Assembly (NCBI GenBank): GCA_034521515.1
Contig: JAXHMH010000002.1
Location: 216,379-280,378 of the forward strand
DNA length: 64,000 nt
From: Candidatus Saccharimonadota bacterium
GTDB lineage: Bacteria > Patescibacteriota > Saccharimonadia > Saccharimonadales > JAXHMH01
Reading direction: 5' to 3'
Shown here: piece after piece, positions 1-64,000 of the stretch
Position numbering within the stretch: the first letter of the stretch is position 1
How the letters are laid out: every line of letters begins with the position of its first letter
Position numbers and translations under genes: made by a program
Notes under the pieces: generated by a model
What the model was told of the DNA's origin: nothing
The model's database searches: none
What the model saw: the letters and a program-made list of their open reading frames with translations, nothing else

Positions 1-205
<205 letters not shown>

Positions 206-230
206 AAAATGTTGAGCTCACTGCGATACA

Positions 231-359
231 TTTTTTGGAGCCATGTCGTATGACGTGGCCAAAAAAACGGATCACCCTATCATGCGATAGGGCATGAACT
301 CTCCATAAAAAGAGCGAAGCGAATTTTTATGGAGCCCTGTCGAATGACAGGGCAAAAAA
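231..359 (-). promoter_or_regulatory. Structured 16S leader: two related extended hairpins (231-267, 324-359) plus a third (275-292)
   Basis: TTTTTTGGAGCCATGTC-gtat-GACGTGGCCAAAAAAA and TTTTTATGGAGCCCTGTC-gaat-GACAGGGCAAAAAA differ by compensatory changes in the stem. CCCTATC-atgc-GATAGGG lies between them. Confidence 0.45.
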
Positions 360-725
360 CTCACAACTCTCTAAAGAATTTAATTTGACTTCAGTCGAAC
401 ATCTCAACGAATTGAGATAATTACTGACTAAAATGTAGACCTGTAAACAGGTCTTTCAAAAACAATTCATTTGAATTGACGTTGATTTGCACTACATAAG
501 TTTTTAACGTTCTAGAACCTTACATCGCCTCGGCCTATCTCTTGGCCAAGCCAAGAACTCTGCCGATGCTTTTGGTCTCATATTAGATTTTTCTTCTCGT
601 TACTCCTTCATCGTACGAAAAGCACGCTTCAGTCCGTTACGATAAGAATAAATCGCATTTGAGCCTTAACTGTAAAGTTCTATTCTTTAGAGACACTTTA
701 ACAAAGGCCTCGAAAGACTCGTACT

Positions 726-754
726 ATCCTACCTGTTGCCGGCTCCCCTGTCAA
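726..754 (-). promoter_or_regulatory. Candidate sigma70-type promoter reading toward the 16S gene
   Basis: Minus strand: TTGACA (754-749), 17-nt spacer, TAGGAT (731-726). Located just downstream of the gyrA stop. Confidence 0.3.
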
Positions 755-798
755 GCAATTTTATTAGCGTAAGCAAATTTACAACGTTTGTGGTCAGA

Positions 799-3318
799 TT
801 ACTCTGTTTTTTCTTCGGTTTCGTCGGTAGGCGGTGTCACGTCAACGAGTGCCAAAGATACAACCTTATCGTCATCATTAAGGCGCATAATCCTCACGCC
901 CTGTGTTGCTCGACCTAATGCCGGAATATCTTTTAGACCCAACCTTATAGTTTGACCCTGAGAAGATATGATGATTACCTCCTGGTTCTCATCGACCAAC
1001 GACTTCACGCCGATAAGTTGACCAGTCTTTTTATTAACAATTGCCGAGCGAATACCTACACCACCCCTTGCGTGTGGAGTAAATTGCGAAACCTTGGTAC
1101 GTTTGCCGTAGCCATTTTCGCTAATCACAAAGATATTTGAACCCTCTTGAACAATGTCCATGCCGATTACATAATCACCACCTCGCAAACGAATACCACG
1201 CACACCACGAGCCACTCTGCCCATTGGCCGCACATCCTTTTCATGAAAACGAATCGCTTGACCCTGGGAAGTCGAAATAACAATCTCATTGTCGCCGTCA
1301 GTCATACGTATCCACTTCAGTTCATCACCATCATCAAGGTTTATAGCTATCAAGCCAGAACTGCGCACGTTCTTATACTGCTCAAACGGTGTCTTTTTAA
1401 CGACTCCCCTGACCGTACACATAAATAGGTGACCGCCGTTCATTTGCTTGGTTACATTAATAACGGCACTCACCGTCTCCTCTGGTTGCAGTTGCAACAA
1501 GTTGACAATAGCAACACCCTTGGCATTTAAGCCTACAGCCGGAACTTCATAAGTTTTGAGCCGGAACACTCGTCCCTTGTTTGTGAAAAACAAGAGGTAG
1601 TCGTGCGTACTAGCATATACGACATGCTCTATAACATCTTCTTCTCGAGTCGCCATGCCACGCTTACCTTTACCGCCACGATTTTGTCTTCGGTAATCAT
1701 TAATCTGTGATCGTTTTATGTAGTTCGCGGACGTTAGTGTCACAACTACTTGCTCGTCAGGAATCAGATCTTCGTCACCGAGTTTGCCAAGCTCTTGTGG
1801 AACAATTTTTGTACGTCGTTCATCGCCAAACGTTTTCTTAACTTCAAGCAGCTCGTTTTTAATAATCTTTAGTATTTTTACTTCACTGGCTAAAATACTT
1901 TCCAGCTTTTCAATCAATTTCAACAGTTCTACTAACTCGTCTTCAATCTTCTTTCTTTCCAAGCCAGCTAGTGTGCGCAGCTGCATAGCCAGGATAGCTT
2001 TAGCCTGAATTTCAGATAGCTTGAACTGTTTGATTAAATTCTCTTGCGCTTCTTCGGTCGTCTGGCTCGCTCGTATGGTCGCAATAACTTTATCGATGTG
2101 GTCAAGTGCAATCTTTAGACCCTCTAGTACATGAGCTCGCTCTTTAGCCTTTCTTAGCTCAAACTCAGTGCGCTTCCGTATGACCGATACGCGATGTTTA
2201 ATGTATTCTTGCAAAATGTCCTGCAAGCCCAGCACTCGAGGCTGGATACCGTCAACCAGGGCGAGCATATTAAAGTGGAAACTGGTTTGTAGCGGTGTCA
2301 TTTTATATAGCTGATTGAGCACTTTTTTAGGATAGGCGTCTTTTCTAAGCTCAATGACAATCCGCACGCTACCTCGAGCACTTTCATCACGTAAATCAGA
2401 TATGCCAGTTAGCTTCTTGTCTTTCACAAGATCAGCAATTTTTTCAATCAGCGTGGCTTTATTAAGTGAGTAGGGTATTTCGGTCACAATTATTGAGTGA
2501 CGGCCTTTTTTGCTTTCTTCAATGTCGGCGACGGCACGCACCATAATGCCTCCACGCCCTGACGTGTAGGCATTCCTGAGCGACTCTTTGCCGTAAATTA
2601 TGCCGCCTGTAGGGAAATCTGGACCTTTTACATATTCCAAGAGGTCGTCAACAGTAGCTTCCGGGTTGTCTATCATGTGTACCGTGGCATCGACAAGCTC
2701 GTTCAAGTTATGCGGCGGAATATTAGTTGCCATACCTACAGCAATACCCATTTGACCGTTCAAGAGCAGATTAGGTAGCTTGGCCGGCAGTACCGATGGC
2801 TCACGCTCACTGCCATCGAAGTTATCGCGAAACGGTACGGTTTCTTTTTCGATATCTGCCAACATTTCTTCGGCTGCTTTAGCCATCTTAGCCTCGGTAT
2901 AGCGCATAGCAGCTGGTGGGTCTCCGTCCATAGAGCCAAAGTTACCTTGACCGTTAACCAACATATAACGCATCGCCCAGCTTTGCGCCATACGTACCAT
3001 TGAGTCGTATATTGCAGTGTCACCATGTGGGTGATATTTACCGATGACATCACCAACGATACGTGCACTTTTTACAAACTTCGAACCAGGCCTCCAGCCA
3101 TTCTTGCCCATCGAGTACAAGATTCGCCGATGCACCGGCTTAAGGCCGTCGCGAACGTCCGGCAATGCACGAGCAATGATAACGCTCATAGAGTAACGAA
3201 GGTAGCTATCCTCCATGACGTTTTCAACAGAGAGGTTCTCGAGTGTCTTAGAGTGTGTCTGCAATGGTTCTTGTGGCATGATATCGCCTTCTAGTGGTGT
3301 GTTGTTTTCTTCATCCAT
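799..3318 (-). CDS. gyrA: DNA gyrase subunit A
   Basis: 839-aa ORF with KYHPHGD, the active-site region [10 protein letters not shown], and C-terminal beta-pinwheel repeats. Immediately downstream of gyrB. Confidence 0.97.
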
Positions 3319-3320
3319 GA

Positions 3321-5375
<2,055 letters not shown>

Positions 5376-5505
5376 TCAATATCTATTAGTTGTCTTCAGA
5401 TGATTTATCGATTTTTTGTATCCGCGAATAATGACTTCTTAACTTGTGCGAACACCTAGGTTTATGGTTCAATAAACAGTAGCGTTATTAACAGATAGAA
5501 CAAAA

Positions 5506-7131
5506 ATGTTTAAAAAACTGCTCAGCAACCTACCTTTTAATCCTAGCCTCATCGGTCAAGTATCTTTCTATGCCAAGCGACTACGCTCTGAAGAAAAATT
5601 ACGCCGCGTAGGTATTAGTCTTGTCGCATTATCGGTAGTCATACAAATGTTTGCGGTCTTTATTCCGCCAGAACCAACCCTTGCTCAATCTGGCAACGAT
5701 ATCATTCGTGGCGGATTCAGCAACACCCATGAAGCAACGCTAATGTGTCTTGATTCGACTCGAGATTTCGGGGCGATATTAAATCATTTTGGTTTTAACT
5801 GTAATCATATAGGAAATGCCCAAACAGTGTCACTGAAATCTACCTCAGTAATAGATGGAAAAGAATTGTACTCAATGGGTCGACATGCCAGAGGCCCAAT
5901 TGGACGTAGTAATAAAAACACTGATGAGCGTTCGGTTCGCATCAACAACGACACTTTCTATATAAGGCGCTTGGCCTCACTCGATACCTGGGCATCCTCA
6001 ACCTACCCCGCACTTAGACTACAAAACAGCCAGGGTAAGGTTATGTACATAATTAAGGATTGTGGTAATCCGGTATTAATAGGAGTCCCGCCTCCGCCTC
6101 CTGAGGTTGTCGACAAAGGAGTTTGCGAAGTTACTTCATACCCTGCTTCTGTTAAAAGAGGCGAGCGTTTTAGTGCAACTGTACGGGTTAGTAATAGCGG
6201 GGATACAACGTGGGATCCTGAGGAAAACTATAGACTCGGCTCACAGAACCCTCAAGACAACTGGAACTGGGGAACCAACCGAATAGATTTACCAAGACGC
6301 GTTAGTCCAGGGTCGAGTCTTGATATTACCGAGTCGTTCACTGCACCAAGTTCGGCCGGCACTCATCAATTTTCATGGAAAATGATTCAGGAAGGTGTGC
6401 GCTGGTTTGGTGAGTCCTGCTCAAAGCCAATTGTCGTAACCGCACCCGAGCCGGAACCGGAGGAACCAGACGAGCCAGAACTAACTCAAGAGCCGGAGCC
6501 AAAAGACGTATGTCCAGAGCTACCTGACGCTCAAGATGATATCGCTAGTTGCCTCGAACTTGGAAAAACTGCCAGTAATATTACCCAAAACGTCGCAGAC
6601 GCTAACAACACAACTGCCGCTGCTGGCGATGTAATTGAATATACCTTGCTCGTCACCAACGAGAGCACCAAAACTCTAAGCGACTTTGTTTTTGAAGAAC
6701 CCCTTCATGATGTTCTAGAGTATGCCGATATTATTAAACAAGGTGACGCGGAGTTCGACGAGAACTACCAGACACTACGCTGGCCAGAAGCCGACATCGA
6801 ACCGGGTGCAACCGAAGAAAAAGTCTTTCGTGTACGCATAAAGGATCCTATCCCTCAAACTCCAGTTTCTGTGTCCGACCCAAACTCCTATGATCTAGTT
6901 ATGACGAACGTATTCCACGGTGTAACGATTAATATCCGTCTCCCTGGAGGGGTAGTAAAAACCACTGAACAGGTTGCAACAACGCTGCCAAATACCGGCC
7001 CTGGTACAAATCTAGCTGTAGCTTTCGGTATAACTGTTATCGTCTCTTACTTTTTTGCCCGCACTAGACTGATGTCTAAAGAGGTAGCCATAGTACGAAC
7101 TGACTATGCAAGCAGTGGGAGTGCATCATGA
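5506..7131 (+). CDS. Sortase-anchored (LPXTG-type) cell-surface protein with an NBR1-like Ig domain and a DUF11-like repeat
   Basis: N-terminal TM/signal anchor. C-terminal LPNTGPG + hydrophobic stretch + RTR. Middle region: VSNSGDTTW...THQFSWKMIQEGVRWFGE (NBR1-like Ig), PEPEPEEPDEPE linker, AGDVIEYTLLVTNES (DUF11-like). Confidence 0.75.
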   Translation: MFKKLLSNLPFNPSLIGQVSFYAKRLRSEEKLRRVGISLVALSVVIQMFAVFIPPEPTLAQSGNDIIRGGFSNTHEATLMCLDSTRDFGAILNHFGFNCNHIGNAQTVSLKSTSVIDGKELYSMGRHARGPIGRSNKNTDERSVRINNDTFYIRRLASLDTWASSTYPALRLQNSQGKVMYIIKDCGNPVLIGVPPPPPEVVDKGVCEVTSYPASVKRGERFSATVRVSNSGDTTWDPEENYRLGSQNPQDNWNWGTNRIDLPRRVSPGSSLDITESFTAPSSAGTHQFSWKMIQEGVRWFGESCSKPIVVTAPEPEPEEPDEPELTQEPEPKDVCPELPDAQDDIASCLELGKTASNITQNVADANNTTAAAGDVIEYTLLVTNESTKTLSDFVFEEPLHDVLEYADIIKQGDAEFDENYQTLRWPEADIEPGATEEKVFRVRIKDPIPQTPVSVSDPNSYDLVMTNVFHGVTINIRLPGGVVKTTEQVATTLPNTGPGTNLAVAFGITVIVSYFFARTRLMSKEVAIVRTDYASSGSAS

Positions 7132-7688
7132 GCGAACAATTGCACGAAAGACAGGAGCACTCCGGTGAGCACATTGATACCAGTGCCGAAACAAAAAAAC
7201 TCAAGGAACAGCTTGAGGCTGCTTCTGAGCAAAAAAATAACGAAAAGCAACCTTCGACCGAAAAACTAGCTAAACAGGCTGAGAGCGAAGCGATTAGCGG
7301 CAAGGAGCGCACTATCGGCGAGCATAAAGAGTCGTCCGATACACCAATAGGTCAACAAAAAGATATTAAATATATGGCCTACAAGCGAACTCTGTCGCGA
7401 GTACAAAGTCAGCTTTCTGTGCCAGAAAAAACCTTTAGTAAGTTTATTCATAGGCCGACAATAGAAAAAGCAAGCGAGATAGGCTCCAAAACTGTCGCAC
7501 GACCATCAGGCATCATGGGTGGCGGTGTGGCATCTTTGCTGGGTACCGGTTTTGTACTTTTTGTGGCAAAACGTTACGGTTTTGAATACAACTATATGTT
7601 GTTCGTTCTCTTGTTTGCCGCCGGATTCATTATCGGTATTGGATTTGAGTTAATAGTCAGGCTACTTGCAAGACAACGCAACCAGTAA
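7128..7688 (+). CDS. Hypothetical membrane protein (C-terminal TM pair), translationally coupled to the surface protein
   Basis: ATGA start/stop overlap with the upstream ORF. Charged N-terminal half, two C-terminal TM helices. No family recognised. Confidence 0.55.
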   Translation: MSEQLHERQEHSGEHIDTSAETKKLKEQLEAASEQKNNEKQPSTEKLAKQAESEAISGKERTIGEHKESSDTPIGQQKDIKYMAYKRTLSRVQSQLSVPEKTFSKFIHRPTIEKASEIGSKTVARPSGIMGGGVASLLGTGFVLFVAKRYGFEYNYMLFVLLFAAGFIIGIGFELIVRLLARQRNQ

Positions 7689-7690
7689 CC

Positions 7691-10600
7691 CTAAGCCTCG
7701 TCCTGATTATGAAAGTTGCCTTCCTTATCTATATATATCGTGCTGTCGTGATCGTGTTGCGCAGAATCGCCTGATAGCTTAATTTCACCACCGTCTTTTT
7801 TTGGAGTAGACTCGTCTTTTATGGAGCTTCTGATTTCGTTAGCAATTGTAGAGACTTCCTGTTTTTCAATCTCATCACTTGAAATGTTCTGAGTCGAAGT
7901 ATCTGCAGCTTGCGGTTGGGGTTTTGGCTTAGCAGGTTTTGGCTGTGCTTGCGCTGGTGACTGCTGAGGCTGTTGTTGGGACGATTCCTTAGACATAGGT
8001 AGACTACTTTTTGCCGGCTGTATCTTCGGCGGAGAAGTGGTTTGTGTCGGTGCTGGTGTTGATGCGTTAGGTTTATTAGCACCCTGAGAAGCACCTGCCG
8101 GCGTTGCCGCTTTACGTTTTGCCAACCACTCATCCAGGAAAGAAGATCCCGATGCTGGCGGTTTCTGTGGTGTCGGACGACGTGGTTTTTGACCGAATGG
8201 CGACTGAGCAGCTGGCTGTCTTCCAGGTTGAGAACCAAACGCCGGCTTAGGCTCTTCTGTTGTGGCAAGTCGCTTAAATATCTCTTCTTCGGCCTTGGCT
8301 TTAGGTTTGCCATACTTAGCAGAAGACAGTTGTTTTAAGGCTTCTCCTAGCTGTGGGTTTGGCTTCCCCAGTGGTGGCAAAGTTGCCATACTAAACGGAT
8401 GCGTTGGCACACCACCAACCAAAGTTCGGATTATGGTGTTGAAGTTCGGAACCCGTAATAGATCCTCCGCATCAAATGCCGGCTGGAAATACTTAGAGAG
8501 CAAATCGACGTCATTTTGTCCAACTCGGAACGAAACAATTGTACCCATGTTCCCAAAAACGGCGTCCCTGATTTCCTCGCTTAACTGAGTCGTGAACTGG
8601 TTCGCAACTACTAGGTTAAGGTGGTACTTTCTGGCTTCTGACATGATTGTGGCAAATGAATCAGTCGAAAAATTCTGGAACTCATCAACATATAAACAAA
8701 AGTCCTTTCGGTCGGCTTCCGGTATATTTGCTCGACTCATAGCTGCCGCTTGGAATTTCATAACAAACACCATCCCAAGCAATTTGGAGTTTAGCTCGCC
8801 AGTCCTACCTTTGGTAAGGTTAACGATTAGGATTTTTTTGTTATCCATAATTTCACGCAAGTCAAACGCACTTTTGGTTTGGCCAATAATGTTACGCATC
8901 ATTTCATTACTTAAAAACGCACTAAACTTACTCACAAACCATCCCAGAATTTCGCTTTTATGATAATCACTGGTTTGAGCCATTTCTTTATTCCAAAAAT
9001 CTAGCACAGTTTTATCTTTTACATGCTTGAGTTTTTGTTTGACGTACTGATTATCGGTAAATACTTTTGGTATATCAATAAAGGTGGAGCCGTCAGGATC
9101 ACTCATAAGCGTCAGCGACGCATTACGAAACCAGTGTTCATAACGCGGCCCAATAATACCCTGGTGCAATGGATCATATAGCTTGTACAGCATGTTGATA
9201 GCCTCCTGGATAAGAAAGTCTTTTTGCTCCGGAGTATTAAATTCATACAGATTAAGTCCCATCGGATAATCCATATCAGCTGGGCAAAAATATACGACGT
9301 CTTCAGTGCGCTCCTTCGGAACCATAGACAGTAACCTTTCAGCGGTATCACCGTGCGGATCAATAAACGCAAATCCTTCACCACTCAACATATCCTGGAA
9401 AGCTAAATTTTCCAGAAATGTAGACTTACCTGTTCCGGTCTGACCAACAACATACATATGCCTTTGACGATCATTGAGGGCAAGCCTTATGGCTTTTTTG
9501 ACACCCCTGAAAATATTGTAGCCAAGCAAGAAACCTTCATCCGATATATTACGCGGACCATCCACCTGTTTAGATGCTTGTCGCTGAAGTTGTGAGGTCG
9601 GAATATTCTTCTGATCCGGGAAATGAAATAAGGTAGCAAGTTCAACAGAGTTGAGGATGTTTTTATTACTCTCCTGCGGGAAAAACCTAAGAATATACGC
9701 GGTCACAAACCGTTCTATATCTTTAGCGGGCGTGTATTTAAAGCCGTTTTTACCTTGAGCATCAAACAGTGAAAAAGCAGCAACCACATTACTTAAAATT
9801 GACTGCGCCCTGTGAGACACATTAGAAGAAGCAACAACTCGTATCATTACCTCGTATCCGGGATAACGCGTCTTGTCATCTATTGAATCAAGCACGTTCT
9901 GATCTAAGCTAGAAAGATCTGGCTTATCCGAACCCTTTTCATCCCCTTTTTCGTCGGGTGGTTTAACGAACGCCATGAATAACTGTCGAAACCACCAAAA
10001 TACACCATCGGAGCCCTTCTTGTTATCTTTACCTTTGCGTTTCTTGCCAGAAACACCACTGGCTTGTTTACGCCAACCAGGATCCGCAGGTCGTAGCAGA
10101 ATTTGTATACCGGCACCATCATCTTTATCTAATGTTGATAGTGCATTCAGCAATGATTGCATTGCATCGCGTTTCAGATCTTGATAAGTAGCTATCGGAT
10201 ACGCAAAATGCTCTTTGAGCGTTAATTCACCACCTATAGTGCCAGTTATCTTGCCTACAGGACTAAAAATATTGTGTTCATCAACCTCCTCTAGCCTCGC
10301 AGACGGATACGCACTAACTACCGCTTGCTTAACAACATCTACCAACACAACCGGTACAGCTGCATAAAAATGCACAAAACCATGGCTCCCCACTATCTCA
10401 AAAGCAAGGTGTCGCTGACCATAAAATTTACTTTTTAGACCTTTTTGCAGCGTGCTTGCAATAATGTTGTAGAGTACTTGTGCTTTAGATATGTTCTCGT
10501 CCACAATATCGCGCACATCACGACCACCAGAGTCTTCATCGTCACTTTGAGGAGGCAACTGTATGAGCAGAGGAACCATCTTGAGCCCCCTCTCAAAGTT

Positions 10601-10702
10601 CTTTTGCTCCCGAAACGTCTTTCGTACCTGCCAATATACAAACGGTGCTGCAAGCAGACCAAGAACAAATAACGTTACTAGTAGAAATATAAATGTTGTC
10701 AT
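7691..10702 (-). CDS. Membrane-anchored TraD/VirD4 (type IV coupling protein)-like P-loop ATPase with a long P/Q/K-rich C-terminal tail
   Basis: N-terminal TM, Walker A GQTGTGKST followed by FIDPHGD, Walker B LYVDEFQNF. About 230 aa of low-complexity tail. Confidence 0.7.
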   Translation of the reverse strand: MTTFIFLLVTLFVLGLLAAPFVYWQVRKTFREQKNFERGLKMVPLLIQLPPQSDDEDSGGRDVRDIVDENISKAQVLYNIIASTLQKGLKSKFYGQRHLAFEIVGSHGFVHFYAAVPVVLVDVVKQAVVSAYPSARLEEVDEHNIFSPVGKITGTIGGELTLKEHFAYPIATYQDLKRDAMQSLLNALSTLDKDDGAGIQILLRPADPGWRKQASGVSGKKRKGKDNKKGSDGVFWWFRQLFMAFVKPPDEKGDEKGSDKPDLSSLDQNVLDSIDDKTRYPGYEVMIRVVASSNVSHRAQSILSNVVAAFSLFDAQGKNGFKYTPAKDIERFVTAYILRFFPQESNKNILNSVELATLFHFPDQKNIPTSQLQRQASKQVDGPRNISDEGFLLGYNIFRGVKKAIRLALNDRQRHMYVVGQTGTGKSTFLENLAFQDMLSGEGFAFIDPHGDTAERLLSMVPKERTEDVVYFCPADMDYPMGLNLYEFNTPEQKDFLIQEAINMLYKLYDPLHQGIIGPRYEHWFRNASLTLMSDPDGSTFIDIPKVFTDNQYVKQKLKHVKDKTVLDFWNKEMAQTSDYHKSEILGWFVSKFSAFLSNEMMRNIIGQTKSAFDLREIMDNKKILIVNLTKGRTGELNSKLLGMVFVMKFQAAAMSRANIPEADRKDFCLYVDEFQNFSTDSFATIMSEARKYHLNLVVANQFTTQLSEEIRDAVFGNMGTIVSFRVGQNDVDLLSKYFQPAFDAEDLLRVPNFNTIIRTLVGGVPTHPFSMATLPPLGKPNPQLGEALKQLSSAKYGKPKAKAEEEIFKRLATTEEPKPAFGSQPGRQPAAQSPFGQKPRRPTPQKPPASGSSFLDEWLAKRKAATPAGASQGANKPNASTPAPTQTTSPPKIQPAKSSLPMSKESSQQQPQQSPAQAQPKPAKPKPQPQAADTSTQNISSDEIEKQEVSTIANEIRSSIKDESTPKKDGGEIKLSGDSAQHDHDSTIYIDKEGNFHNQDEA

Positions 10703-10705
10703 AGT

Positions 10706-11134
10706 TTAGTCGTCAACCGGTTTTATCTCTTTGTTGTAGCGCTTCTTTAAGTAATCTGCTCGCACTTGATTCATCTGTTGGTTCTGTTTATATGGATCGT
10801 CTTTGGTGTGTTCAACAATCTCTTTTGCTTTATGAACCCATTCTTTTTCTATTAAGTCCACATCGTCAGCTATAGGAGGGGTTGATGGATCTGGTTGGTC
10901 ATTGGCTGCGCTATTATCATTATCGCTAGCAGGATTTGTATGATCTGACGTGGGCTGAACCTGCGTGCCTTGTTGAGGCTGAGAAGATGGGGTTTGAGTA
11001 GAGGTAGTCTCAACTGATTGAGACATTTTTTGCTCATTAGGGGTATTAATCTGCTCAGCTGAACTGTCAAATTCCCCAGTTTGTGGCTTTGGTAACTCTG
11101 TTTGTGGGTATGATTCCCCTTGTTGCTCATTCAT
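10706..11134 (-). CDS. Hypothetical protein (low-complexity N-terminal half, conserved-looking C-terminal ~50 aa)
   Basis: 142-aa ORF co-oriented with and 3 nt upstream of the ATPase gene. No motif recognised. Confidence 0.5.
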   Translation of the reverse strand: MNEQQGESYPQTELPKPQTGEFDSSAEQINTPNEQKMSQSVETTSTQTPSSQPQQGTQVQPTSDHTNPASDNDNSAANDQPDPSTPPIADDVDLIEKEWVHKAKEIVEHTKDDPYKQNQQMNQVRADYLKKRYNKEIKPVDD

Positions 11135-11167
11135 CTCTGTAATTATAACAAAGGAATTGAAAGTTCG

Positions 11168-11515
11168 TTACGATAGAAGGTCTGTTTTTTTAAAATAAAA
11201 CGTTAAACCACCGAGTAACCCGAGTGTTATTAACAAATCTCTTACAGAAAGTTGTCCGATAGATTGCAAAATCAAAAGCAAAACCGGCAAAATTGCAGAC
11301 ACAATCGCCAGCCACCCCCTGAACTGGCGCGAAATATTTGGAAACCAGCGATATAAAATACTGCTAAATATCTGGTAGACGATGAAAAACACAAGCAAAA
11401 ACGGCAGTATGAGCAATGGTAGTGGCACGTTATTTGGGTTTGAAAGGGTAATTATACCAAGTAGCATCACTACAGATCCGCCGAAGATTACGACTCGAAA
11501 TTTAGAATTTCGCAT
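11168..11515 (-). CDS. Small integral membrane protein (about 4 TM)
   Basis: 115-aa hydrophobic ORF, first gene of the co-oriented 11515->7691 set. Confidence 0.55.
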   Translation of the reverse strand: MRNSKFRVVIFGGSVVMLLGIITLSNPNNVPLPLLILPFLLVFFIVYQIFSSILYRWFPNISRQFRGWLAIVSAILPVLLLILQSIGQLSVRDLLITLGLLGGLTFYFKKTDLLS

Positions 11516-11540
11516 ATAGAAATAGTGTAGCCCAAGTCGA

Positions 11541-11721
11541 ACAAATAAAATAGCACCAACGTATTGTTGGTGCCGGAAATAAGCGTGGAGCTAGGACGGT
11601 AAAACCGCTCGTTAAAAATACTATTTAGCGCTTACCGTCCGTAGCATGACTGACCGCTCCCATTACGAGAGCGATATCGGCATTGTAGCCGTAGGAATGT
11701 AAGTTTTTGTTTTAACCTACT
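11541..11721 (-). ncRNA. Candidate ~180-nt structured leader or small RNA (unassigned family)
   Basis: Minus-strand promoter TTGACT (11756-11751)-N17-TAGATT (11733-11728). Hairpins CGCTCTC-gtaat-GGGAGCG (11655-11673) and GGACGGTAA...TTACCGTCC (11594-11640). Intrinsic terminator GCACCAAC-loop-GTTGGTGC + UAUUUUAUUU (11573-11541), 26 nt before the ATG at 11515. Confidence 0.35.
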
Positions 11722-12522
11722 GCATCGAATCTACTATTTTATGTACAAAAAGTCAAGCATTATTAGTAGTTGTATTTACAACTATACAGATATAAACTTA
11801 GTTATTATATAAAAATTTATATAATAATATTGTTGTTGTAATTACGTTATATATGAATAGATTTTAGTTACTCTGATGAAGTAATATAATTTTAAAGTTA
11901 TTGAATTTATCATTACTTAGGCTGCACATATCAGCTTTTAAAAATACATTTAACAATGCACTGTAGCGTATACATTATTAGTAGTTTTGCCTGTCAAATT
12001 ACCCAAAGTATGGCAACGTATAGCAACCAAACCCTCGATCTGTTCCGGCCTATTTAGGTCTCTTGCCTAGAATTAAGAAGTTATTGTTATGAGCACATTG
12101 CAGCTAAACTCGACTGTACCGCCCGTAATAAAACGTATTAATTAACAAACTAGCAACCTTAGAACCATAAATACCCTACAGTACCGTAATTTCCGTACCC
12201 TATATTAATAGCTAAACACGCAAAACCTAGCATATATAAAAAGCCCCAACGATAGTCGCCATTACGTATTAAAGCCGTGGGACGTTATGCGGGAACCGAT
12301 AACCTATCGTAGACAACCTCGATAGCGCAAAACGGTAATTTAAATCTATTATATTACTTAATTTAATCTGCCTTTGAACTGACCTGCCATAACGATTCGT
12401 CTTGCCCTATTTATATTTAGATTGAGCCCTAATGACCAATCAAAATAGGTCAAATACATCTTATTTTTTAATCATCGACGACGGGAAGTTATACACAAGC
12501 TAAAAAATAAACCGTAAACGTG

Positions 12523-12551
12523 TTGACAGGCTCGTTTATGGTGGCTAATAT
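12523..12551 (+). promoter_or_regulatory. Near-consensus sigma70-type promoter
   Basis: TTGACA (12523-28), 17-nt spacer, TAATAT (12546-51). Confidence 0.5.
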
Positions 12552-12557
12552 AAGGTC

Positions 12558-12709
12558 AGCACTTGAATAAAAAAAGTGCTCAAAAACAAAAACGCAATCT
12601 GTAACAACGGCTTCTCGCAAGCCGTTGTTCAATATAAAACCAAGACCACCCACAAAAAACTTAAAACCAAAAACATAAAGCAGTCCCGGTTTAACGGGAC
12701 TGCTTTTTT
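12558..12709 (+). ncRNA. Candidate ~150-nt small RNA or comM leader (unassigned family)
   Basis: Starts after the 12523 promoter. Hairpins AGCACT...AGTGCT and AACAACGGCTT-ctcgc-AAGCCGTTGTT, long A/C-rich single-stranded runs, and terminator GCAGTCCCG-gttta-CGGGACTGC + TTTTTT (12679-12709). Confidence 0.4.
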
Positions 12710-12743
12710 GTATATAATAGAATTAAGTAAACGAGGTGGGTGT

Positions 12744-14258
12744 ATGAGCGCAACGGTTCAAAGCATTGCGATAGCGGGTGACGATTGTCCGGTTATTGAT
12801 GTTGAGTGCAATATGTCTAATGGCTTGCCCAATTTGCTTATCGTCGGGTTTGCCAACAAGGCAGTTGAAGAAGCCCGTGAACGTGTCCGCAGCGCTTTTA
12901 GTAACTCTGACTTGGACATGCCAAAAAAACGAATAATTATCAATCTCGCGCCCGCCGATCTACCAAAAGAAAGCCCCAGCTTTGACGCAGCAATCGCCAC
13001 CTCAATTTTACTGGCAAGTGGTCAAGTCAAGCAGCGACCTCCACAAAAGACACTTATTATGGGTGAGCTGGGTCTGGATGGAAGCATACGTCCGGTGCGT
13101 GGAATTATTGGCGCTATAATAAGCGGGAAGAAAAAAGGCTTCACCACTTTTTATATACCAAAAAAGAACCAACGGCAGGCCGCACTCATACCTGACATCA
13201 CTGTTATCCCTGTTAACAGCCTCCGCGAAATATATCTCGATCTTACAAAAACCGTCCAGATTAGCCCTCTTATCCCGAAAGATTCGCACTATATCCATAA
13301 ACAACAGGAGAGCGCGACTGATTTTTGCCACGTTGTGGGACAAGCCCGAGCAAAGCGCGCTCTAGAGATTGCTGCAGCCGGCGCACATAACATCCTTCTT
13401 AATGGCCCTCCCGGCACCGGTAAGAGTATGCTTGCCAAAGCAATTCCTAGCATTCTTGCCCCCTTAGAGCTTGACGAAATTTTAGAAATCACTCATTTAC
13501 ATAGTCTTGCAACCAAACAGTTCGATAAAATACTTACCAACCGCCCCTTCCGATCACCTCATCATAGTGCCAGCGAAATAGCCATTATTGGCGGCGGTCA
13601 GAAGCCACGGCCAGGCGAAATTAGCCTCAGCCACCGAGGTGTGCTGTTTTTTGATGAATTTCCAGAGTTTGATCGCAATGTTATTGAAGCTTTGCGTCAA
13701 CCATTAGAAGACAAAACAATAACTGTGACTCGAGCTAAGGACAGCTTTACATTCCCGGCAGATTTTATACTCGTTGCTACTGCCAACCCTTGTCCTTGCG
13801 GCTATTACGGCACCGATAAAACTTGTAGCTGCATGCCTTCCCAAATTGTAAAATACCAGCGAAAACTCTCAGGGCCTATCATAGACAGAATCGACATGCA
13901 TATAGATGTTGAGGAGGTGCAACACGAACATCTACTCAAAGATGGACGAGAAGAAAACAGCCAAACTATTAGGCAACGTGTCATAAAAGCTCGTAGCGCG
14001 CAACAAAAACGATTCTCTAACCCATCTAAAACCAACTCAACCCTTACAAATCAGGAAATTAAGCGTCACGCTCAACTTGACACTACGGCAGAAAAGCTAC
14101 TAAATGACGCCGCCAAGCGACTAGATATATCACCTAGAAGCTATATGAGGCTTATAAAAGTGGCTCGAACCATTGCCGACCTTGACGATAGCAACAACGT
14201 AACCGTACCGCATATTAGCGAAGCCTTACAATATAGACGACAAACTACTCAATTATAG
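12744..14258 (+). CDS. comM: Mg-chelatase-like AAA+ ATPase, YifB/ComM family (start trimmed to ATG 12744)
   Basis: Lon-like N-terminal domain, Walker A GPPGTGKSM, ATANPCPCGYYG, C-terminal ChlI-type domain. GAGGTGG SD lies before ATG 12744. The track's upstream extension covers the candidate sRNA and its terminator. Confidence 0.85.
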   Translation: MSATVQSIAIAGDDCPVIDVECNMSNGLPNLLIVGFANKAVEEARERVRSAFSNSDLDMPKKRIIINLAPADLPKESPSFDAAIATSILLASGQVKQRPPQKTLIMGELGLDGSIRPVRGIIGAIISGKKKGFTTFYIPKKNQRQAALIPDITVIPVNSLREIYLDLTKTVQISPLIPKDSHYIHKQQESATDFCHVVGQARAKRALEIAAAGAHNILLNGPPGTGKSMLAKAIPSILAPLELDEILEITHLHSLATKQFDKILTNRPFRSPHHSASEIAIIGGGQKPRPGEISLSHRGVLFFDEFPEFDRNVIEALRQPLEDKTITVTRAKDSFTFPADFILVATANPCPCGYYGTDKTCSCMPSQIVKYQRKLSGPIIDRIDMHIDVEEVQHEHLLKDGREENSQTIRQRVIKARSAQQKRFSNPSKTNSTLTNQEIKRHAQLDTTAEKLLNDAAKRLDISPRSYMRLIKVARTIADLDDSNNVTVPHISEALQYRRQTTQL

Positions 14259-14269
14259 GTACATTTTTG

Positions 14270-14298
14270 TTGACCTCTGTTCTTTTATCTGTTAAAAT
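14270..14298 (+). promoter_or_regulatory. Candidate promoter of infC-rpmI-rplT
   Basis: TTGACC (14270-75), 17-nt spacer, TAAAAT (14293-98). Confidence 0.45.
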
Positions 14299-14340
14299 CC
14301 TATTCAATCGGCTAAAGTTAATGCTTAAGGAGTTAGACCC

Positions 14341-14973
14341 ATCGACAAGTTCACCCGCCTGAACGGAACAATTCGGGCACCACAACTGCGCGTCGTAGAC
14401 GACGAAGGACAGCAGTTAGGCGTCATGTCACGCGAGGAGGCGCTACGAGCTGCAGAAGAACGAAGTCTTGACCTTGTCGAAATATCCCCTAACGCAAACC
14501 CGCCGGTTGCCAAGATAGTAGACTGGGGTAAGTTTAACTATCAACGAACTAAACAACTCCAAAAGAATAAGAAGAACGCCAAAGCTCCAGAAATGAAGCA
14601 AATGCGTTTTGGGCTAAAGATTGGCGAGCACGACCTAGGAGTGAAACTTAGAAAAGTCACTGACTTCTTAGAGTCTGGACACAAAGTTAAACTTACTGTG
14701 TTTTATCGCGGAAGAGAGTTGGCTCACAAAGATCTGGGGTTTAAACTCGCCGAGAAAATAATCTCTGATTACGGTGATATGATAATCGTTGACCAAAAAC
14801 CCCAGCTAGCCGGCAAACAGTTACACTTTGTTATAAGGGGCAACCCGGCAGCCAAATCCATGAAGAAACCTCAACCAAAAGAGGAAACTGACAATAAGTC
14901 CATAACATCGATAAAGGGATTAGATAAACTAGAACGTTCGGGAGGACAAGATGCCAAAGCAGAAAACGCATAG
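14341..14973 (+). CDS. infC: Translation initiation factor IF-3 with a non-ATG start (ATC at 14341)
   Basis: The conserved IF-3 N-domain (RLNGTIRAPQLRVVDDEGQQLGV) lies upstream of the first ATG (14425). An in-frame TAA sits at 14326. No ATG/GTG/TTG lies between them; AAGGAG is 8 nt before the ATC. Confidence 0.82.
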   Translation: MDKFTRLNGTIRAPQLRVVDDEGQQLGVMSREEALRAAEERSLDLVEISPNANPPVAKIVDWGKFNYQRTKQLQKNKKNAKAPEMKQMRFGLKIGEHDLGVKLRKVTDFLESGHKVKLTVFYRGRELAHKDLGFKLAEKIISDYGDMIIVDQKPQLAGKQLHFVIRGNPAAKSMKKPQPKEETDNKSITSIKGLDKLERSGGQDAKAENA

Positions 14974-15145
14974 TGGTACAAAAGCAAGAATACGTGTAAC
15001 CAAGAACGGCAAAGTTATGCGTCGCCACTCAACCGGAAACCACTTTCTACAGAAGAAGAGTGCCGCTAGAAAACGTCGTTTTGCTGGCGTAGAGCAACTT
15101 ATCGGCACACAAGCCAAGAATATTAAGAAAAGACTGGGAGTTTAG
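14951..15145 (+). CDS. rpmI: 50S ribosomal protein L35
   Basis: 64 aa, MPKQKTHSGTKARIRVTKNGKV...; overlaps the infC 3' end by 23 nt. Confidence 0.92.
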   Translation: MPKQKTHSGTKARIRVTKNGKVMRRHSTGNHFLQKKSAARKRRFAGVEQLIGTQAKNIKKRLGV

Positions 15146-15148
15146 AAG

Positions 15149-15493
15149 ATGCGCGTTAAAAGAGGCGTTACTACAAACCGTAAGCATAAAAAGATCCGCC
15201 AAGCAACAAAGGGCATGTCACGTACAAACCGCGTAAGTGTTCGTCGCGGTAAACAAGCTATTACCCGCTCATTGCATAACGCTTACCGAGATCGCCGTAA
15301 TCGCAAACGTACTTTCCGTCAATTATGGAATATACGCATTAACGCAGCTGCACGAGAGAACAGCACAACCTACAGCCGGTTAATCGCCGGTATGAAAAAG
15401 GCTGACGTGAACATCGACCGCAAGATGTTAGCTGAGCTTGCTGTAAACGAGCCTAAAGCTTTCACTGAAGTCGTCAAAACGGCACAGAAGTAA
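15149..15493 (+). CDS. rplT: 50S ribosomal protein L20
   Basis: 114 aa, MRVKRGVTTNRKHKKI...; canonical infC-rpmI-rplT order. Confidence 0.95.
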   Translation: MRVKRGVTTNRKHKKIRQATKGMSRTNRVSVRRGKQAITRSLHNAYRDRRNRKRTFRQLWNIRINAAARENSTTYSRLIAGMKKADVNIDRKMLAELAVNEPKAFTEVVKTAQK

Positions 15494-15520
15494 TCTTCCG
15501 CCCTTAAAATATTTAAAAAA

Positions 15521-15544
15521 CCGCTCAACAGGGAGCGGTTTTTT
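15521..15544. terminator. Bidirectional intrinsic terminator (rplT on +, probably rnpB on -)
   Basis: CCGCTC-aacagg-GAGCGG flanked by an A-run on the left and a T-run on the right. Confidence 0.7.
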
Positions 15545-15548
15545 AAGT

Positions 15549-15649
15549 GTCAGCCCAGTAGTAGACTTTTGAGTTAGCGCGCTTTCGATGCAAACCTATT
15601 AGATTTCAGTTTTGCTGAAATCCTTCTCAAAAGCTCACTACTGGGTCAG
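15549..15649 (-). mobile_element. ~100-nt terminal-inverted-repeat hairpin element, copy 1 (MITE-like)
   Basis: GTCAG-CCCAGTAGTAGA...GCTCACTACTGGG-TCAG. The same termini are seen at 55974-56069. Flanked by TCAG/TCAG. Confidence 0.5.
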
Positions 15650-15675
15650 ATTATCTATAAGCCGGGTTCTGTTCA

Positions 15676-15742
15676 CCCCGCACCTTTTCGTGGCGACTTA
15701 TCAATCTGGTTGCAGACTGTTTCGCCCAGAAAAGGTGCGGGG
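15676..15742 (-). repeat. 66-67-nt hairpin module inside rnpB (P18 position)
   Basis: CCCCGCACC...CAGTCTG-CAAC-CAGATTG...GGTGCGGGG. Near-identical to 15915-15980. Confidence 0.75.
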
Positions 15743-15914
15743 GAGCCAATCATCTATCTAGCTCTAGGATTGTTCCTAGAATCGAGCGGATCTTATGATG
15801 CATCTTCGGCGGGGAACCGTATGAAGACACACCTCCTTGCAGCAGACAGGGTTTACCATTTTCCATCGTCACCGACAGGAACTGTGGGCTCTTACCCCAC
15901 TCGTTTCACCTTTA

Positions 15915-15980
15915 CCCCGCACCACTTCAAGGTGCTAAACAATCTGGTTGCAAACTGTATCGCCCTGAAGTGGTGCGGGG
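15915..15980 (-). repeat. 66-nt hairpin module inside rnpB (P8/P9 position)
   Basis: CCCCGCACC...CAGTTTG-CAAC-CAGATTG...GGTGCGGGG. Paralogue of 15676-15742. Confidence 0.75.
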
Positions 15981-16165
15981 TAGTTTCGTTTCTGTGGCAC
16001 TTTCCCTAGGGTTGCCCCCGGTCGCCGTTAGCGACTGTCTTCCCCTTCGCTGCCCGGACTTTCCTCCCCCTCACCAGCTTTCAGGAGAACAAGCCTTGGC
16101 TTGCTTCTGCCTGGAAAGTGGTGAGGGGGCGATCGGCCGATAGTCTGACCTTTTTATTATATCAT

Positions 16166-16843
16166 CTACTTCTTAGATTCAGCGTCGAGAACCTCATTCA
16201 CTTCAGAATCTGCTAACTTATTTAGCTTACGAGGTACATGTGTAAAAGTAACGCTTTTAAACTGTTCAACCAGCTTTTTTATCGCTTCGTGAATTGGCCA
16301 TAAGTCCCGGTTTTTAACCTTAAAAATACCCTTCATCTGATTAACAACAAGCATGCTGTCCATATAGGCGTCAATTTCTTGAGCCCCAAGTTTTAGCGCT
16401 TCTTCAAGCCCCAGTTTAAGAGACTGATATTCCGCTTGATTGTTGGTAGTTATGCCAAGATATTCACCACTTTTCTTTATGACCGTATCGTCTAAATCAA
16501 GTAGTACATAACCGGATGCTGATGGGCCAGGATTCCCGCGAGAACCACCATCAGAATACATTTTTATGTGCTTATGCGTCTTGGGTTTACTGGAACTTTT
16601 TTTGCCCCCATCAGCCACCAAGTCAATGGCTTTGGCTAGACTTTTATCTTTATCTGTCACCTTACCTTCGGCCTCGTGGGTACTAAGCCAAATTTTCACC
16701 TTATTCCACTCATTCTCCCATCTTGGATGGTGTTGCTGTTTTTCTGCCTCTTCTGCTACCGCCTGCATAAAACTAAAAGCTTCGTTAAAATCTTTAAACT
16801 TAAACTCTTTATATAGCTGGTTGTTTGTTTCTTGCCATTTCAT
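16166..16843 (-). CDS. Fusion protein: pterin-4a-carbinolamine dehydratase (PCD/DCoH)-like domain + RNase HI domain
   Basis: N-terminus [61 protein letters not shown] (PCD signature). C-terminus [19 protein letters not shown]...NNQAEYQSL...DSMLVVNQM...NKLADS (RNase H D-E-D-D type). Confidence 0.75.
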
Positions 16844-16963
16844 CTACCTACATTCTAACAGATTACTGACTGACAGAAGCTACGTTCTGCAACAAGCAGC
16901 ATGTCCTTACGTTTAAGACGATTTAGTTACAACTGTCTGCTAAAATACAGGGGTAATCTATAT

Positions 16964-17030
16964 CGGGGTGTGGCCCCGCCTGTCTGTCTGACAAGACGGG
17001 CTGGGTAGTTGGTAGCGCGTACGGCTGGGG
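16964..17030 (+). pseudogene. tRNA-Pro 5'-half fragment interrupted by a 32-nt insertion
   Basis: CGGGGTGTGGC (16964-74) and AGTTGGTAGCGCGTACGGCTGGGG (17007-30) are identical to the 5' half of the tRNA at 17168. The segment 16975-17006 replaces GC. There is no 3' half. Confidence 0.6.
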
Positions 17031-17167
17031 TGAGCACTGCCAGTGGCAGTGTGCAAGTAAATCTTCTCTTGGAAATTTATTTCCAAAGACGAAGTTTCGG
17101 GGTCGCTGGAGGCGACCGTAAGGGTTTCACGGCCTTTTATAGTTTAAGTTATACTAGCATTTGTTGT

Positions 17168-17243
17168 CGGGGTGTGGCGCAGTTGGTAGCGCGTACGGCT
17201 GGGGGCCGTGAGGTCGCAGGTTCAAGTCCTGTCACCCCGACCA
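17168..17243 (+). tRNA. tRNA-Pro (GGG), CCA encoded
   Basis: Manual cloverleaf: acceptor CGGGGTG/CACCCCG, D GCGC/GCGC, anticodon stem TACGG/CCGTG, loop CTGGGGG, T-arm GCAGG-TTCAAGT-CCTGT. 76 nt. Confidence 0.9.
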
Positions 17244-17261
17244 CGTCAGAAATAACTACAA

Positions 17262-17311
17262 CCTCGCCTGAAATTTTGGCAATCAAGTGACCAAAATTTG
17301 GCGAGATTTTT
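17262..17311 (+). terminator. Long-stem intrinsic terminator after tRNA-Pro
   Basis: CCTCGCCTGAAATTTTGG...CCAAAATTTGGCGAG followed by ATTTTTGTTTTT. Confidence 0.6.
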
Positions 17312-17493
17312 GTTTTTCTTCCTCTTCCGATTCACGAATCCTCTCGTGAATCGGGGCGGAAACCATATCCAGGTTTTTCCTGGGCTTTTTCTATTGGTGA
17401 CTGATTTGAACCTGCGTCGCCAGGTTAGTCAGGCGCGGAAGCCCTGGCGCTCTGTCCTGTCACTCAACCATATAAACAGCCTGTAATAGAAAA

Positions 17494-17524
17494 ACGTCCA
17501 AATCTTGCTGTTTGGACGTTTTTC
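17494..17524 (+). terminator. Intrinsic terminator closing an unassigned structured region
   Basis: ACGTCCAAA-tcttgctg-TTTGGACGT + TTTTC. Confidence 0.5.
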
Positions 17525-17682
17525 TTATGAGCTGAGGCCAGTATGACAACCTGGTAGTAATCCCCAGGTGGGTACCCGCACGATGCCACCACGGTGACAC
17601 ACGAATATTGAGTTCCCTAATGATAAGTAATCAGATTATCATTTCGCTGGCGTTCTCAGCCGTAAGCTCCATTATAAATTAC

Positions 17683-18318
17683 CTACGCGCCGAGTAAAAG
17701 CCTATAAATCGTATCGATCCACGTACCCAAAAGCGGCGCGATATACGGAAAGCCCAGGAAAAAGAATATAAAAAATCCGAATAGCCCGAATGACTCAATC
17801 TGAGTCATAAATTTTTGCACTGGTTCTGGCGCAACGGCGTACAATGCTCTCGACCCATCAAGTGGTGGAAACGGAATCATATTAAATACAAAGAAACCGA
17901 TGTTTACGATAATAAATGTCAGAAGTCCCATCAATAATATCTCTGGCAGCATCGGCCCAACAGCACGAAAGATAAACGCCGCAGCTATAGCAAGCACCAG
18001 ATTCGTCAATGGTCCTGCTATAGCAACCAGTGCTGCGCCATACTCTTCAAATCGTACTCGAAACGGGTTAAATGGAACTGGCTTAGCCGCACCTAAAACC
18101 GGCGCACCCATCAACGCTAAAAGTACTGGCATGCCAATTGTTAAAAACGGATCTATATGCTTGAGCGGATTTAGGGTTAATCTACCCTGTAAATAAGCCG
18201 TGTCATCACCCAGCCAATGTGCTGTAAATGCGTGCATTGCTTCATGCAATGTCAATGAAACCAGTATTGTGCCAATAATAACGGCTATGCCAGCCGGACT
18301 GCTAATAAATTCAACCAT
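17683..18318 (-). CDS. Site-2 protease family (peptidase M50) membrane metalloprotease (start trimmed to ATG 18318)
   Basis: HEAMHAF (HExxH) and NMIPFPPLDGS (NxxPxxxLDG), multi-TM. The track's 39-aa N-terminal extension overlaps the divergent rpmB promoter region. Confidence 0.75.
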   Translation of the reverse strand: MVEFISSPAGIAVIIGTILVSLTLHEAMHAFTAHWLGDDTAYLQGRLTLNPLKHIDPFLTIGMPVLLALMGAPVLGAAKPVPFNPFRVRFEEYGAALVAIAGPLTNLVLAIAAAFIFRAVGPMLPEILLMGLLTFIIVNIGFFVFNMIPFPPLDGSRALYAVAPEPVQKFMTQIESFGLFGFFIFFFLGFPYIAPLLGTWIDTIYRLLLGA

Positions 18319-18429
18319 ACCATGACAGTATACCAACCGTTGACTTATAAGAGAAAAACAGATACAATTGCCAATCGAATATTCCGTTATTGAAACGAAC
18401 GGGCAACAAAGGAACAGAAGGATAAACCC

Positions 18430-18624
18430 ATGCAACGATGTGAATTAACCGGTAAAGGTAAGCAGTTTGGTCATAACGTTAGCTTTTCGCAACGTCATAC
18501 CAAGAAAGTCTGGAAACCAAATCTCCAAACTAAGACTGTTGAAGTTGATGGCAAAAAAGTCAAAATGAAGCTTAGTACTCAAGCTATCAGAACACTAAAG
18601 AAACAAGGTGTCATAGCAAAATAG
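18430..18624 (+). CDS. rpmB: 50S ribosomal protein L28
   Basis: 64 aa, MQRCELTGKGKQFGHNVSFSQRHTKKVWKPNLQ. Confidence 0.9.
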   Translation: MQRCELTGKGKQFGHNVSFSQRHTKKVWKPNLQTKTVEVDGKKVKMKLSTQAIRTLKKQGVIAK

Positions 18625-18629
18625 TAAAA

Positions 18630-18652
18630 GCCCTAGAAACCTAGGGCTTTTT
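18630..18652 (+). terminator. Intrinsic terminator after rpmB
   Basis: GCCCTAG-aaac-CTAGGGC + TTTTT. Confidence 0.7.
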
Positions 18653-18678
18653 AAATTATTGCTTACTGTATAGAGTAA

Positions 18679-19302
18679 CTATCGTCGATTTAATACAGCA
18701 AGCTGCACAGTATCTGTAAACTCACTGGTTTTCAGCTTTAGAGTGTCGACTGGCTCATTAGGCTCCATAGAAAGGCCTTTAATAGCTTCTTCAAGCTCAA
18801 CTTGAGGTACTGGGTAGTCTATTGCTTTATCAGCATAATGGGTAGGTATTACAAGCTTAGGGCTAATTTTTTTAATAACTTTAACAGCACCAATAGGATC
18901 AAGTGTATAGCCAGCACCCCCGACCGGCACAATAGCAACATCTACCGTACCCAGCGTTTCTAATTGATCTTCACTCAAATCAGGGTGTACATGCCCAACA
19001 ACCGCAATTCTTATATCGCCGATGATTATTTTGTATATGGTTGCATTGCGTTGACCTTCTTCGTCAATGTGCGCTCGCGCAGCAATGCCCCGAATAGAGA
19101 CACCTGATGCTTCGTATTCACCGGGGGTATCAATCTCTAACTTCGCCACTTTACTAGGTGCATGAACAGTAGTGAACAATGCAATATCATCTGATTTGGT
19201 AACGCTTTTTAAGCCCAGCTCTGCGAGATTATCATCAACGATGACCGATGATTTTTTAGTTGATAAGCGAACACAGTTTGCACCATAATATTGAATATCC
19301 AT
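18679..19302 (-). CDS. MBL-fold metal-dependent hydrolase (UPF0173-like)
   Basis: 207 aa with the overall Lactamase_B_3-like pattern (VVGHVHPD..., IPTHY). No closer assignment. Confidence 0.6.
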   Translation of the reverse strand: MDIQYYGANCVRLSTKKSSVIVDDNLAELGLKSVTKSDDIALFTTVHAPSKVAKLEIDTPGEYEASGVSIRGIAARAHIDEEGQRNATIYKIIIGDIRIAVVGHVHPDLSEDQLETLGTVDVAIVPVGGAGYTLDPIGAVKVIKKISPKLVIPTHYADKAIDYPVPQVELEEAIKGLSMEPNEPVDTLKLKTSEFTDTVQLAVLNRR

Positions 19303-19308
19303 GTTAAT

Positions 19309-19929
19309 TTACTCCTTACTTTTTTTGCTTTTAGGTTCTTTAGGTGTAAGCATGTTGTGTCTATCTAGTACAACCTGGTGCTTTGACCCTAGTAGGGTTG
19401 TTAAAAATCTATCATTTATTTGCCGACGGTATTGGAATTCACTTTTTGGCATAACGGTATAGTTCAGTTCCTTGCCTTCTTTGTTTTCAAGTTCGGCTAT
19501 AAACTTGTTGAGTTTCGTTTGATTTACATCACCAACTAATAGCAAATCCACACCACTCAACTGATCACGCGTAAATTGCCCTGTGTATATTACCAAATCA
19601 ACGTTCCCAAGTGTCTTATATGCCTGAGCCTCATCGCTTTCTTCAGGCTTGTCTTCATTGACTACACCATCATTACTGCCACCAAAAATTTTAGACAACG
19701 ACTTATGGTGCTCGAAATCTTGGTTTACCTCATAATAAAGCCGATTGTTGTTAGTATCCGAAGATATGATGCCGATGCTTAACAGATTAGAAAGCTCGCG
19801 GCGTACAGAGTTTATTTGTTCGTCGATTTTGCGAGTAATTTCCCGTACATAGAATGACCGATTTGGATTACTATAAAAAAGCTGCAACAGCTTTACCCGT
19901 GTCTTTGACCCAAACAATTGCTCAATCAT
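19309..19929 (-). CDS. Winged-helix (ArsR-like) DNA-binding protein with a C-terminal uncharacterised domain
   Basis: N-terminus KTRVKLLQLFYSNPNRSFYVREITRKIDEQINSVRRELSNL (wHTH pattern). Confidence 0.55.
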   Translation of the reverse strand: MIEQLFGSKTRVKLLQLFYSNPNRSFYVREITRKIDEQINSVRRELSNLLSIGIISSDTNNNRLYYEVNQDFEHHKSLSKIFGGSNDGVVNEDKPEESDEAQAYKTLGNVDLVIYTGQFTRDQLSGVDLLLVGDVNQTKLNKFIAELENKEGKELNYTVMPKSEFQYRRQINDRFLTTLLGSKHQVVLDRHNMLTPKEPKSKKSKE

Positions 19930-19957
19930 GTGTTCATTGTAACAGACAATGATTGGC

Positions 19958-21175
19958 TTATGCAGGTGTTTTGTTCAAAAACGTTGTGACAATATCTACA
20001 CCAGAACTGGGGTCGTGTATCCAGTGAATACTTTTGTTACGCTTGAACCATGTGTTCTGCCGCTTGGCTAGTTGGAGGGTATCTTTTACGATTCTCATCT
20101 TGGTATCCGCCAAACTTTGGTTGTCGCAAAAGTACTCACGCCACTCCTGGTACCCAATTCCCTTCAGAGCCTCGCACTCCCAGCCGTATTTTTTGGACAA
20201 CTCCCTCACCTCTGGCTCAAGCCCTGCTTCAATCATCGCATCAACGCGGGCTGTTATTCTTTTTCGGAGCATTTCATGGGGCAATTTTACGCCAAGTATC
20301 AGCGTGTTCGATCGTATGTCGTGTCTTGTTGGTTTTGCACCGCCGGTCTCTAGCAGACGTATCAAGCGACGTTTATTTTGGGTGTCGATTCCATCAGTGT
20401 CTAAGCCTTTGGATTCTATGCGTCTTAGCAATTCCTTAAGGCTAAGAGCATTGAGCTCTTGCCGAGCCTCCCTGTCGCCTTCTGGTAAAAAGCCGTAGTC
20501 AAAAAGAACGCCATCTACATATAGCCCTGTACCGCCTACCATAATTGGCAGTTTACCCCTGGATCCTATGTCTTCAATAGCCTCGAGTGCTAAATCTTTA
20601 AACACTGCTGCAGTAAAGTCATCGCACGGATTCACAATATCTAGTAAGTGATGTTTGACTTGTGACTGCTCTTCTTGGCTTGGCTTGGCGGTACCAATGT
20701 TCACTTCTCGCCTCACAGTCCAGGAATCTGCTGCGATGATTTCGCCACCAAACTTCTTGGCGAGTTCAATAGCCAGCGCCGACTTACCGCTGGCAGTAGG
20801 CCCGACAATTACAACAAGTGGTAATTTGGAGGTTGGAGGTTGGAGGATGGAGGATGGATTTTTGCTATCTTGTTGCTTAGGTCTCCATAAAAGCCTTTCT
20901 ACATCCACCCGGTAATTTTCATCAACTGCAATACCCTCAGCTTCAAGCACCTGCTTATGCCCAGATTTGCCACCCGGATAACCATTGGCCAGACCGCCAC
21001 TCTTGTTGACCACCCGCTGCCATGGCAAATCCGGATTGCCAAAGTGCGCAATACCGCCGACAATCCTAGCTGCCCGGGCATTCCCAGCCAGTGCCGCAAT
21101 CTGCCCGTATGTCATCACCCGCCCTTTAGGAATCTCCGCAACAAGCGCCTCCACCCGCTCCTTGAAGTCAGACAC
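19958..21175 (-). CDS. miaA: Fusion ORF: alkyltransferase-like (ATL, Cys-less MGMT DNA-binding) domain + tRNA dimethylallyltransferase MiaA
   Basis: N-terminus IPKGRVMTYGQIAALAGNARAARIVGGIAHFGNPDLPWQRVV (PCHR replaced by PWQR). C-terminus VIVGPTASGKSALAIELAKKFGGEIIAADS... (MiaA P-loop). Likely GTG start at 21175 overlapping the upstream TGA; the track start is 21211. Confidence 0.8.
   Translation of the reverse strand: MSDFKERVEALVAEIPKGRVMTYGQIAALAGNARAARIVGGIAHFGNPDLPWQRVVNKSGGLANGYPGGKSGHKQVLEAEGIAVDENYRVDVERLLWRPKQQDSKNPSSILQPPTSKLPLVVIVGPTASGKSALAIELAKKFGGEIIAADSWTVRREVNIGTAKPSQEEQSQVKHHLLDIVNPCDDFTAAVFKDLALEAIEDIGSRGKLPIMVGGTGLYVDGVLFDYGFLPEGDREARQELNALSLKELLRRIESKGLDTDGIDTQNKRRLIRLLETGGAKPTRHDIRSNTLILGVKLPHEMLRKRITARVDAMIEAGLEPEVRELSKKYGWECEALKGIGYQEWREYFCDNQSLADTKMRIVKDTLQLAKRQNTWFKRNKSIHWIHDPSSGVDIVTTFLNKTPA
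20828..20862. repeat. Heptad array forming the ATL-MiaA linker
   Basis: GGAGGTT GGAGGTT GGAGGAT GGAGGAT GGATTTT. Encodes ...KNPSSILQPPTSKLP... on the minus strand and contains no stop triplet in the reading frame. Confidence 0.8.
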
Positions 21176-21770
21176 CGAAATACTCCGCCACTTCCTTCCA
21201 ATCGGCAACACGCTCTACGCCAGGATGAAGTTCTTTACCCCTGCTCCAACCCCAGTCACCAAATAACAAGGCTTTCACACCGACTTCTGCTGCCAAGTTA
21301 CAGTGCTCAGGGCTATCGTCTATAAGGTAGCCGGCACCTATCTCCTTGCAAATATGAGCTTTTGTAACCTTTCGGTCGGAATCGCTCCATAAACTTACAA
21401 AGTGAACATCGGCAAAGATGTCTGCAGCGTACTTCCCAAGCATCTGATTGGTAATATCCACGAACTCAGCAGTACGTGAAGTAACAATCTCAAGTTGATA
21501 TCGACTTTTTAGCTTCTCGAGTATGGCTACATCTTCTCGTAGGATCGACTGGTTCGCCTTATGGCTACTGGTCAAAAATTCCTTAAACAGAGTGTACGGA
21601 TCTTCGCCCGTGTCCCCCCACAGCCTTTCATAGTATCCCCAATAATCACCGGGCTTTTTGAAGTCGTCGTAGGTAAGGTTTAAGCCAATCCTCTCCTTTG
21701 AGAAAGCAATAATAGCGTCCACCTCCGAACATAAAACTTCGTCAGCATCTACTGCGATGATTTCTCTCAT
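21168..21770 (-). CDS. HAD-superfamily hydrolase, 5'(3')-deoxyribonucleotidase-like
   Basis: N-terminal AVDADEVL (DxDxV/T motif). 200 aa with an NT5C-like layout. Confidence 0.55.
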   Translation of the reverse strand: MREIIAVDADEVLCSEVDAIIAFSKERIGLNLTYDDFKKPGDYWGYYERLWGDTGEDPYTLFKEFLTSSHKANQSILREDVAILEKLKSRYQLEIVTSRTAEFVDITNQMLGKYAADIFADVHFVSLWSDSDRKVTKAHICKEIGAGYLIDDSPEHCNLAAEVGVKALLFGDWGWSRGKELHPGVERVADWKEVAEYFGV

Positions 21771-23629
21771 AACGATGTCTTAGTGACGCGGGATTTGGCT
21801 TCGTTAGCTACGGTCTTGAGGAACTCGTTGCTACCGTGTGAACCATGATTCTCGTGAACTGCAAGGTCTTTACGTATTCGAGGAGTTACTTCGTCAGACT
21901 CAATCTCTTTCTCGCCAACCACAATGGTATACGGCACTTTCCACATTTCAGCGTCTCTTATTTTTTTGCCAACTGATTCGTTGCTGTTATCTACCGTTAG
22001 TCGCAGGCCGAGTTCACGCGCCTCATCCGCCAGCTTAGCGGCATACGCCACAGTCGCATCTTCTTGATTAACTGTAATAACCCGAACTTGTTCTGGGGAA
22101 AGCCAAACCGGGAACTTACCGGCAAAGTGTTCTATAAGCAGCATAATAAACCGTTCGAATGATCCCAGGATAGCCCTATGAATCAGCACGGGCGGCTTCT
22201 CGCTGCCATCGGCATCTGCGTAAGTTAGCTCAAAGCGTTTTGGCATCGCAAAGTCTAGCTGTACGGTGGCCAACTGCGTTTCACGCCCCAAAGCGTCGGT
22301 AAACATAAAATCTAGTTTTGGCCCGTAAATAGCCGCTTCACCTTCCATTCGTTTAGCCTTTAAGCCAAGTTTTTCAGAAACTGCCTCTAGCATGTCCTCC
22401 GCCTTATCCCAATCAGCAGGCTCACCGATGTATTTTTCTGGAGCGATGCCGTCACGAACTGACAGTGAAACCCAATGTTTACCCCACAATCCAAGCCGTT
22501 CATAAAACTCTTGAATAATGTTTGCCAGCGTAGTCGCCTCTTCTTCAATTTGATCTACAGTACAGAACGTATGACCGTCGTCTACCGTAAAACCGCGTGT
22601 ACGCTGCAAACCACCGAGCTGGCCGGGCTTTTCGTCCCGATATTGCATGGTCTGTTCTATGTAGCGGATTGGTAAATCACGGTAACTTCGTGGTCGTGCA
22701 GCATAAATCTGCGTATGATGCGGACAATTAACCGGCTTGAGTACAAATTCTTGCTGATAATGACTCTCTACCCTAAACAGCTCTTCCTCAAACTTCTCGG
22801 CATGTCCAGATAATTTATATAGGTCTAGCTTAGCAAGGTGCGGTATAGACACCTGCTGCATATCATACTGGCGGCTAATGTCTTTAAGCGCACTCTTGAG
22901 CTCCTCAATTAACACCGTGCCGCGCGGTGAATAAAGTGGCAAACCCGGCCCGACAAGCTCAGAAAAGGAAAACAAGTCGAGTTCTTGGCCAAGCTTACGA
23001 TGATCGCGCTTTTTAGCCTCTTCTAACATGTTGAGGTGCTGACGGAGCTCCTTTTCGGTTGCAAACGCCACGCCGTACAGCCTCTGCATTTGCGGGTTAC
23101 CTTCTTTACCGCGCCAATAAGCACCGGCTACGCGCATGAGTTTAAATGCCCCTACCTTGCCGGTTGATTCGACATGCGGGCCACGGCAAAGATCGGTAAA
23201 GTCACCGTTACGGTAGAATCCCACCTCGTCTACTTTGCTATCACTATCTGTAATAGTACCGAGTTCTTCGACTTCTAGGTCTTTCGCTACGGTCGTTCCA
23301 GACCTCTTAAGATCGTTGAGCAGTTCTTCTTTATACGGTTGCTTGGCCTCTTTTGCCCATGCAACAGCCTCATCAATAGGTTTTGTGAACTGTTCAAATA
23401 CCTGGTTATCCTTAATAGTTGCGCGCATTTCGGCTTCGATGCGCTCAAAATCATCCTCTGAGATAGTGATGTCACCAAGGTCAATATCGTAATAAAAGCC
23501 ATGTTCTACCACTGGGCCAACACCAAATTTAGCCTCTGGCCAAAGTTTTTGAACAGCACTGGCCATAATATGTGCTAAAGAATGCCGCATGGCATGTAAT
23601 TTATCCTGGTCGCCTGTATTCTCGCTCAT
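21767..23629 (-). CDS. thrS: Threonine--tRNA ligase lacking the N-terminal TGS domain (start trimmed to ATG 23629)
   Basis: MRHSLAHIMASAV (editing domain) at residue ~13, class II core, C-terminal anticodon-binding domain. The track's 35-aa extension runs through a terminator hairpin. Confidence 0.9.
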   Translation of the reverse strand: MSENTGDQDKLHAMRHSLAHIMASAVQKLWPEAKFGVGPVVEHGFYYDIDLGDITISEDDFERIEAEMRATIKDNQVFEQFTKPIDEAVAWAKEAKQPYKEELLNDLKRSGTTVAKDLEVEELGTITDSDSKVDEVGFYRNGDFTDLCRGPHVESTGKVGAFKLMRVAGAYWRGKEGNPQMQRLYGVAFATEKELRQHLNMLEEAKKRDHRKLGQELDLFSFSELVGPGLPLYSPRGTVLIEELKSALKDISRQYDMQQVSIPHLAKLDLYKLSGHAEKFEEELFRVESHYQQEFVLKPVNCPHHTQIYAARPRSYRDLPIRYIEQTMQYRDEKPGQLGGLQRTRGFTVDDGHTFCTVDQIEEEATTLANIIQEFYERLGLWGKHWVSLSVRDGIAPEKYIGEPADWDKAEDMLEAVSEKLGLKAKRMEGEAAIYGPKLDFMFTDALGRETQLATVQLDFAMPKRFELTYADADGSEKPPVLIHRAILGSFERFIMLLIEHFAGKFPVWLSPEQVRVITVNQEDATVAYAAKLADEARELGLRLTVDNSNESVGKKIRDAEMWKVPYTIVVGEKEIESDEVTPRIRKDLAVHENHGSHGSNEFLKTVANEAKSRVTKTSL

Positions 23630-23662
23630 TGTATGTATAATACCACCACTGATTAACAGAGG

Positions 23663-23705
23663 AAAATAAAAAAGGGTCGAATAGCCTCGCAACTCTATTC
23701 GACCC
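23663..23705 (-). terminator. Intrinsic terminator-like hairpin inside the thrS 5' leader
   Basis: Minus strand GGGTCGAATAG-agttgcgagg-CTATTCGACCC + TTTTTTATTTT, ending 34 nt before the thrS ATG. Confidence 0.55.
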
Positions 23706-23945
23706 TGCCCACTCCTACTAAAAGGATGTTTCAAAACACCTACTTAAAACTTCGCCTGCTGGCATCGGTCATTTAAATACCGTGAGATAAGCATACCATA
23801 CTAGCATTATGATACTAGTACTTTTATATTGTTATTATTACACCTACCCTGTGGATTTACTTTTTATCTGTTTTTCTGTATGATTTACCCTGTTATACAG
23901 GGAATAGATCTATAAGTTACCCCCTCCCTATAACGACGGTAGCTC

Positions 23946-23966
23946 GGACGATTAGCTCATTTGGCT
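23946..23966 (+). pseudogene. tRNA-Val 5' fragment (20/21 nt identity)
   Basis: GGACGATTAGCTCATTTGGCT versus GGGCGATTAGCTCATTTGGCT at 24072. Pairs with 24007-24024 (AGCCAAATAGCAGCTAAT) as a long hairpin. Confidence 0.5.
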
Positions 23967-24071
23967 CACAGCAAAGCTGTAAAGAAGAAATGCCGCCAGA
24001 CGTCTTAGCCAAATAGCAGCTAATTTATTTTCAAAGACGGGTTGAGCGTACATTTAAGGTATTGTTTTGGT

Positions 24072-24148
24072 GAGGGCGATTAGCTCATTTGGCTAGAGCG
24101 CCACATTGACGTTGTGGAGGTGATAGGTTCGAATCCTATATCGCCCAC
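24072..24148 (+). tRNA. tRNA-Val (GAC), CCA encoded
   Basis: Manual cloverleaf: acceptor GGGCGAT/ATCGCCC, D GCTC/GAGC, anticodon stem CCACA/TGTGG, loop TTGACGT, T-arm ATAGG-TTCGAAT-CCTAT. 77 nt. Confidence 0.92.
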
Positions 24149-24179
24149 CAGATTAAAATCCGGTCTTTGCGACCGGTTT
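24131..24179 (+). repeat. 49-bp perfect direct repeat, copy 1 (tRNA-Val 3' 18 nt + its terminator)
   Basis: ATCCTATATCGCCCACCAGATTAAAATCCGGTCTTTGCGACCGGTTTTT, identical to 24308-24356. Confidence 0.95.
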
Positions 24180-24307
24180 TTGATTTGGTAAGTGCTATCT
24201 AGCTGAGAACCGTTCGGCGTAGCCGAGGTTCGGTGGAGTGCAGCGAAGAATAGAAAGCACCGAAGGTATTTTCTATTCGAACAAACGGAAAAGGACGTTT
24301 GTCCGCT

Positions 24308-24356
24308 ATCCTATATCGCCCACCAGATTAAAATCCGGTCTTTGCGACCGGTTTTT
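24308..24356 (+). repeat. 49-bp perfect direct repeat, copy 2 (att-like)
   Basis: Identical to 24131-24179. Lies 42 nt beyond the tgt stop and can serve as a terminator in both directions. Confidence 0.95.
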
Positions 24357-24398
24357 TGTTATGTGTAGTGCTCGTATAGTAAATCGATCAATTAATTA

Positions 24399-25670
24399 TT
24401 ATCCTAGGTAGGTTTCTGTAATCCGGTTTAAGTACCGAATATTATGGATAGACACCAGGCTGCCGGCCAAACTTTCCTTAACCTTAAACTGGTGGCGTAA
24501 GAACCCACGACTATAACCATAAGCGCACGTCGCACAATCACAACCCTCCTCAATCGGCCTATTATCATCAATAAATTGCGCGTTAGTTAAATGCATCTTC
24601 TCATCCCTCGCCCCAAAAACCTTGCCACAACGACTGCATGCGAGTACAGCGCTAGGAGAAACCGAAGCACAGACTGAGCCGTACTTAGGGTACGGTGAAG
24701 GAGTACTGGGGGTTTCGACACCGCGATGTACCGCAACCGGCTTCGGCGCAGGCGGCTCCGCCGTCTGGCAGGAAGCCGGGGTGCAGCCGTTGTGGACCCA
24801 GGCAGTGCCATGACGAGCATTCCGTGTAGCCAATACGCAGTCAACCATGTCAATCCCACACTCAATAGCAAACCTAAAATCTGTCGGATCACCAACCCCC
24901 ATCAGATAGTGAGGTCGTGATTTGTCATACAGTGGCGCCAAAAATTCTAGCATCTCGTGCATATCCTTGCGCGACTCGCCAACCGATAAGCCGCCAATTG
25001 CGATGCCGTCTACAGGCAGTGACTGTACAAACTCCAGGCTTTTTTGGCGCAATTGCTTATCTAGCCCTCCTTGTGCTATTCCAAACAACAGAGGTCGCTC
25101 ACCGGGTTTTAAGTCTTTTGTTTGCCTCTGGAACTCTGCAAGCGATCGCTCCAGCCAGCGATGAGTCCTATCAAAAGCCTCTTTAGTACGTAGCCTAGCC
25201 GTATCATCCAGCCCAGTCACATCATCAAAAGCCATGATAATATCTGCCCCTAGCTCAAGTTGTATCTGAATCGCCTTCTCTGGAGACAGGAAAACATTAT
25301 CACCGGACTTAGGATCCTTAAACGATACGCCATCTTCGGTAGTCTTGGTAATATGAGCCAGTGAAAACACCTGAAACCCACCAGAATCAGTCAAAATCGG
25401 ACCGTCCCACCGCGTAAACTCATGCAACCCACCAAGCTTCTTAACAGTTTTTTCGCCTGGTTGCAGGTGTAGATGATACGCATTGCCCAAAATGATTTGA
25501 GCCCCTGTTTCACGAACTTGCTGTGGCGATAAACCTTTTACAGCACCACGGGTTCCGACCGGCATAAAAACAGGGGTATATATATCACCAGCGCGTGTTT
25601 TCAGAGTGCCACGACGTGCATAAGTGCCGAGCATTGAGCTCGTAAAAAAACCGTCTTTGGAATTATTCAT
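24399..25670 (-). CDS. tgt: tRNA-guanine transglycosylase carrying a ~60-aa insertion (start trimmed to ATG 25670)
   Basis: ARRGTLKTRAGDIYTPVFMPVGT, LTDSGGFQV, GIAQGG, LMGVG, zinc site CDCATC...H. The track extension overlaps a divergent promoter. Confidence 0.85.
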   Translation of the reverse strand: MNNSKDGFFTSSMLGTYARRGTLKTRAGDIYTPVFMPVGTRGAVKGLSPQQVRETGAQIILGNAYHLHLQPGEKTVKKLGGLHEFTRWDGPILTDSGGFQVFSLAHITKTTEDGVSFKDPKSGDNVFLSPEKAIQIQLELGADIIMAFDDVTGLDDTARLRTKEAFDRTHRWLERSLAEFQRQTKDLKPGERPLLFGIAQGGLDKQLRQKSLEFVQSLPVDGIAIGGLSVGESRKDMHEMLEFLAPLYDKSRPHYLMGVGDPTDFRFAIECGIDMVDCVLATRNARHGTAWVHNGCTPASCQTAEPPAPKPVAVHRGVETPSTPSPYPKYGSVCASVSPSAVLACSRCGKVFGARDEKMHLTNAQFIDDNRPIEEGCDCATCAYGYSRGFLRHQFKVKESLAGSLVSIHNIRYLNRITETYLG

Positions 25671-25716
25671 CCCTGTTATTGTAGCACCTCGGTAACCGGC
25701 ACACTTAGCTAGATGC

Positions 25717-25745
25717 TTGACAAGTTGTGAATTGTGCCATATATT
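25717..25745 (+). promoter_or_regulatory. Near-consensus sigma70-type promoter divergent from tgt
   Basis: TTGACA (25717-22), 17-nt spacer, TATATT (25740-45). Confidence 0.5.
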
Positions 25746-25751
25746 ACCGTT

Positions 25752-25941
25752 CGTTAAACGGGAGGCACTCATACTTTGAGTACCAATTCGAGTTCGCTCG
25801 AGGGGTTTAAGTTGTTCTACGAAGAACTGACCTCAGCGAAATCAACAAGTCGTATACGACGCGTCCGACCTGCTCTTGCTAACAAGTAAGCTGCGTAGGA
25901 CGTCAAAGCCCCTGGCACATGAGAGAGTCAGGGGCTTTTTT
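25752..25941 (+). ncRNA. Candidate ~190-nt structured small RNA (unassigned family)
   Basis: Follows the 25717 promoter. Hairpins CCGTT-cgtta-AACGG, TCGAG-UUCG-CTCGA, GTTCT-acga-AGAAC, GTCG-tata-CGAC. Terminator GCCCCTG-loop-CAGGGGC + TTTTTT (25908-25941). Confidence 0.4.
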
Positions 25942-26014
25942 ATGCCAAAAAATAAGTTGCCCACAGTAATATATAGTTTTCCACTGGTATTTTTTACTGC
26001 CATATGTCAATATG

Positions 26015-26043
26015 TTGACATGGTTTACGATGTTATGCATAAT
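26015..26043 (+). promoter_or_regulatory. Candidate nrdR promoter
   Basis: TTGACA (26015-20), 17-nt spacer, CATAAT (26038-43). The -35 lies within the inverted repeat ATGTCAA/TTGACAT. Confidence 0.4.
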
Positions 26044-26124
26044 TCTCAATTACCAATTTTCATCTATAAACTATTTAAAAATTTCCATCTTTCAGGTCTT
26101 TAAAAGGGTAAATGGAAATTAATT

Positions 26125-26173
26125 GGTAAATGGTAAATGACCGATGTTAAGTGCCAAATGCCCAATGTTAAAT
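26125..26173. repeat. Heptad array upstream of nrdR
   Basis: GGTAAAT GGTAAAT GACCGAT GTTAAGT GCCAAAT GCCCAAT GTTAAAT. Confidence 0.75.
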
Positions 26174-26190
26174 AAAGCTCTGGGGGTTAA

Positions 26191-26613
26191 ATGATTTGCA
26201 TCTATTGCTTAGGAGAAACTAGAGTTGTTAACTCGCGACATCAAAAACGGCCTAACACAGTCTGGCGTCGACGCCACTGCCAGCAATGCGGTACGGTTTT
26301 TACCTCAATTGAAGAGGCCGACCTGTCTGCCAGTATCGTTGTACGCAAACCAGAAGCTAAAACAAACGATTTAGAGCCGTTCTCACGAGATAAACTAATG
26401 CTGAGTATCTATGACAGCCTAAAGCACCGCAAAACCGCCCTGAAGGATGCTCAGAGCCTTACGCGCACTATTATTAACCAGATACACAACCATACTCATG
26501 AGGCTTGTGTTGATACTTACGTGATTGTCGAGGTTAGTCTTAAGGTTTTACAAAGGTTTGATAAGATAGCCGCCACGCATTATGCTGCCTTCCACCCAGA
26601 GAAGAGGGTGTAG
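26191..26613 (+). CDS. nrdR: Transcriptional repressor NrdR
   Basis: N-terminal zinc ribbon CIYCLGETRVVNSR...CQQCG followed by an ATP-cone-like region. 140 aa. Confidence 0.82.
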   Translation: MICIYCLGETRVVNSRHQKRPNTVWRRRHCQQCGTVFTSIEEADLSASIVVRKPEAKTNDLEPFSRDKLMLSIYDSLKHRKTALKDAQSLTRTIINQIHNHTHEACVDTYVIVEVSLKVLQRFDKIAATHYAAFHPEKRV

Positions 26614-26719
26614 GGTGAAGGGTGCAGGGTATAGGGTGTAGGGGCTAGATTTAGGAGCTTACTTATCACTAACACCTAGCCTATCTGTACTAGGTACTTT
26701 GTACTCCGCACTCACCTAG
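26601..26719. repeat. 17-unit heptad-phased array spanning the whole nrdR/GT2 convergent spacer
   Basis: GAAGAGG GTGTAGG GTGAAGG GTGCAGG GTATAGG GTGTAGG GGCTAGA TTTAGGA GCTTACT TATCACT AACACCT AGCCTAT CTGTACT AGGTACT TTGTACT CCGCACT CACCTAG. Confidence 0.85.
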
Positions 26720-28326
26720 GTGATTTTTTGTTTGTCGTCGCGTATTGTGGTTTTTTCAGTGACGTCAAACTTGCCGATATACCAACCAAACATCAACCTG
26801 GTCTGTGAATACAATGCCGCCATGGAATGATAAACGATAGTTGTTAGCGGCAGTAAAACCCACTGGGCTACCATAAAAATCGAGCGGTGCCGTTTATAGC
26901 GTTCGGGCTTTGGCGGCAATATCTTGAGGCTGAGTAACATAGCTATAAAAATTCCGACCATCGCAATAGTGTGTATTTGCCTGGTAATCATCGGTAGCTG
27001 GTTGGCAGCGAAATTATCAGGGTTAAGCAGTAACGGAATAAAGGCGGCAAACGCCAAAATTAATGGTGCGGTGGCCCAGCTAAGATGCCCTTCTAACAGG
27101 CGCAAAAATTTCTGGATCAAGTTCCAGCGCGGTATTTTGTTCTTGCGGAAGAAACCCATCTCTAGCACATAAGCAATGTCTGAGGCTCCCCACGCCCAGC
27201 GTCGTAATTGTATAAACTGTGCCTTGAGTGTTTTGACATAAGTCTTTGCCATAACAGCGTCTTGGTATACCGGCAGATAGATCGGATACACCTCGTGATT
27301 GCCGTCATAACGGAAGTAAGTGCGCCAAAATTGGTGGCCATCCTCTACGATTGTACGGACACTCCAGTAGTCAGTATCAATAAGTGTTTGCAGACTTTGC
27401 GCATGGCTAGAGAAGTTTCGTAACATGTGCGGCCGCAAGCTCAGTACAACATTCCAAAACGTATTTCCGGTTGCGATAATACGCATTGGTGCCGGTGCAT
27501 CCCAAATATTATTAGTAAACATCGGAATTGGTTGAAACGAAATATATAGCGGATCGGGTGTCACAGCATATACATAGCTAAGAGTGCTTAGATACTTTGG
27601 ATGTGGTCTGTTATCTGCATCTAACGTTGTCACAATTACATTAAGTGGGTCTAGCTTCTCTTGCCGTATATACTTCTCTAATTCACGTCCAGCAAAAGTG
27701 ATATTACCTCCCTTCCCGATAACTTCACCGGGTATATCCTTGGGATGTTTTACGGCAAAAGCATGCCTGAAATACTTTTTGTACTCTCGCATAAGTGATT
27801 CTGCCTGTTCTTCTACTTCAGAACCGCCGCGCTCTTCGTATGCCAGCACAAGGATAACTTGGCTTACATCATAATCTGAAGCCAGCACAGATTGGATGGT
27901 TGGCTCCAGCACGTCACGGCTTTCGTTATAAGTGGCGATGATAATGGCGTGAACAATCTCGTTGGGATCAATTGGGTTTGGCCGTTCCTGAATACGCTTA
28001 ACATTCTCGTAGTGCCACGCCGGGATCTGTTTATCTGGCTGGTCTACGCTGCCTCCACGTAGATCCTGTAACATCTGAGTCCACGGCAAAATCTGATGAC
28101 GTTTTAACGCTTTATAACCCTGTATGGAACGTACATTTAATCCTATTGCCTTAGCTAACCACATCAACAAATAAGCCAATACGAAAAACACTGTAATCGT
28201 TGGATTTATAAGACTCAAAACAAACGGAAGAGCCAGCACAGACCAAGTTAGTATCCCTGGCAGCATTTCAAGCAAACGATAACGTTTACCTCGCTCATGC
28301 ACATATGGAATCTCAAAATGTTTCAC
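26716..28326 (-). CDS. Family-2 glycosyltransferase, membrane-embedded processive type (cellulose/chitin-synthase-like)
   Basis: IIATYNE, TLDADN, QLRRWAWG (Q/RxxRW). N- and C-terminal TM helices. Confidence 0.75.
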   Translation of the reverse strand: MKHFEIPYVHERGKRYRLLEMLPGILTWSVLALPFVLSLINPTITVFFVLAYLLMWLAKAIGLNVRSIQGYKALKRHQILPWTQMLQDLRGGSVDQPDKQIPAWHYENVKRIQERPNPIDPNEIVHAIIIATYNESRDVLEPTIQSVLASDYDVSQVILVLAYEERGGSEVEEQAESLMREYKKYFRHAFAVKHPKDIPGEVIGKGGNITFAGRELEKYIRQEKLDPLNVIVTTLDADNRPHPKYLSTLSYVYAVTPDPLYISFQPIPMFTNNIWDAPAPMRIIATGNTFWNVVLSLRPHMLRNFSSHAQSLQTLIDTDYWSVRTIVEDGHQFWRTYFRYDGNHEVYPIYLPVYQDAVMAKTYVKTLKAQFIQLRRWAWGASDIAYVLEMGFFRKNKIPRWNLIQKFLRLLEGHLSWATAPLILAFAAFIPLLLNPDNFAANQLPMITRQIHTIAMVGIFIAMLLSLKILPPKPERYKRHRSIFMVAQWVLLPLTTIVYHSMAALYSQTRLMFGWYIGKFDVTEKTTIRDDKQKIT

Positions 28327-28340
28327 GGTTTTATCCTTTA

Positions 28341-28688
28341 TTAAACAATTAGCAGTGCGTTACTCACGATGAGAGACAGAATTAGCAGTAACGTACCAAG
28401 CCCCAGCACCACCAAAGCAAAATGTCGACGGATATGATACGCCCTGTAGCTTAAATAACTGTGAAATGCCGCCACAAAAGTGGAAAAAACCATAAAACTC
28501 ATTATGCCGATGACAGAGCCTGTTTTAAATGCGTTTAACCCAAGGTTTGAGCGGTACTGAATAATCTGTCCGCTGCTGGCAAAGTCTAGCCTCAGCAATA
28601 CGAGCACAATCGTCAAAAGCGCTAAGAATATATTAACGCTGAGCAATAATAAGATTAGTCGATCGTGAAAGTATTTTTTTGCAGCCAT
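28341..28688 (-). CDS. Small integral membrane protein
   Basis: 115-aa ORF with about 3-4 TM helices, immediately upstream of the GT2 gene. Confidence 0.5.
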   Translation of the reverse strand: MAAKKYFHDRLILLLLSVNIFLALLTIVLVLLRLDFASSGQIIQYRSNLGLNAFKTGSVIGIMSFMVFSTFVAAFHSYLSYRAYHIRRHFALVVLGLGTLLLILSLIVSNALLIV

Positions 28689-28694
28689 TTCGTA

Positions 28695-28778
28695 TAAGTG
28701 TAAAGCTAAACTTGAAAAGTTAAAAGTTATCTTAGAAGTAATTGAGTGGCGAGTGCTTAGCGACTAGTGCCTAGTGCG
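28695..28778. repeat. Heptad array (12 units)
   Basis: TAAGTGT AAAGCTA AACTTGA AAAGTTA AAAGTTA TCTTAGA AGTAATT GAGTGGC GAGTGCT TAGCGAC TAGTGCC TAGTGCG. Confidence 0.75.
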
Positions 28779-28784
28779 CCGGCT

Positions 28785-28862
28785 GGTTTACCATGAGCCT
28801 GTCGAATCGGTTTACCATGGCGTGCGTAGCGAGTCGAATGGTTCACCATGAGCTTGTCGAAT
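28785..28862 (-). repeat. Three tandem 23-31-nt repeats in the tRNA-Gly 3' trailer, each recreating the ACCA+TTCGAC junction
   Basis: Minus sense: ...GCACCA TTCGACAAGCTCATGGTGAACCA TTCGACTCGCTACGCACGCCATGGTAAACCG ATTCGACAGGCTCATGGTAAACCA. Confidence 0.7.
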
Positions 28863-28935
28863 GGTGCGAGATACGGGAATCGAACCCGTGTCTCCTGCTT
28901 GGGAAGCAGATATACTACCATTATACTAATCTCGC
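28862..28935 (-). tRNA. tRNA-Gly (CCC), CCA encoded
   Basis: Manual cloverleaf: acceptor GCGAGAT/ATCTCGC, anticodon stem TCTGC/GCAGG, loop TTCCCAA, T-arm ACGGG-TTCGATT-CCCGT. 74 nt. Confidence 0.88.
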
Positions 28936-28936
28936 T

Positions 28937-29012
28937 TGGAGCCGGAGATGGGGCTCGAACCCACGACTTGCTATTTACGAAACAGCTACTCTACCAGCTG
29001 AGTTACTCCGGC
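28937..29012 (-). tRNA. tRNA-Thr (CGT), CCA encoded
   Basis: Manual cloverleaf: acceptor GCCGGAG/CTCCGGC, D ACTC/GAGT, anticodon stem GCTGT/ATAGC, loop TTCGTAA, T-arm GTGGG-TTCGAGC-CCCAT. 76 nt, 1 nt from tRNA-Gly. Confidence 0.9.
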
Positions 29013-29458
29013 GCACTAGAAGATAATAACCGACCTTCTATCACCCTCCTACTCAATTTCCTATGTTTTCTGCCATTGCCCATGTTCAACGCTGCGTAGG
29101 TTGCAGAGATAGCATCACAGTTTGGACAGATTAACCGCAAATTACCCTCTGTATTATTCCTCCAGTTACCGTCAATGTGATCAGCAACTAAAGGAGTTTG
29201 TCCTGTTTTAACATTCAACTCCGCCCAACCACATAGACAACACTGGTTATTAAACTTAATCCGTAGATACCGCTTAACATACCTAGACACCACTCCGTGT
29301 GCTTGCATGCCAGAAACCTTTCCTTTAAGCCATCTGCTTATGTAGAGGGTGTATCTGTAGTCTGCCTGACACTGATTACTACAATATTTATAGTTTGGGC
29401 GTGCAGTCTCACGTTTACACGCAATACAAGCTAGTCTTGGTTTTCTTGGCATTGGCAT
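29003..29458 (-). CDS. HNH endonuclease
   Basis: CxxC pairs and ADHIDGNWRNNTEGNLRLICPNCDA (HNH/His-Me finger). The 3' end overlaps the first 10 nt of tRNA-Thr. Confidence 0.75.
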   Translation of the reverse strand: MPMPRKPRLACIACKRETARPNYKYCSNQCQADYRYTLYISRWLKGKVSGMQAHGVVSRYVKRYLRIKFNNQCCLCGWAELNVKTGQTPLVADHIDGNWRNNTEGNLRLICPNCDAISATYAALNMGNGRKHRKLSRRVIEGRLLSSSAPE

Positions 29459-29782
29459 GAAGACAATTATATTGATAAAACGACCTGCGTCAATATCGCT
29501 GCTGCTCGTAAGTTAGTGATGCGTCGTACAAATGGCTGTTTGCTTTTTACCTCTGTAACTGCTATCATCATTTTTGTCATTTTGGTTTAGTGACCACCAA
29601 GCGCTCACAACCGTTGCGTTTGGATGCAGAGCCTCGGTGATCGTTTGTCTGAACCAGTTTTTCAAACCAAGGAGTCGGCTTTGCCGGCTCGACTGTTTGA
29701 AAAACTGAGAGGAAGAAGCGACCAGAGGATGAAGGTAAAGCAACACCTTGCTTTACCGCAAACCGACCGTCGGTTCTGACGA

Positions 29783-29858
29783 GGGCTCGTAGTGAAGGGG
29801 TTATCACGCCTCCCTGTCACGGAGGAGATCGCCGGTTCAAATCCGGTCGAGCCCGCCA
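29783..29858 (+). tRNA. tRNA-Asp (GTC), CCA encoded
   Basis: Manual cloverleaf: acceptor GGGCTCG/CGAGCCC, anticodon stem CCTCC/GGAGG, loop CTGTCAC, T-arm GCCGG-TTCAAAT-CCGGT. 76 nt, followed by a hairpin + TTTTT (29866-29896). Confidence 0.9.
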
Positions 29859-29921
29859 ATGAAAGAGTCGTCACCTTATGGTGGCGGCTTTTTCATTATG
29901 TATTCGGCTAGCTTGTGTAGA

Positions 29922-31031
29922 TTACTCCTGCAACTCTGGTGGCAATTCGGTTGGGTCTTGCTCTGGAGGTTCTGGTAAGGTTATGTAGGAGCGAGCGGGT
30001 TGCTCGGCTTTTTTGTCGTTAATAAATTCTTCAACGTCTTTTAAGTTAAACAATATATGCGCCCCCTTAACTTGCTCACCTTCCCGTTCGGACAATTTAA
30101 CGATTTGCAAGGCATAGCCGATATTTATGACTTCAGAATACTCACCCTCATCTAATCTAAATAAGGCGTCCGTGGTATGTGCCGTCAGGTTCCGATCCGA
30201 ACGGCTAATATCAAACCCAAACGCACCACCATTATCTCTAGTGGCCGGATCGTCTGAGAATTCTTGTGCAACATCAGCAAAATCTACGCCGGATTCAAGC
30301 TGAGCATACGCCGCTTGAGCTCGTTCTTGGGTTTCTGTGTCTAGTTCTGCTACTAGCTTTTCTGATAAGAGCTGCTGATGAAGTGACCGCTTAAAGTCAT
30401 CGAGAGACCAACCCCAAAATTCACGCAGCACATCTTCTAGTACCTGCTCATTACCTCCCAGCCGATTTTGGCTACGCACAATTGCAATCTGGTCATCTAC
30501 CTCCTGGCTGCTAACAGCAATACTATGCTCACGCGCCAATTGTTTGATATATGAATCGTTAATAACTTTCTCTAGTGCGCGGCGCTTAAATTCAGCTAAC
30601 TGCCGTTGCCCAGCGTCACTGCTAAAATCTAACTCTTGATGGTGTTCGTAGTAATGCATGTAATGGCGCAGCTCGAACAGGTAGTTTTCGTATGCTACAA
30701 AATTGCTACCACTACGAGCAATCGGAAACGGAATAACTTGCGTAACTCTGTACATAAACACCGAATTATCCTGGAACCGGTATAGCGCCAAAGTGCAATA
30801 TGCAAAAAAGGCCACCAAAGTCGCGATGAGTAAGCTCAAAGAGATAACAATAATACGGTGTTTAGAATGCTGGAGTGGCAAAATATATTTGCGCGCCCGC
30901 CCGAGCACTGCCTCACGATGTTCTGCTACAGTCTCGTTGGTTATGCGTGGCGGATTCTCAGCCGGCATATCCTCTGTAGGCTCACTTTTTACGAACGGAG
31001 TCTTGCTGAGAACTTTTTTAAGCTTCTTCAT
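29922..31031 (-). CDS. Membrane-anchored parvulin-type peptidyl-prolyl isomerase (PrsA/SurA-like)
   Basis: N-terminal TM, SurA-like helical region, PpiC domain (FADVAQEFSDDPATRDNGGAFGF...GYALQIVKL). Confidence 0.7.
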   Translation of the reverse strand: MKKLKKVLSKTPFVKSEPTEDMPAENPPRITNETVAEHREAVLGRARKYILPLQHSKHRIIVISLSLLIATLVAFFAYCTLALYRFQDNSVFMYRVTQVIPFPIARSGSNFVAYENYLFELRHYMHYYEHHQELDFSSDAGQRQLAEFKRRALEKVINDSYIKQLAREHSIAVSSQEVDDQIAIVRSQNRLGGNEQVLEDVLREFWGWSLDDFKRSLHQQLLSEKLVAELDTETQERAQAAYAQLESGVDFADVAQEFSDDPATRDNGGAFGFDISRSDRNLTAHTTDALFRLDEGEYSEVINIGYALQIVKLSEREGEQVKGAHILFNLKDVEEFINDKKAEQPARSYITLPEPPEQDPTELPPELQE

Positions 31032-31578
31032 TGTCGTTTATTGAGGCTCCCGCGTTAGCCGGTGATGCTGCTGAAATACCCTGATCGCGCAAGATAACCA
31101 ACATTTTTTTATAAATCTCACTGGGGTGATGAATATCGTGAATCACCAAATCACCCATATACGTTTGTACGAGTATTGTACCATAACCAAGTACTGTCGC
31201 TTGAAAGCCGCTGACCTCGTAATTTATGCTCTGAATCTGGTTAAGGCTAAGGTCTACGGTACTGTGATGAAACAGCCCGCGCTGAGTAATCTGGATAAAC
31301 CTTTGATCAGTTACGATAAACACGCTGTAATACCAGGCTATCCATGCCGGCATAAAAACTACAATGCCAAGCACAAAACCAGCCGCCAGCCCGCCAAACA
31401 GATAGGTATACGTTGGCTCAATGAAAGCCGGGATTGTTCCAACAAGCAGCATAAGCATTCCGAGTATAAGTCCTTTACGCATAACTACGGGGTGTTTACG
31501 GAACACAAATAACACTTCTTCGTCATCTAGTTGATCGTCGAAATATTTTTCAGACTCGGTTTTGCTTTTTTTAGACAT
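31018..31578 (-). CDS. Bacterial PH-domain (YdbS/YdbT-like) membrane protein
   Basis: DDEEVLFVFRKHPVVM, two TM helices, then a bPH-like C-terminal domain. 14-nt overlap with the downstream ORF. Confidence 0.6.
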   Translation of the reverse strand: MSKKSKTESEKYFDDQLDDEEVLFVFRKHPVVMRKGLILGMLMLLVGTIPAFIEPTYTYLFGGLAAGFVLGIVVFMPAWIAWYYSVFIVTDQRFIQITQRGLFHHSTVDLSLNQIQSINYEVSGFQATVLGYGTILVQTYMGDLVIHDIHHPSEIYKKMLVILRDQGISAASPANAGASINDNEEA

Positions 31579-31620
31579 AAGGATATTGTACTAGGTTTTT
31601 AGCTAGAGGTGGTAAAAGTA

Positions 31621-31662
31621 GTGGTTAGTGATTAGTGGATAGTGGTTAGTGAAGAGTGTGCT
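31621..31662. repeat. Heptad array (6 units)
   Basis: GTGGTTA GTGATTA GTGGATA GTGGTTA GTGAAGA GTGTGCT. The plus strand is C-free across ~55 nt. Confidence 0.8.
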
Positions 31663-31718
31663 GGCTGAGTTTTTTGGGATTTCCGGTAACAAGGTATATT
31701 TCTTTCATATATTCCTTT

Positions 31719-31793
31719 TGGTGTCCCCACCTGGAATCGAACCAGGATCTAATCCTTAGGAGGGATTTGTTCTATCCATTAAACTACAGGGAC
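31719..31793 (-). tRNA. tRNA-Arg (CCT), CCA encoded
   Basis: Manual cloverleaf: acceptor GTCCCTG/TGGGGAC (two G-U pairs), anticodon stem AATCC/GGATT, loop CTCCTAA, T-arm CCTGG-TTCGATT-CCAGG. 75 nt. Confidence 0.85.
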
Positions 31794-31829
31794 AAGCAGC
31801 CCAAACGGACTCCCGCGAACTATAGCATA

Positions 31830-32294
31830 TTATTCTCGCTCGTAGTCTTCGTACAAATGGTCATATTCAGACTTTTCGTAATCGAACAATTCGTAGCTAT
31901 CAAAAAACCGTTCGATTTCTTCTTCACCGTTTTCTTTACTATCCGAAGCATGAATTAGGTTACGCCCCTGGCCAATAGCATAATCTCCGCGGATTGTACC
32001 GGCATCGGCCTGGCGCGGATTGGTCGCCCCAACTAAGATTCTTACAGAATTAACGCATTCAAACCCTTCCCAGGCCATGGCAACCACTGGTGAGCTGGTC
32101 ATGAAATTTTCTATACCCTTATAAAAAGGTTTGTCGGTTAGATGTGCATAATGCGCCCTTAGTAGTGCGGCATCCAGGCGCATCATTTTCATTCCAATAA
32201 GCCTTAACCCTTTATCTTCAAAACGGCTGGTAATTTCACCGATTAACCCGCGCTGTAGTGCGTCAGGCTTGAGTATTATGAGTGTCCGTTCCAA
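31830..32294 (-). CDS. ndk: Nucleoside diphosphate kinase (start trimmed to TTG 32294)
   Basis: ERTLIILKPDALQRGLIGEI..., NLIHASDS active-site His. AAGGA lies 8 nt before the TTG and TATAAT further upstream. The track's 64-aa extension overlaps the GIY-YIG gene on the other strand. Confidence 0.85.
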   Translation of the reverse strand: MERTLIILKPDALQRGLIGEITSRFEDKGLRLIGMKMMRLDAALLRAHYAHLTDKPFYKGIENFMTSSPVVAMAWEGFECVNSVRILVGATNPRQADAGTIRGDYAIGQGRNLIHASDSKENGEEEIERFFDSYELFDYEKSEYDHLYEDYERE

Positions 32295-32396
32295 TTTACT
32301 TGTCCTTTCTTGGTTTGTTTTACGTATTATAACAGATAAGAAGTGGTGACCCCAGCATGCGTCGCAAAATATAGCTGTCTGTTCTATAATAAGCGT

Positions 32397-32711
32397 ATGC
32401 CTAGTAGTGAGCTTTCTGTCGTGTTCTGTTACGTCTACGTGCTGCGTTCGCTTTCGAACGCCAGTTACTACGTAGGCTTCACTCATAACCTAAGGGGTTG
32501 CATAACAGAACACAACGCTGGCTTGAGTCCTTCCACTAAACCTTACCGTCCTTGGGAGATCCTGTATTATGAAGCACATAGGAGTGAAGAAGATGCCAGA
32601 CGACGAGAAAAATATCTCAAGACCAGCTCCGGCAAACAAGCGCTCAGAAGGATGATACGCAAACAACTATTATCGTCTGGCAACTCAAGCCAACAGAAAG
32701 GCTACAACTAG
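32397..32711 (+). CDS. Small GIY-YIG nuclease-domain protein (start trimmed to ATG 32397)
   Basis: CYVYVLRS...SYYVGFTHNL..R..EHN...ARRREKYLK (GIY-YIG core). TATAAT (32384-89) sits 7 nt before the ATG, so the transcript may be leaderless. Confidence 0.7.
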   Translation: MPSSELSVVFCYVYVLRSLSNASYYVGFTHNLRGCITEHNAGLSPSTKPYRPWEILYYEAHRSEEDARRREKYLKTSSGKQALRRMIRKQLLSSGNSSQQKGYN

Positions 32712-32713
32712 GT

Positions 32714-33622
32714 ATGCGATTTGAAAAAGCCAAAACTGATTTTTTAGAATATCTGGAGATTGAACAAAATCGCTCACAAAAAACCATTGCTAATTATGAC
32801 CATTATTTGACTCGTCTAGTTGATTTTGCCGGTGATATAAATGTCAGTGACATTAACCCAGAGCTTGTTCGCAAATGGCGGCTATGGCTCAATCGACTAG
32901 GTACCAATACGAGCGATGAGCTGCAAAAAACTACCCAAAATTACCACCTGATTGCCTTGCGCAGCTTTTTGAAATACTGCGCCAAACGAAATATTCCAGC
33001 GCTCACCGCCGATAAAATTGAGCTGGCACGCACCAAACGCAAACAAGTTACGTTCTTAACTGCCGAAGAAATTGAACAAATGTTCATGATGCCTAAGATT
33101 GAAACACTGCCAGGACTCCGCGATCGAGCTATCCTAGAGCTGTTGTTTTCATCTGGGTTACGTGTTTCTGAGCTGGTCGGACTCGATAAAGATCACGTTA
33201 ACCTCAAACGGCGTGAGTTTATGGTACGCGGTAAAGGCCAGAAAGACCGCCCGATTTTTATCAGTGAAGCTGCAGCGCACTGGGTGCAACAATATTTAGA
33301 CAAACGAACCGATACAACCAGACCCTTATTTATACGCTATAGTGGCAGCAAGCAAGTTGATACCAGTGGCAATTTCCACCGGCTTACGGCTCGCAGTATT
33401 CAGCGCATGGTCGCCCGCTACGCCCTGCTCGCCGGCATTACTAAACATGTTAGCCCGCATACACTTAGGCACTCCTTCGCAACTGATTTACTCATGAACG
33501 GCGCGGACTTGCGCTCTGTTCAGGCTATGCTAGGCCACAGCAACATATCCACCACACAAATATATACTCACGTCACTGACCCGCACCTAAAATCCGTCCA
33601 CGAAAAATTCCACCGCAAATAG
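32714..33622 (+). CDS. Tyrosine site-specific recombinase, XerC/XerD family
   Basis: SAM-like N-domain. Catalytic ...GLRVSEL..., HTLRHSFATDLL, GHSNISTTQIYTHV. Confidence 0.85.
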   Translation: MRFEKAKTDFLEYLEIEQNRSQKTIANYDHYLTRLVDFAGDINVSDINPELVRKWRLWLNRLGTNTSDELQKTTQNYHLIALRSFLKYCAKRNIPALTADKIELARTKRKQVTFLTAEEIEQMFMMPKIETLPGLRDRAILELLFSSGLRVSELVGLDKDHVNLKRREFMVRGKGQKDRPIFISEAAAHWVQQYLDKRTDTTRPLFIRYSGSKQVDTSGNFHRLTARSIQRMVARYALLAGITKHVSPHTLRHSFATDLLMNGADLRSVQAMLGHSNISTTQIYTHVTDPHLKSVHEKFHRK

Positions 33623-33651
33623 TAGAGCAATCTGATTTCGGTAATCTAACT

Positions 33652-34707
33652 CTAGTCGATATTGCAGGCAGGATCACTGCCAATATTCAGTACACTATCG
33701 CCAGGAATAACAGAGAACTGTTTACAGATGGTCTGATTCGACTCAATCGCGTAAGAGGGCACCGGACCCTCAATGGTGCTTGAGTTAACTCGAACTTGTA
33801 TCCGACGGAGCACATCATTCGCGCGCCCAGTAGCATCAACGAGAGCTTGTGCATTAAGCAATCTATGCGCCCCGCTACCGCAATCTGGTGAACATATTGT
33901 CATTGAAGCTGCCTTATATAGCGCGGTGATACGTAAATGATACTCGGATCCTTGGTTCAGCCCTTCTATGGTAAGCCTACAATGCTGTGGTGTGCCTTCA
34001 GGGTCACAGTTAACGCCCACAGTGGCACCCTGATTGCCCCCTGAAGCTTGTGAAACATTGATGCTATTCGTCCCACCACTACTCATTGGTAGGGCAAAAA
34101 CTGTGGCCGTGTTTGTCACAAGTGAACTTCTTTGTAGGTTGGCAGCACCAGTTGGAACAATATCGAATCTCAGTACAGCAGGGGCGCAATCTGCGAACCA
34201 TTCCTGCGGGAACTGATTTTCAGTACCAGAAGGACAGCCCGTTAATGCATTATCACCGTCAGCAGAGCCCCAGTAAATTGTTGCCTCTCCGACGTTACCG
34301 ACGCCTTCTGGGTTAACAGGCACAACACGAGCTTCGCCGACCCCGATATTGCCATACTCCAAAGAGTGTGGTGTCGGATCAATCAACAAACAACTATAAG
34401 AAATCGCTCCGTCAACTCCGTCGAGCACATTATCGTAGCCCTCTACGGGGTCACAGTCAGTTTTTTGGTCATATGGTTGCCAGTCGCCAACCCGAAGGGC
34501 CTCGACAGCATCATTGACTCCAGACTCAGCAGCGTAAAAAGCTTGTGAGCTAAGCTGCCGGTCAAGTGCCTGCTGCTGCTCACGGTGTGTGATTCGCGAG
34601 AAACTGAGCACAATTAAAGTGAGGATAAAAATCATCACCATTGTTACCAATATAGAAACGAGTCCTTCTTGTTTATTATGTAATTTTTTGAGTTTCTTCA
34701 TATCCAT
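33652..34707 (-). CDS. PilX-like pilus minor component (N-terminal hydrophobic helix, no obvious G|F cleavage site)
   Basis: QEGLVSILVTMVMIFILTLIVLSFS...QQQALDRQLSSQAFYAAESGVNDA (PilX_N pattern). Last gene of the pilus cluster. Confidence 0.6.
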   Translation of the reverse strand: MDMKKLKKLHNKQEGLVSILVTMVMIFILTLIVLSFSRITHREQQQALDRQLSSQAFYAAESGVNDAVEALRVGDWQPYDQKTDCDPVEGYDNVLDGVDGAISYSCLLIDPTPHSLEYGNIGVGEARVVPVNPEGVGNVGEATIYWGSADGDNALTGCPSGTENQFPQEWFADCAPAVLRFDIVPTGAANLQRSSLVTNTATVFALPMSSGGTNSINVSQASGGNQGATVGVNCDPEGTPQHCRLTIEGLNQGSEYHLRITALYKAASMTICSPDCGSGAHRLLNAQALVDATGRANDVLRRIQVRVNSSTIEGPVPSYAIESNQTICKQFSVIPGDSVLNIGSDPACNID

Positions 34708-34722
34708 ACTTTTGCACTTCTC

Positions 34723-35349
34723 TTATTGTATACGCTTTTGCACAATTGTATCCAATTCGGCCACCGAACAAAACTCCGAACCTGTTATAGTCTCACAACT
34801 ATCTAAATTGCCATCCCCTGTTCTGTCTACCAATAAGTCATCATCTCCATAAATGACTGTCAGACTGATGCTGTACAGCCCTTCGGTAGATAGAGGTTGA
34901 ACTTCGAGGTTTGCAAGACGCATATGTAATCCCAGCAGCTCCCTCCCTTCTGGATCGGCGATGACATCCTGGGCTGGCGTAAGACTATTACATGATGCGA
35001 CCGAATCCACCACAAGCGCATTGCTAACCTGCTCATCCACAGGTGTGTTCGCTAGTTGACGATGGAGTACATAACTATACCGACGTGAACCTACACAAAA
35101 ACCCTGCGAGTTCCCATTCTCGGCTATAACAGGTTCTACACTATCGGCATTAAACTGTATAGCTTGTGACACATCTTCTAGTATCACGCGTGCTGTCTCG
35201 CTGGTTGCTGTTATGGTGACACCCTTGTAAAACATTTTGCCCACCTGAATAATACCGACACTTATGAGCAACAAAATGGTAGAAAAAACAGCCGTGGCAA
35301 CGAGTAATTCGATAATAGTAAACCCATCGTTGCTGCGATGCATGCTCAT
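34723..35349 (-). CDS. Prepilin-type minor pilin (PilW-like)
   Basis: Class III signal SNDG|FTIIELLVATAVFSTILL. Confidence 0.7.
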   Translation of the reverse strand: MSMHRSNDGFTIIELLVATAVFSTILLLISVGIIQVGKMFYKGVTITATSETARVILEDVSQAIQFNADSVEPVIAENGNSQGFCVGSRRYSYVLHRQLANTPVDEQVSNALVVDSVASCNSLTPAQDVIADPEGRELLGLHMRLANLEVQPLSTEGLYSISLTVIYGDDDLLVDRTGDGNLDSCETITGSEFCSVAELDTIVQKRIQ

Positions 35350-35804
35350 GGATACACCCTGTAGTACGCATTTAGCATCTGTGGATCACCTCCGCCTAGA
35401 CGATCCCACTGGGCACGAACATTAAAAACATATCTCCCATCACTGGAGGAATCACGAAAAATTTGTACTTGATACCTCCCACTGCCTCCATCGTCGGGAC
35501 CGAACCGACACTCATTTAGATTATCCTGTCGGACTAAACTCCCGTCGATACAGTAAGGCTCGGTTGTGTCAGAAGCGAATAAATCGTTGTCCGGTTGTGC
35601 AGCGACTGTTTTAAGCTTCTCGAGTTGCTGTTCAACCACTTTTGATGCCTCAACACGCTCGGCAGCCCGTTGGTTCATCTGTAGCGACCGACGAGCAGAC
35701 ACATACGCACCCCCGAGCACAAGCGATACAATAGCTATCGCTATTAGGACTTCAACAATGGTGTCGCCACGCTCGGATATACGAAGTCTGCTCATGATGG
35801 ACAA
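35346..35804 (-). CDS. Prepilin-type minor pilin (PilV-like)
   Basis: SERG|DTIVEVLIAIAIVSLVL. 4-nt overlap with the downstream gene. Confidence 0.65.
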   Translation of the reverse strand: MSIMSRLRISERGDTIVEVLIAIAIVSLVLGGAYVSARRSLQMNQRAAERVEASKVVEQQLEKLKTVAAQPDNDLFASDTTEPYCIDGSLVRQDNLNECRFGPDDGGSGRYQVQIFRDSSSDGRYVFNVRAQWDRLGGGDPQMLNAYYRVYP

Positions 35805-36676
35805 TCTCCTCCCTGGATTGATAGCTCGGTATACGGCGAACCCTTGCTGCCAATTGTAATAATTGCATGATTATTCCCGCCACCACTCTCTAAACAAACC
35901 GCTACACCGCCTTCGGGATTAACAGATGACGTAGCACTGTCTTGCACAATCGCATTTGCCATGGCCATTTTATCTTGTCCAAGCTGTGAGCCTTCAATCG
36001 GCAACAAGTCAACATTACGTGCACCACCTTCAGCCCCCCCCGAGCCGGACTGTCCTTGCTGTGCGAAATCAGTGAAAAAACCAACGGCTCCAATAGGATC
36101 GCCACCTGCACCTCCACTGCGCACCCAAACTACGCTTACCCCGCTCGGAATCAGGGTGTCTGATGTGAGATCTGGTGCTGCCAATGTGGCATTATTGTAT
36201 GGGGTTAACGGAATAGTGCTTGCCTCCGACAAATTCTGTACATCCCGGCCATCTATCTGCCGTCGTCCAGCAACAGAAAACGTTCTGTACATTTCTGCTG
36301 CTGGCCAATCTGTATCGTTCGGGTGAAACTGTATTACCCTGCCAATAAATATGCAGTCGGGATTCTGTCCTTGTCTGCCTTCTGCTGTTTGGGTAATCGT
36401 CGGTAAACTCCCAGAAGCGACTACGCACCGTGCGCCTTCACGATACTCGTAATAACCAGTAGACACATCATTCATGATGTCGCGTAGTTGAACATTGAAT
36501 TCCTGTATTCCATACTGAAATTCTGCCCGAGCTTGACGACCAGCCATCATCCCTGCAGCACTCACGAACAGTACTGACGAAACCGTCAAAAAAATCATAG
36601 TTTCAATAATGGTATAACCTTGCGGCTTTCTGCCACGTTTCATAGCGTCAGTATAGCATAAGCACTTCTTGGGCAA
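35792..36676 (-). CDS. Prepilin-type minor pilin (FimT/GspH-like); alternative start at ATG 36643
   Basis: KPQG|YTIIETMIFLTVSSVLF. Confidence 0.65.
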   Translation of the reverse strand: MPKKCLCYTDAMKRGRKPQGYTIIETMIFLTVSSVLFVSAAGMMAGRQARAEFQYGIQEFNVQLRDIMNDVSTGYYEYREGARCVVASGSLPTITQTAEGRQGQNPDCIFIGRVIQFHPNDTDWPAAEMYRTFSVAGRRQIDGRDVQNLSEASTIPLTPYNNATLAAPDLTSDTLIPSGVSVVWVRSGGAGGDPIGAVGFFTDFAQQGQSGSGGAEGGARNVDLLPIEGSQLGQDKMAMANAIVQDSATSSVNPEGGVAVCLESGGGNNHAIITIGSKGSPYTELSIQGGDCPS

Positions 36677-36682
36677 GAGGCA

Positions 36683-37537
36683 TTATATGAGTAAGATATT
36701 AGTGCTGTACCACTGAACCAACAGATCACCCCACAAAAACATAATGATACCTGCGATGATAAGAAATGGACCAAACGGTATTTTGTTGGCAACTTGCAAT
36801 CGCTTGGTAAGCAGGAACGGCAAAACTGTGATCGTCCCAATTATAGACGATAGAAAGATTACTCCAGCAGCTTTTAGTGCGCTGCCAGCGAGTAAGCCAA
36901 GTAAAAAACCAAGCTTTACATCCCCGCCACCAATCCATCTGCCATCCGATACCTGAAACAGAATCCAGAAAAACCCGCCACCAACAATTGTAGCTAAAAC
37001 TAGTGAAAAAATGTCAGAAAGATTACCTTGAAATAATACCCACACAATACTAACGACCACCCAAAATATTCCTAGCGGGTAAACCAGCTTGTTGGGTAGT
37101 AACATCCACTTAATGTCGTAAACAGTCAGAGCAACCAAGCCCGTCAACAACACCAACCAGCTAACAAATAGCACCCAGCCGGCTAGCTCAAAACCATACG
37201 GCCATGCAAGGTACGACATAACGAAAAGCAACCCAGTCGTCAGCTCTACAGCCGGATATTGCCAATTTATTGATTTATGACAATAGCGGCACCTTCCCTT
37301 CAAGGTAAGCCAGCTAACAAGTGGGATTAAATCCTTTGGGTTAAGCGCATGTTTACAATGTGGGCACATCGATCGGCCAAATAAGCCATAATCGCCTTGC
37401 CAAAGACTATTTTTACTTTTTATTTTTTTTGATTTGCGAGTTTTTGCGTGTTTAATGCTTTGGTGTATTCGAAACACTAGAGCATTTACAAAACTACCCA
37501 GCGCTAGGCCGTAAATAAACAGTATTACATAAATCAT
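36683..37537 (-). CDS. pilD: Prepilin peptidase / N-methyltransferase (peptidase A24)
   Basis: CPHC...CRYC zinc motif in the N-terminal region, polytopic, GGGDVKL-type aspartyl motif. Confidence 0.88.
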   Translation of the reverse strand: MIYVILFIYGLALGSFVNALVFRIHQSIKHAKTRKSKKIKSKNSLWQGDYGLFGRSMCPHCKHALNPKDLIPLVSWLTLKGRCRYCHKSINWQYPAVELTTGLLFVMSYLAWPYGFELAGWVLFVSWLVLLTGLVALTVYDIKWMLLPNKLVYPLGIFWVVVSIVWVLFQGNLSDIFSLVLATIVGGGFFWILFQVSDGRWIGGGDVKLGFLLGLLAGSALKAAGVIFLSSIIGTITVLPFLLTKRLQVANKIPFGPFLIIAGIIMFLWGDLLVQWYSTNILLI

Positions 37538-37557
37538 TTACGCTTAATCTTATCACA

Positions 37558-37582
37558 TAAAAAGCGGCCAATCTGTGGCCGC
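37558..37582 (-). terminator. Intrinsic terminator after the major pilin gene
   Basis: Minus sense GCGGCCA-cagat-TGGCCGC + TTTTT, 42 nt after the pilA stop. Confidence 0.65.
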
Positions 37583-37623
37583 TTTTTGCACATCGCATCC
37601 TTTTTATTACTTGCAGTAATACT

Positions 37624-38106
37624 TTAGCCCTCTTGACATTGAGGAACAGCTCCGCCAGTTGAATCTTCAACAGAAAATCGAACTGCTATTTGGCGGCTAG
37701 AACCAGCTAACGTGTCCCCTATTTCTGACTCGTCACATCTGGCACCTGAAACCAATTGCATTGCATCAATATCAACTTCGCTGGATTGAGCACCGGAATC
37801 CACACTGGTCGGCGGTTCAAGAAAACCCAAGTTGGCTAAATCATTAATTGTTGTAACATCGTCGTTATCGGAGGGCAGTTGGCCATTATTATTGGCAACG
37901 AACTCATTTACAGCACCCAGATAAGAGGCGACGTCGTTGCGACGTTGAGTATTTCGACTGTTTCGTTGAAGTGCCGGAACAGCCAAAAACACCACCAGCA
38001 TAATCAATCCGGCAATTGCTAGTACAATCAAAACTTCAATGATCGTAAAACCGTTAGAGCTGCCTAAGACCGACCCTTTCTTGTTTTTATCTGTTTTAGT
38101 TTTCAT
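37624..38106 (-). CDS. pilA: Type IV major pilin
   Basis: SSNG|FTIIEVLIVLAIAGLIMLVVFLAVPAL. C-terminal Cys pair (C...C) typical of the D-region. Has its own terminator. Confidence 0.85.
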   Translation of the reverse strand: MKTKTDKNKKGSVLGSSNGFTIIEVLIVLAIAGLIMLVVFLAVPALQRNSRNTQRRNDVASYLGAVNEFVANNNGQLPSDNDDVTTINDLANLGFLEPPTSVDSGAQSSEVDIDAMQLVSGARCDESEIGDTLAGSSRQIAVRFSVEDSTGGAVPQCQEG

Positions 38107-38196
38107 AATGCAAACGCCCCCTTTGCACTTTATAATTTACGCTACTATATGAAGCAAGCTTAACGCTAATGCTATTGAAATGCAACCCTGTATAAA

Positions 38197-39414
38197 TCAA
38201 CGTATGACTCCTTGTCCGGCTAGCCCATAGATGGGTAGTAATATTGCAGCAACGATTATGAAAGCAAAAATACCGAGAATTACCATCAAGACTGGTTCAA
38301 TTATTGTGGATATAGCCTTCACTTGGTTATCAACTTCTTTTTCATAATAGTCTGCTACTTTACTCATCATCTCTTCTATAGAACCAGATTGTTCACCTAT
38401 ACTAAGCATATCTGGAACAAGCGGTAAGAAATTCCCATCATCTTTAAGAGAATCAGACAGCGATTTCCCTCCCCTAACCTTCTCAATGGCATTCCGGAGA
38501 CTCTTCTCTACGTGTACATTATTGATACTCTTGGCCGTAATCTCCAACATTTGGATAAGTGGCACTCCACTAGCAATTAGAGTTGTTCCTGTGCGCGCGA
38601 ATCGCGCCATGTACATCTTCATAAAAAGCGGGGATATTGGCCATATTTTCATTTTTAGCCTGTCTACTAAGCTTTTTCCGCCAAGTGTTTTAACCCATCT
38701 ACTCGTAAAGAATGCGATTAAGCCGATACAAAGTAAGACGACCCACCAAAAATTAATAACAAACGAGGAAATGGCCAACAAAACACGCGTAACAAGCGGA
38801 AGTTGGGCGCCTGGCAGGCCAGCATATAGTTGTTCCACCTGTGGTAATACGCTCACAATCATAAATATGACAACTCCAAGCATAACCAAAATAACAATAA
38901 CTGGATAAACCATCGCGCCGCGCACCTTACTCATCAACTCAGCATCTTTCTCTTGTTGATCTGCAAGTCGCTCTAGCGATTTATCAAGGGTGCCCGAGGT
39001 TTCACCGGCAGCAATCATATTTACATATACTTGATCAAACACATTTGAGTGTTTGTCCATTGCTTTGGATAAGGTCATTCCGGCTTCAACATCGTTAATC
39101 AATTGGCTAACTACTGTTTCCAGGGCTGAATTTTGTGTTTGTTTCGCCACATTTCGTAATGCTTGAATCAACGGCAAGCCTGCGTTAATCAGGGTTGACA
39201 ATTGTCGCGAGAAAAGCACCTTATCCTTGGCACGGATTCTATTTTTTATCTTGCCAAAACCTTTTTGGGTGCTCTCTTTGGCTTTTATATCAATCGGTGC
39301 GAGGCCTTCTTGGTGAATAAGTTTTGCGGCTGCCTGTTCGCTATCAGCTTGAACCTCGGCTTTAACCTTTTCGCCAGTGGCGGGATTGCGGGCTGTATAA
39401 GTAAACGTTAGCAT
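38197..39414 (-). CDS. pilC: Type IV pilus platform protein PilC (GspF family)
   Basis: 405 aa, two GspF repeats, 3 TM, AGETSGTLD / GEQSGSIEE motifs. Confidence 0.9.
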   Translation of the reverse strand: MLTFTYTARNPATGEKVKAEVQADSEQAAAKLIHQEGLAPIDIKAKESTQKGFGKIKNRIRAKDKVLFSRQLSTLINAGLPLIQALRNVAKQTQNSALETVVSQLINDVEAGMTLSKAMDKHSNVFDQVYVNMIAAGETSGTLDKSLERLADQQEKDAELMSKVRGAMVYPVIVILVMLGVVIFMIVSVLPQVEQLYAGLPGAQLPLVTRVLLAISSFVINFWWVVLLCIGLIAFFTSRWVKTLGGKSLVDRLKMKIWPISPLFMKMYMARFARTGTTLIASGVPLIQMLEITAKSINNVHVEKSLRNAIEKVRGGKSLSDSLKDDGNFLPLVPDMLSIGEQSGSIEEMMSKVADYYEKEVDNQVKAISTIIEPVLMVILGIFAFIIVAAILLPIYGLAGQGVIR

Positions 39415-39435
39415 ACAGAATCTCCGGTTTTACGA

Positions 39436-39463
39436 GTTGAAAGTTGAAAGTTGAAAGTTGAAA
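39436..39463. repeat. Perfect (GTTGAAA)x4 tandem heptamer between pilT and pilC
   Basis: gttgaaagttgaaagttgaaagttgaaa. On the mRNA strand this is (UUUCAAC)x4, 22 nt upstream of the pilC AUG. Partly complementary to the purine-rich words at 39480-39512. Confidence 0.95.
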
Positions 39464-39516
39464 GTACTCTGTTTTTTGCTTTATTAATCTTATAAACTTT
39501 TAACATTATACTTCCA

Positions 39517-40590
39517 TTATCCTCTCATTAGTCGATCAAGCTCTTCAATATCAACTGCAACCATTCTTGCTTCTTCATACGTTATGGTACCGTTATGGAT
39601 CAAATTAACCAGCGTTTTATCCATAGATTGCATGCCATGATCTGACCCGGTTTGAATAACTGCTTCTAGCTGGTGTGTTTTACCTTCACGGATAATATTG
39701 CGCACTGCTGACGTCGCAATAAGAACCTCTGCAGCAACCACGCGCCCACCCCCAATTCCCGGCACAAGTCTTTGTGAGCAAATTGCCATTAGGATATTTG
39801 ATAACTGGGTACGAATTTGTGGCTGTTGGTGCGGCGGAAACACATCAACCATACGGTCGATACTCTGCGACGCGGAGTTAGTATGCAACGTTGCAAGCAC
39901 TAGGTGGCCGGTCTCAGCAATAGTGATAGCTGCGGCAATCGTCTCAAGGTCACGCATTTCACCGATCAAAACAACGTCAGGATCTTGACGTAAGCTACTG
40001 CGTAATGCTGCTGAAAAGGAGTAAGTATCGTAATGAACTTCGCGCTGCACAACTACAGACTTTTTGGGTTTATGAGTAAACTCGACAGGATCCTCAATAG
40101 TAACAATATGCGCTGAGCGTTCGCTGTTAATTTTATCTAAAATAGCGGCAAGTGTAGTTGATTTACCGGAGCCGGTTGGACCAGTAACCAGTACTAATCC
40201 TCGAGGATAGTCTGCAAATTTACTCACTGTTTGCGGTAAACCAAGTTGTTCCACGCTTAAAATTTCGTTTGGAATCAAACGAAGTGCTGCAGCCAAGTTG
40301 CCTCGCTCATGAAACGCGTTAACACGAAAACGGCCAAGATCCCCAAAGGCAAAACTAAAATCAAACTCTTTGTCTTTTAGTAGTATTTGCTTTTGATCGT
40401 CGTCCAAGATTGCAAAAATAAGTGTTTCGACGGCTTCTTCTGTTAGTGCATCAGCGCTCTGTACCGCAACTAGCGCACCGTCAACCCTCAACATCGGCGG
40501 CAAACCAACCTGAATATGAAGATCGGATGCTTTCTTTTTAATAACTTCTTCTAGTAATACTTCGATTCTTGGTTGTGCTGCCATATCCAC
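39517..40590 (-). CDS. pilT: Twitching-motility retraction ATPase PilT
   Basis: 357 aa, GPTGSGKSTTLAA, Asp/His boxes (VVLIGEMRD, TGHLVLATLHT), no GSPII_E N-domain. Confidence 0.92.
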   Translation of the reverse strand: MDMAAQPRIEVLLEEVIKKKASDLHIQVGLPPMLRVDGALVAVQSADALTEEAVETLIFAILDDDQKQILLKDKEFDFSFAFGDLGRFRVNAFHERGNLAAALRLIPNEILSVEQLGLPQTVSKFADYPRGLVLVTGPTGSGKSTTLAAILDKINSERSAHIVTIEDPVEFTHKPKKSVVVQREVHYDTYSFSAALRSSLRQDPDVVLIGEMRDLETIAAAITIAETGHLVLATLHTNSASQSIDRMVDVFPPHQQPQIRTQLSNILMAICSQRLVPGIGGGRVVAAEVLIATSAVRNIIREGKTHQLEAVIQTGSDHGMQSMDKTLVNLIHNGTITYEEARMVAVDIEELDRLMRG

Positions 40591-40609
40591 CCTTCCGTTG
40601 TTGTATATG

Positions 40610-42412
40610 TTAAGCGCTATCTGCTGCGGCTACGCGATTTACTTCGTTTATAGAGGTATATCCTGCCAGAGCTTTCAAATATCCATCTTCGCGCATGGTA
40701 ATCATGCCTTGTTTTTGCGCAGTTCTTTGAATATCCGAACTAGTTGACCGTTTTAAAATGTGCTCTTGGATCTCTTCAGAAACATCGAATACTTCATACA
40801 GACCCATTCGCCCCTTGTACCCTCCTGGTGTCTCGGGACTTTCTTTGCCCTCAAATAAAGTATAAGCGTTTTGCCCGCTTAGAGGCAAGCTTTCGTAACC
40901 TAAATCCTCTGCAACTTGCTTTACGTCGGCTTCTGTTTTTGGCAGCAAATGCCCGACAGTTGAGTTAATTGCCTCAACTTCTGCTTTGGTGGCTTGACGT
41001 TCTTCTTTTTCTTCAGTTAAGCGACGAACCAGACGCTGACCAATCACCGTATGTACGGTACTGGCTATCAAGAACGGTTCTATTTCCATATCAAGCAATC
41101 GAGGAAGAATACCGGCCGCTGAGTTGGTATGCAGTGTCGAGAACACAAGATGCCCTGTCAAGGCCGCCTGTACCGCAAGCGTAGCTGTCTCGCTATCACG
41201 AATTTCCCCGACCATAACTATGTCAGGATCTTGACGCAATATCGATCGTAAGCCAGACGCAAAGTTTAAGCCGACTTCCGGATTAACTTGAATCTGATTA
41301 ATACCTTCCATCTTATATTCAACCGGGTCTTCCAGTGTCACGATGTTAACGGCATCGTTTTTGATTTCTTGAATTAACGCATAAAGTGAAGTTGACTTAC
41401 CTGATCCGGTTGGACCGCTTGTCAGCACCATACCATTGGAGCGCTCTAGGCCCTTTCGAATTGTTCGCAGTGCTCGTCCGTGATAACCCATATCCTCTAA
41501 CTTAAAACTGGTACCGGATTTATCAAGCAGACGAATAACCACTTGTTCACCCCAGACAACTGGCGAAATTGCAATACGTAGATCAATCGGTCGGTCTTCA
41601 ACCATAATGGTGAACTGTCCGTCTTGCGGTGTTCTGTGTTCATCGATTTTTAGACTTGCTAGGATCTTTATACGAGAAACCAAGGCTGCCTCTGTATTTT
41701 TCGGTAACTTCATAATCTCACGCAAAACTCCGTCAATTCGGCAGCGTATTTTCAGCTCATGCTCGGTTGGTTCAATGTGTATATCGCTGGCTCTGTTTTT
41801 GGCAGCGTATTCCATAATGGCTGACAAAGCCTTACTTATTGGAGAATCTTGAACAATGGTTTTAATTTTGTCTTGAGTCTTATCAGATTTGCCACCGTCA
41901 GTATCTTGATCCGCCTGTTTCTTACCCGCCTGATTCCCTTCCAAGACATCGGTTACCTGCGTATCTAAACGAGCATCATACTGCTTTAAAACCCTCCGAA
42001 TACCTTCTTCGCTGGCTGCATACACTTTAAGGGGTCGTCCGATTTTGTTAGCCAAGAAATCAACCGCCTGTACGTTATCGGCGTCAAGCATGGCAACAAC
42101 GAGACGATTCTGCATCTCTCCAAGCGGAACAGCCATATAGCGCTCGGCTATGTCTTGCGGCAATAACATTAATATGTCTGGATTTATTCTGGCGTTGGTA
42201 AGATTCACGTATGGTATTTTGCTGGCTTGAGCCATAGCCTTAGTAAGCACCTCGTTATCCACCAAACCGTCTTCAACGAGTAGACCAAATAGAGGTTTTT
42301 TAGCTGTCTCAGCCTTTGCTTTGGCAGCTTTCAACGCATCAGCGGTTATATCTCCGTCTTTAACGAGATTATCTTCAACTTGTTTCTGGGTTGCAGAAGA
42401 TAAGACACTCAT
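40610..42412 (-). CDS. pilB: Type IV pilus assembly ATPase PilB
   Basis: 600 aa, N-terminal GSPII_E_N repeat, GPTGSGKSTSLYA, IVMVGEIRD, TGHLVFSTLHT. Confidence 0.92.
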   Translation of the reverse strand: MSVLSSATQKQVEDNLVKDGDITADALKAAKAKAETAKKPLFGLLVEDGLVDNEVLTKAMAQASKIPYVNLTNARINPDILMLLPQDIAERYMAVPLGEMQNRLVVAMLDADNVQAVDFLANKIGRPLKVYAASEEGIRRVLKQYDARLDTQVTDVLEGNQAGKKQADQDTDGGKSDKTQDKIKTIVQDSPISKALSAIMEYAAKNRASDIHIEPTEHELKIRCRIDGVLREIMKLPKNTEAALVSRIKILASLKIDEHRTPQDGQFTIMVEDRPIDLRIAISPVVWGEQVVIRLLDKSGTSFKLEDMGYHGRALRTIRKGLERSNGMVLTSGPTGSGKSTSLYALIQEIKNDAVNIVTLEDPVEYKMEGINQIQVNPEVGLNFASGLRSILRQDPDIVMVGEIRDSETATLAVQAALTGHLVFSTLHTNSAAGILPRLLDMEIEPFLIASTVHTVIGQRLVRRLTEEKEERQATKAEVEAINSTVGHLLPKTEADVKQVAEDLGYESLPLSGQNAYTLFEGKESPETPGGYKGRMGLYEVFDVSEEIQEHILKRSTSSDIQRTAQKQGMITMREDGYLKALAGYTSINEVNRVAAADSA

Positions 42413-42427
42413 CTGTATGACTCCTCT

Positions 42428-42682
42428 CTACTGCTCAGAATCATCAAACGGACTAGTGTTCGGATCATCGGTACCAATTCTTATTTCTTGTGTTGGGTTA
42501 ATTGAATCCTCGTTAAAAAACCTTTCATCTGGAGTTGGAAATTCAGAAACTATTGGATGCACCACTTCAACTTCCTGTTGCCTATTCTCTGGTGTTGATA
42601 TCAATAAGTTAGACAATATAAACGAAAATATACCGGTTATGAAAATTATTATAATAACGAGTGCTATGTCTTTCTGCTTCAT
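42428..42682 (-). CDS. Small single-TM protein within the pilus cluster (PilP position)
   Basis: 84 aa, N-terminal TM. 4-nt overlap with the upstream pilO-like gene. Confidence 0.45.
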   Translation of the reverse strand: MKQKDIALVIIIIFITGIFSFILSNLLISTPENRQQEVEVVHPIVSEFPTPDERFFNEDSINPTQEIRIGTDDPNTSPFDDSEQ

Positions 42683-43356
42683 CGGATTACCCTTGTGTCG
42701 ATGGTTAGACTTTTACCTGGCTGATAGTATGTTTTAGCCTTTAGCAGTAACTCTATATCGTTCTGCTCCCCACTAATGGTAAGCTGCGTTATATGGAAAG
42801 GTCGTATGGATCTATCAATATCATCAATTAGCTGTTTTACAGTTTCGTAGTTAGCCGAAACACTGAACTCAAAAGGCATCTCAATTGGACTAGGGTTGGT
42901 TTGCCCTTCCACGTCCTGATGTGCAAGCTCATCATCAACACCGGAAATACTGTTTATCGCGACACCTCCGTTCCTTAACATTTTCTCCACACTTGCGGTT
43001 AATGCCGGAAAATCGTACGTACTAGGTAGTGCATCAAGTATGATTTTTGCATTATCACCACCCCGTGCAGTATTGCTTGTAGAACTACCGGATATTATAT
43101 TCTCGGGAGATTCAACAAACACCTTATATGAGGCGAGCAACTCCTCAACTTCTTCGATATTTTTTAATAACTGATCTCTAGCCTTGGTTTTTTCGGTTAT
43201 AATCTCTGACTGATAAGATTGCTGATCAAACAAAGCAAACGATCCAACGATAGAGAATACCGTAACAATCGAAGCAACAATTACAACTGTTAACATTGCC
43301 GCATTAGCCTTGCTAATCTGAACCCTCTTACCTGATATGATGGGCGATAAAGCCAT
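42679..43356 (-). CDS. pilO: PilO-like pilus alignment protein
   Basis: 225 aa, N-terminal TM + coiled-coil + C-terminal ferredoxin-like region. Position after pilN. Confidence 0.55.
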   Translation of the reverse strand: MALSPIISGKRVQISKANAAMLTVVIVASIVTVFSIVGSFALFDQQSYQSEIITEKTKARDQLLKNIEEVEELLASYKVFVESPENIISGSSTSNTARGGDNAKIILDALPSTYDFPALTASVEKMLRNGGVAINSISGVDDELAHQDVEGQTNPSPIEMPFEFSVSANYETVKQLIDDIDRSIRPFHITQLTISGEQNDIELLLKAKTYYQPGKSLTIDTRVIR

Positions 43357-44072
43357 TACTGTGTCTCCTCGCTCTCTGGTTGAAATAGATCTACCGGCCG
43401 CTGAATTTGTGATCGTGTTGTAACGGTCTGGGGCACCGTAAGTGTTACATCATTCCGGTCATCAAAGATTATGGGGTCATACGTAAACGTAATTTGATAA
43501 TTGGCACCTTCTTCTGTGACGCTAAACTGACTGAGTACCACTTGACTGAAGGCTGTTTCGTTGTTTAGCTCAGGTTCATTATCATCTTCCTCAGAAACAA
43601 TGCTATATGTAGAGAACTTTAAAGAATCTACATACTCATTAACTATACTAAGTGCGCTGTTTTCGTCGATTGCCACTGTGCTGCCAGAGATAGAAGCCGT
43701 TTGAAGATTAAAATCTATATCAAATTTTGATATTGTCGCCTCTACCGGGGTTACTTTAGAAATATATTCAAACAGCCTGTTTGCTGCCGGTTTTTCTTCG
43801 TGTAAATCAGTTAAGCTAAATAGCTGGTTTTGTACGGTTAGAATTTTATCAAGCTCCGGTATATCTTGGAGTTCTTGGCTTGACTGAGCAATATCTTCAT
43901 CAAGATTATTTATGTGTGTTCTCTGGACAACATTTACATACAAAAACAGTAGCACCAAAATAGCAAACGCAGAACATCCAACCAACGAAGAGAGCAGTAT
44001 GACAACCCGCTTGGTGCGTTTTGTCTTAATGTATTCAATTTTTACATCAGGTAGAAGATTAAACTGTATCAT
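43356..44072 (-). CDS. pilN: PilN-like fimbrial assembly protein
   Basis: IQFNLLPD start motif, single TM. 1-nt overlaps with both neighbours. Confidence 0.7.
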   Translation of the reverse strand: MIQFNLLPDVKIEYIKTKRTKRVVILLSSLVGCSAFAILVLLFLYVNVVQRTHINNLDEDIAQSSQELQDIPELDKILTVQNQLFSLTDLHEEKPAANRLFEYISKVTPVEATISKFDIDFNLQTASISGSTVAIDENSALSIVNEYVDSLKFSTYSIVSEEDDNEPELNNETAFSQVVLSQFSVTEEGANYQITFTYDPIIFDDRNDVTLTVPQTVTTRSQIQRPVDLFQPESEETQ

Positions 44073-45112
44073 TAGCCAATCCTCTCCGCTAAACCGGCTG
44101 CCACACCGAAGTGGTTAGACACAGCAAGCAGTTCATTTTGCCGCTCAGACGGGAATACGACATTTTGCCAAGCATTACCTATCTCTACACTGATACCAAA
44201 TTTGTTTGCCACGTACAGTGGGAACTCCGGCAAAGCTGAAGCGCCCCCTGTAACAACAATACGTTCTATAGGCACGTTGGGGTATCTGGTCTGGAAAAAT
44301 TTTATTGACTTATCAATCTCATTTACTAACACATCAACGGTGCCAATAATTGCTTGATACACCTGCCCCTCTAGTTTTTCTTTACCTAGTCCAAACTTGA
44401 ATACAAACTGTTCGGCTTGTTTTTCATCAACCCCAAGATTTTGTGTAGCTGATTTAATAATTGCTTCAGCACCCGTCGGTATAGATCTGGTTAAACGTGG
44501 CGCACCGTTCATAGCAATGACCAAATCGGTACTTTTATTACCAATATCAAGCACCATGTGCGGTGTCGTGGCATTAGACGGAAGCATGGCTCGAGTTAAT
44601 GCTAGGTTATCCGGCTCAAAGGCAATAACATTAAGACCGATCGATTCCAGCATGTCCAAACGATTCTCTACAAACTCATTAGTAACACTTGAGATCAACA
44701 CTTCTACCTTTGTCTTGTCCTTTGGAGAATCTCCAAGCAATGCCCAGTCAAGTTTTGATTCAGAGAGCGGAGTCGGTATTAAAGAATCTGCTTGGTATCG
44801 TATAGATTTGTCTAGTTCAGACGGATCAAGCCGGTCAATATCTACTACCGTGGTAAAAACTCGTTGTGAAGGTAATCCGACCGCAACATTTTTAGTTGAT
44901 ATCTTTGCCTGTGCCAATAAATCTCGAATTGTTTGCATGAGTTTCTGCTGATCGGCTTTTGAGTCGCTCATTGAAACTTTGCTATCAACCGAAATTTGAG
45001 CGTACTTTATTAGAGACTTCGGCACCTTATTACCTTGCAGCTCGACCGCTCGCACAGCGGTAGTGCCAATGTCTAAGCCGATAAATTCAGATACCCCACT
45101 CAATATGCTCAT
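44072..45112 (-). CDS. pilM: Type IV pilus assembly protein PilM (actin-like ATPase fold)
   Basis: GLDIGTTAVRAVEL, DIGNKSTDL, VVTGGASALPEF. Confidence 0.88.
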   Translation of the reverse strand: MSILSGVSEFIGLDIGTTAVRAVELQGNKVPKSLIKYAQISVDSKVSMSDSKADQQKLMQTIRDLLAQAKISTKNVAVGLPSQRVFTTVVDIDRLDPSELDKSIRYQADSLIPTPLSESKLDWALLGDSPKDKTKVEVLISSVTNEFVENRLDMLESIGLNVIAFEPDNLALTRAMLPSNATTPHMVLDIGNKSTDLVIAMNGAPRLTRSIPTGAEAIIKSATQNLGVDEKQAEQFVFKFGLGKEKLEGQVYQAIIGTVDVLVNEIDKSIKFFQTRYPNVPIERIVVTGGASALPEFPLYVANKFGISVEIGNAWQNVVFPSERQNELLAVSNHFGVAAGLAERIG

Positions 45113-45251
45113 ATTTCCTCAATTATAGCATGGTGCTCATGTTTAATTTACTAGTGTTACACATGTTATTTATTTTTTTAACCTTGCCAAAATGCTATTG
45201 CTTACAATATAGCAGTTTGTATGAAATTATTAAACCCCCGTAAGAGCCACC

Positions 45252-47309
45252 TCACAACACCGGCGGTAAGGTGGTGAATGCTTCGTACGGTTCACGTGGG
45301 GGTTGCGTGATGGCTGGATTACTGAGCCAGACTTCGGGTGTAAAGATAATTCGTTCGGCTATGTTTGCGCTGGTGTGTGGCTCGTTGCTAGCAGCAGTGT
45401 GTAGGCTGCCGGTAGAGCGTAAGAATTTGAGTTGTCGTGCGACTACGGCGCCGTAAATGGCTAGGCTGTTGTCGTTGCATGATCCAGAAACCAGACTACG
45501 ATTGGCAGGAGTAAACCCATTGGAGCAGGTATATAGTGTGCCAGTATTTGCATTGTCAGGGTCTGGTTGGGCAATCAGAACACCGTCGATCTGGGTGACA
45601 CTCGGGTGTATGTAGATATTGCCTTGAGCAACGAGTTGGAAGTACGGGATGTCGTTAATGGCACTTGGCGATCCTGTTTGATTGTACGTAATGTTACCAG
45701 TAATGTGAACATCACCAGAGACATATATAGAAAGCTTGTCTCCAGTGTTAAGGGTTCGCCCGCCAAGTGTTGTGTTGCCGACGCTGTGGTAGGCTCCGTC
45801 GGTGGCGCCGGTCTGGTAGGCGGCCAGATTAGTGTGTTGGGCAAAGTAGTCCGGTATGCAGTGGCGTACGTTGTCTGAGCTCCAGTTACCACCATAACCA
45901 GTAGCTGGTTGGTTGGCAAACGTGAGTCCGATTGGGCGTGTGGGTGGTGACCCGCGTAATGAAGCGGTAGCAAAACCTTCAATGGGGCGTAGTGCGTAAG
46001 CAGCTATTTGGGTGGCGGAACCACCATATGTTGCCGAACCACGATTGCGAGCTAGAATGGCAGCATCGGGGTTAGGAGTACACGTGTTGGTTTGGTCTCG
46101 GAAGCCAGAGCCTACGAATACATCACCGCCGTAGACACGGAAGTAGGGGCTGTCGGCAATTTCTACTTCACCAGAACAACTAATGCTTGCATTCGACCCT
46201 GAAACAGACCAATTGACTGTATATCTGCCAGTAGTAGTCGCAACAAGCCCGCTGCGGACACTTTCGGCAACGCCGCCCCCTGAGGAGGAACTGGTAAGTG
46301 GACTAGGCGAGTAGTTGACGTTGGCAGAGCCCGTGGGTGTTATTCCTGGCGGTATGGTTATAGTCATTGGGTGTGTGGCGTTTGATACTTCTCCGCTTGA
46401 GCCATTGCTAAAGCGAGCGCGCAAGCTAAAACTTTGGCCTACTCCTGGGTTTTGCGGATTTGTAGTCAGTGCACCACAACTTAATTGCGGGGGAGTGTTC
46501 GGGTAACGTAGTGTGAAAACTGCCTCTGCTCTATATCCTCCTTGCCAAGTGTTTCGAACTTTAAATGATATAGGAGTATCTTGTAATCTGCCCTGTGCAT
46601 TTAATCCGAAATAAGAAGTCATGTCTTCGAGCGGATAGGTTGCAAAGCCGGAGCCTAGATACGCATTACTACTCACCGGATAAGCTGGATTGCACGCACC
46701 GCAGTTACCACCGACGCCCGTACCAACGCCCCGATCATACACACTCGGTCCACAACCAGGATAGATATCACCATAGCCACGGCAGTGCAAAATCCGCCCA
46801 GCATCCGGCAATGCTATGTATGCGCCGTCATCTTGCTTAACACTATACCTGCGCCCCAGACCAGCGCAATAGTCTACCCCAGGATAGTCGGGCGCTGCAC
46901 CGAGCGCACAAGGATAGCCGCTCCCTGTTGGCCCAGTAGGTAAAAACCCAGAGCCGTCGTCGGCACCAAATCCAAACCACACCCTGTCTGCCCGAATGTT
47001 GTTATAGCTAAGCAGATTTGATTCGTCGAGCATACAGTTTGCGGTTATTTCCCACCCTTTGAGCCAAGAATCTATGGCCTCCATACCTGGCCAATCGGTG
47101 TTATAGTCGTGATATGCAATGACGGAAACGGTGCGATAGATGTCTTGTCCCGGAGTTGCACGAACAGCCCGCTGTACATAGTTACACCCCACAGTAGCAT
47201 CACCGTTTTCACCATGCATAGCACTTATCTTCAGTAATCCAATAGTAAACACAGACACAACTGCCAAGCCGAACGATAGCCCTAGTCCTATCTTCGCTTT
47301 TCTACTCAT
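45252..47309 (-). CDS. Large Cys-rich secreted/anchored protein of unknown function at the head of the pilus cluster
   Basis: 685 aa, N-terminal signal anchor, no family recognised. C-terminal third has repetitive G-x-V/I beta-strand patterning. Visibly GC-richer than its neighbours. Confidence 0.55.
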   Translation of the reverse strand: MSRKAKIGLGLSFGLAVVSVFTIGLLKISAMHGENGDATVGCNYVQRAVRATPGQDIYRTVSVIAYHDYNTDWPGMEAIDSWLKGWEITANCMLDESNLLSYNNIRADRVWFGFGADDGSGFLPTGPTGSGYPCALGAAPDYPGVDYCAGLGRRYSVKQDDGAYIALPDAGRILHCRGYGDIYPGCGPSVYDRGVGTGVGGNCGACNPAYPVSSNAYLGSGFATYPLEDMTSYFGLNAQGRLQDTPISFKVRNTWQGGYRAEAVFTLRYPNTPPQLSCGALTTNPQNPGVGQSFSLRARFSNGSSGEVSNATHPMTITIPPGITPTGSANVNYSPSPLTSSSSGGGVAESVRSGLVATTTGRYTVNWSVSGSNASISCSGEVEIADSPYFRVYGGDVFVGSGFRDQTNTCTPNPDAAILARNRGSATYGGSATQIAAYALRPIEGFATASLRGSPPTRPIGLTFANQPATGYGGNWSSDNVRHCIPDYFAQHTNLAAYQTGATDGAYHSVGNTTLGGRTLNTGDKLSIYVSGDVHITGNITYNQTGSPSAINDIPYFQLVAQGNIYIHPSVTQIDGVLIAQPDPDNANTGTLYTCSNGFTPANRSLVSGSCNDNSLAIYGAVVARQLKFLRSTGSLHTAASNEPHTSANIAERIIFTPEVWLSNPAITQPPREPYEAFTTLPPVL

Positions 47310-47835
47310 TCAGTTCAACCTCCAGCTCCGCAATTTCTCTTAGCAACCCCTGATGGATTTGTTCTTGTTCATGCGAAATGATGGGTTGCCTCTCAACCAC
47401 AGCTAGCGCTCCTTTGTAAGCTTCAAGTTGTTTATTTTTATCATCCATACGTGAATAAATTTGCGCAAGAAAGACGTAATATCCGTACTCATCCTGTTCA
47501 TTTTTTGTAGCCTTATGGTCTTCAAGGGCTTCTTGCAGCACCTCAGGATCAACTTGCTGTTCCTGATGATTGCCCATATAGCGTAAATGTTCAGGAAACT
47601 CTAATAACTGTCCGTCAACTTCTATGTATGGCGATACTTCTAACTGCTCTTCTGTTTCACTTACTTCAGGTTGCCCCAAGAACACATGCGCGGTGCCAAA
47701 AACAGCAGGTACAAGTATAGCTACACCCAAAAAGACAGCCAAACGCCTCAAAGAAAATATGTATTTATGACGCGGTATCGTGCCGACTTGTGCTTCGTCT
47801 TCACCGAGCTTTGGTGTGTTTTTTTTAAAATTCAT
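47302..47835 (-). CDS. Single-TM protein with an acidic helical ectodomain (unknown function)
   Basis: 177 aa. 8-nt overlap with the 685-aa ORF. Confidence 0.45.
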   Translation of the reverse strand: MNFKKNTPKLGEDEAQVGTIPRHKYIFSLRRLAVFLGVAILVPAVFGTAHVFLGQPEVSETEEQLEVSPYIEVDGQLLEFPEHLRYMGNHQEQQVDPEVLQEALEDHKATKNEQDEYGYYVFLAQIYSRMDDKNKQLEAYKGALAVVERQPIISHEQEQIHQGLLREIAELEVELNE

Positions 47836-48201
47836 TATGGATTCACGGCTTTACAATCCTAAGATTCGTCAAGTGGCGAATACCCTTATGTTTGCATACT
47901 AATAATTGTAACAGACTGCTAGATAAGCACAAGCTTGTATACTAGGCGGCTTGCCAAAGATTGATACGGATATAGTGCATGCACTAGCTTATAGCACGGT
48001 ACTGCTGATTGGTAGCAGGCTGGATGCCAGCCGTCGTTGTCCGCTAATCCATCACGAGAAAGGATGTGAAATACGAGTATCGTTAAAGTGAACAAGCGTC
48101 CTATTCCGCATCTATGAAAATCAAGTGATTACACGTGTTTATAAACAATATGATATGTCAATATGCGCTAGGAGCTTAGTTTTTCTAACGCGCATTAAAA
48201 A

Positions 48202-48816
48202 CTAAGGTAAAAGTGTCTGCCAGTAATACCAAAACTCATGCAGTACTAATGCCGCTAACAGTACAAACCAACTCACCAAAATCTCTTTGTGATATAAAAG
48301 CACAAAGTTTTTTAGACCAATAAGCGATTTTGGTACAACTAAGTTGCCCTCACGCAGGCTGTACAGAGTGACGTACCAAAATATTGGGATGGTAACGCCC
48401 CATACCACCATGCAAAACGGACATAGAGTGCCCAATACATAAAGGCTCTGGAAAAACATCCAGTGCATAAAAATAACTCCACCTAGCGCACCCAAATTAA
48501 AGGCTTGCCAAAACCACCTTTTTAACCGCGCACCAGCAAGCATTGCAACCCCCACCGTAATAACAACACTAAATGCTGCAATACCCACCACTGGATCTGG
48601 TAAACCAAGCGAGCTCGCTCTGCCCTTCGTCATAGCCGAACCGCAGTCAAACAACGGGTTTATACTGCATGACGGTTGATAGCTCGGATCTTTAAGCAGA
48701 TTTATTGTCTCTATAGTAAGTACAAAAGATGCCAAAAGCCCAATTGCTCCACCAATAAGCAGAATGAACGGCAAGCTGCGTTGTATGCTCCAAGCTCGAT
48801 TTTTTGTTCGTGGCAT
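48202..48816 (-). CDS. Vitamin K epoxide reductase (VKOR) family membrane protein
   Basis: Loop Cys pair (CSINPLFDC) and CPFC (CxxC) in a TM helix. About 5 TM. Confidence 0.7.
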   Translation of the reverse strand: MPRTKNRAWSIQRSLPFILLIGGAIGLLASFVLTIETINLLKDPSYQPSCSINPLFDCGSAMTKGRASSLGLPDPVVGIAAFSVVITVGVAMLAGARLKRWFWQAFNLGALGGVIFMHWMFFQSLYVLGTLCPFCMVVWGVTIPIFWYVTLYSLREGNLVVPKSLIGLKNFVLLYHKEILVSWFVLLAALVLHEFWYYWQTLLP

Positions 48817-49155
48817 ATGAGCCTATTATACCCCAACTAAACTCAAAAACACCATGTAGAAAAACCTCGCACTAATCAATTTTACTGAAATATGTTTACT
48901 AGTCTTTTGAGCATATGTTCCATTTAGTCAGAATCCTTTCTTGGCCTAGTTTTTTAAGTTAAAAATAAACGCGCCAGTCGAGTGGCGTGTTTATTACTTC
49001 TACCATTTTTGTTATAACGCCTATCCTATATAATAATCACTAATGAGTTTATCAATAGGAATCGTGGGGTTTGCCCCGTACCAAAACCCGTGCACAGCAG
49101 CAAGTAATCAGGTTGCGGAGCTACGAGTTTTTGGTACAGATAGCGGGAGCCGAAC

Positions 49156-50238
49156 ATGAGTCTTAATATCGCTATCGTGGGGCTGCCGAATGTTGGCAAG
49201 AGCACCCTGTTTAATGCGCTGACGGATAGCAGTATTTTGGCTGCTAACTATCCGTTTGCCACTATTGAACCGAACACTGGTATTGTGCCTGTGCCAGATG
49301 AGCGTCTGCAAAAACTGGCAGACATGTACAAGACTCAGAAGATACTGCCTGCGACGGTTACTTTTGTCGATATAGCCGGGCTAGTCGCAGGCGCCAGCAA
49401 AGGCGAGGGTTTAGGTAACCAATTCTTGAGCCATATCCGCAGCTGCAACGCCATCTGTCAAGTGGTTAGGGCGTTTGATGATTTAAACGTTTTGCGCAAC
49501 GAGTCCAGTAAGGATCCGCTGCACGATATAGAAGTGGTTAACACAGAGCTGATATTGGCAGACTTGCAAACCATAGAAAAACGCCTACCCCAAACTGAAA
49601 AAGCGGCTCGAGCGAATCCAAAACTTAAACCCGAATTTGAAGCATTAAAAACTGCACACGATATACTCGACTCCGGTCAGCCACTTTTTCACAGTACTGA
49701 GTACTCAGTACTAAGTACGGAGCTCAAGGATCTGCAGCTCATGACAGCCAAGCCAATTATTTATTTGTTTAATATGGATGAGGACCAGCTTAATAATGAG
49801 ACCAAAAAACAAGAACTAAGTAAATTAGTGTCCCCTGCTCAAGCAATTTTTGTCAGCGCCAAGCTAGAAGATGAACTGCGCGGTCTTGATAGATCTGACC
49901 GGCAAGAAATGTTGGAAAGTTACGGCCAGACTGAGCCAGGATTACACAAAGTTATACACGCTGCCTACGATGTACTGGGATTGCAGAGTTACCTGACGGC
50001 GGGCGAAAAAGAGGTTCGTGCCTGGACTATCAAAAAAGGTTCGACAGCTCCCCAAGCAGCCGGCGTGATTCATGGTGATTTTGAACGTGGCTTCATCGCG
50101 GCACAAATTATTGATTATGATGACCTTGTGGCTGCCGGTTCAGAAGCTGCAGCTAAACAACAAGGGAAAATCCGCACTGAAGGCAAAACCTACGTTATGC
50201 AACCCGGGGATGTCGTTGAGTTCAAGTTTAACGTGTAA
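49156..50238 (+). CDS. ychF: Ribosome-binding ATPase YchF
   Basis: IVGLPNVGKSTLFNALT, DIAGLV, C-terminal TGS-like domain (GDVVEFKFNV). Confidence 0.93.
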   Translation: MSLNIAIVGLPNVGKSTLFNALTDSSILAANYPFATIEPNTGIVPVPDERLQKLADMYKTQKILPATVTFVDIAGLVAGASKGEGLGNQFLSHIRSCNAICQVVRAFDDLNVLRNESSKDPLHDIEVVNTELILADLQTIEKRLPQTEKAARANPKLKPEFEALKTAHDILDSGQPLFHSTEYSVLSTELKDLQLMTAKPIIYLFNMDEDQLNNETKKQELSKLVSPAQAIFVSAKLEDELRGLDRSDRQEMLESYGQTEPGLHKVIHAAYDVLGLQSYLTAGEKEVRAWTIKKGSTAPQAAGVIHGDFERGFIAAQIIDYDDLVAAGSEAAAKQQGKIRTEGKTYVMQPGDVVEFKFNV

Positions 50239-50360
50239 AAAGCGGACTTTGGACGATAGATCATAGACAATTTAGTTTATGATTAAAAGCTTTACAGATT
50301 TACTCACTTGACAGCATGCTCATAAACTTATTGACGGCCTCTTGCGAAGCCATCGAAAAT

Positions 50361-51044
50361 CTAATCTCCAGCCTCTAACATCTGCTCCTCTTTCGACCAA
50401 TGAAGCGAAATGTTTTGCATCATCTTAAACAGATCGTGAGTTTTAGGTACAGTATTGTCGTCATAATAGTGATTAATGTCTAGATAATTAGCAACCACGT
50501 TCAAACAACAAATCTCATCACCGATTAAATGCATCTTATCTACCGCTGGCACACTGGCGTTTGGGGTTGCAATAATAAGCTTTTTTATTGCGATGGTTTT
50601 TAGAAACGCTTCGGCAACGTCGAGTGAAGCTCCACTAGGCAAGCCGTCCGACACTAAAATAACCGTGTGATGACGCAGATACTCCGGATGTATCTCGCCC
50701 TCATGCCCAATAAGTACATTTAATTCATGCATTTTTTCGCGGCGTTTTTGATCGATATATTGATGATAATCAGCAGTTAGCTCCTCAAGTTGTCCAGCGG
50801 TAAACATATTGTTGTAAGAGAATGTCCCTGTAGAACTCATACTCGCAATGGCGTCTTTTTCTCCAGGCAGGTAGATGTTTTCTGTCAGTAGCAACATCAA
50901 ATTGCCATGAAGCTTCATGGCTATTTGGGCAGCAACAATAACCGCCCCTTCAGATAGTGCCACGACGGAAATATTTTGGTTTTTATACTGTTCTAACTTG
51001 ACCGCCAACTGCCGGCCAGCATCAGCTCGACTCCTGAAATACAT
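50361..51044 (-). CDS. Phosphoribosyltransferase-fold protein
   Basis: VILVSDGLPSGASL (PRPP-loop-like). 227 aa. Confidence 0.55.
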   Translation of the reverse strand: MYFRSRADAGRQLAVKLEQYKNQNISVVALSEGAVIVAAQIAMKLHGNLMLLLTENIYLPGEKDAIASMSSTGTFSYNNMFTAGQLEELTADYHQYIDQKRREKMHELNVLIGHEGEIHPEYLRHHTVILVSDGLPSGASLDVAEAFLKTIAIKKLIIATPNASVPAVDKMHLIGDEICCLNVVANYLDINHYYDDNTVPKTHDLFKMMQNISLHWSKEEQMLEAGD

Positions 51045-51094
51045 ATCAAAAGTTTAACACAAGGGGTTTAATCTTGCTGCTTAACTCGAACAAT

Positions 51095-51769
51095 CTACGG
51101 TTGGTTTACCTGGCTTTGCGTCACAAAACGCGATGCCTTATTACGTCGTAATAATTGTTGGCTGGTCTGATAGGGGTTCCTTGTCCAGCTTCGAATTGGC
51201 TGCTTTGGCTCTGGTGGCACCTGAGGCGTCTGTGTTTCAACCGGTGGTGCAAGTAGTTCAGGCGGTATACCGGCCGTTTGAGGCTTATCGCTTTCAACTT
51301 GTTGCGGTAAATTTTCAGCTAAACTGGGCGCCTCTGCTGGTGTTAGATGCGTGCGCTGCGCATAATCCTCATCGCTCCGCAGCTTTACTTCCAAAGTACA
51401 CTGTCGCACATAAGCGACCAAATCCTGCAACCGCTCTTTATCCCAACTCTTAAAATCAAGGCTTTTACGAGCATATGTAAAGCAAACCGATGCATCCATT
51501 AATTGGTACTGGTATTTTACTTCGACAATCATATCGTAACGCAAATCTTCAACCGTCAGGAAAAATGGTTTTTTATCAACCAACAACACTCGGTGGTTAG
51601 TCGCACAAAGCAGGGCAAACCCGCCTTCATACCAACCCTTTACAACGTGAGCCAGTTCCTCCCCAGGAACCAATATATTATGAAGTTCGTTCACCTCACC
51701 TTTTGTCCAAAAACTTGGCTTAATACCCAAACGGCGAAATTGTCTGAGTACCGATTCCATAGTAACCAT
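51095..51769 (-). CDS. PH-like (YokE-like) domain protein with a P/Q-rich tail
   Basis: N-terminal ~120 aa resemble bacterial PH-like domains (LVPGEELAHVVKGWYEGGFALLCATNHRVLLVDKK). Weak call. Confidence 0.4.
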   Translation of the reverse strand: MVTMESVLRQFRRLGIKPSFWTKGEVNELHNILVPGEELAHVVKGWYEGGFALLCATNHRVLLVDKKPFFLTVEDLRYDMIVEVKYQYQLMDASVCFTYARKSLDFKSWDKERLQDLVAYVRQCTLEVKLRSDEDYAQRTHLTPAEAPSLAENLPQQVESDKPQTAGIPPELLAPPVETQTPQVPPEPKQPIRSWTRNPYQTSQQLLRRNKASRFVTQSQVNQP

Positions 51770-51835
51770 GCCAATCCCTCCGTTTACTTGTACTTACAGC
51801 ATAACGTTAGGAGGTGCTGTTGTCGGTTATTTTTG

Positions 51836-51852
51836 TCACATGCAGCATGTGA
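51836..51852. promoter_or_regulatory. Perfect 17-bp palindrome, candidate operator of the adjacent Crp/Fnr regulator
   Basis: TCACATGC-A-GCATGTGA, in the divergent promoter region 55 nt upstream of the Crp/Fnr-family gene. TTTTGTC(A/T) words recur at 51831, 51854 and (rc) 51889. Confidence 0.4.
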
Positions 51853-51906
51853 ATTTTGTCTCACTGACTAGCTTGAAACTTTGATTTATGACAAAATAAG
51901 CGTGTC

Positions 51907-52554
51907 ATGATGGCTACACCTCATCAATTTGAAGATCTTGTGGAAACTTTTGGTCGTGGCACGAAACTAGAGTTTCAAAAAGGTGAATTTATTATACGCC
52001 CAGGTGATACACCGCCGGGCGTTTTTTATATAGAATCAGGTCTGGTCAAAGCCTACGATATAACCAAATACGGCGAAGAAAACCTTCTTATTGTCAGAAA
52101 AGAAAAAGAGATATTCCCACTTATCTGGGCGATAACCGGCCAAGAAAGACGCATTATTTATGAAGCACTGGTGCCGACCGTACTAAGACGCTTAAGCCGA
52201 AAACAATTTCTGGAGCACCTCGAAACTTATCCAGAGGGATTACGGATAATTCTAGATATGACTATGGAAATGTACCGTATACATTCCGAACGGATCTTAA
52301 ACTTAGAGTATCGTTCCGTACGAGAACGACTAATTTCATTTATGCTCACTATGTCCAATCGTTTCGGCGAAAAAACAGACGGCGGTATAGTCATCAGAGT
52401 ACCTCTTCGCCGTCAAGATATTGCTAGTTCTATTAGTGCATCACGGGAATCTACCGGCAAAGAACTAACCCTACTGGAAAAACAAAAACTCATAAGCACC
52501 AAAGCTCTTTTTATCACCATACACGATAAGACTAAGCTACGTGAGTTCTTATAG
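51907..52554 (+). CDS. Crp/Fnr-family transcriptional regulator
   Basis: cNMP-binding beta-barrel (FIIRPGDTPPGVFYIESGLVKAY) and C-terminal HTH (RQDIASSISASRESTGKELTLLEKQKLI). Confidence 0.8.
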   Translation: MMATPHQFEDLVETFGRGTKLEFQKGEFIIRPGDTPPGVFYIESGLVKAYDITKYGEENLLIVRKEKEIFPLIWAITGQERRIIYEALVPTVLRRLSRKQFLEHLETYPEGLRIILDMTMEMYRIHSERILNLEYRSVRERLISFMLTMSNRFGEKTDGGIVIRVPLRRQDIASSISASRESTGKELTLLEKQKLISTKALFITIHDKTKLREFL

Positions 52555-52560
52555 AGTCCG

Positions 52561-53328
52561 TTATTGCGTCTTTTTTAATAGATAAAACCGCTCTTGGTTG
52601 CCCTTAGCACCGGCAATCTCAGAATCGGCCTTTTCGGCAATAATGAACAACTTTTTTATCCAACTCTCAAGGTGTTGGAGCGTCTCTCGGCGCATTTTAT
52701 CGTTCTTAATAACACCCCTATGCTTGAGCCCTGCAGCCTGAGCTTCGAACTGTGGTTTTGCCATGGCGACAAGGATTGAGTTAGGAGACATGAGCATTGA
52801 GACATGAGGCAGTACATCACGCAGTGAGATAAAGCTGACGTCGATGACTATAATGTCTGGTATGTCAATGTGTACACCCTTCTCATCACCCACTGCTTCA
52901 TTCTCAGCTTGGCGCAGCCGGACATTCCTAATGTCGGTTTGTTCGTGTAACTCAACGTTCGGGTTAGTACGTAAATTAGGGTGTAGCTGATTTGTGCCAA
53001 CATCTACAGCAATGACTTTTTTAGCGCCATGTCTAAGTGCATAATCGGTAAATCCACCAGTGCTAGATCCGACATCCAGCACTACCTTGTCATGAAAATT
53101 AAGCTGAAATTTATCAGCCACTGCTGCTAGCTTTAGCCCAGCGCGCGAAACATATTGCTGATCAATTTTTAAGTCGATCTTCTGACCATCGGTCACAAAC
53201 TGCCCTGGCTTTCGTACAACCTGCTTGTCAACGCTAACGTGCCCAAGCTTAATGTAGCTTTCAGCCTGGCTTCTAGTTGCAATAAGACCTTTGGCTACAA
53301 TTGCCTGATCAAGCCTCTGTCGCTTCAT
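52561..53328 (-). CDS. tlyA: TlyA-family rRNA 2'-O-methyltransferase
   Basis: S4 domain (RLDQAIVAKGLIATRSQAESYI) + FtsJ-type SAM site (LDVGSSTGGFTDY). Confidence 0.85.
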   Translation of the reverse strand: MKRQRLDQAIVAKGLIATRSQAESYIKLGHVSVDKQVVRKPGQFVTDGQKIDLKIDQQYVSRAGLKLAAVADKFQLNFHDKVVLDVGSSTGGFTDYALRHGAKKVIAVDVGTNQLHPNLRTNPNVELHEQTDIRNVRLRQAENEAVGDEKGVHIDIPDIIVIDVSFISLRDVLPHVSMLMSPNSILVAMAKPQFEAQAAGLKHRGVIKNDKMRRETLQHLESWIKKLFIIAEKADSEIAGAKGNQERFYLLKKTQ

Positions 53329-53771
53329 AACTTAACCTCGGCAATAATCTGACGGTAACCTTGCGATTGAGCCTCTGCTATATGAATCGTGTCTATATTC
53401 AGTTCACCTTCAAAACCACGACCTGCTTTTTGGGTTATGTGAGGGGTATAGTTATTACCGATATACCTGCCCTTCACTTCCCATCCTTGCTCCTCAACAG
53501 CACTAAGCAAGGTTTTGTGCAGTGTCTGCAGTTGGGATGTGATTTCTAGTTTCATAACCGGTAAGTTACCTTTTAGGCCGTAATAACCACGCTCTGTAGT
53601 TGAAACAGAACAGGGTCTAGTACTGTTTGTTGCGACACGAACGCAAGCTTCAACTGCTTTCCCGTCCGGTGCCTCAAACCAGGGCAATAAGGTTACATGC
53701 AACGGCCATAACGTAAATCGCTGTCCGACTTTAACAGGATCGACCATATAAACAATTAAGTACTGTCCCAT
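53325..53771 (-). CDS. 2H-phosphoesterase-like protein (two HxT motifs)
   Basis: HVTLLPWF and TPHITQK. 148 aa. Confidence 0.5.
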   Translation of the reverse strand: MGQYLIVYMVDPVKVGQRFTLWPLHVTLLPWFEAPDGKAVEACVRVATNSTRPCSVSTTERGYYGLKGNLPVMKLEITSQLQTLHKTLLSAVEEQGWEVKGRYIGNNYTPHITQKAGRGFEGELNIDTIHIAEAQSQGYRQIIAEVKL

Positions 53772-53775
53772 GCTG

Positions 53776-54336
53776 TTATTTTACACGTTCGCGGTAAGTG
53801 CCAGTGGAAGTATCCACACTAATGATGTCACCAACTTTAACAAAAGCCGGTACTTTTACGGTAATGTCTGTCTCAAGCGTCGCATCTTTTTGTACGCTGC
53901 TAGTAGTGTCGCCTTTGACCACATCTTCAGCGTAAGTAACTTTTAGCGGGACATTTTTGGGCAACTCTATATTTATAACTTGCCCATCAAACAGCTGAGC
54001 TTGTACTTTATCGCCCTCTTTTAAGAAGCCGGTTTTATCTGCCACATCTTCAGCAAATAATTCAAACTGGTCGTACGTGTCTTCGTCCATAAAATAAAAC
54101 TTGGCAGCGTCATTATAAAGATACTGGACACTCTTATTGATAACGTCTGCCGGCTCAATCGACTCGTTACCTTTTAGAGTTCTATCCAGCACCCTGCCGT
54201 CAATCAAGCTTTTTATCTTAACGTTAACGATGGAACCACCACGACCCATAACTTTTTGAGCATACTCCACCACCCGATACGGTGTACCGTCCATCTGGAA
54301 TATCTGTCCTTTTTTTAGATCGGTTGGTCTCAACAT
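53776..54336 (-). CDS. efp: Elongation factor P
   Basis: 186 aa with three OB-like domains and the KVMGRGGSIVNVKIKSL loop region. Confidence 0.92.
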   Translation of the reverse strand: MLRPTDLKKGQIFQMDGTPYRVVEYAQKVMGRGGSIVNVKIKSLIDGRVLDRTLKGNESIEPADVINKSVQYLYNDAAKFYFMDEDTYDQFELFAEDVADKTGFLKEGDKVQAQLFDGQVINIELPKNVPLKVTYAEDVVKGDTTSSVQKDATLETDITVKVPAFVKVGDIISVDTSTGTYRERVK

Positions 54337-54346
54337 AGTAGTAACT

Positions 54347-54367
54347 AGATTCTAGATCTAAGATTCT
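54347..54367. repeat. Heptad array (3 units)
   Basis: GATTCTA GATCTAA GATTCTA, directly upstream of the efp start. Confidence 0.65.
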
Positions 54368-54562
54368 AGCGACCCCTTTCTTTATTAGCTTTCCTTAATC
54401 CTGATAGCACTTTAGCGCATTCCACCGAAAGATCTGCTACTTCTTTAAAGTCTTCTTGGGTAATGTAGTGGAGATCCTTAACAATGAGCAGTTGGTTTTG
54501 GAGCTCTAGCAAAGACCCGTATGCCATGCTTTTAGGTCTGTAAAAGACGTAATCGTACTCAT
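54367..54562 (-). pseudogene. Decayed relic of a four-helix-bundle (23S rRNA intervening-sequence protein family) gene
   Basis: Frame A: MSTITSFTDLKAWHTGLC* (family N-terminus F.DL.AW). Frame C: ...LELQNQLLIVKDLHYITQEDFKEVADLSVECAKVLSGLRKANKERGR* (family C-terminus). The middle ~70 aa are missing and the two pieces are out of frame. Confidence 0.4.
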
Positions 54563-54575
54563 TGCCTTATTGCTA

Positions 54576-54610
54576 GAATCTACAATCTTATATCTATCCT
54601 CTAATTAGAT
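54576..54610. repeat. Heptad array overlapping the rpsR stop
   Basis: GAATCTA CAATCTT ATATCTA TCCTCTA ATTAGAT. Confidence 0.65.
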
Positions 54611-54804
54611 GCTACAAACGGTAGCAATGCTAGATGCCGAGCGCGCTTAATAGCAACCGCTAATCGGCGCTGTTCATGCTCTTTGAGACCGGTTTTCTTA
54701 CGAGTCTCGATCTGACCATACTGGTTTACGTATCGCTGCAAGGTCTTAAAGTCCTTGTAGTCAAAATACGGTACGTCTGTTCTGTTCTTGAAAATCTTAG
54801 CCAT
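54601..54804 (-). CDS. rpsR: 30S ribosomal protein S18
   Basis: 67 aa, [28 protein letters not shown]...[19 protein letters not shown]. Confidence 0.92.
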
Positions 54805-54820
54805 GTAAATTCCTCCGGAA

Positions 54821-54904
54821 TTAAGTTTAAGGTTATAAAGTTGAAAGTATAAAGTAGTACTCCTGTGAGAAACTTGTTACTTTATAAACTTTTTTACTTT
54901 TTAC
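54821..54904. repeat. Heptad-word imperfect hairpin filling the ssb-rpsR spacer
   Basis: TTAAGTT TAAGGTT ATAAAGT TGAAAGT ATAAAGT ... TTACTTT ATAAACT TTTTTAC TTTTTAC. The two arms are complementary, and the words nearly match the 16S V1 insert. Confidence 0.75.
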
Positions 54905-54918
54905 TTGTTCTAGCTGTG

Positions 54919-55389
54919 CTAGAACGGGATGTCGTCAAGATTAATTGGCTCATCACCAATATCCTCAATAACAACATCGTCTTTCTTCGTGCTCTTGCTC
55001 TGCTTTGGTGCACTAGATTGTGGTTGACCACTGTCATCACCACTGTTGTTGCTGCCACCGCCACCATCAACAAAGTTGAAGTCCTCTACGATTACTTCTA
55101 CCTTGCTACGCTTTTGCCCGTCCTGTTCCCAGCTACGCTGCTCTAAGCGACCACTGACGAGAACTGGACGACCCTTATGTAAATACTGAGCAATGATTTC
55201 GCCTGCTTTTGCCCAAGCAACACAGTCAATAAAACTTACATTCTCTTGCTGGCTGCCATCCTGGCCGCGCCAGGTGCGATTAACTGCCAAGCCAAAGTTT
55301 GTGACACTTTGCCCGTTAGGCGTTGTCCGCGTTTCAGGATCACGGGTAAGATTGCCCATTAAGATTACTTTGTTAAATCCTTTTGCCAT
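54919..55389 (-). CDS. ssb: Single-stranded DNA-binding protein
   Basis: OB fold (NKVILMGNLTRDPE...), Gly/Ser-rich linker, acidic tip LDDIPF. Confidence 0.92.
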   Translation of the reverse strand: MAKGFNKVILMGNLTRDPETRTTPNGQSVTNFGLAVNRTWRGQDGSQQENVSFIDCVAWAKAGEIIAQYLHKGRPVLVSGRLEQRSWEQDGQKRSKVEVIVEDFNFVDGGGGSNNSGDDSGQPQSSAPKQSKSTKKDDVVIEDIGDEPINLDDIPF

Positions 55390-55483
55390 TTGTTATCACT
55401 CCTTACTGGAATTAGGTTGTGGGTGTTTTTAGTTTTCGCTGTTTACACTATAGCGCACTAGTTGCAAGCTTGTAAGCTTACTC

Positions 55484-55897
55484 CTATGCCTCGTCGTTTT
55501 GATTGTCTGTGTCGTCACTTTTATCGCCGCGCTCAGCAGCTTTCTTGGCTTTATCTGCTTTGGCAGCTTCGGCCTTAGCAATTGCCTTGAGATCTGGACG
55601 GACAATCAAATAACGAATAACTTCGTCCGTTATGTTAAGATTGCTCTCAACTTTTTGTACACCCTCACCGGGCATTTCTACGGTGTAAAAAACGTAGACG
55701 GCGTGCTCTTGCTTGGCAATTGGATATGCCAACTTACGCTTACCCCAGTTATCGGTAGACTTTATAGTGCCGCCGTTATTGGTGATGATTTTTTTCACCC
55801 GCTCCTCTGCCTTGGTCAAATCGACCTCCAGATCAGGGTGATACAATACTGCAATTTCGTATTGGTTCAAGGTATTCCTCCTTTGGTTATAGCCCAC
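55484..55897 (-). CDS. rpsF: 30S ribosomal protein S6 (with a charged C-terminal extension)
   Basis: YEIAVLYHPDLEVD...; rpsF-ssb-rpsR order. Confidence 0.9.
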   Translation of the reverse strand: MGYNQRRNTLNQYEIAVLYHPDLEVDLTKAEERVKKIITNNGGTIKSTDNWGKRKLAYPIAKQEHAVYVFYTVEMPGEGVQKVESNLNITDEVIRYLIVRPDLKAIAKAEAAKADKAKKAAERGDKSDDTDNQNDEA

Positions 55898-55973
55898 ACG
55901 CTCATTCCGCTAGATGGCGAAGGCTGTGAACTGAGTTAATAGTGCGTGTATTGTACCTTAACTACCCCTGTTA

Positions 55974-56069
55974 GTCAACCCAGTAGTAGATCTTCGTGTA
56001 GACTCGCTAAAAGCGAGTCATTATCCTGACAAAGCCAGTATAGTCGCGAGGGCTCACTACTGGGTCAAC
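55974..56069 (-). mobile_element. ~96-nt terminal-inverted-repeat hairpin element, copy 2 (MITE-like)
   Basis: GTCAA-CCCAGTAGTAGA...GCTCACTACTGGG-TCAA. Flanked by TCAA/TCAA. Located between the ftsK stop and the rpsF start. Confidence 0.5.
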
Positions 56070-56103
56070 TACGCTGCTATTTAATTCTCTATGTAAGATA
56101 CTT

Positions 56104-58308
56104 TTATTCTTCGGGGAAGTTTTCGTCGTAGACTTCATCATCAACGTTTGCAGAACTATCCGCTCCACCAAATACGTCATCGACTGAGCTAATCAACACT
56201 TCTCTTGGTCGCGAACCATCGGCTGGGCCTACAATGCCCTGCTCTTCCATGGTTTCAATTAAGCGAGCAGCTCGGCCGTAGCCAATCCTTAAGCGTCGCT
56301 GGAGTAGGCTGGTACTAGCTTTGCCGCCGTCTACTACCACCTTGATGGCATCCTTCCACATATCGTCATCGCTATCTTGAGCGCTAGCATCCATGACCAC
56401 ACCACCTTTACCGTTGAGTTGTACAGGTTGGCTAATAATCTCGTCGTCATAATCCGGTGGACGCTGCATGCGAATAAAGTCTGTGACCTTAATGGTCTCT
56501 TCATCAGATATAAAGGCGCCTTGTACGCGTTTTGGTTTTGGCATATCGGCAGTCAAGAGCAGCATGTCACCCTGGCCTAACAATTTTTCAGCACCTATCT
56601 GGTCGATGATTGTTCGACTATCCACCTGACTGGCGGTCGTAAAGGCAATCCGAGCAGGTATGTTAGCTTTTATAAGACCGGTTATTACGTCGACACTTGG
56701 TCGTTGCGTAGCCAATACAAGATGTATGCCAACGGCTCGCGCTTTTTGAGCGATCCGTACAATAAGGCTTTCTACATCCCTTGCGGCCATCATCATAAGG
56801 TCGGCTAGCTCATCGATAACTACAACTATATACGGCATACCTTCCTCTTTTTTAAGACTATTATACTCTGCGATATTACGACGGTTGGCATCTGCCAAAG
56901 CTTTATATCGACGCTCCATCTCAGCAACCGTCCACTTAAGCGCGCTAATGCACTTTTCTGGCTCTGTAATCAGGGGCGCAAGTAGGTGCGGGAGGTCGTC
57001 ATATGGTTTCAGTTCGACTTGCTTTGGGTCGACCAGTATAAGCTTTAGATCGGACGGGCTATTTCGGTACAAAAGACTGGTGAGAACAGCGTTAATCATA
57101 ACTGACTTACCTGACCCGGTCTGACCAGCTATCAGTACGTGCGGCATTTTTGCCAAATCGGCCACCATTGGTGTACCAGAAATATCTTTGCCTATAACAA
57201 AACTAAGTGGCCCCTGCATATCTTGCCACTCGCGAGATTGAAGAAGAGAGCTGATACGAACTGTAGCCGACTTAAGATTTGGTACTTCTATGCCGACTAA
57301 CCGTTTACCCGGAATAGGCGCCTCCATTCGTATAGAATGAGCTGCTAAATCAAGTGACAGATTGTTCTCAAGAGCCGTAATTTTTGTAAGCTTAACTCCT
57401 GTAGGTGGCTTTAGAGTATATTGCGTGACACGTGGTCCAATGTTAGCTCCTTCCATCTCGACATTAATATTAAAATTATTGAATGTCTCTTTGATATTCT
57501 CTGCGCTCCCCTCAACATCACCAGCATCAGCCTTGTCTTGTTTCTGATTGAGTAAGTTCATGCCCGGGAACTTCCAGTTCGGATCACTCTCAGTAGTCAA
57601 AGCTTCGTGACTTTCGTTTGGTGAGAGCTTCTGAGCGGTGTTTCTAAATGTACTCAGCCTGGCTTTTTCACGGTCAGCCTGTCGTTCAACTGGAACACCT
57701 TCATTAAGCTTGAAACTGTTTTCCTCCGTTGCCTTAGATTTTAGCTCGGCTAGGTCGGTGTCAGTTTCTTTACGTTTAAACAAATCGCCGATCTTTAAAA
57801 AGACCTTGAGTGATATACCAAACGTCAGGCAAAAAGCCAGCACCGTCAGGACAACCCAAAGTATAATGGCGGGAATTTTATCCAGTACAGAAAGCATCAT
57901 CCCACCGATAACCATACCTACTTCTCCGCCTCGTCCGTTAACGTACTCAGAAACGGGTGTAGAACGAGTTGCAAAAGAGACGTGCAGTAGCGCGGAGCTA
58001 CTCACCAACAAGGCCGTTATACTCATAAGTTTGTCTAGCGGTGTACGATGATCGTCGCTGCGAAACTTATGAACACCGATGTATATCAAAGCAACCGGCG
58101 TTATGTAAGCTCCCCAGCCAAACAACCAATACGCACCACCAAATAATGACTCGGGTAGTATGCCGCCGGTGCCAAAACCGCCGATAAGCAGAAACACCGC
58201 TATCACTAGCATGATTACTGCGCCTGCTTGCGGCCAAAAAACTGATCGCTGCTTTGGTACAGGATTGGTTTTTTTATTTCTTGTTTGTTTTTTCTTCTTT
58301 TTAGCCAT
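56104..58308 (-). CDS. ftsK: DNA translocase FtsK
   Basis: N-terminal 4 TM, GQTGSGKS, VVVIDELADLMM, gamma wHTH LLQRRLRIGYGRAARLIE. Confidence 0.92.
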   Translation of the reverse strand: MAKKKKKQTRNKKTNPVPKQRSVFWPQAGAVIMLVIAVFLLIGGFGTGGILPESLFGGAYWLFGWGAYITPVALIYIGVHKFRSDDHRTPLDKLMSITALLVSSSALLHVSFATRSTPVSEYVNGRGGEVGMVIGGMMLSVLDKIPAIILWVVLTVLAFCLTFGISLKVFLKIGDLFKRKETDTDLAELKSKATEENSFKLNEGVPVERQADREKARLSTFRNTAQKLSPNESHEALTTESDPNWKFPGMNLLNQKQDKADAGDVEGSAENIKETFNNFNINVEMEGANIGPRVTQYTLKPPTGVKLTKITALENNLSLDLAAHSIRMEAPIPGKRLVGIEVPNLKSATVRISSLLQSREWQDMQGPLSFVIGKDISGTPMVADLAKMPHVLIAGQTGSGKSVMINAVLTSLLYRNSPSDLKLILVDPKQVELKPYDDLPHLLAPLITEPEKCISALKWTVAEMERRYKALADANRRNIAEYNSLKKEEGMPYIVVVIDELADLMMMAARDVESLIVRIAQKARAVGIHLVLATQRPSVDVITGLIKANIPARIAFTTASQVDSRTIIDQIGAEKLLGQGDMLLLTADMPKPKRVQGAFISDEETIKVTDFIRMQRPPDYDDEIISQPVQLNGKGGVVMDASAQDSDDDMWKDAIKVVVDGGKASTSLLQRRLRIGYGRAARLIETMEEQGIVGPADGSRPREVLISSVDDVFGGADSSANVDDEVYDENFPEE

Positions 58309-58329
58309 AGTCAGACTTCCATTATATAT

Positions 58330-58611
58330 CTAGTCGTCCTTAGTTGAAAGGGGCGGCGGATCATCAATACCAAGTTCTTTTTTTAGATCCAAAACATCTG
58401 TTACGGCAGCTTGGTAATCGCTAAGTAATTCATCTGATGGAACACCGTATAAATATTTATCATGAAGCATCCTATCAACTAGCTCCTCGCGACGTGCAAT
58501 TTTCTCGCGTAGTTCTTGGTTTATCCCCTCAAAACGCCAGCTACCCGCTTCTCTGTCGAGCAGCCAGTTTGTTTCAGATTCTTCGGGGTTATAAGGTACT
58601 TGTTCACTCAT
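58330..58611 (-). CDS. Hypothetical small acidic protein (start trimmed to ATG 58611)
   Basis: 93 aa from MSEQVPYNPEE.... The track's 77-aa Cys-rich extension overlaps the RNase J 3' region and looks non-coding. Confidence 0.45.
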   Translation of the reverse strand: MSEQVPYNPEESETNWLLDREAGSWRFEGINQELREKIARREELVDRMLHDKYLYGVPSDELLSDYQAAVTDVLDLKKELGIDDPPPLSTKDD

Positions 58612-58847
58612 GGGCAGATTATAGCAACTTGTTCGCTTTTTGTCAATAAGCTCGCGCTTACCAAAAACTCCTCTGTACTGAGCTGAGAGCGTTGTGCTTG
58701 AGCATAGCGCACGGAAGAAGTGAAGCACGCAGTTCGCCGTACATATGGTACGTCTAACGAGTACTGGAACTTCTGACAACGCGATATGCCAAGAAGGCTG
58801 GCGCGGTTCTGGCTTTGCCAGAAGCAGGCCAGCCTGGCACAACGTTC

Positions 58848-60896
58848 TCAGTCGGTGCGGGCGTCTTGGCCGAGCAGTTTTGCCCGCATCTCCTCAAATC
58901 GTTTCTGTTGCTCGGCAGCAATCTCTTCCGGAGTTGGAGCCGATTGCGCTTGCTGCCCATTCTGTTGCTTTGGTTTATCGACATTACCTGGCCTGCCACC
59001 AATCACATTAACCACCGGTATTACAATCGGGCTTCTTTGGGTGTGTTCATACAAAAAGTGCGTAACGTGTTCTTTGATTTCTTGCTTAAACCGATCCAGA
59101 TCAACTCGCTTGTATCGTTGTGCTACCGCACGTTTCAGTTCAGTTCTAAACGTGTTCATTAATTCTTCACTGTCGCGCATGTATATAAATCCACGGCTAA
59201 TGATGTCTGGGCTGGTAAGCAAGTTGCCGTTCTTTTTATCTATAGTTAGCACTACGGCTACAAGACCTTCTTCAGAAAGTAGCAGTCGATCTTTAATTAC
59301 CACGTTATTAACAATGGCACCGGTTTGATCTACTAACACTGTTCCGTAAGGAACTCTACCGTGTAGCTCCATGGTGTCCTTACCTAGATCAATGACTTCT
59401 CCGTTTTCAGCATTAACGGTGTTTTTACGTTGTATGCCTTCTTCGACTGCTATTTCTATATGACGGCGTTTTGACCTATAAGATCCATAGATTGGAATGA
59501 AGAATTTTGGTTGTGTCATCCGAATCATATCTTTATATTCATCTATACTGGCATGCCCACTTACATGCAATGGTCCACAACCGTCAATCTCGTGCGTTTC
59601 GTGCCGAAACACATGCACACCACGACGCATTAAATCATCAACCATGACACCGATCTTGGCATCATTGCCGCTTTCTGGAATTGGGGTAGAACTTAACACC
59701 ACCGTATCTTGTTCTTTGAGTTTGACGTGACGGTGTTCGCCACTGGCCATACGCTGCAAGGCCGAACTTGGTTCACCTTGACTACCGGTACAAACCACCA
59801 CAACGTCAGTGTCTTTCAGTTGTGGTACGCTGGCAATCGGCACAAATGTACCTTTGGGCACCCGAACAAAACCGTGACGCACAGCCATTTCTAGCGTACT
59901 CATCATGCTGCGGCCATCAAGCGCAATCTTTTTATTGTGGTGGACTGCAGCGTTAATAATCATCTGAATACGGTTAATGTTGGTAGAGAACATAGCCATA
60001 AAGCACCGTCCTGGGGCTTGCTCCATAATCTCAATAAAGCTTGGCTCAATTGTGCTTTCGGACGGAGTACGTCCCGGGCGTTCTGTCGTGGTACTTTCAG
60101 ATAAAAGCGCCAGAATACCCTCTTTGCCTAGCTCCTCAAGCCGCTGTGTATCGGTTCGCTCATGATCAAGTGGGTTGGGATCAAGTCGAAAATCCCCAGT
60201 ATTAACAATCCGACCGACTGGCGTGTCGAGTACCACCATAGTGCTACCCGGTATAGAGTGCGTTACCCCAACCAGCTCCACAAAGAAATTACCAATTTTG
60301 AGCCGTTCATGCGTGCTCTCGTTCATCATGACGGTTTTTAGTTCGAACCCTTCCGGCATTGGCAACCCGAAGTTTTCGAAAATTTCTTCTACGCGACCAA
60401 TGCTGAATTTGGAACCATAAATTGGTGCTGGAAATCGTGGCACGATGTGTGGCAAAGCACCTATGTGATCAAGGTGTCCGTGAGTCACGACGTAAGCTCT
60501 TAGCTTGTGTTTGATTGTTTCAAGATAGGTTGTATCGGCAATCCCATAGTTAATACCTGGCAAGTCGACGCCTAAGTCATTACCACAGTCAATGACTATC
60601 GCATCATTCATATACTCAATGACGATCATGTTTTTAGATCCACCGCTATCCATACCACCAAGGCCAATAATTTTTAATTTTGGCGAGTCATCAAGCTTGT
60701 TAGCTCGTCCTTTCGACTTGGTACTTGCTTCCGGGGAAACACTCGCATACTGGTTGATGACACGATTAGCATCGTCATGGTTTCGGCGTTGCGCACGAAT
60801 TGCCGCACCTCGGCTAGCCGAACTGCTTCGTTGCGACTTTTTACTACTCTTGGCGGCTGGTTTCTGATTCTTATTTTGTTGATTTGATTGTTTCAT
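58848..60896 (-). CDS. rnj: Ribonuclease J (beta-CASP metallo-beta-lactamase) with basic N-terminal and Q-rich C-terminal extensions
   Basis: VTHGHLDHIGALP (HxHxDH), beta-CASP motifs, HVSGHAS. Confidence 0.88.
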   Translation of the reverse strand: MKQSNQQNKNQKPAAKSSKKSQRSSSASRGAAIRAQRRNHDDANRVINQYASVSPEASTKSKGRANKLDDSPKLKIIGLGGMDSGGSKNMIVIEYMNDAIVIDCGNDLGVDLPGINYGIADTTYLETIKHKLRAYVVTHGHLDHIGALPHIVPRFPAPIYGSKFSIGRVEEIFENFGLPMPEGFELKTVMMNESTHERLKIGNFFVELVGVTHSIPGSTMVVLDTPVGRIVNTGDFRLDPNPLDHERTDTQRLEELGKEGILALLSESTTTERPGRTPSESTIEPSFIEIMEQAPGRCFMAMFSTNINRIQMIINAAVHHNKKIALDGRSMMSTLEMAVRHGFVRVPKGTFVPIASVPQLKDTDVVVVCTGSQGEPSSALQRMASGEHRHVKLKEQDTVVLSSTPIPESGNDAKIGVMVDDLMRRGVHVFRHETHEIDGCGPLHVSGHASIDEYKDMIRMTQPKFFIPIYGSYRSKRRHIEIAVEEGIQRKNTVNAENGEVIDLGKDTMELHGRVPYGTVLVDQTGAIVNNVVIKDRLLLSEEGLVAVVLTIDKKNGNLLTSPDIISRGFIYMRDSEELMNTFRTELKRAVAQRYKRVDLDRFKQEIKEHVTHFLYEHTQRSPIVIPVVNVIGGRPGNVDKPKQQNGQQAQSAPTPEEIAAEQQKRFEEMRAKLLGQDARTD

Positions 60897-60931
60897 AATT
60901 TTTCCTTTCTAAATTTTATAAATGTGATAAA

Positions 60932-61675
60932 TTATGTAATTTTCTTTAAAATTGCTGGTATTGTCTGAAAGTCATCTATAAGTGTTTGACGCATTCCTCC
61001 GTTATATAACGCCGCCGCCGGGTGATACAGCGGTAGGATGACCAACGTCAGCGCATCCTGCTTTCCGGCAAAGCCGGAAACACTGCTGCGCTTCGCGGCG
61101 GATTGCTGTGTGGATGACTGCGATACTCCCTTCGCCGTATTGCTATACGGCTCGGTCCGTTTCTCATCATCGCCTTGCACTCCATCCGCGCGCTGATCCC
61201 CTACCAGGTCGGTGAAGGCAAGCTTAATGCGCTTAGGTTGTCCGTGAACCTTGCTTATTTGCAGGTCCGGCAAGAAGCAGTTCATGCTGTGGCGACCTAG
61301 TGTCACCACAACTTTAGGCGCAATTGCTTCCAGCTGAGCCTGTAAATACGGCAAGAATGCCTGCTTCTCTCCCGGTAATGGGTCCCGGTTGTTCGGCGGA
61401 CGGTATTTCACAATATTGGTAATGTACACTTCACTGCGATCAAGCTGTATCATCGCTAGCATTTCATCAAGAAATTTACCGGCAGCACCGACAAATGGTT
61501 TACCTTGTTCATCCTCTTTTTTGCCAGGCGCTTCACCGATAAAAACGACGTCAGCGTCCGGACTCCCATCGCCAAAAACCAGTTGTGTTGCTTGCTTGGC
61601 CAGTTCCGGGCAAACATTCTGTTTGAGAATATCTGCCTCAATCCGATCAAGCTGGGTTGTAGTATCTTTGCTCAT
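60932..61675 (-). CDS. Family-4 uracil-DNA glycosylase carrying a ~50-aa insertion
   Basis: [42 protein letters not shown]. Confidence 0.8.
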
Positions 61676-61899
61676 TTACTTCCGTATTTTATGTATACAC
61701 CTATAAGACGAGCTGTGTTTTGGATACCTCCCAGCAACAATATCACCGCCGGAATATAGTGCCAATAAGAGCCAGAATCAATCGCCCAACTGCTAAACAC
61801 ATAAGCCAGCGCAAACTCCATGACCGCAAATATAGTAAGTCCTTGCGGTGTTTTGTGCCATTTGTGTAGACGCGCGACGATTGATCTATGGCTGCTCAT
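61672..61899 (-). CDS. Small 2-TM membrane protein
   Basis: 75-aa ORF. 4-nt overlap with the UDG start. Confidence 0.4.
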
Positions 61900-62014
61900 T
61901 GTAACCTCTTATTTATCCAGTTCACGGGAAGCGGCTTCCCCCCGCGGCTTTTCGATGTATTCCATAATCTTATTGCAGACCACTCCATACTGAAAAGACG
62001 CGGAGCTTCGCATA

Positions 62015-64000
62015 CTATTTTTCCCCGTTCCTTTCACGTTCAGCTGCTCGCATGCTTAAGTTCAGTCGGCCTTTTTCGTCAATTGCGACTAGTTTAACTG
62101 ACACCGTATCGCCTTCGCTCACAACATCACTTGGTTTTTCGACCCGTTCTTCTTTCATTTCAGACACGTGCACCAGCCCGTCTTTACCGGGCATAATTTC
62201 TACGAAGGCTCCAAAATCTAATACTGAGACAACCTTACAATTCTTGTAAATTTTGCCAACTTCCGGTTCGGCCGTCAGGTGTTCTACGAATTGCTTGGCA
62301 GCCTCGATAGACTTTTTATTTGGGCTGGCTATAAACACTGCGCCATCTTCCTTGATGTCAATTTCTGCACCGGTTTCGGCAATAATTTTATTTATAGTCT
62401 CGCCGCCCTTGCCAATAACGTCACGAATCTTATCAGGATTTATCTGCATCGATTCAACTTGTGGAGCGTATTGGCTCAGCTCATTTCGAGGTTCAGCTAA
62501 CACACTCAACATATGCTCCAAGATGAAGGCTCGACCTTGCTTAGCTTGTTTCAATGCTTGTTTCAAAACCTCGACCGGCAATCCATGGACTTTCATGTCC
62601 ATCTGCAGAGCGGTGATACCTTCAGTGGTACCAGTTACTTTGAAATCCATATCTCCACCAAAATCTTCGGCATCGGCAATATCACTTAAAACATACGGTT
62701 TACCGCCATCCATCATAAGCCCCATGGCAATCCCGCTAACTGGACGTTTGAGCGGTACACCGGCATCCATAAGCGCAAGACAACTAGAGCACGTTGCAGC
62801 CATTGAGGTTGAGCCGTTTTGACTCATAATTTCGGTTACTGAACGGATGGTATACGGAAACTCTGCTTCACTTGGGATAACCGGCAAAAGTGCGCGTTCG
62901 GCAAGATATCCGTGACCGATTTCGCGTCGCCCAGGACCCATGAGCCGCTTAACTTCTCCAACTGTCCAACCGGGGGCATTATAGTGATGCAAGTAACGTC
63001 GCTCGCCTTCGCGCTCCATAGTATCTACTAATTGTGCAAAAGAAAGCGGCGCTAGCGTAACTATGTTTAAAGCTTGAGTGACGCCTCTAGTAAAGAGACT
63101 TGATCCGTGGGCTCGTGGCAAGAATCCTACCTCGCTAGATAACGGACGCACTTCGTCGAGTTTACGTCCATCAGGACGAATTTTATCCTCTACGATTCCT
63201 TTGCGAACATCTTTATGGAGCGCCATCGAAAATGCTTCATCGTACTCTGGGTGGAGTGAGTCGTATTCTTCTTCACCGATTTGTTTTACAAAATCAGCAT
63301 GCATTTCGTCGCGCAAATTCTGTAACATTACGTTTCGCTCTGGATATGGCACGCGCAGGTCTTCGGTTAGCTTCCCATCAAGCCATTTATCAACTGCTTT
63401 TTGTACATCATCGTTAGGCTTAACAAGGTCATATTCCTGTTTCTCAACCTTGAGTTTTTTTATAAGTTCCTGTTGCAGTTTAATGGCAGGTTGGATTGCC
63501 TGGTAGCCAAACTCTAAACCTTCTGCCACTTCGTCTTCGGTCGCTTCGTTAGCTCCTGCTTCAACCATCATGACGCCGTCTTTGTTGCCGGCAACTACCA
63601 AATCTAGCTTACCCTCATCAAGTTGCTGAGATGTCGCAAACGCCTGGTATTTACCGTCAACCCCGCCTGTCTGATCGCCAGAACGGGCAGGCATACCAAC
63701 TCGTACTCCGGCAATTGGTCCTTCAAATGGCGCACCTGTCAACGAAAGGGCTGCGCTAACGGCTATCATAGCAACCATATCAGGGCGGAAATCCGGATCC
63801 ATACTCAAAACCGTGGCAATGCCCTGAACTTCATTTCTGTAGCCTTTTGGCCACAGCGGTCGAATCGGACGATCAATAATGCGGCTAATCAAAACTGCAT
63901 CATCACTTGGTCGCCCTTCCCGTTTAATAAAGCGGCTACCGCTAATCTTTCCTGCAGCGTACATCTTTTCTTCGTAATCAATGCTTAACGGAAAGTAGTC
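62015..64000 (-). CDS. pnp: Polyribonucleotide nucleotidyltransferase (PNPase), 5' end beyond the window
   Basis: The reading frame stays open to 64000 (DYFPLSIDYEEKMYAAGKI...). Two RNase PH domains, KH (GKGGETINKI) and S1 (GKIYKNCKVVSVLDFGAFVEI). Confidence 0.93.
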   Translation of the reverse strand, partial: DYFPLSIDYEEKMYAAGKISGSRFIKREGRPSDDAVLISRIIDRPIRPLWPKGYRNEVQGIATVLSMDPDFRPDMVAMIAVSAALSLTGAPFEGPIAGVRVGMPARSGDQTGGVDGKYQAFATSQQLDEGKLDLVVAGNKDGVMMVEAGANEATEDEVAEGLEFGYQAIQPAIKLQQELIKKLKVEKQEYDLVKPNDDVQKAVDKWLDGKLTEDLRVPYPERNVMLQNLRDEMHADFVKQIGEEEYDSLHPEYDEAFSMALHKDVRKGIVEDKIRPDGRKLDEVRPLSSEVGFLPRAHGSSLFTRGVTQALNIVTLAPLSFAQLVDTMEREGERRYLHHYNAPGWTVGEVKRLMGPGRREIGHGYLAERALLPVIPSEAEFPYTIRSVTEIMSQNGSTSMAATCSSCLALMDAGVPLKRPVSGIAMGLMMDGGKPYVLSDIADAEDFGGDMDFKVTGTTEGITALQMDMKVHGLPVEVLKQALKQAKQGRAFILEHMLSVLAEPRNELSQYAPQVESMQINPDKIRDVIGKGGETINKIIAETGAEIDIKEDGAVFIASPNKKSIEAAKQFVEHLTAEPEVGKIYKNCKVVSVLDFGAFVEIMPGKDGLVHVSEMKEERVEKPSDVVSEGDTVSVKLVAIDEKGRLNLSMRAAERERNGEK

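Follow-up and report, generated by a model that had tools for sequence, protein, structure and literature searches.

Saccharibacteria and other Patescibacteria form a large, mostly uncultured branch of the Bacteria, with tiny genomes and usually a single gene per tRNA. Several described systems come close to what is found at the tRNA-Pro locus reported here. Tyrosine integrases of prophages and genomic islands give rise to partial duplications of tRNA genes (attL/attR), and bacterial 23S rRNA may contain intervening sequences that take the place of hairpin loops and are cut out by RNase III. Small non-autonomous mobile elements (MITEs, REP/BIME and the palindromic elements derived from IS200/IS605) are recognised by terminal inverted repeats and target-site duplication, or else by a fixed 4-5-nt target, subterminal hairpins and a partner transposase. 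Integron attC and the attP(+) of CTX phage are folded single-stranded recombination sites. Group I introns have a conserved P1-P9 core, a length of about 200 nt or more and a 5' exon that ends in U; group II/III introns have a domain V, a domain VI with a bulged A, and exon-binding pairing with the 5' exon. Finally, according to PMC10714607, which cites Fujishima et al. 2010, Thermoproteales carry mobile tRNA introns at canonical and non-canonical positions.

The feature considered here is a partial copy of tRNA-Pro(GGG), interrupted by a structured element and standing beside the intact gene, in a 64-kb stretch of DNA (the window, by which we mean all of the DNA that was analysed). With the archaeal introns, the likeness lies in short structured inserts in the D arm, at 37/38, in the variable region and in the T loop, in spread between different tRNAs and in the possibility of nesting; but the archaeal introns sit in complete functional genes with a bulge-helix-bulge cut by the splicing endonuclease, whereas here the host is bacterial, the interrupted copy is partial, an intact gene stands beside it and no such motif is seen. 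With integrase-mediated duplications the feature shares a direct repeat of part of a tRNA, a break in a stem-loop, a functional gene that is restored and arrays that can accumulate at one tRNA. Unlike them, it has no integrase or island, its repeats are separated by 137 nt, 5' and 3' fragments are equally frequent, and a conserved 85-nt structured RNA, absent from viral contigs, lies exactly at the break. The 23S intervening sequences are likewise structured inserts that replace hairpin-loop bases in a stable-RNA gene, with a patchy distribution, but they are extended single hairpins of variable sequence in functional rRNA genes, whereas here a conserved three-hairpin unit sits in non-functional tRNA fragments.

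The element is also small, noncoding, multicopy and hairpin-rich, with a preferred target and nested insertions, as MITEs, REP and IS200/IS605 elements are. It differs from these in that no terminal inverted repeats or target-site duplication were seen, and in its conserved G-U pair, its GNRA-type loops, its tRNA-sense orientation and the partial duplication of its target. As to attC and attP(+), an arm fragment and its inverted copy could by analogy fold into a target-mimicking duplex with the element as a bulge, and cassette-like arrays occur (L125, L081). However, attC sites conserve structure over sequence and require an adjacent integron integrase, a gene not seen here, and the loop types found here favour RNA over DNA.

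The position between nt 37 and 38 is the canonical one of tRNA introns (the element follows G37 at 17030, and nt 38 is at 17115), the flanking direct repeat of part of a tRNA is what an att site would leave, and the many dispersed short noncoding copies are what MITEs or IS200/IS605 derivatives would show. As a group I intron the element was rejected on its 84-88 nt, on giving no Rfam intron match at E up to 10 and on the preceding base, G in 97 of 98 copies; as a group II/III intron, on giving no Rfam match, no flank-interior covariation and no bulged A in hairpin c. We file it under none of these families, because its agreement with the defining features of each is partial at most.

The interrupted tRNA-Pro copy and its neighbourhood

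The feature lies in a noncoding stretch of 840 nt between the RNase H/pterin-dehydratase gene and the M50-type peptidase gene. The parts of the region are the following.

15642-16148, minus strand: RNase P RNA, class A (Rfam, 235.9 bits)
16166-16843, minus strand: RNase H/pterin-4a-carbinolamine dehydratase fusion gene
16941-16959, plus strand: possible old tRNA promoter region, TAAAAT at 16941-16946 and TAATCT at 16954-16959 (read from the sequence)
16964-16974, plus strand: first part of the displaced 5' fragment, copying tRNA-Pro nt 1-11 (exact repeat of 17168-17178)
16975-17006, plus strand: GC-rich 32-nt hairpin replacing G12-C13 of the partial copy
17007-17030, plus strand: copy of tRNA-Pro nt 14-37 (3' part of the D arm, 5' strand of the anticodon stem, anticodon loop through G37)
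17031-17114, plus strand: structured element, 84 nt, inserted at tRNA position 37/38
17034-17041 paired with 17045-17052: hairpin a of the element
17058-17098: hairpin b of the element
17101-17107 paired with 17111-17117: hairpin c of the element, the last pairs using tRNA nt 38-40
17115-17124, plus strand: stub, tRNA-Pro nt 38-47, ACCGTAAGGG versus GCCGTGAGGT (alignment with the tRNA and with homologous units)
17125-17134, plus strand: imperfect inverted complement of the stub, TTTCACGGCC
17126-17155, plus strand: promoter-like TTCACG-18 nt-TATACT (consensus scan, 9/12 matches)
17168-17243, plus strand: intact tRNA-Pro(GGG), CCA encoded (ARAGORN; Rfam tRNA, 63.3 bits)
17396-17470, plus strand: possible decayed second unit of the downstream class (inverted repeat I10; tentative)
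17683-18435, minus strand: M50-type peptidase gene

A preliminary description of the region had seen in it a displaced partial duplicate of the complete tRNA-Pro gene downstream, with copies of nt 1-11 and 14-37, and this holds. ARAGORN and Rfam both call the intact gene, and both a repeat finder and short-word BLAST find the exact repeats: 16963-16974 equals 17167-17178 (12 nt, including one base 5' of the tRNA), and 17007-17030 equals 17181-17204 (24 nt). The statement that identity ends at the anticodon is right in placing the break in the anticodon loop, but identity ends after G37, one base 3' of the anticodon, and resumes in the stub at 17115-17124, where A-CCGTAAGGG agrees with tRNA nt 38-47 at 7 of 10 positions. 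Since the tRNA sequence resumes at nt 38 after 84 nt, these 84 nt are an insertion in a truncated tRNA copy, and the stub completes the anticodon stem around the element. The hairpin formed by the stub and its inverted complement is perfect in two comparison loci, L150 and L031 (8 bp, CCGTGAGG/CCTCACGG); considered as a terminator, that of the window is no more stable than shuffled sequences.

The 32-nt hairpin in place of GC was also correctly described: it replaces G12-C13, was found once in the window and folds stably (-22.1 kcal/mol, z = -4.2). Its placing as the leading feature does not survive comparison. It is absent from the homologous units of L150, L031 and L141, and the 37-nt hairpin of L029, at nt 15/18, is unrelated to it. 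It is a later, lineage-specific secondary insertion into a fragment that was no longer a tRNA, and one that would presumably shorten the direct repeat able to delete the unit.

A promoter with TATACT feeding the intact gene had been suggested as well, and the consensus scan recovers it as TTCACG-18-TATACT. The TATACT box, 12 to 37 nt 5' of the first base of the intact tRNA, is conserved in L150, L031 and L141, and the site most likely drives the intact tRNA-Pro. Boxes resembling a -10 also precede the partial copies in homologous units, and it is possible that the old promoter region in the window would drive a chimeric RNA consisting of the tRNA 5' part and the element.

The intact tRNA-Pro(GGG) of the window is identical in sequence to that of L003, L004, L011, L019 and L029. 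The gene usually lies near homologues of the RNase H/pterin-dehydratase gene, in either orientation, and this linkage is kept across Saccharibacteria with varying orientation and distance (60 to 2700 nt; L001-L050); the fusion itself is common, and Saccharibacteria-like contigs contain thousands of homologues. Where the window has tRNA-Pro, its four closest relatives have QueA (queuosine synthesis). In P0002, P0003, P0006 and P0007, closest by the RNase H/PCD protein, the gene order differs and there is no tRNA-Pro at the spot, so they provide no empty-site comparison.

Two neighbours deserve mention in their own right. The RNase P RNA has several large insertions relative to the Rfam consensus. 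A conserved structured noncoding region of about 150 nt (ATGATTATCTGA..TAATCAT..AGGGAGC...CACCCACCTGG...) lies at about 17535-17680 on the minus strand of the window and adjoins tRNA-Pro in many Saccharibacteria, downstream in L011, L013 and L018 and upstream in L003-L007, L012, L022, L028 and L050; its sole Rfam signal is a weak match to 6S RNA (19.8 bits, E = 0.39).

The element family

We compared 80 loci around homologues of the neighbouring RNase H/pterin-dehydratase protein, and in them three species (L031, L029 and L010) have a unit of this kind. Comparative genomics had been proposed in the preliminary description as a check, and it finds the layout of the window again in L150, L031, L029 and L141, with the break at nt 37/38 and the stub common to the homologous units; the feature is far beyond chance. 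Homologous copies of the element, 84-85 nt long, are present in L031, L029, L010, L150 and L141 (84-88 nt in the family). In L031 nt 1-37 are followed by an 84-nt insertion, the stub and then an intact tRNA of a different allele. The unit of L029 reads nt 1-15, the 37-nt hairpin, nt 18-37, an 85-nt insertion, nt 38-48 and the intact tRNA. L010 has a mirror unit: the intact tRNA, 47 nt, nt 27-37, an 84-nt insertion and perfect nt 39-76. L141 has two tandem units 5' of the intact gene, as unequal exchange between repeats would give. Distribution is patchy, with an element unit at about 3 of some 30 Saccharibacteria tRNA-Pro loci. At 2855-3225 of L010, three generations of tRNA-Pro are found at one locus: the first allele is a 5' half whose element has lost an internal part; into it, at about nt 47, a second allele has been inserted as an intact gene; and the third allele, that of the window, is present as a 3' part with a full element.

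The preliminary description noted the three hairpins, and folding confirms them, but it treated them as incidental, whereas they are the conserved core of the feature and belong to a widespread structured element. Four of the insertions (window, L031, L029 and L010) align over their full length, and RNAalifold folds them into the three hairpins; of the 37 pairs, 14 show compensatory changes. The covariance model built on them (R1) found no further copies among the genome loci compared. Metagenome contigs were then scanned with a degenerate 26-nt pattern based on hairpin a, which matched in more than 120 places at least, and among the first of the matches listed R1 gave 113 matches in 100 loci. 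Once aligned, these 113 copies have 93.9% of their cells paired and compensatory changes, on both sides, in 35 of 37 pairs; the covariation score is 0.538, against 0.167 when shuffled and 0.03-0.07 with partners slid. Conservation of sequence in hairpin a is partly due to ascertainment, part of it being fixed by the search pattern; model matches outside the pattern have other sequences in hairpin a that are still paired (e.g. L081 12872-12980). One pair of hairpin c is G-U in 79 sequences and the hairpin loops are often of GNRA type, which places the structure on the tRNA-sense strand and favours RNA. The data show the structure of the element to be under selection on that strand. In many loci (e.g. 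L104, L112, L125 at 11259, L156, L167) a longer variant occurs, with a branched domain (GCAAGGCCGGAAGCCGG...GACUGAGGCGGGG) in place of hairpin b and often with an AT-rich hairpin added to hairpin c.

The element of the window scores 112.7 bits with the covariance model, and there is no second copy in the 64-kb window. A search of Rfam 15 with the window and 26 other loci gave no match to the element, the only matches there being tRNA and RNase P RNA, and we found no description of it in the literature, including by its sequence. Three loci with the element carry species labels: two are Saccharimonadales MAGs, and L010 is labelled Parcubacteria and has a gene neighbourhood that matches Saccharibacteria. 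In one metagenome locus a neighbouring protein has its nearest matches among Saccharimonadales proteins. What emerges is a Saccharibacteria-wide structured RNA of about 85 nt, with three hairpins closed by a tRNA arm, beside an intact gene.

Given these data, the least probable of all the explanations, and one essentially excluded, is that a neutral duplication arose locally and its hairpins are accidental, or that the assembly is at fault. Short tandem duplications near tRNA genes are indeed common, and the source is a metagenome-assembled genome of Candidatus Saccharibacteria, but the unit is present in independent assemblies from different projects, and the element covaries across the whole family.

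Our counts of architecture rest on 133 pattern copies among the metagenome matches listed. An intact tRNA lies no more than 600 nt away in 99 of them, always on the same strand, and at least 15 amino-acid identities are represented among the tRNAs concerned. The element sits in loops of partial tRNA copies, in the D, anticodon, variable or T arm, and the units fall into two mirror classes, upstream (49 copies) and downstream (50). In an upstream unit a promoter-like box and tRNA nt 1 to x, the break point being at 17, 22-25, 37, 45 or about 53, are followed by the element. Next come a stub, present in every copy, that carries the tRNA on for about 8-25 nt, then the local arm in an inverted copy, a sigma-70-like promoter and the intact tRNA. 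A downstream unit starts with the intact tRNA and a palindromic A-run/hairpin/T-run terminator, continues with an inverted, diverged tRNA 3' part starting TGG, a short loop and a stub ending at about nt 53, and closes with the element, nt 56-76 with CCA and another terminator; no promoter is obvious in downstream copies. Most family members have an inverted copy of the local arm beside them, with imperfect pairing, and a check for selection at the RNA level gave a weak bias (30 G-U against 17 A-C). Where the element sits, the tRNA itself has two loop bases (TT in the T loop and GT, CG or CA in the D arm) or, in tRNA-Pro, the single base G38, which are replaced; the base 5' of the element is usually the last of a GGG. 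The feature in the window is a bona fide member of this family, of the upstream class, with x = 37.

A decayed unit of the downstream class may also be present in the window at 17396-17470, with its element almost wholly lost; we make this assignment tentatively, from the alignments. An inverted copy of the tRNA T-arm region at 17396-17416 reaches a local alignment score attained by 2 of 300 shuffles, and about 37 nt further on, at 17454-17470, lies the tRNA 3'-end-like GTCCTGTCACTCAACCA, whose direct match alone is not significant (76 of 300 shuffles reach its score); between the two is a remnant hairpin only. In L029 a weak covariance-model match (1359-1448) occupies the corresponding position.

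The architecture bears directly on whether a genuine tRNA intron at the canonical 37/38, or half of a split tRNA, is spliced here into a working tRNA. Insertion exactly between nt 37 and 38, the RNA-like structure on the sense strand and the perfect 3' half, nt 39-76, that follows the element in L010 would all agree with splicing. But when the element was excised in silico at every plausible boundary, ARAGORN recognised no convincing complete tRNA among the 133 copies, so the interrupted copies are not tRNA genes. The 3' side in the window goes no further than nt 47, with an intact gene alongside. A bulge-helix-bulge is impossible on inspection of the consensus, since the element offers the preceding GGGG no complement close to its 3' end, and its 3' junction falls within hairpin c; an insert of 84 nt is too small for group I or II. 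The half-tRNA, split or intron-bearing gene entertained in the preliminary description therefore has to be given up: true introns are very improbable and essentially excluded.

Insertion, inheritance and the competing explanations

Several elements are nested (L088, L163, L099, L194, L113), in every case at CGGG|GTCGC, a site within the element itself that is similar to a T arm. In orthologous tRNA-Pro loci the insertion is at nt 37 or, with a long-variant element in L152, at nt 22, and in tRNA-Gln(CTG) copies are found at nt 17, 23 and 50. Nested copies and different insertion points in the same tRNA mean that insertion has been repeated, and we conclude that the family has undergone repeated independent insertions. 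The sole fixed feature of the target is the G, mostly GGG, 5' of the element. Among the copies we found no target-site duplication, no terminal inverted repeats and no guide-like pairing of the flanks, and mutual information between flanks and interior revealed alignment-shift effects only. The element encodes no transposase, integrase or reverse transcriptase, and none recurs within 2.5 kb of the copies; 341 neighbouring ORFs, when clustered, gave housekeeping families only.

Two kinds of locus extend this picture. In tRNA-Lys arrays (L125 11170-12760; L081 10950-13140, minus strand) units alternate with accessory genes and 9-nt repeats of the tRNA 3' end in a cassette-like layout. According to Pfam the array genes encode a GNAT acetyltransferase, an Asp/Glu racemase, an alpha/beta hydrolase and one small HTH protein, and there are small ORFs as well; a gene for a 165-aa HTH protein of resolvase/transposase type abuts the L125 array. 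In L157 (about 6050-6623, minus strand), L126 (about 900-1350, plus strand), L094 and L143 the element lies in a hairpin loop of another structured RNA, whose ends pair (GGTCCTGCCG...CGGCAGGACC), with no Rfam match and no partial duplication nearby.

The preliminary description had suggested a recombination scar, a sensible direction. In its classical form, as the att-site remnant of a prophage or island at tRNA-Pro, with the element as part of attP or of the island end and the island mostly deleted, we consider it improbable. Integrase-mediated integration characteristically leaves partial direct repeats of a tRNA, the breaks do fall in stem-loop regions, and the tRNA-Lys arrays with their accessory genes and tRNA-end repeats would suit such an origin. 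Yet 137 nt separate the repeats of the window, with no integrase or island between them, and no recombinase recurs within 2.5 kb of the 133 copies. Two element patterns had no match in 2.9 million viral contigs. The spacing is stereotyped, 70-90 nt or 120-190 nt, unlike random deletion end points, and besides the balance of 5' and 3' fragments the D loop and the variable region are also used.

The suggestion of a tRNA-derived RNA was likewise sensible, and a related idea, a small RNA gene of benefit to the host, is in our opinion the main rival, ahead of the conventional integrative-element remnant, though still unlikely. The units would be inherited vertically and would carry a functional RNA domain (e.g. 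a protein-binding module), expressed from the duplicated tRNA promoter and stabilised by the tRNA-arm stem, the tRNA pieces being scaffold and leftovers. In its favour, the changes in the element are compensatory, the structure is strand-specific and RNA-like, promoter-like boxes lie 5' of the partial copies, the element is also lodged in another structured RNA without partial duplication (L157, L126), and in orthologous units it is more conserved than neighbouring noncoding DNA: among the window, L150 and L031 it is 85-89% identical, as compared with 63-67% for the adjoining spacer. This difference indicates selection on the element, but the comparison leaves unsaid who benefits, and evolution slower than that of the flanks fits a host-useful RNA kept in place as well as it fits a mobile element. 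Against a host RNA, the position of the element in the tRNA fragment varies freely (nt 17, 22-25, 37, 45, 53), copies are nested, occurrence at tRNA-Pro is patchy, the downstream class lacks an obvious promoter, and the fragments decay while the layout recurs.

A possible mobile element and its meaning

On balance we lean, with rather little to spare over an even chance, towards a mobile element that is non-autonomous and RNA-structured; on integration it would duplicate part of the tRNA that it targets, and an intact gene would remain. The homologous units, the size of the family, the covariation, the mirror classes, the signs of insertion, the conserved element and the promoter-like site all speak for it. 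The element would enter the loops of tRNA arms after a G, replacing one or two loop bases, and a recombination or copying process would duplicate part of the tRNA; with part of the tRNA duplicated on entry, a functional gene would always survive. The displaced fragment and the element would be transcribed from the former tRNA promoter as a putative chimeric RNA, the promoter of the unit itself would drive the intact tRNA, and the enzyme responsible would act in trans.

Several results count against mobility. There is no recurrent enzyme gene within 2.5 kb and none in the element; target-site duplication, terminal inverted repeats and guide-like pairing were not found among the copies; the window holds a single copy; and for the sequence 'direct copy, inverted copy, direct copy' with its promoter or terminator we can name no direct mechanism.

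A bolder form of the same proposal is that the element represents a new class of bacterial mobile RNA element, colonising the loops of tRNAs and structured RNAs through an RNA or a folded single-strand intermediate. The chemistry of insertion would itself give the 'direct, inverted, direct' duplication that rescues an essential single-copy tRNA, and at some tRNAs the element would serve as the junction of accessory-gene cassettes, integron-like with no linked integrase. We hold this to be conceivable but doubtful.

With more than 100 sequences and strong covariation, the element is a candidate new RNA family, and its units yield false "tRNA pseudogenes" and "half tRNAs" in annotation. A structured RNA that settles repeatedly in tRNA genes without destroying them implies recombination, reverse-transcription or RNA-processing machinery that is not yet known, and with it a new route of genome rearrangement in Patescibacteria. 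The arrays with accessory genes suggest a cassette-capture system, which could matter for gene flow between episymbionts.

Follow-up and report, generated by a model that had tools for sequence, protein, structure and literature searches.

An uninterrupted open reading frame on the minus strand of the 64,000-nucleotide stretch of saccharibacterial DNA analyzed here (the window) encodes, between positions 19958 and 21175, a single polypeptide (405 aa plus stop) in which a cysteine-less alkyltransferase-like (ATL) domain is followed by a tether and by a complete MiaA. The product is identical (100%) to an NCBI protein (P0001), and the joining of an ATL domain to a full MiaA in one frame, proposed beforehand from the letters alone, is confirmed by the translation of the frame and by the matches to Pfam and TIGR00174. 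The account that is favored, and which taken as a whole is considered probable, is that this 405-residue polypeptide originated from the lineage-specific, in-frame joining of two neighboring genes, atl and miaA, via a heptanucleotide array.

Extended mechanically, the frame covers 19958..21211 (minus strand, 417 amino acids) and reaches a GTG at 21211; these were the limits given in the initial annotation and the 417-aa frame is present, but the likely start is the GTG at 21175-21173, which yields 405 residues. Indeed, the start at 21211 was dropped because GTG 21175 has a well-spaced Shine-Dalgarno sequence (GGAG at 21186-21183, 7-nt spacer; probable ribosome-binding site and start at 21173..21186, minus strand) and coincides with the start of the NCBI product. 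Initiation at this codon entails an 8-nt overlap with the end of the upstream gene, whose stop codon is 21170-21168. The latter gene (21168..21770, minus strand) belongs to the same operon and encodes an NT5C/HAD-like protein with a faint match to PF06941 and no Pfam match at E ≤ 1e-5; an NT5C-like gene is found at the same position in two relatives (L085 and L087). The order of the genes in the operon is thrS, NT5C-like, atl-miaA, a 206-aa gene and Lactamase_B_3, unlike the situation in E. coli, where miaA is part of the mutL-miaA-hfq superoperon (PMC12249760). The neighborhood of the fusion is tRNA-centered, comprising tgt, thrS and the RNase P RNA.

MiaA prenylates A37 of tRNAs, using DMAPP. 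The complete module of this tRNA A37 dimethylallyltransferase is represented by residues 118-405 (19961..20824, minus strand). PF01715 is matched at residues 168-391 (E 9.9e-58), and the TIGR00174 miaA model is matched at positions 2-284 of 288 with 230.1 bits against a cut-off of 148.65, a score that places the module among the MiaA equivalogs. The motifs GPTASGKS (the P-loop, residues 125-132, 20780..20803, minus strand), ADSWTV and GGTGLY are all present, and 40 columns are invariant across 32 homologues. Thus, the module resembles the E. coli-type MiaA in its full-model equivalog score and in its motifs and differs from it in having no start codon of its own. As had been remarked in the initial annotation, no ATG, GTG or TTG is available just upstream of the P-loop; the nearest is an in-frame GTG at residue 90 (window position 20908), which lacks a Shine-Dalgarno sequence, and between this codon and the first glycine of the P-loop (G125) no in-frame ATG, GTG or TTG occurs, the only near-cognate triplets being the ATC of residue 110 and the ATT of residue 123.

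Concerning the N-terminal part of the protein, the ATLs studied so far are non-catalytic modules of MGMT fold that bind O6-alkylguanine in DNA and pass it to nucleotide excision repair; to our knowledge, the members of this family are known only as DNA-lesion sensors feeding this pathway. The ATL domain of the fusion (residues 1-101, 20873..21175, minus strand) adopts the MGMT C-terminal fold in a prediction with pLDDT values of 86-97 and matches PF01035 at residues 15-94 (E 5.8e-19, 68.2 bits against a cut-off of 27), so that both domains named in the initial annotation were recovered by Pfam. The best matches in the PDB are two solved ATLs, namely vpAtl (2kif, E 7.5e-14) and S. pombe Atl1 (3gva, E 2.1e-11), and both alignments run end to end over about 100 residues. 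The PCHR active site is replaced, as initially read, by PWQR (codons CCA TGG CAG CGG, residues 51-54, 21014..21025, minus strand), and LPW[Q/H]RVV is found in 27/27 fused homologues aligned. Since the reactive cysteine of PCHR is replaced by tryptophan, alkyl transfer is impossible; furthermore, the N-terminal domain of AGT is absent, the ATL domain spanning from residue 1-3 to near residue 100, whereas the lesion-flipping residues are retained, Y23 (of the TYG motif) and R37 (the arginine finger) aligning with Y25 and R39 of Atl1 and being conserved in the homologue alignment. Membership of the catalytic MGMT/Ogt family is refuted by the Cys → Trp replacement and by a TIGR00589 ogt score of 36.7 bits, under the cut-off of 46.4.

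The domain therefore shares with the stand-alone ATLs Atl1 (3gva), vpAtl (2kif) and E. coli YbaZ the tryptophan in place of cysteine and, with Atl1 and vpAtl, the TYG tyrosine, the AR-x-VG arginine finger and the lack of an AGT N-terminal domain. On the other hand, the residue following the tryptophan is Gln and not His or Phe, the post-motif loop GGLANGYPGG is nearer to the GNYSGG loop of the catalytic human AGT than to the loops of Atl1 and vpAtl, and Arg69 of Atl1 has no counterpart. A further difference is the covalent attachment to MiaA of a module that in the relatives is a free product of 101-134 aa.

The two domains are connected by a tether of ~18 residues rich in Pro, Ser and Thr (residues 100-117, 20825..20878, minus strand; KQQDSKNPSSILQPPTSK). 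In the AF2 prediction of the fusion the two domains are confident (mean pLDDT 90.7) whereas residues 102-116 have a pLDDT <50; the predicted disorder of these residues, together with a pTM of 0.70, gives no indication of a fixed mutual orientation of the domains. Among the homologues, the segment that follows the LLWxP with which ATL ends and precedes the strand of the P-loop is hypervariable in sequence and also in length, which ranges from about 8 to about 68 residues. Both domains are presumably active and would act as they do when separate, the tether serving merely as a flexible link.

A heptanucleotide array (20826..20858, minus strand) underlies the tether and consists, on the coding strand, of ATCCTCC x2, AACCTCC x2 and partial units (TRF: period 7, 4.7 copies, 96% matches, score 52). 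On the plus strand, positions 20828-20862 read, exactly as first described, GGAGGTT twice, GGAGGAT twice and GGATTTT. Within the window the pattern GGAGGWTGGAGG is found only at this array, with 3 overlapping matches as opposed to 0.25 expected, and the array is translated on the coding strand as ...KNPSSILQPPTSKLPLVVIVGPTASGKS. Its period of 7, its 3-6 units and the absence of C on the plus strand of the window are those of the arrays that fill the spacers of this genome, 12-15 arrays of period 7, 14 or 21 being present in the 64 kb; it departs from them in being located inside an open reading frame and free of stop codons in all six frames. The initial annotation had pointed to the lack of in-frame stops as a distinctive property, and indeed all the other large arrays of period 7 in the window differ from it in this respect. 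The mRNA strand of the array is G-free and unpaired in the predicted fold; a partner arm with which it could form a hairpin was searched for and none was found.

Translation begun at atl necessarily continues across the junction, where no stop codon exists. This bears on the possibility that two proteins are still made, either by internal initiation at the GTG of residue 90 or at the near-cognate ATC/ATT, or by proteolysis of the tether, so that the fusion would be without functional consequence. The in-frame GTG at 20908, the lack of structure of the array region in the predicted mRNA and the predicted disorder of the tether, which would make it accessible to proteases, can be adduced in its favor, but GTG 90 has no upstream Shine-Dalgarno sequence, no canonical start is found at residues 91-124 and the CCUCC present there in the mRNA is the anti-Shine-Dalgarno element itself and not its complement, and this reading appears unlikely. 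Instead, in keeping with the favored account, MiaA is expected to be made only as the continuation of ATL since the window contains neither an atl stop nor a miaA start.

The same properties of the junction are relevant to the suspicion that the real genome contains two genes and that the length of the array was mis-assembled. Indel errors arise easily in short tandem repeats, the genome is a single MAG, and separate genes are found in every relative sampled arbitrarily (see below); nevertheless, a second, independent (Logan) assembly, which may derive from the same reads, is 100% identical across 5218 nt and encodes the same protein, so that the sequencing indel envisaged in the initial annotation as a source of error is unlikely. 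Furthermore, a change of one unit in the array would strip miaA of every possible start, an implausible condition in view of the clear constraint under which the gene otherwise stands, and the existence of 27 other fused clusters, some of them on up to 7 contigs, demonstrates that the architecture is viable. An artefact is hence extremely improbable.

The arrangement of the two genes in the relatives indicates the state from which the fusion of the window may have arisen. About 140 loci of Saccharibacteria were sampled, and in about 120 of them atl is immediately upstream of miaA; among 127 loci, other than that of the window, in which atl directly precedes miaA, the two genes are separate in 124 (46 of GTDB species representatives, 4 of the nearest unfused relatives and 74 from metagenomes), the remaining three being fused relatives that were fetched deliberately. 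The survey suggested by the initial annotation thus yielded separate atl and miaA genes, and at several of these loci a heptad array, in some cases bearing stops, is present at the junction. In the usual layout miaA is in the -1 frame and begins a few bases before the end of atl; the frame offset of miaA with respect to atl is 2 in 42, 1 in 5 and 0 in 6 of the first 53 loci (the three fused ones included) and 2 in 50, 1 in 19 and 0 in 5 of the 74 metagenome loci. The overlap entails co-expression and probably translational coupling. Not a single fused form was encountered in the 120 adjacent loci of the two arbitrary samples (46 GTDB, 74 metagenome), and from this absence fused forms are rare and possibly mildly deleterious. 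The notion of an ancient and conserved fusion was discarded, all 46 adjacent GTDB loci being separate open reading frames as judged from tblastn frames. In the tree, the protein of the window clusters with the unfused P0063, P0030, P0023, P0026 and P0039, each of which is accompanied by an atl of its own (109-134 aa); the nearest relatives are about 65-70% identical in MiaA and up to 86% in ATL.

In the relatives, heptad arrays are concentrated at the boundary between atl and miaA, which is a hot spot for them. Arrays of this type are found at the junction of L085, L087, L088, L001, L026, L083, L115, L119 and L143. In one sample, 7 of 26 arrays of period 7, 14 or 21 map to the junction, which represents 0.73% of the sequence (binomial P 6e-10), as opposed to 1 of 122 arrays of other periods; in a second, independent sample the figures are 5/9 and 1/55, respectively. 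The junction arrays of L087, L115, L143 and L001 bear stop codons, and in some relatives a purine-rich, stop-bearing array precedes a C-rich one that has no stops and encodes the N-terminus of MiaA. In L085, L088, L143 and L115 an array of this second type opens the coding sequence of a separate miaA, and that of L143 (AACTCCC x2, AACCCCC x2, coding ..QPPTPK) resembles the array of the window (coding ..QPPTSK). In L115 and L001 atl and miaA share a reading frame and are kept apart by nothing but one TAG in that frame. The presence of C-rich arrays at the same site in L085, L088, L115 and L143 weakened the alternative that the array of the window is a young de novo expansion unrelated to those of the relatives.

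According to the favored account, then, atl and miaA would ancestrally have been direct neighbors, usually in the short overlap with a -1 frame described above, and would have become joined through a heptanucleotide array of the type that fills the spacers of this genome. The initial annotation had proposed that a spacer array lost its stops; joining via a heptad array and the existence of separate genes in relatives agree with this proposal, but the array was of the stop-free type, and because it matches the C-rich stop-free array of the relatives and not their stop-bearing spacer array, the window would have lost the stop codon of atl together with the start codon of miaA, or else the frame offset, rather than stops within the array. 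The exact mutation is beyond reconstruction since the identity in MiaA is only about 65-70% even with the nearest relatives.

The fusion of the window is one of many similar fusions. Public data contain 27 further fused protein clusters of 50-66% identity that are annotated simply as MiaA, several of them on 4-7 independent contigs and some on up to 7 from different samples. Therefore, the combination is not unique, even if the literature searched contained nothing on an ATL-MiaA fusion or on heptad repeats in Saccharibacteria, in line with the initial annotation, which knew of no description of the combination. In a search of 50%-identity representatives, full-length fusions are 4 of the top 150. 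Fused forms are thus rare but recurrent, with at least 12 changes of state: Fitch parsimony of the fused and separate states requires 15 changes on the MiaA tree and 12-17 across 30 bootstrap trees, all trees being neighbor-joining and the count giving no direction of change. Since 6 of the 8 fused junctions examined are devoid of a heptad array, arrays are not required for fusion, and the idea that they cause fusions in general was ruled out.

That parsimony counts changes without direction leaves room for an old fusion at the base of a large saccharibacterial clade followed by many independent fissions, and the stop-bearing arrays and the ATG-creating variant units of L115 and L143 could be regarded as fission scars. 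However, the deepest branches and the great majority of the taxa have separate genes with a stereotyped -1-frame overlap, the linkers of the fused proteins are not homologous to one another, differing wholly in length and sequence, and the window is nested among unfused relatives; an ancient origin is accordingly judged highly improbable. Lineage-specific joining is thus retained as the preferred explanation.

The nature of the array raises the further question of whether it might work as a contingency tract of phase variation, one-unit slippage toggling between ATL-MiaA and ATL alone and thereby altering translational fidelity or stress responses among the cells of a population. A change of one unit gives an ATL of 119 or 132 aa with loss of MiaA, while a three-unit change keeps the fusion; the gain or loss of a unit would thus break the frame, leaving a free ATL of normal size, which ends at a position homologous to the atl stop of L086. 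The unit is not a multiple of three and is inside an open reading frame, i.e., where slippage can switch expression, and the heptad arrays of some relatives directly follow the ATG of miaA, the classical position in phase-variable genes. In H. influenzae, hmw is phase-variable by virtue of heptanucleotide tracts (PMC12721329), and the level of MiaA tunes the stress responses of E. coli (PMC9303304). The hmw1/hmw2 repeats have in common with the present arrays a tandem unit of 7 nt and a location at a gene's 5′ end. The hmw transcript folds into a long hairpin in which the pyrimidine-rich repeat is paired with a G-rich arm farther downstream (PMC12721329), a pairing resembled by the purine-rich arrays of L001, L087 and L115, which pair in register with the C-rich array. 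The hmw tract, however, lies in the 5′ UTR, is demonstrably hypervariable and has at least 11 identical units, 11 repeats being the natural minimum (PMC12721329), whereas the window array has only two pairs of identical units, far below the length of the hypervariable tracts known, is inside a reading frame, has no partner arm that could be found and displays no variation. Indeed, neither length polymorphism nor a long identical tract, the marks of a contingency locus, is found at the level of the assemblies: no difference exists between the two assemblies, the protein is the sole member of its 90% cluster, and when metagenomes were scanned with a permitted distance of 14-44 nt between the flanks, no copy-number variants and no close relative were detected. 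Furthermore, each species has its own array units, as would be expected from slow turnover more than from rapid switching. Phase variation is therefore very unlikely.

What could be the reason for the persistent association of the two genes? The pairing may be functional, with ATL working together with MiaA on nucleic acid and the fusion fixing a pre-existing ATL-MiaA complex; ATL might be an additional tRNA-binding or base-flipping module, or a reader of purines alkylated at the exocyclic 6 position such as the i6A product, or alternatively it might link the sensing of alkylation damage to tRNA prenylation. Besides the adjacency of the genes, the repeated changes between the fused and separate states and the tRNA-centered neighborhood, this reading is favored by the persistence of some fused clades through substantial divergence (e.g., P0019/P0022/P0025), by the strong constraint on ATL, which is more conserved than MiaA, its stand-alone homologues being 77-86% identical, and by the fact that among the 120 top MiaA matches none is fused to any other neighbor. 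The pocket of Atl1 in published structures reportedly accepts N6-alkyl-2,6-diaminopurine. Moreover, in E. coli miaA adjoins mutL, a gene of DNA repair, and mutants in miaA have a mutator phenotype (PMC12249760). On the other hand, synteny is generally high in these small genomes; recurrent neutral fusion is to be expected because overlapping genes can fuse by a single indel; the AF2 prediction, with its disordered tether, gives no sign of a fixed interface; fused forms are missing from the arbitrary samples; and the literature searched contained no link between ATL and tRNA. A functional pairing is, on balance, rather unlikely. The stronger proposition, namely that the saccharibacterial ATL is a dedicated partner of MiaA and not (only) a lesion sensor, that it could bind tRNA or recognize purines of the i6A type, and that slippage of the junction array would time and again join, part or switch the two genes, is likewise unlikely.

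Modules of MGMT fold joined to a second module are already represented by Ada (N-Ada plus AGT) and by the AGT-endonuclease V fusions. The protein of the window is similar in that an MGMT-fold module and a second nucleic-acid enzyme share one polypeptide, but in those cases a catalytic AGT is combined with a DNA-repair or regulatory partner, whereas here a Cys-less module is combined with a tRNA-modification enzyme. A near-universal atl-miaA pair fused in frame at least 12 separate times may constitute a hint, of the Rosetta-stone type, of a link between ATL and tRNA isopentenylation; if the fusion is merely tolerated, it would be a gene fusion of the ordinary type whose origin is unusually clear.

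In cyanobacteria, short tandem heptamers whose units vary by locus form families, known as STRR, in intergenic spacers throughout the genome; the period-7/14/21 arrays of the window resemble them, the phylum being different, and we know of no report linking STRR to gene fusion. The atl-miaA junction shows that in very compact genomes the limits of genes can be remodeled by short arrays of heptanucleotides, which, depending on the relative, provide stops, Shine-Dalgarno-like sequences, start codons or N-terminal extensions, and in the window a linker. As a separate observation, G-quadruplex motifs fit some of the heptad arrays (that at 26605 and that of L026) and not others.

Window 19958-21211 (-) is a single uninterrupted ORF of 417 codons, as held by the initial annotation, in which a Cys-less MGMT-fold domain (ATL) is followed by a tRNA dimethylallyltransferase (MiaA). 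The likely start of this atl-miaA ORF is GTG 21175 rather than GTG 21211, the former having GGAG 7 nt 5' and an 8-nt overlap with the stop of the preceding gene. The resulting 405-aa product is 100% identical to P0001, which NCBI lists under the name 'MiaA' for a Candidatus Saccharibacteria MAG, and since an independent Logan assembly has the same sequence as the window over 5218 nt, a sequencing indel, by which the fusion could have been explained away, is unlikely. Both domains assigned from the sequence are found by Pfam, namely PF01035 (MGMT DNA-binding domain, E 5.8e-19) and PF01715 (IPPT, E 9.9e-58); the MiaA equivalog model TIGR00174 is covered in its entirety with 230 bits (cut-off 148.65), and the catalytic Ogt model scores below its cut-off. 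The best solved structures for residues 1-107, aligned end to end, are those of the two characterised ATLs, vpAtl (2kif) and S. pombe Atl1 (3gva), with which the window ATL shares the TYG tyrosine and the arginine finger; the reactive Cys is replaced by Trp (PWQR), and the loop GGLANGYPGG looks closer to GNYSGG of human AGT than to Atl1. An AlphaFold2 model built with 32 homologues displays two confident domains (mean pLDDT 90.7; pTM 0.70) separated by residues 102-116 (pLDDT <50), a stretch that the model describes as a flexible tether, no fixed domain interface being predicted.

This tether is encoded by a heptad array that on the plus strand (20828-20862) reads GGAGGTT twice, GGAGGAT twice and GGATTTT, exactly as first reported, and is delimited by Tandem Repeats Finder at 20826-20858 (period 7, 4.7 copies, 96% matches). 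The coding strand carries ATCCTCC x2 followed by AACCTCC x2, translated as ..NPSSILQPPTSK.., and a second copy of the 12-mer GGAGGWTGGAGG was not found anywhere in the window. The array was rightly described as stop-free, stop triplets being absent from all six frames; no other sizeable period-7 array of the window has this property. Equally sound was the remark that no start lies just 5' of the MiaA P-loop: between the GTG at residue 90, which is the nearest in-frame candidate and lacks a Shine-Dalgarno sequence, and G125 of the P-loop no canonical in-frame start exists, so that MiaA relies on the start of atl.

A full-length protein search yielded 27 further clusters carrying both Pfam domains (50-66% identity, all from Saccharibacteria sources) as well as many MiaA-only proteins (63-70% identity over the MiaA part). 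The domains are known and their combination, present in databases as 'MiaA', is not described in the searched literature; the presumed novelty of the fusion holds in this latter sense, but the window case is not unique. The fused proteins of the relatives are real, several of them occurring on 4-7 contigs from different samples in loci that translate unbroken. Their alignment shows good conservation of ATL and MiaA on either side of a linker that ranges in length from about 8 to about 68 residues and has no common sequence. An old conserved fusion was ruled out by a survey of related genomes based on tblastn frames and ORF logic: in all 46 GTDB species-representative loci where atl lies directly 5' of miaA the two are separate ORFs, usually with miaA in the -1 frame and starting some 10-20 nt before the atl stop, and the genes are likewise separate in 74/74 loci of a second, independent sample of metagenomes fetched with the ATL domain. 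Each of the best 120 ATL-domain matches is a free protein (101-119 aa, 77-86% identity to the window ATL). Fused and separate states are interleaved in the neighbour-joining tree computed for the MiaA part, requiring 15 state changes by Fitch parsimony (12-17 over 30 bootstrap trees), and the window protein is placed among the unfused clusters P0063, P0030, P0023, P0026 and P0039, each with its own atl (109-134 aa) immediately 5' and with the synteny of the window (thrS, [NT5C-like gene], atl, miaA, 206-aa gene, Lactamase_B_3, L28). These comparisons indicate that the ancestor had two adjacent but unfused genes, that in-frame fusion is rare, recurrent and derived, and that the window fusion is an event of its own. 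The ATL part is better conserved than MiaA (closest free ATLs 77-86%, closest MiaA 63-70% identity), and the constraint on ATL (20873-21175, vs MiaA 19961-20824) is unexpectedly strong for a small non-catalytic protein.

Heptad arrays with units differing between loci are also found at the junctions of relatives: in L085, ATG is followed by CCATCTA x3 and CCACCTA, coding MPSTIYHLPPTPAP; L088 has CCCCACT/CCTCACT x2 immediately 3' of ATG; L026 has CCCATTT x3.6, L119 AACTACA x4.6, and the fused protein of L083 GACAGAC x3 in its linker. In 53 loci the junction, representing 0.73% of the sequence, contains 7 of the 26 arrays of period 7, 14 or 21 (binomial P 6e-10, the background being all sequence, coding included, so that part of the enrichment reflects the tolerance of a non-conserved region) and only 1 of the 122 with another period; the same distribution recurs in the metagenome sample (5/9 vs 1/55). 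Four loci have two arrays per junction: L087 (2969-3056; AGGTGAT-type, then CCTAAAA/CCTCGAA), L115 (2792-2864; GTAGAAG-type, then CCAAATT/CCACCTT), L143 (2022-2088; TAGGAGC, then AACTCCC x2 and AACCCCC x2) and L001 (5293-5364; AGGGTGT-type, then its reverse complement). The atl-end array is purine-rich and contains stops and Shine-Dalgarno-like or ATG-creating variant units, whereas the second, C-rich and stop-free, constitutes the first miaA codons and hence the MiaA N-terminus. In predicted RNA folds the two arms pair in register, enclosing the atl stop and the miaA start (L001, -53.8 kcal/mol, z -7.7; L087, -32.5 kcal/mol, z -1.6; L115, -26.7 kcal/mol, z -1.6; weak in L143), and the hairpin may be a translational-coupling or (RNase-)processing element. 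The window array resembles the right-hand C-rich array, as L143 codes ..QPPTPK and the window ..QPPTSK with a 2+2 unit structure in both; no partner arm was found for it, and the predicted fold leaves it unpaired. Of the origin proposed in the initial annotation, the separate neighbours and the heptad-bearing junction stand, whereas the loss of stops from a spacer array is not quite matched by the comparison.

Where miaA overlaps atl in the -1 frame, as is usual, the frames would be joined by a net gain of 1 (mod 3) nt between the two bodies, for which one or four heptads are of suitable length; from a same-frame state, the loss of one stop would suffice. The latter state is represented by L115 (2765-2905) and L001 (5280-5400), where a lone TAG (plus one codon in L001) separates atl and miaA and which would be one substitution short of a window-like in-frame fusion. 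Which route was taken by the window cannot be told, since no relative in the searched collections is closer than ~70% in MiaA. Heptads are absent from 6 of the 8 fused junctions read, so that the arrays are one fusion route among others. It is unlikely that the array acts as a phase-variation switch between ATL-MiaA and ATL alone: a one-unit change formally switches MiaA off, loss or gain of one unit leaving in silico just ATL, 119 or 132 aa long, and no MiaA (the -1-unit product stops at a position homologous to the separate-atl stop of L086), and a change by three units preserves the fusion; on the other hand, the tract has only 2+2 units and no variant was seen. The most economical reading remains a bifunctional polypeptide in which a disordered tether connects two domains that would act as they do when separate.

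The significance of the fusion lies mainly in a Rosetta-stone hint that ATL and MiaA may be functionally linked and in the heptad arrays as remodelers of gene boundaries. The near-universal adjacency of the two genes, their repeated fusion, the persistence of some fused clades, the very strong conservation of the ATL protein, a tRNA-centred neighbourhood (tgt, thrS, RNase P RNA) and the lack of fusions to another neighbour among the best 120 MiaA matches favor such a link, whereas the ready fusion of overlapping genes in compact genomes, the rarity of fused forms and the lack of an indicated fixed domain interface (pTM 0.70, disordered tether) speak against it. No paper tying ATL to MiaA or tRNA was found in the searched literature. 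ATLs are lesion-binding proteins that hand O6-alkylguanine to excision repair (PMC10814553), and E. coli miaA belongs to the mutL-miaA-hfq superoperon, a mutator phenotype of miaA mutants being cited (PMC12249760), which is a precedent for a loose repair-miaA association, not for a mechanism. The region 15642-25772 around atl-miaA is rich in tRNA-related functions, with genes for RNase P RNA (15642-16148, -), tRNA-Pro and tRNA-Val, thrS (21767-23734, -) and tgt (24399-25772, -). The flanking operon members, both conserved and syntenic in relatives, encode a 206-aa protein (19309-19929, -) 3' of miaA, with a winged-helix-like N-terminus and no confident Pfam match, and a 200-aa protein (21168-21770, -) 5' of atl, likewise lacking a confident Pfam assignment and matching NT5C only faintly.

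Period-7 arrays are strikingly over-represented in the window, where they account for 12 of the 29 non-redundant TRF arrays (45-110, 20826-20858, 26103-26139, 26605-26643, 28715-28777, 31619-31658, 37408-37453, 39435-39465, 49692-49722, 52785-52808, 54345-54369 and 54834-54906), two more having period 14 and one having period 21, compared with 22/175 in other Saccharibacteria loci and 16/330 in Clostridia loci. Each has a different unit and most lie in spacers just 5' of gene starts; most lack C on the plus strand and hence, the genes being mostly on the minus strand, lack G on the sense strand. At the 5' end of the 16S rRNA gene (1-207, -), positions 1-101 of the Rfam model are spread over 207 nt, the extra ~100 nt containing inverted arrays (45-71 and 78-110; AAAGTTA-type and ACTTTAT-type) with a weak A/U-rich predicted hairpin (-14.4 kcal/mol, z -1.15); heptad arrays have apparently been inserted into the V1 region of this rRNA. 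The array 26605-26643 (AGGGTGT x5.6), a G3-N4 repeat and thus a canonical G-quadruplex-type motif on the plus strand, includes the TAG stop of ORF 26191-26613, and its unit recurs in L001 as the left arm of the junction hairpin. Inverted heptad pairs located 3' of gene ends, at 54834-54906 (TATAAAG-type facing ACTTTTT-type) and in L088 at 5300-5389 (ATAGGTT facing AACCTAT), look like heptad-built terminator hairpins. Finally, arrays 28715-28777 and 31619-31658 lie just 3' of tRNA-Gly (28862-28935, -) and tRNA-Arg (31719-31793, -), respectively, each before the next protein gene.

Follow-up and report, generated by a model that had tools for sequence, protein, structure and literature searches.

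The window analysed here, a 64-kb stretch of DNA, is part of the core chromosome of a Saccharibacterium and carries thrS, tgt, gyrA/B, type IV pilus genes, ftsK and the genes for RNase J and PNPase. We focused on an intact tRNA-Val(GAC) gene, its flanks and the neighbouring tgt gene (Table 1). The arrangement of tRNA-Val(GAC) beside tgt was conserved across Saccharibacteria loci, in which usually a terminator alone separates the two genes. The TGT of the window was identical to protein P0001 from a Saccharibacteria MAG contig of 706 kb (100% identity over 93% of the longer, 457-aa ORF, the annotated start being different), and the closest other TGT was only 65% identical. The species thus has no close relative in the collections, and no empty site or copy-number variant was seen for the tRNA-Val locus of the window itself.

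Table 1. Features of the tRNA-Val and tRNA-Pro sites of the window, in window coordinates
Feature	Position	Strand	Evidence
Upstream 5' copy of tRNA-Pro(GGG): positions 1-11, 32-nt insertion, positions 14-37 exact	16964..17030	+	blastn-short 24/24, E = 1e-8
Type-A element, three helices, abuts the tRNA-Pro 5' copy	17026..17120	+	R1 99.4 bits; covariation
Downstream unit at tRNA-Pro: antisense tail copy 17395-17416, sense T-stem 17418-17426, 28-nt insert 17427-17454, 3' tail copy 17455-17470	17395..17470	+	
Upstream 5' copy of tRNA-Val, positions 1-21, 20/21 identical	23946..23966	+	repeat finding; blastn-short 18/18; local alignment z = 12.9, 0/300 shuffles
Spacer from the 5' copy to intact tRNA-Val; decayed type-A element possible	23967..24073	+	weak matches
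Intact tRNA-Val(GAC), encoded CCA	24074..24150	+	ARAGORN; Rfam tRNA 65.5 bits
Repeat copy 1: tRNA 60-77 + 31-nt trailer; terminator 1 hairpin 24160-24176, T-run to 24181	24133..24181	+	repeat and terminator scans
Insert leader	24182..24226	+	fold
Type-B core: GGTTCG, GTGGAGTGCAGCGAAG, long hairpin 24248-24278, GGAAAAGGAC-GTTT-GTCCGCT up to the tail-copy junction	24227..24307	+	alignments to L008, L141
Repeat copy 2: tRNA-Val 60-77 (24308-24325) + trailer; terminator 2 hairpin 24335-24351	24308..24356	+	repeat and terminator scans
tgt (queuine tRNA-ribosyltransferase), convergent neighbour, outside the element	24399..25772	-	Pfam PF01702, E = 1e-123

Repeat finding, combined with exact and three-mismatch pattern searches, revealed a 49-nt exact direct repeat, ATCCTATATCGCCCACCAGATTAAAATCCGGTCTTTGCGACCGGTTTTT, with two copies in the 64-kb window at a spacing of 175 nt; it found matches in 0 of 100 shuffles. 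The repeat begins in the T-loop of tRNA-Val and is not extendable, the preceding bases being a and t and the following bases g and t. A preliminary description of this DNA had reported a perfect 49-bp repeat that duplicates the 3' segment of the tRNA together with its terminator, and our analysis bore this out, although copy 1, placed there at 24131-24179, lies 2 nt further rightward, and the enclosed DNA (24182-24307) measures 126 bp instead of 128 bp. Both copies contain a predicted intrinsic terminator (CCGGTC-TTTGC-GACCGG followed by T5/T6; 24160-24181 and 24335-24356) that scores on both strands. Copy 2 lies 43 nt past the tgt stop, with its terminator predicted on the tgt strand, and, as had been suggested, probably doubles as the terminator of that convergent gene. 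It is highly improbable that the arrangement is an assembly artefact or a simple local tandem duplication without an element. The repeat is perfect and its source is a metagenome-assembled genome, but the enclosed 126 bp duplicates nothing nearby, homologous inserts with the same junctions were found in independent assemblies from other samples, and assemblers usually collapse repeats and do not create them.

The minimum-free-energy fold of the insert reached -42.9 kcal/mol (z = -3.3; 1 of 200 shuffles was equally good) and contained all three hairpins noted previously. The enclosed DNA was also correctly described as lacking an integrase, as the 126 bp hold no complete ORF of at least 50 aa; a 57-aa ORF (24238-24411) begins within the insert and exits through copy 2. 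In the leader, GAACC (24207-24211) pairs with GGTTC (24227-24231) around a small hairpin, TTCGGC-GTA-GCCGA (24213-24226). This pairing, the first of the three hairpins, is the counterpart of the antisense/sense T-loop hairpin in the general layout set out below, and hairpins like it were also present in the L141, L121, L040 and L033 units (L numbers denote loci). TGG (24186-24188) together with GAACC may represent what is left of an antisense copy of the tRNA tail; this antisense arm, clear in other units, was not significant in the tRNA-Val unit of the window (z = 0.4). The insert joins the tail copy at GTCCGCT/ATCCTAT, the tail copy running from tRNA position 60.

Searches with Rfam 15, permissive thresholds included, matched only tRNA in 23740-24420 and 16850-17650, the other hits being at chance level, and Intron_gpI (RF00028) was not matched at the gathering threshold, nor with E values up to 10. 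A group I intron was rejected on this result and on the nature of the interrupted copy, which comprises just the 3' part of a tRNA next to the intact gene. Inspection by eye did not show the core motifs of hammerhead, twister, HDV-like, bridge-RNA or tmRNA-like RNAs, and these candidates were set aside. A literature search on Saccharibacteria tRNA introns, split tRNAs, T-loop insertions and the conserved 14-mer returned only a group I intron paper, which does not contain these elements.

An additional tRNA-derived segment, overlooked in the preliminary description, was found upstream of the gene: a 5' copy of tRNA-Val that starts 128 nt before it and stops within the D-loop. The following spacer opens with a small hairpin, CACAGC-AAA-GCTGT (23967-23980), and its stretch 24022-24039 resembles the 3' side of helix P2 of type A, an element family present at the tRNA-Pro site of the window (by blastn, 17/18 with window 17074-17091 and 16/18 with the type-A copies of L185, L156 and L140, at E values of only 0.02-0.3). 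The spacer, in which the type-A covariance model R1 found no match, may be a decayed type-A remnant. At the tRNA-Pro(GGG) gene (17168-17243), the 5' copy ends in the anticodon loop, and the type-A element abutting it lies 48 nt before the intact tRNA; this element was 81% identical over 74 nt (E = 1e-14) to L007 5324-5397, which precedes a tRNA-Val tail copy. In the downstream unit of the same gene, the antisense arm had z = 5.8 (0/300 shuffles) and the tail copy z = 3.3 (5/300 shuffles). A terminator-like hairpin past this unit (17490-17523) was recognised by eye and is absent from the terminator-scan output. The remaining four tRNAs of the window, each scanned against its own flanks, had no flanking tRNA copies.

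The type-A element is about 95 nt long, forms three helices and is better conserved than the second family, type B. We used a pattern from 17026-17120 in one metagenome scan, which returned 105 loci with about 45 true members; contig taxonomy was checked for the five metagenome contigs syntenic with the window. An alignment of 39 type-A sequences showed the three helices with 20 of 35 pairs compensated. The covariance model R1, with three helices and the conserved joints GUGAR, UGCAAGGAAA and UUUCGGG, identified 65 copies in 49 sources. In these copies, whose alignment is fitted to the model, 96% of cells were paired compared to 33-49% in slid controls, and compensatory change was detected in 31 of 35 pairs, the observed values being reached by 0 of 500 shuffles in the same model-fitted alignment. 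The frequent G-U pairs and the strand-specific covariation indicate that the folded form is that of the tRNA-sense strand. All 47 of the copies within 300 nt of an ARAGORN tRNA were on the strand of that tRNA (27 upstream, 20 downstream), and type-A copies adjoin at least 14 tRNA isotypes. Two copies hold a nested second copy, cleanly inserted after CGGG without duplication. One type-A copy, in L128, lies just 3' of a protein-coding gene and is flanked by a 21-nt direct repeat of the 3' end of that gene. The 80 IMG/VR contigs containing a conserved 15-mer gave no R1 match, and the 15-mer hits were chance. The mapped segments show that type A has the layout of type B plus a mirror-image upstream form.

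Applied to the window with filters off, R1 found nothing at 24182-24307 and matched only 17026-17120. Since R1 missed the insert beside tRNA-Val, this insert is not type A, and a single-family explanation was dropped. We defined type B as the family of inserts like window 24182-24307. Global alignment of the window unit with the L008 unit, which lies beside tRNA-Asp, gave z = 8.6, and with the second unit of L141, which follows a type-A unit, z = 6.0 (0/500 shuffles each). The blocks in common were GGTTCG(G/A)TG(G/T)AG, a GCA..GAAG hairpin and G(G/A)AAAAGGAC-loop-GTCCGCTA, and the window fits the resulting core pattern of GGTTCG, a GCA-N-C/A-GAAG hairpin and GRAAAAGGAC-loop-GTCCGCTA. In L008 and L141, GTCCGCTA abuts the 3' strand of the T-stem in the tail copy of their own tRNA. 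The window insert likewise occupies the type-B position, past the terminator of the intact tRNA, on the same strand and with its 3' end abutting a tail copy that starts in the T-loop. In type B the T-loop is broken at about positions 57-60, and in type A at 53-55.

A covariance model, R2, was built from three sequences (window, L008, L141). It scored the window, one of its own three source sequences, at 84 bits, and its only independent match was L121 (31.7 bits), directly after a type-A copy; weaker relatives adjoin Asp, Gly and Tyr tRNAs. Type-B membership thus consists of three good sequences and a few weaker ones. With these three good sequences, compensatory change was seen in 3 of 18 predicted pairs of the type-B fold, and the middle hairpin varies in length. 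Type-B inserts from different tRNAs were not alignable with MAFFT alone. On sequence grounds, these comparisons show that the window insert is a member of a recurrent family that adjoins various tRNAs in various Saccharibacteria and in every case lies on the strand of the tRNA.

We scanned tRNAs against their own flanks in Saccharibacteria loci for same-strand 3'-end copies downstream, a few hundred bases away or less. A common layout was found, consisting of the intact tRNA, a terminator, a GAACC..GGTTCG hairpin, a structured insert, a tail copy started in the T-loop and a second terminator. It was present at tRNA-Val in L007, L011, L035 and L082, and also at Asp, Thr, Gly, Gln, Arg, Tyr, Trp, Leu, Lys, Met, Ile, Ser and His tRNAs; examples with the tail copy are tRNA-Asp in L040, L033 and L007 and tRNA-Thr in L022. 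In downstream units the order is terminator, antisense tail copy (often TGG-started), turn, sense T-stem, element, tail to CCA and second terminator, and the tail copy begins exactly at the element end, at tRNA positions 55-60. It ends exactly at CCA in most units and continues through the terminator in the window (31 nt), L082 (29), L114 (37), L035 (at least 45) and also L143. In upstream units, a tRNA copy running from position 1 to a loop abuts the 5' end of the element, ending in the D-arm (about 23), in the anticodon loop (37) or in the T-stem (48-54). On the 3' side of the element follow a few tRNA positions and then a short antisense stretch complementary to both flanks, and the intact tRNA starts about 35-100 nt beyond the element. 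L007, like the window, has an upstream 5' tRNA copy too. Tandem units were found, as were units flanking a single tRNA on its two sides, and each unit closes with its own terminator.

The occupancy of these sites varied. L004 and L007 are close relatives whose tRNA-Val is identical and which also have the upstream unit and the downstream flank in common; a 247-bp downstream unit, which is type A, is present in L007 only. About 28 of 36 Saccharibacteria tRNA-Val loci had no unit. The comparison shows a sporadic distribution, in which units of this kind are present or absent between close relatives. Within the window, 64 kb of a genome of about 706 kb, we found one type-A and one type-B copy, and the 41 Saccharibacteria tgt loci contained only one type-A copy; for a mobile element this copy number is low. 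At a syntenic tRNA-Pro site in six related contigs, type-A elements were 60-90% identical, compared to 10-56% for the adjoining spacer and 41-55% for the downstream DNA. Conservation so far above that of the flanking spacers indicates that the fold is important, be it in movement or in some function of the host. The 19-nt tail copy of L007 has stayed identical to the tRNA, although the two terminators have diverged. The conservation of element and tail fits a fold needed for propagation together with gene conversion by the neighbouring tRNA, and equally fits a function kept by the host.

The units might accordingly be read as host-selected small RNAs or cis-acting RNA modules that are not now mobile, the insert being joined to a 3' end that resembles that of a tRNA (T-stem, acceptor strand, CCA) and has a terminator of its own. 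Such an RNA might be made by read-through of the tRNA, processed by tRNA-end enzymes and inherited vertically, with identity maintained through selection or gene conversion. Both the tRNA-Pro site and the L007 tail copy speak for this account, as do the covarying helices with G-U pairs specific to the tRNA-sense strand, the own terminator of every unit and the window insert that folds better than its shuffles. It is nevertheless set back by the terminator and promoter scan, in which no promoter-like site was found between terminator 1 and the insert, by the sporadic distribution with an empty site in L004, and by the want of a matching Rfam family. Nested and tandem copies beside many different tRNAs resemble insertion dynamics. 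Moreover, two unrelated sequence families with one layout point to a process rather than to one RNA function. We consider a purely host-kept RNA unlikely. The insert is a candidate for the small RNA gene between two terminators that the preliminary description had listed as an option.

A direct repeat of the 3' part of a tRNA that starts in the T-loop is the textbook signature of an integrase, and the window repeat, exact over 49 nt from tRNA position 60 and flanking the insert, has this form. It could thus be a classical attL/attR scar, left by a tyrosine-integrase island or prophage that entered the T-loop of tRNA-Val and was later deleted to 126 bp. The two trailers differ in several units, as expected if one of them is element-derived, and the window encodes a Xer-like tyrosine recombinase (32714-33622, the only such gene in it). 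Yet by our reading of its size and domain make-up this recombinase resembles a housekeeping Xer, and a scan of 56 window ORFs found core genes and no phage gene, reverse transcriptase, transposase or integrase cargo. Insert sizes among the approximately 40 units examined clustered at about 100-250 bp, and none of these units enclosed a gene or a larger gene-carrying insert. The units also have a conserved structured family common to different tRNA targets, unlike random deletion remnants; mirror-image upstream units with 5' tRNA copies and antisense segments are not integrase products; and the strong RNA-like covariation of the sister family, type A, would be left unexplained.

The database searches bear on the same question. 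The insert, the type-A site and short patterns had no similarity to phages, plasmids or IMG/VR contigs. The comparison of the insert with other sequences proposed in the preliminary description was thus negative for phages and plasmids, and it was positive for relatives in Saccharibacteria (L008, L141, L121). The remnant of a deleted island, one of three options raised there, found no backing, as no relative with a larger, gene-carrying insert was found and the longer gaps between tgt and tRNA-Val hold ordinary ORFs. In Saccharibacteria loci with tRNA-Val 1-1.5 kb from tgt, no integrase was seen among these ORFs, two of which have what we take, by eye, to be beta-ketoacyl-synthase-like N-termini. 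An att scar is therefore an improbable origin of the repeat.

Our preferred reading, to which we assign a probability of about 0.55, is that a miniature, non-coding cassette was inserted at the T-loop of tRNA-Val and that the 49-bp repeat is the target duplication flanking it. A non-autonomous mini-element had been one of the earlier options, and it is the best of the three given the recurrent family at different tRNAs and the filled and empty sites of L007 and L004. The element would enter the tRNA gene at the T-loop, and the tail with its terminator would be duplicated by the insertion or carried in by the element, so that an intact tRNA-Val is kept. Since insertion into the sole functional copy of a tRNA would be lethal, only partial copies would carry elements, and since the element encodes nothing, the enzyme would act in trans. 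One candidate is a host tyrosine recombinase of the Xer type that would act on a folded att-like site, in which a duplex copy of the target would be restored by the antisense arm. Another would be insertion at the RNA level, in the manner of an intron, followed by reverse transcription into DNA; copies bounded by CCA and antisense arms started by TGG hint at reverse transcription, although the window yielded no reverse transcriptase. The third candidate is a transposase of single-strand DNA. As origins of the antisense arms, snap-back reverse transcription, hairpin-opening footprints, single-crossover circles and twin priming were considered and rejected, since the segment order that each would give differs from the one observed. 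The antisense tRNA segments are not explained by any mechanism known to us.

We compared the units with known systems. Like tRNA-targeting integrative elements, they have a 3' tRNA repeat that starts in a loop, leave the tRNA intact and vary in presence between relatives. Unlike these elements, they have no integrase or other gene, measure about 100-250 bp, contain a conserved folded module and include mirror-image upstream forms with 5' copies and antisense tRNA segments. Group I introns that interrupt genes for tRNAs are likewise structured RNA insertions in tRNA loops of the same phylum, and the nested copies recall twintrons. However, such introns lie at position 35/36 and the units mostly at the T-loop; the units occupy partial tRNA copies beside an intact gene, never an otherwise complete tRNA, and with about 80-95 nt they are, to our knowledge, smaller than any group I intron. 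MITEs, IS200/IS605-derived and REP-like elements are also short, non-coding and hairpin-rich, with strand-specific, site-selective clean insertion, which the nested copies inserted after GGG recall and which would depend on an enzyme acting in trans. The units differ from them in having no terminal inverted repeats, long and variable target duplications (18-70 nt), a tight restriction to tRNA genes and a low copy number, with no transposase in the window.

Two further systems offer likenesses. Folded single-strand att sites, such as integron attC and the attP of CTX phage used by XerCD, resemble the units in their inverted target copies, which could fold into a duplex mimic with a bulged part, in strand specificity and in helices that would tolerate G-T/G-U pairs, and Xer and FtsK genes are present in the window. 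The units, by contrast, have no cassette genes, and the resemblance is an analogy. The Neurospora mitochondrial retroplasmid integrates via tRNA-primed hybrid cDNAs. Its possible counterpart in the units would be the tRNA copies that in many units end exactly at CCA and the antisense arms that start with TGG, as copying from the 3' end of a mature tRNA would give. The window, however, has no reverse transcriptase, and its unit, like some others, runs through the terminator.

A more far-reaching interpretation, which we put forward as speculation and hold to be rather unlikely, is that types A and B together form a new class of small RNA-structured mobile elements that invade exposed T-, anticodon and D-loops at the RNA or ssDNA level and are written back beside the gene, or alternatively are host-kept modules for the swapping or repair of tRNA ends. 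Under this interpretation, a surviving insertion would leave a partial direct and antisense copy of the tRNA, a guide-like antisense strand would zip the flanks across the element, and the 49-bp repeat would be the footprint of a ribozyme-like or folded-att-site mechanism without an element-encoded protein.

The genomes of Saccharibacteria and other Patescibacteria are tiny and subject to strong deletion pressure. In such reduced genomes, some tRNA genes are flanked by non-coding units of 100-250 bp, sometimes on both sides and in tandem, each made up of a conserved folded module together with pieces of the neighbouring tRNA in direct and inverted orientation. The type-A and type-B inserts apparently constitute an undescribed class of tRNA-flanking structured inserts in Saccharibacteria, and inserts of this kind are probably wider in Patescibacteria. 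With the R1 and R2 models, and chiefly with that for type A, the question can be put to the test in cultivated Saccharibacteria. If the units are mobile, they would represent an unnoticed class of protein-free, tRNA-targeting elements and a source of pseudo-tRNA fragments that mislead annotation and att-site prediction. If they are kept by the host, they would be new tRNA-linked RNAs in a phylum with unusual RNA biology, whose oddities include tRNA and rRNA genes with introns and an RNase P RNA that is enlarged.

Units of this class also occur beyond the tRNA-Val locus, elsewhere in the window and in contigs from other sources (L-handles); they are listed here together with other features of the window. 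Type A is the ~95-nt three-helix element family and type B the family of the tRNA-Val T-loop insert, both defined in this analysis.

Elements, units and other features (window positions unless an L-handle is given)
Feature	Position	Strand	Remarks
RNase P RNA match	15642-16148	-	507 nt vs 367-position model
Fusion ORF	16166-16843	-	pterin-4a-carbinolamine dehydratase domain + RNase H-like (RVT_3/RNase_H) domain
tRNA-Pro upstream unit	within 16964-17243		5' copy, then well-conserved type-A element
tRNA-Pro downstream unit	17395-17523		antisense arm, 28-nt mini-insert, 3' tail copy
tgt	24399-25772	-	longest ORF 457 aa
Tyrosine recombinase	32714-33622	+	Phage_integrase + SAM-like N-terminal domain, 302 aa
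2'-5' RNA ligase superfamily protein	53325-53771	-	surrounded by translation and RNA-turnover genes
Nested type-A elements	L137 275-364; L106 5855-5930	-; -
Type-A element, no tRNA alongside	L128 1305-1400	-	directly downstream of protein-coding gene
Type-A unit, then directly type-B unit	L141 5787-6048; L121 9770-10053	-; +
Type-A variants	L094 796-892; L153 12811-12905		CGAG .. CGCAAGG

Both sides of tRNA-Pro(GGG) in the window are occupied by units of the same class, and the 5' copy of the upstream unit carries a 32-nt insertion in its D-loop. The fusion ORF lies 120 nt from this upstream unit, and the RNase P RNA, which carries large insertions given the length of its match relative to the model, lies ~800 nt from the tRNA-Pro units. 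At the tRNA-Val locus, the longest ORF of the convergent tgt gene exceeds the deposited protein (423 aa) by 34 codons, and the real start is probably internal to it.

In L137 and L106, a diverged second type-A-like element sits within the third helix of a type-A element, immediately after CGGG, with neither a flanking duplication nor an antisense arm at the insertion. A direct repeat of 21 nt (GGTGGTCGCGAAAAAATCTAA) brackets the L128 element; it consists of the last codons and stop of the adjoining gene, which by eye looks like a seryl-tRNA synthetase gene. In the L141 tandem, one tRNA-like 3' end is present twice, once with the type-A unit and once with the type-B unit. ARAGORN in tRNA-only mode detected no tRNA gene adjoining the L141 and L121 tandems, so the RNA that hosts them may be a tmRNA or a tRNA with an intron.

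The L094 and L153 variants have C in place of T in both TGAG and TGCAAGG, and no base pair is predicted between these two co-varying positions. In the antisense arms of L119 and L168, the element-proximal part agrees with the neighbouring tRNA and the distal part, the acceptor-strand complement, disagrees with it, as if the latter had originated in another tRNA.

The sole tyrosine recombinase of the window looks Xer-like from its size and domains, and is a candidate for an enzyme that would act on the elements in trans. If the elements work at the RNA level, the 2'-5' RNA ligase superfamily protein could matter.

Follow-up and report, generated by a model that had tools for sequence, protein, structure and literature searches.

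Tandem arrays of 7-nt units occur in the window, by which we mean the whole 64,000-nucleotide stretch of DNA that was analysed, and most of them lie between genes. We consider, with a probability of about 0.7, that these arrays are heptanucleotide SSRs that were born by slippage and then decayed, like the long SSRs of Mrazek 2007 and the STRRs of cyanobacteria. They are discrete elements confined to some Saccharibacteria genomes. The spacer between the convergent NrdR-like and GT2-like genes (26601-26719), whose letters are identical to those quoted in the initial annotation, has a lag-7 identity of 0.54 as compared with 0.34 for the next-best lag, and none of 5000 shuffles reached this value.

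The periodicity is real and specific to 7 nt, as three approaches agree. Period 7 accounts for 16 of the 37 TRF rows in the whole 64-kb window, about 14-fold more than the 1.17 rows expected from block-shuffled windows. A strict lag scan, requiring at least 17 matches in 21 and covering lags 4 to 22, found five segments at lag 7, four at lag 14, one at lag 21, and zero at any other lag. The autocorrelation check that had been suggested, run on the pooled intergenic DNA of the window against 300 dinucleotide shuffles, gave enrichment at lag 7 (z = 3.2) and a stronger one at lag 14 (z = 5.3); higher-order 14- and 21-nt periodicity is also present. Ten of the 16 lag-7 segments of the window are intergenic, although intergenic DNA makes up 13% of it, and when the window and its relatives are pooled the count is 39 of 51 arrays. 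Both tandem 7-nt units beyond chance (in the window) and a preference for non-coding DNA (in the window and the relatives) characterize heptanucleotide long SSRs.

The extent of the arrays is smaller than had been claimed. They do not fill the intergenic spacers throughout but occupy 7 of the 35 spacers of at least 30 nt and 515 of 8271 intergenic nucleotides (6%). Their density is 5 per 64 kb in the window versus 0.57 per 64 kb in the relatives (Poisson p ~4e-4 by our own arithmetic). No diffuse period-7 signal was seen when all Saccharibacteria spacers were pooled: with an imperfect null and genes called only crudely, the lag-7 identity was not raised. Of the nine other loci listed in the initial annotation, seven are individually significant in lag-7 shuffles (p<0.005 at 43-112, 20828-62, 26125-73, 28695-778, 31621-62, 39436-63, and 54821-904), and the remaining two, picked post hoc, are weak (54347-67, p = 0.013; 54576-610, p = 0.046). 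The description of one strand as nearly C-free fits 26601-56 (4% C) and the arrays at 20828, 31621, and 39436 (0-2% C) but not the remaining listed loci (10-20% C) or the full 119-nt span (18%). Words are mostly locus-specific, with the exceptions of AAAGTNN/NNACTTT at five places and AGTACNN at two; no pentamer of the intergenic DNA exceeded z = 3.4 in 512 tests, and AAAGT/ACTTT was outside the top 15. Many arrays are degenerate, with about 70-85% matches, and few are perfect; TRF reports 9-21% indels in window arrays outside the NrdR-GT2 spacer. A heptad pattern was looked for in insertions in RNase P, and none was present. The features of the window are collected in Table 1.

Table 1. Heptad arrays and related features of the window
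Feature	Positions	Strand	Units	Detection or remark
G-rich heptad array	26605..26646	+	AGGGTGT AGGGTGA AGGGTGC AGGGTAT AGGGTGT AGGGGCT	
Degenerate heptad array	26657..26716	-	AGTGCGG AGTACAA AGTACCT AGTACAG ATAGGCT AGGTGTT AGTGATA AGTAAGC	
Predicted long imperfect hairpin, both arrays	26606..26717	+ strand RNA		G-U pairs contribute
Degenerate heptad array	26103..26173	+	AAATGGT / TGCCAAA type	TRF 26103-39
Two short arrays	28702..28779	+	AAAGCTA AACTTGA AAAGTTA AAAGTTA; then AGTGCTT AGCGACT AGTGCCT AGTGCGC	TRF 28715-29 and 28752-77; lag scan
Array	31615..31661	+	TAGTGGT TAGTGAT TAGTGGA TAGTGGT TAGTGAA GAGTG	TRF 4.7 copies, score 52; strict lag scan
Perfect array	39429..39469	+	(AGTTGAA)4	TRF 4.4 copies, 100% matches
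Period-7 (and period-14) stretch	49690..49722	+	CAGTACT GAGTACT CAGTACT AAGTACG	TRF, strict lag scan
Inverted pair of degenerate arrays	54821..54906	-	AAAGTNN / NNACTTT	lag-7 p = 0.0046
Weak array, upstream of efp	54337..54369	+	CTAGATT CTAGAT CTAAGAT	TRF score 34, 20% indels; p = 0.013
Heptad-built hairpin	44..106	-	(AAAGTNN)n / (NNACTTT)n	TRF 45-71 and 78-99
Array	20819..20862	-	CCATCCT CCATCCT CCAACCT CCAACCT CCAAATT (sense strand)	TRF 96% matches

The NrdR-GT2 spacer had been read as one unbroken 17-unit register but comprises two arrays, 26601-56 (lag-7 identity 0.67) and 26657-719 (0.48, p = 0.0004, with a lag scan segment at 26684-26716). The stretch between them, 26644-84, is marginal (lag-7 identity 0.38, p = 0.05), and their common phase is a 1-in-7 chance. 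The G-rich array begins within the last NrdR-like codons, the stop codon TAG being at 26611-13, and is reported by TRF at 26605-43 with period 7, 5.6 copies, and 84% matches. Positions 26606-26644, with six G3+ tracts, are the sole canonical G-quadruplex (G4) motif (G3+ N1-7, four times) in the 64-kb window, and the first G-run starts 3 nt before the TAG. A G4-aware fold of this array gives -12.7 versus -1.8 kcal/mol, and the segment may form a G-quadruplex. The second array is a C-rich, inverted, partly complementary partner of the first and adjoins the GT2-like stop codon (CTA at 26716-18). The hairpin predicted for the + strand RNA has an MFE of -44.1 kcal/mol (z = -1.75), and 12 of 200 shuffles are equally good; the - strand RNA folds far less well (-30.5 kcal/mol, z = -0.64). 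The folding models indicate that the pair can adopt an imperfect hairpin of ~45 bp or a G-quadruplex. An intrinsic terminator scan of 26614-26715 found no terminator-like U-tract site; a T6 run at 26725-30 is 8 nt past the predicted long stem, within the GT2-like coding region.

The other intergenic arrays are located next to genes of various kinds. The array at 26103..26173 (lag-7 identity 0.62 and p<0.0002 over 26125-73) precedes the NrdR-like start codon (26191) by 18 nt and follows a promoter-like site at 26015-26043, TTGACA-17-CATAAT, which has 11 of 12 matches in a promoter scan. The two short arrays at 28702..28779 are between tRNA-Gly and the start of a gene for a 115-residue membrane protein (both on the - strand), and the first of them overlaps a (CTTTNNA)4 + TAnACT element that is kept in relatives; because the (CTTTNNA)4 element is conserved, not every array is junk. 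The array at 31615..31661 (2% C) lies between tRNA-Arg and a bPH-domain gene (both - strand), and its sense-strand RNA contains no G and, with an MFE of -1.5 kcal/mol, is predicted to lack structure. The perfect array at 39429..39469 separates the genes of a T2SSE-family ATPase and a T2SSF-family protein (Pfam; both - strand). The inverted pair at 54821..54906, between ssb and rpsR, has a single stem-loop topology that is no more stable than shuffles (z = -0.25). The stretch at 49690..49722 is within an ORF that we take to be YchF-like, and in a hand alignment with E. coli YchF it presumably adds no length.

Two further arrays are part of gene products. The heptad-built hairpin at 44..106 accounts for the larger part of a 116-nt insertion in helix 6 (V1) of 16S rRNA, for which the Rfam model has 16 nt, and its fold is more stable than shuffles (z = -3.36). 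The array at 20819..20862 has no stop codon in its sense strand, and translation and Pfam assignments show that it encodes an in-frame linker, PSSILQPPTSKL, that joins an MGMT-type DNA-binding domain to MiaA; a 405-residue fused gene is also called at this locus in an independent assembly. In most relatives ogt-like and miaA are separate, with junctions that overlap or measure 0-15 nt, and stop-free junctions fuse the two genes likewise in L037 and L054. The ogt-like/miaA junction is expanded in 11 relatives, and in five of these it is heptadic (p<=0.002), each having its own word.

A comparable pattern is found among relatives at the convergent junction. The NrdR-like/GT2-like synteny is kept in ~75 Saccharibacteria loci with a spacer that is usually 0-30 nt, and heptad arrays with different words are present at this spacer in L004, L008, L064, L066, and L090. 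The L008 spacer is 249 nt long with a lag-7 identity of 0.62 and a hairpin z of -6.3, the L090 spacer carries a perfect (AAACTAC)13, and one heptadic spacer among the relatives has a hairpin with arms of ~115 nt. An inverted heptad pair occurs at this junction in the window, L008, and L090. In the relatives, orthologous spacers contain 0 to 18 units, with differing words. Inverted partners within 200 nt were found for 14 of the 49 arrays of the window and relatives versus 4 and 6 for control words. Unit variation is concentrated at two of the seven positions in L008 (p = 0.003) and at 31619-60 (p = 0.05), the remaining arrays being too short to judge; core conservation as a sign of selection was not retained, since it is significant in L008 alone and borderline at 31619. 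A strand rule relative to the flanking genes was also rejected: of the 7 window arrays 6 obey it, but over the whole clade it breaks down (G<C in 10 arrays, G>C in 11).

The arrays are not an assembly artefact, which had been named as a refuting outcome. Aligned to the window, five Logan contigs from run SRR26473340, 22.6 kb in total, differ from it by 8 SNPs and show no indels. These contigs cover the arrays at 20826, 26103-26716, 28702-79, 31618, and 54337-54906, and each array covered is identical to that of the window. No copy-number variation within the organism was seen in the arrays covered by this one other assembly. Exact-protein look-ups for closer strains gave only the SRR26473340 sample, and scans of metagenomes and genomes found no relative closer than 71% amino acid identity. 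Active slippage in the host lineage is therefore inferred from the relatives, the sole other assembly being identical in the arrays covered.

Birth by slippage followed by decay is indicated by the usual spacer length of 0-30 nt in relatives, of which few carry arrays, and those with other words. The slippage origin that the initial annotation listed among its possibilities is upheld by the range from perfect to decayed arrays, the different words at orthologous sites, and the expansion of spacers that were ancestrally tiny. The range resembles an age gradient, from the perfect (AAACTAC)13 of L090 and the perfect (AGTTGAA)4 of the window to arrays with 70-80% matches. A 7-nt word would have been duplicated through replication slippage; loops of ~7 nt are thought to escape mismatch repair. 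The array would then grow in steps of 7, 14, or 21 nt, decay later by point mutation, and persist where added bases are tolerated, as in spacers, a variable 16S helix, or an inter-domain linker. The inverted partners (~30% of arrays) probably arose from hairpin-templated (quasi-palindrome) copying or from selection for a stem. At the convergent junction, a near-zero ancestral spacer would have been expanded to 102 nt by (AGGGTGN)6 and a degenerate inverted partner, and this pair, if it is active at all, would most likely separate the NrdR-like and GT2-like transcripts that converge there, either as a barrier or as a structure at their 3' ends. The focus of variation on two of seven positions speaks against purely neutral decay, but block duplication could yield the same pattern. 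The slippage account gives no reason for the 7-nt size of the unit. A bolder version, which we regard as rather improbable, makes heptad slippage a recurrent maker of new functional modules in a reduced CPR genome: bidirectional hairpin or G4 barriers at convergent junctions that ancestrally measured 0-30 nt, the ~100-nt extension of 16S helix 6, the alkyltransferase-like-MiaA linker, and unstructured or promoter-like leaders such as (CTTTNNA)4. The AAAGT/ACTTT words shared by the 16S insert and several mRNA leaders could even permit rRNA-mRNA pairing in place of Shine-Dalgarno.

Slippage might have been only the route by which selected structural cis-elements were built, whose hairpins or G-quadruplexes would stop convergent transcription, insulate it, or, like REP elements, protect mRNA 3' ends. 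We consider this possible but unlikely. It would explain the inverted pairs at one convergent junction in three genomes, the stability of the L008 hairpin, the excess of inverted partners, and the placement of the only G4 motif of the window at the NrdR-like stop codon, and Xanthomonas species usually agree in whether a repeat is single or an inverted pair (PMC4692102). The hairpin in the NrdR-GT2 spacer is, however, marginal and has no U-tract terminator, the ssb-rpsR pair is no better than shuffles, the single arrays at 31615, 39429, and 28702 are predicted to be unstructured, and most relatives, with spacers of 0-30 nt, evidently have no need of such an element. Structure modules of RNA or DNA, RNA ones having been suggested in the initial annotation, are supported for a subset of arrays (the 14 with inverted partners, L008, and the 16S insert with z = -3.4), the NrdR-GT2 pair itself reaching only z = -1.75; as single arrays do not fold, the hairpin was rejected as a general property. 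The arrays could also be platforms for a multimeric nucleic acid-binding protein that reads one motif per 7 nt, as HutP reads UAG-N4 repeats, an explanation we find improbable. Regulators of the S1/Csp/CsrA type, which have been proposed for TAACTGA repeats, would be another model, and a phasing of TAG-N4 is seen in 31619-53 (five TAGTGNN units), in 28757-77, and in part of the NrdR-GT2 array. Unit variation concentrated at positions 6-7 is consistent with such reading, as is the location of several arrays 5-70 nt upstream of start codons, where TAACTGA repeats occur in Beggiatoaceae (PMC4679880). The words vary by locus, however, with no enriched intergenic pentamer, the strand relative to flanking genes is inconsistent across the clade, both neighbours of the TAG-N4 array at 31619 have it on their antisense strand, and no candidate protein was found.

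It is very improbable that the arrays are all-frame stop buffers that shield packed genes from read-through translation, as the initial annotation had considered. The count of stop triplets that it called for did show enrichment, ~1.5-fold over other intergenic DNA (0.090 versus 0.061 per position) and 85 versus 64.8 +/- 5.5 in composition shuffles, and the NrdR-GT2 spacer closes all three frames on both strands. Part of this enrichment is an ascertainment effect, because stop-free arrays would be annotated as coding. Contrary to the claim for most units, a stop is present in 7 of the 17 units of that spacer when they are read on the + strand and in 6 when they are read on the - strand. The array at 20819-62 (20826-58) has no sense-strand stop and fuses two genes, as do the junctions in L037 and L054; the arrays at 39425-75 and 31615-61 close one and two of the three sense frames, respectively, and the junctions of relatives overlap or measure 0-15 nt. 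The results also refute the view that chance, errors of assembly, or the dispersal of a mobile element of MITE or REP type produced the arrays. They are indeed short and degenerate and lie in AT-rich spacers, and 54347-67 and 54576-610 are weak, but chance does not account for a strict scan that is blank at non-multiples of 7 or for the 14-fold excess of period-7 TRF rows, the independent assembly is identical across the arrays covered, and neither the window nor 2 Mb of sequence from relatives contains a similar copy of the NrdR-GT2 spacer.

The heptanucleotide has been known for nearly two decades as the dominant long SSR in many bacteria, as summarized in PMC4679880 and PMC4692102. The present arrays extend the phenomenon to the Saccharibacteria (TM7), episymbiotic organisms with very small genomes in which extra bases are conspicuous. 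In so small a genome, and with ~160 relatives of the same gene order, one can follow directly at fixed junctions how arrays arise, exchange their words, and decay. The consequences are concrete: one spacer grew from close to zero to 102 nt, a helix of 16S rRNA became ~100 nt longer, and two genes were fused. In practice the arrays are of modest use, as possible strain markers, and gene callers should beware of them, since a stop-free array merges neighbouring genes. The literature searched contained no paper linking Saccharibacteria with heptamers.

Several known repeat systems can be compared with the arrays. The REP/BIME elements of enterobacteria have one consensus in hundreds of copies and no internal 7-nt periodicity. 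They are similar in being imperfect palindromes in spacers, including those of convergent pairs and intra-operon gaps, and possible stabilizers of RNA 3' ends, but a REP/BIME or MITE-like element was rejected here since there is no shared consensus and the NrdR-GT2 spacer lacks a similar copy in the window or in the 2 Mb of relatives. A CRISPR array was likewise rejected, the units being 7 nt and contiguous in contrast to repeats of 24-47 nt with unique spacers. The cyanobacterial STRR heptanucleotides, with words CCCCAGT, TTGGTCA, and CAACAGT, were reportedly described by Mazel et al. in 1990. They too are tandem heptanucleotides across non-coding DNA with several words per genome, but they form high-copy families of few words in heterocystous cyanobacteria, and none of the three words occurs in tandem, in any rotation, in the window; the case of Calothrix PCC 7601 is mentioned in PMC4692102. 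The TAACTGA direct repeats of marine Beggiatoaceae, some Cyanobacteria, and Bacteroidetes, for which translational regulation was proposed (MacGregor 2015, PMC4679880), are also intergenic, with 2-6 copies and many sites just upstream of start codons. They consist of one fixed word in 169 sets, whereas the words here differ by locus, and no tandem TAACTGA units are present in the window.

The closest match to the G-rich inverted pair is provided by the heptamers GGGAATC / GGGANTN of Xanthomonas and GGGGA(C/T)T of Nostoc PCC 7120 described by Rehm et al. 2015 (PMC4692102). These share the 7-nt unit with a conserved G-tract and variable loop, so that at least four units make a G4 motif, the mainly intergenic location, including convergent sites, the many inverted pairs that could form a stem-loop, and sites that are kept while length and sequence vary among related genomes. 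In each Xanthomonas genome, 70-75 of the ~185 repeat patterns are inverted pairs; the repeats differ in length from species to species and fold into G4s in vitro (PMC4692102). The window likewise contains at least four G3-4 heptads and inverted pairs, but it has one G-rich array among many words in 64 kb instead of ~185 copies of one word; no single word recurs at ~90-190 sites, and the 64 kb examined contain no GGGAATC/GGGGAYT tandems. The word here is AGGGTGN, its inverted partner has diverged to AGTACNN / NCACY units, and the host is a member of the Saccharibacteria/CPR with a small genome. Among long SSRs, the broader class with units of 5-11 nt, heptanucleotides outnumber all other types in the majority of bacterial genomes (Mrazek, Guo & Shah 2007, as cited in PMC4679880 and PMC4692102), and slippage and a polymerase footprint have already been put forward for them, according to the same two sources. 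As far as these accounts describe that class, it shares with the present arrays the tandem 7-nt units beyond chance, the intergenic excess, the sporadic phylogenetic spread, a word for each locus, and a proposed slippage origin; it differs in that the survey predates CPR genomes and that many arrays here are degenerate (70-85% matches). A known repeat family therefore does fit, contrary to the initial annotation: the heptanucleotide long SSRs as a class, with the Xanthomonas GGGAATC architecture for the G-rich inverted pair. Because this class is known from Xanthomonas and cyanobacteria, the arrays of the window are a new example of it in a new phylum and not a new kind of element.

The spacer between the convergent NrdR-like and GT2-like genes comprises two heptad arrays, tandem runs of 7-nt units, and its sequence (26601–26719) is as quoted in the initial annotation. 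The first half has the units AGGGTGT, AGGGTGA, AGGGTGC, AGGGTAT, AGGGTGT and AGGGGCT, with the NrdR-like stop codon within the second unit of this G-rich array. The second half, read on the minus strand in the sense of the GT2-like gene, has the units AGTGCGG, AGTACAA, AGTACCT, AGTACAG, ATAGGCT, AGGTGTT, AGTGATA and AGTAAGC, and the two halves are mutually inverted. The spacer had been described as one unbroken 17-unit register; the 7-nt phase is present in both arrays but the continuity is not, the middle (26644–26684) being marginal (p = 0.05), and the phase that the arrays have in common has a chance of one in seven. Stop codons, attributed to most units, are in 7 of these 17 on the plus strand and in 6 on the minus strand. 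The plus-strand RNA is predicted to form one long imperfect stem-loop (-44.1 kcal/mol) of marginal stability relative to shuffled sequences (z = -1.75), and the minus-strand RNA has a poorer predicted fold. The G-rich half includes a G3+N1–7 ×4 motif (26606–26644), the sole one in the 64-kb window with both strands considered, and this half alone is predicted by a G4-aware energy model to fold as a quadruplex (-12.7 versus -1.8 kcal/mol). A perfect 12-nt palindrome, TCACCTAGGTGA, extends over the stop codon of the GT2-like gene, and the plus strand then continues with TTTTTT (26712–26730); this T-run is within the GT2-like coding region, in its C-terminal Lys codons.

Period-7 rows account for 16 of the 37 TRF rows of the window, as compared with a mean of 1.17 in 30 block-shuffled windows. 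A strict scan of lags 4 to 22, with at least 17 identities per 21 positions at a given lag, found five segments at lag 7, four at lag 14, one at lag 21 and none at the remaining lags. At looser thresholds lag 7 still ranked first, and 10 of 16 lag-7 segments were in the intergenic 13% of the window. The autocorrelation of pooled intergenic DNA against 300 dinucleotide-preserving shuffles (z = 3.2 at lag 7 and 5.3 at lag 14) gives the proposed period-7 excess within this one window. Five Logan contigs from an independent assembly of the same organism (run SRR26473340) match 22.6 kb of the window without an indel and with eight SNPs, none inside arrays; the arrays are therefore not an assembly artefact. 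Seven of the nine other loci originally listed are individually significant and two (54347–54367 and 54576–54610) are weak. Rather than filling the spacers, arrays are present in 7 of the 35 spacers that are 30 nt or longer and occupy 515 of 8271 intergenic bases, and a nearly C-free strand is a property of some arrays only. Several arrays other than that at 26601–26719 contain indels. At its core the repeat signal is both genuine and reproducible; it was rightly noticed but over-described.

Heptad arrays in the window and the genes that flank the convergent spacer
Feature	Position	Strand	Remarks
NrdR-like gene	26191–26613	+	140 aa; Pfam threshold reached by the N-terminal zinc ribbon alone
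GT2-like gene	26716–28326	-	Weak assignment; both Pfam matches under gathering scores
First array of convergent spacer	26601–26656		Lag-7 identity (match fraction at 7-nt offset) 0.67
Second array of convergent spacer	26657–26719		Lag-7 identity 0.48
Array	26103–26173		Between promoter-like site 26015–26043 (11 of 12 matches) and NrdR-like start codon
Arrays	28702–28729 and 28750–28779		Between tRNA gene and next protein gene on the minus strand
Array	31615–31661		Between tRNA gene and next protein gene on the minus strand
Perfect (AGTTGAA)4	39429–39469		Between two type IV pilus genes
Inverted array pair	54821–54906		Between ssb and rpsR

The window contains the 5' end of 16S rRNA, RNase P RNA and six tRNAs; its genes are tightly packed and lie mainly on the minus strand. 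Searches of genome and metagenome collections gave relatives of the GT2-like protein that nearly all carry the label Candidatus Saccharibacteria or Saccharimonadales, with amino acid identity of 71% at best. A Pfam search returned no ATP-cone match in the NrdR-like protein. The class A RNase P RNA (15642–16148, minus strand) has 507 nt as compared with the 367 positions of its model. The P3 loop, a central helix and a region close to the 3' end have hairpin-like insertions, three in all, with lengths of approximately 40, 46 and 55 nt, and TRF found none to be heptadic. Helix 6 (V1) of the 16S rRNA (window 1–207, minus strand) has a 116-nt insertion at approximately 25–130, as compared with 16 nt in the Rfam model; the bulk of this insertion is a hairpin in which (AAAGTNN)n faces (NNACTTT)n (z = -3.36).

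Directly downstream of tRNA-Gly on the minus strand is a 41-nt direct repeat (28767–28807 and 28822–28862; 80% identity, 55 nt apart), the second copy of which adjoins the tRNA-Gly 3' end; by eye, GGTTTACCATG...TCGAAT-like units occur three times in it, together with part of the AGTGCNT heptad array. At 28689–28735 (minus strand), a (CTTTNNA)4 element lies in the leader of a conserved gene for a membrane protein of 115 aa. It is conserved at orthologous sites in relatives (loci L001, L002, L003, L009, L016, L017, L021, L037, L066, L090 and L095), starts in several of them directly after the CCA end of tRNA-Gly, and ends with an invariant TAnACT 8–12 nt upstream of the ATG; more distant relatives have TATAAT or TACAAT at the same distance. 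TAnACT looks like a -10 box, and the mRNA would then be leaderless or have a very short leader. The 582-nt efp-rpsR gap contains a 53-aa ORF (54366–54527, minus strand), so this "spacer" may be partly coding; in the gene call of the independent assembly, efp begins 14 codons downstream of the longest-ORF start.

Some 75 of the first 80 relative loci retain the convergent order of the NrdR-like and GT2-like genes, with a spacer that is usually 0–30 nt. Long heptadic spacers are found here in a few lineages, each with its own words. In L008, a relative with 71% GT2 identity, the 249-nt spacer (11579–11870; lag-7 identity 0.62) is (CAGGTAG)n followed by (CTGTTAT)17, an inverted pair predicted to fold as a hairpin (-111.9 kcal/mol, z = -6.3) with arms approximately 115 nt long. 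L090 (2512–2711) has a perfect (AAACTAC)13 about 100 nt past the GT2-like stop, opposite a degenerate (TAGTNNN)4, which looks like a recent expansion of one arm; the spacers of L004, L064 and L066 are heptadic too. The strict scan of 2.04 Mb from 160 relatives found 18 segments at lag 7, 17 at lag 14 and at most 8 at any remaining lag, the next highest being multiples of 3. At 5 lag-7 segments per 64 kb, the window exceeds the mean of 0.57 for the clade (Poisson p of about 4e-4), and pooled intergenic DNA of the relatives had no diffuse lag-7 excess by a crude null; the arrays are therefore discrete, present in some genomes and unusually dense in this one. Among arrays of at least 2.9 copies in the window and relatives, 39 of 51 are intergenic; an inverted partner within 200 nt accompanies 14 of 49, as compared with 4 for reversed and 6 for complemented control words. 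Heptads or 14-mers containing AGTAC occur in other Saccharibacteria at non-orthologous loci (L015 12859–12929, L027 13397–13424 and L029 12591–12619), with the core seen at window positions 26684–26716 and 49690–49722; the L015 units form an inverted pair, and AGTACT is itself palindromic.

Two called ORFs contain arrays (20819–20862 and 49690–49722). The latter is in an ORF that we take to be YchF-like, and by hand alignment the array presumably adds no length relative to Escherichia coli YchF. The former joins an MGMT-type DNA-binding (alkyltransferase-like) domain to MiaA in a single ORF (19958–21211, minus strand), through the sense units CCATCCT, CCATCCT, CCAACCT, CCAACCT and CCAAATT, which encode the linker PSSILQPPTSKL. 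The array has no stop on its sense strand, no standard start codon is present just upstream of the MiaA P-loop, and the gene call of the independent assembly has the same fusion (405 aa; PF01035 and PF01715). In most relatives the ogt-like and miaA genes are separate, in different frames, and overlap or lie 3–15 nt apart. The junction is 40–140 nt in 11 relatives and heptadic (p ≤ 0.002) in five of these, with differing words (TTCCAAC, CCCCAAY, ATGGAAG with its inverse, CAACTCT and others). The genes are again fused through a heptad array in L037 and L054, and are fused in frame in L103 and L108 through spacers without significant 7-nt periodicity.

These observations point to heptad arrays that would be born through slippage, grow partly by multi-unit blocks and decay through point mutation. 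The arrays grade from perfect to 70% identity, and 14- and 21-nt superperiods are seen. One junction has different words in different lineages, ancestrally near-zero spacers have undergone expansion, and arrays are located wherever extra bases are tolerated, namely in spacers, a variable rRNA helix and an inter-domain linker. The inverted pairs could come from hairpin-templated copying or could have been retained by selection, and either could apply.

It is plausible that the spacer at 26601–26719, as a predicted hairpin or G4, would act as a barrier between the convergent transcripts; however, its stem is marginal, it lacks a U-tract, and most relatives have no spacer at all at this junction. 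The suggestion that arrays are all-frame stop buffers gains something from a modest enrichment of stop triplets in arrays (85 versus 64.8 ± 5.5), which is partly a matter of ascertainment because stop-free arrays become "coding"; it conflicts both with gene fusions through stop-free arrays and with arrays in which sense frames stay open. The five-unit TAGTGNN array and the variation in the L008 spacer, which is focused on two unit positions (p = 0.003), hint at a protein-binding register such as UAG-N4, but the arrays have no shared word or strand rule, and there is no candidate protein. No new mechanism is required by any result here. Fixed over many Saccharibacteria, the gene order offers a good natural system for following the emergence of heptad arrays, which have had concrete side effects in the 16S insertion and the gene fusion.

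The convergent spacer does not fit the definition of a REP or MITE element, no similar copy of it having been found in the rest of the window or across 2 Mb from relatives, nor that of an intrinsic terminator, since a scan of the spacer detected no terminator-like site, nor that of a CRISPR. STRR words and TAACTGA had no tandem occurrences, and the literature searched makes no mention of heptamers in Saccharibacteria. Slippage is also the general proposal for heptanucleotide long SSRs, which, as the work of Mrazek and colleagues is summarised (PMC4679880, PMC4692102), outnumber every other class of long SSR in most genomes, and for which a connection with the stretch of DNA gripped by the polymerase was suggested. 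Among described systems, the nearest is that of the G-rich heptamer repeats of Xanthomonas (GGGAATC; heterogeneous GGGANTN) and Nostoc (GGGGAYT), which are mostly intergenic, are transcribed, form G4 in vitro, and occur as inverted pairs on opposite strands in 70–75 cases per genome of about 185 repeat patterns; their length differs among species, and site and type are retained (PMC4692102). The spacer at 26601–26719 resembles them in unit length, in its G-tract with a variable loop, in inverted pairing and in its position between convergent genes. Its word and its phylum are different, and it is a lone G-rich array among many other words in the window. The arrays, which had been assigned to no known repeat family, are a known kind of element in a new phylum and with new words.
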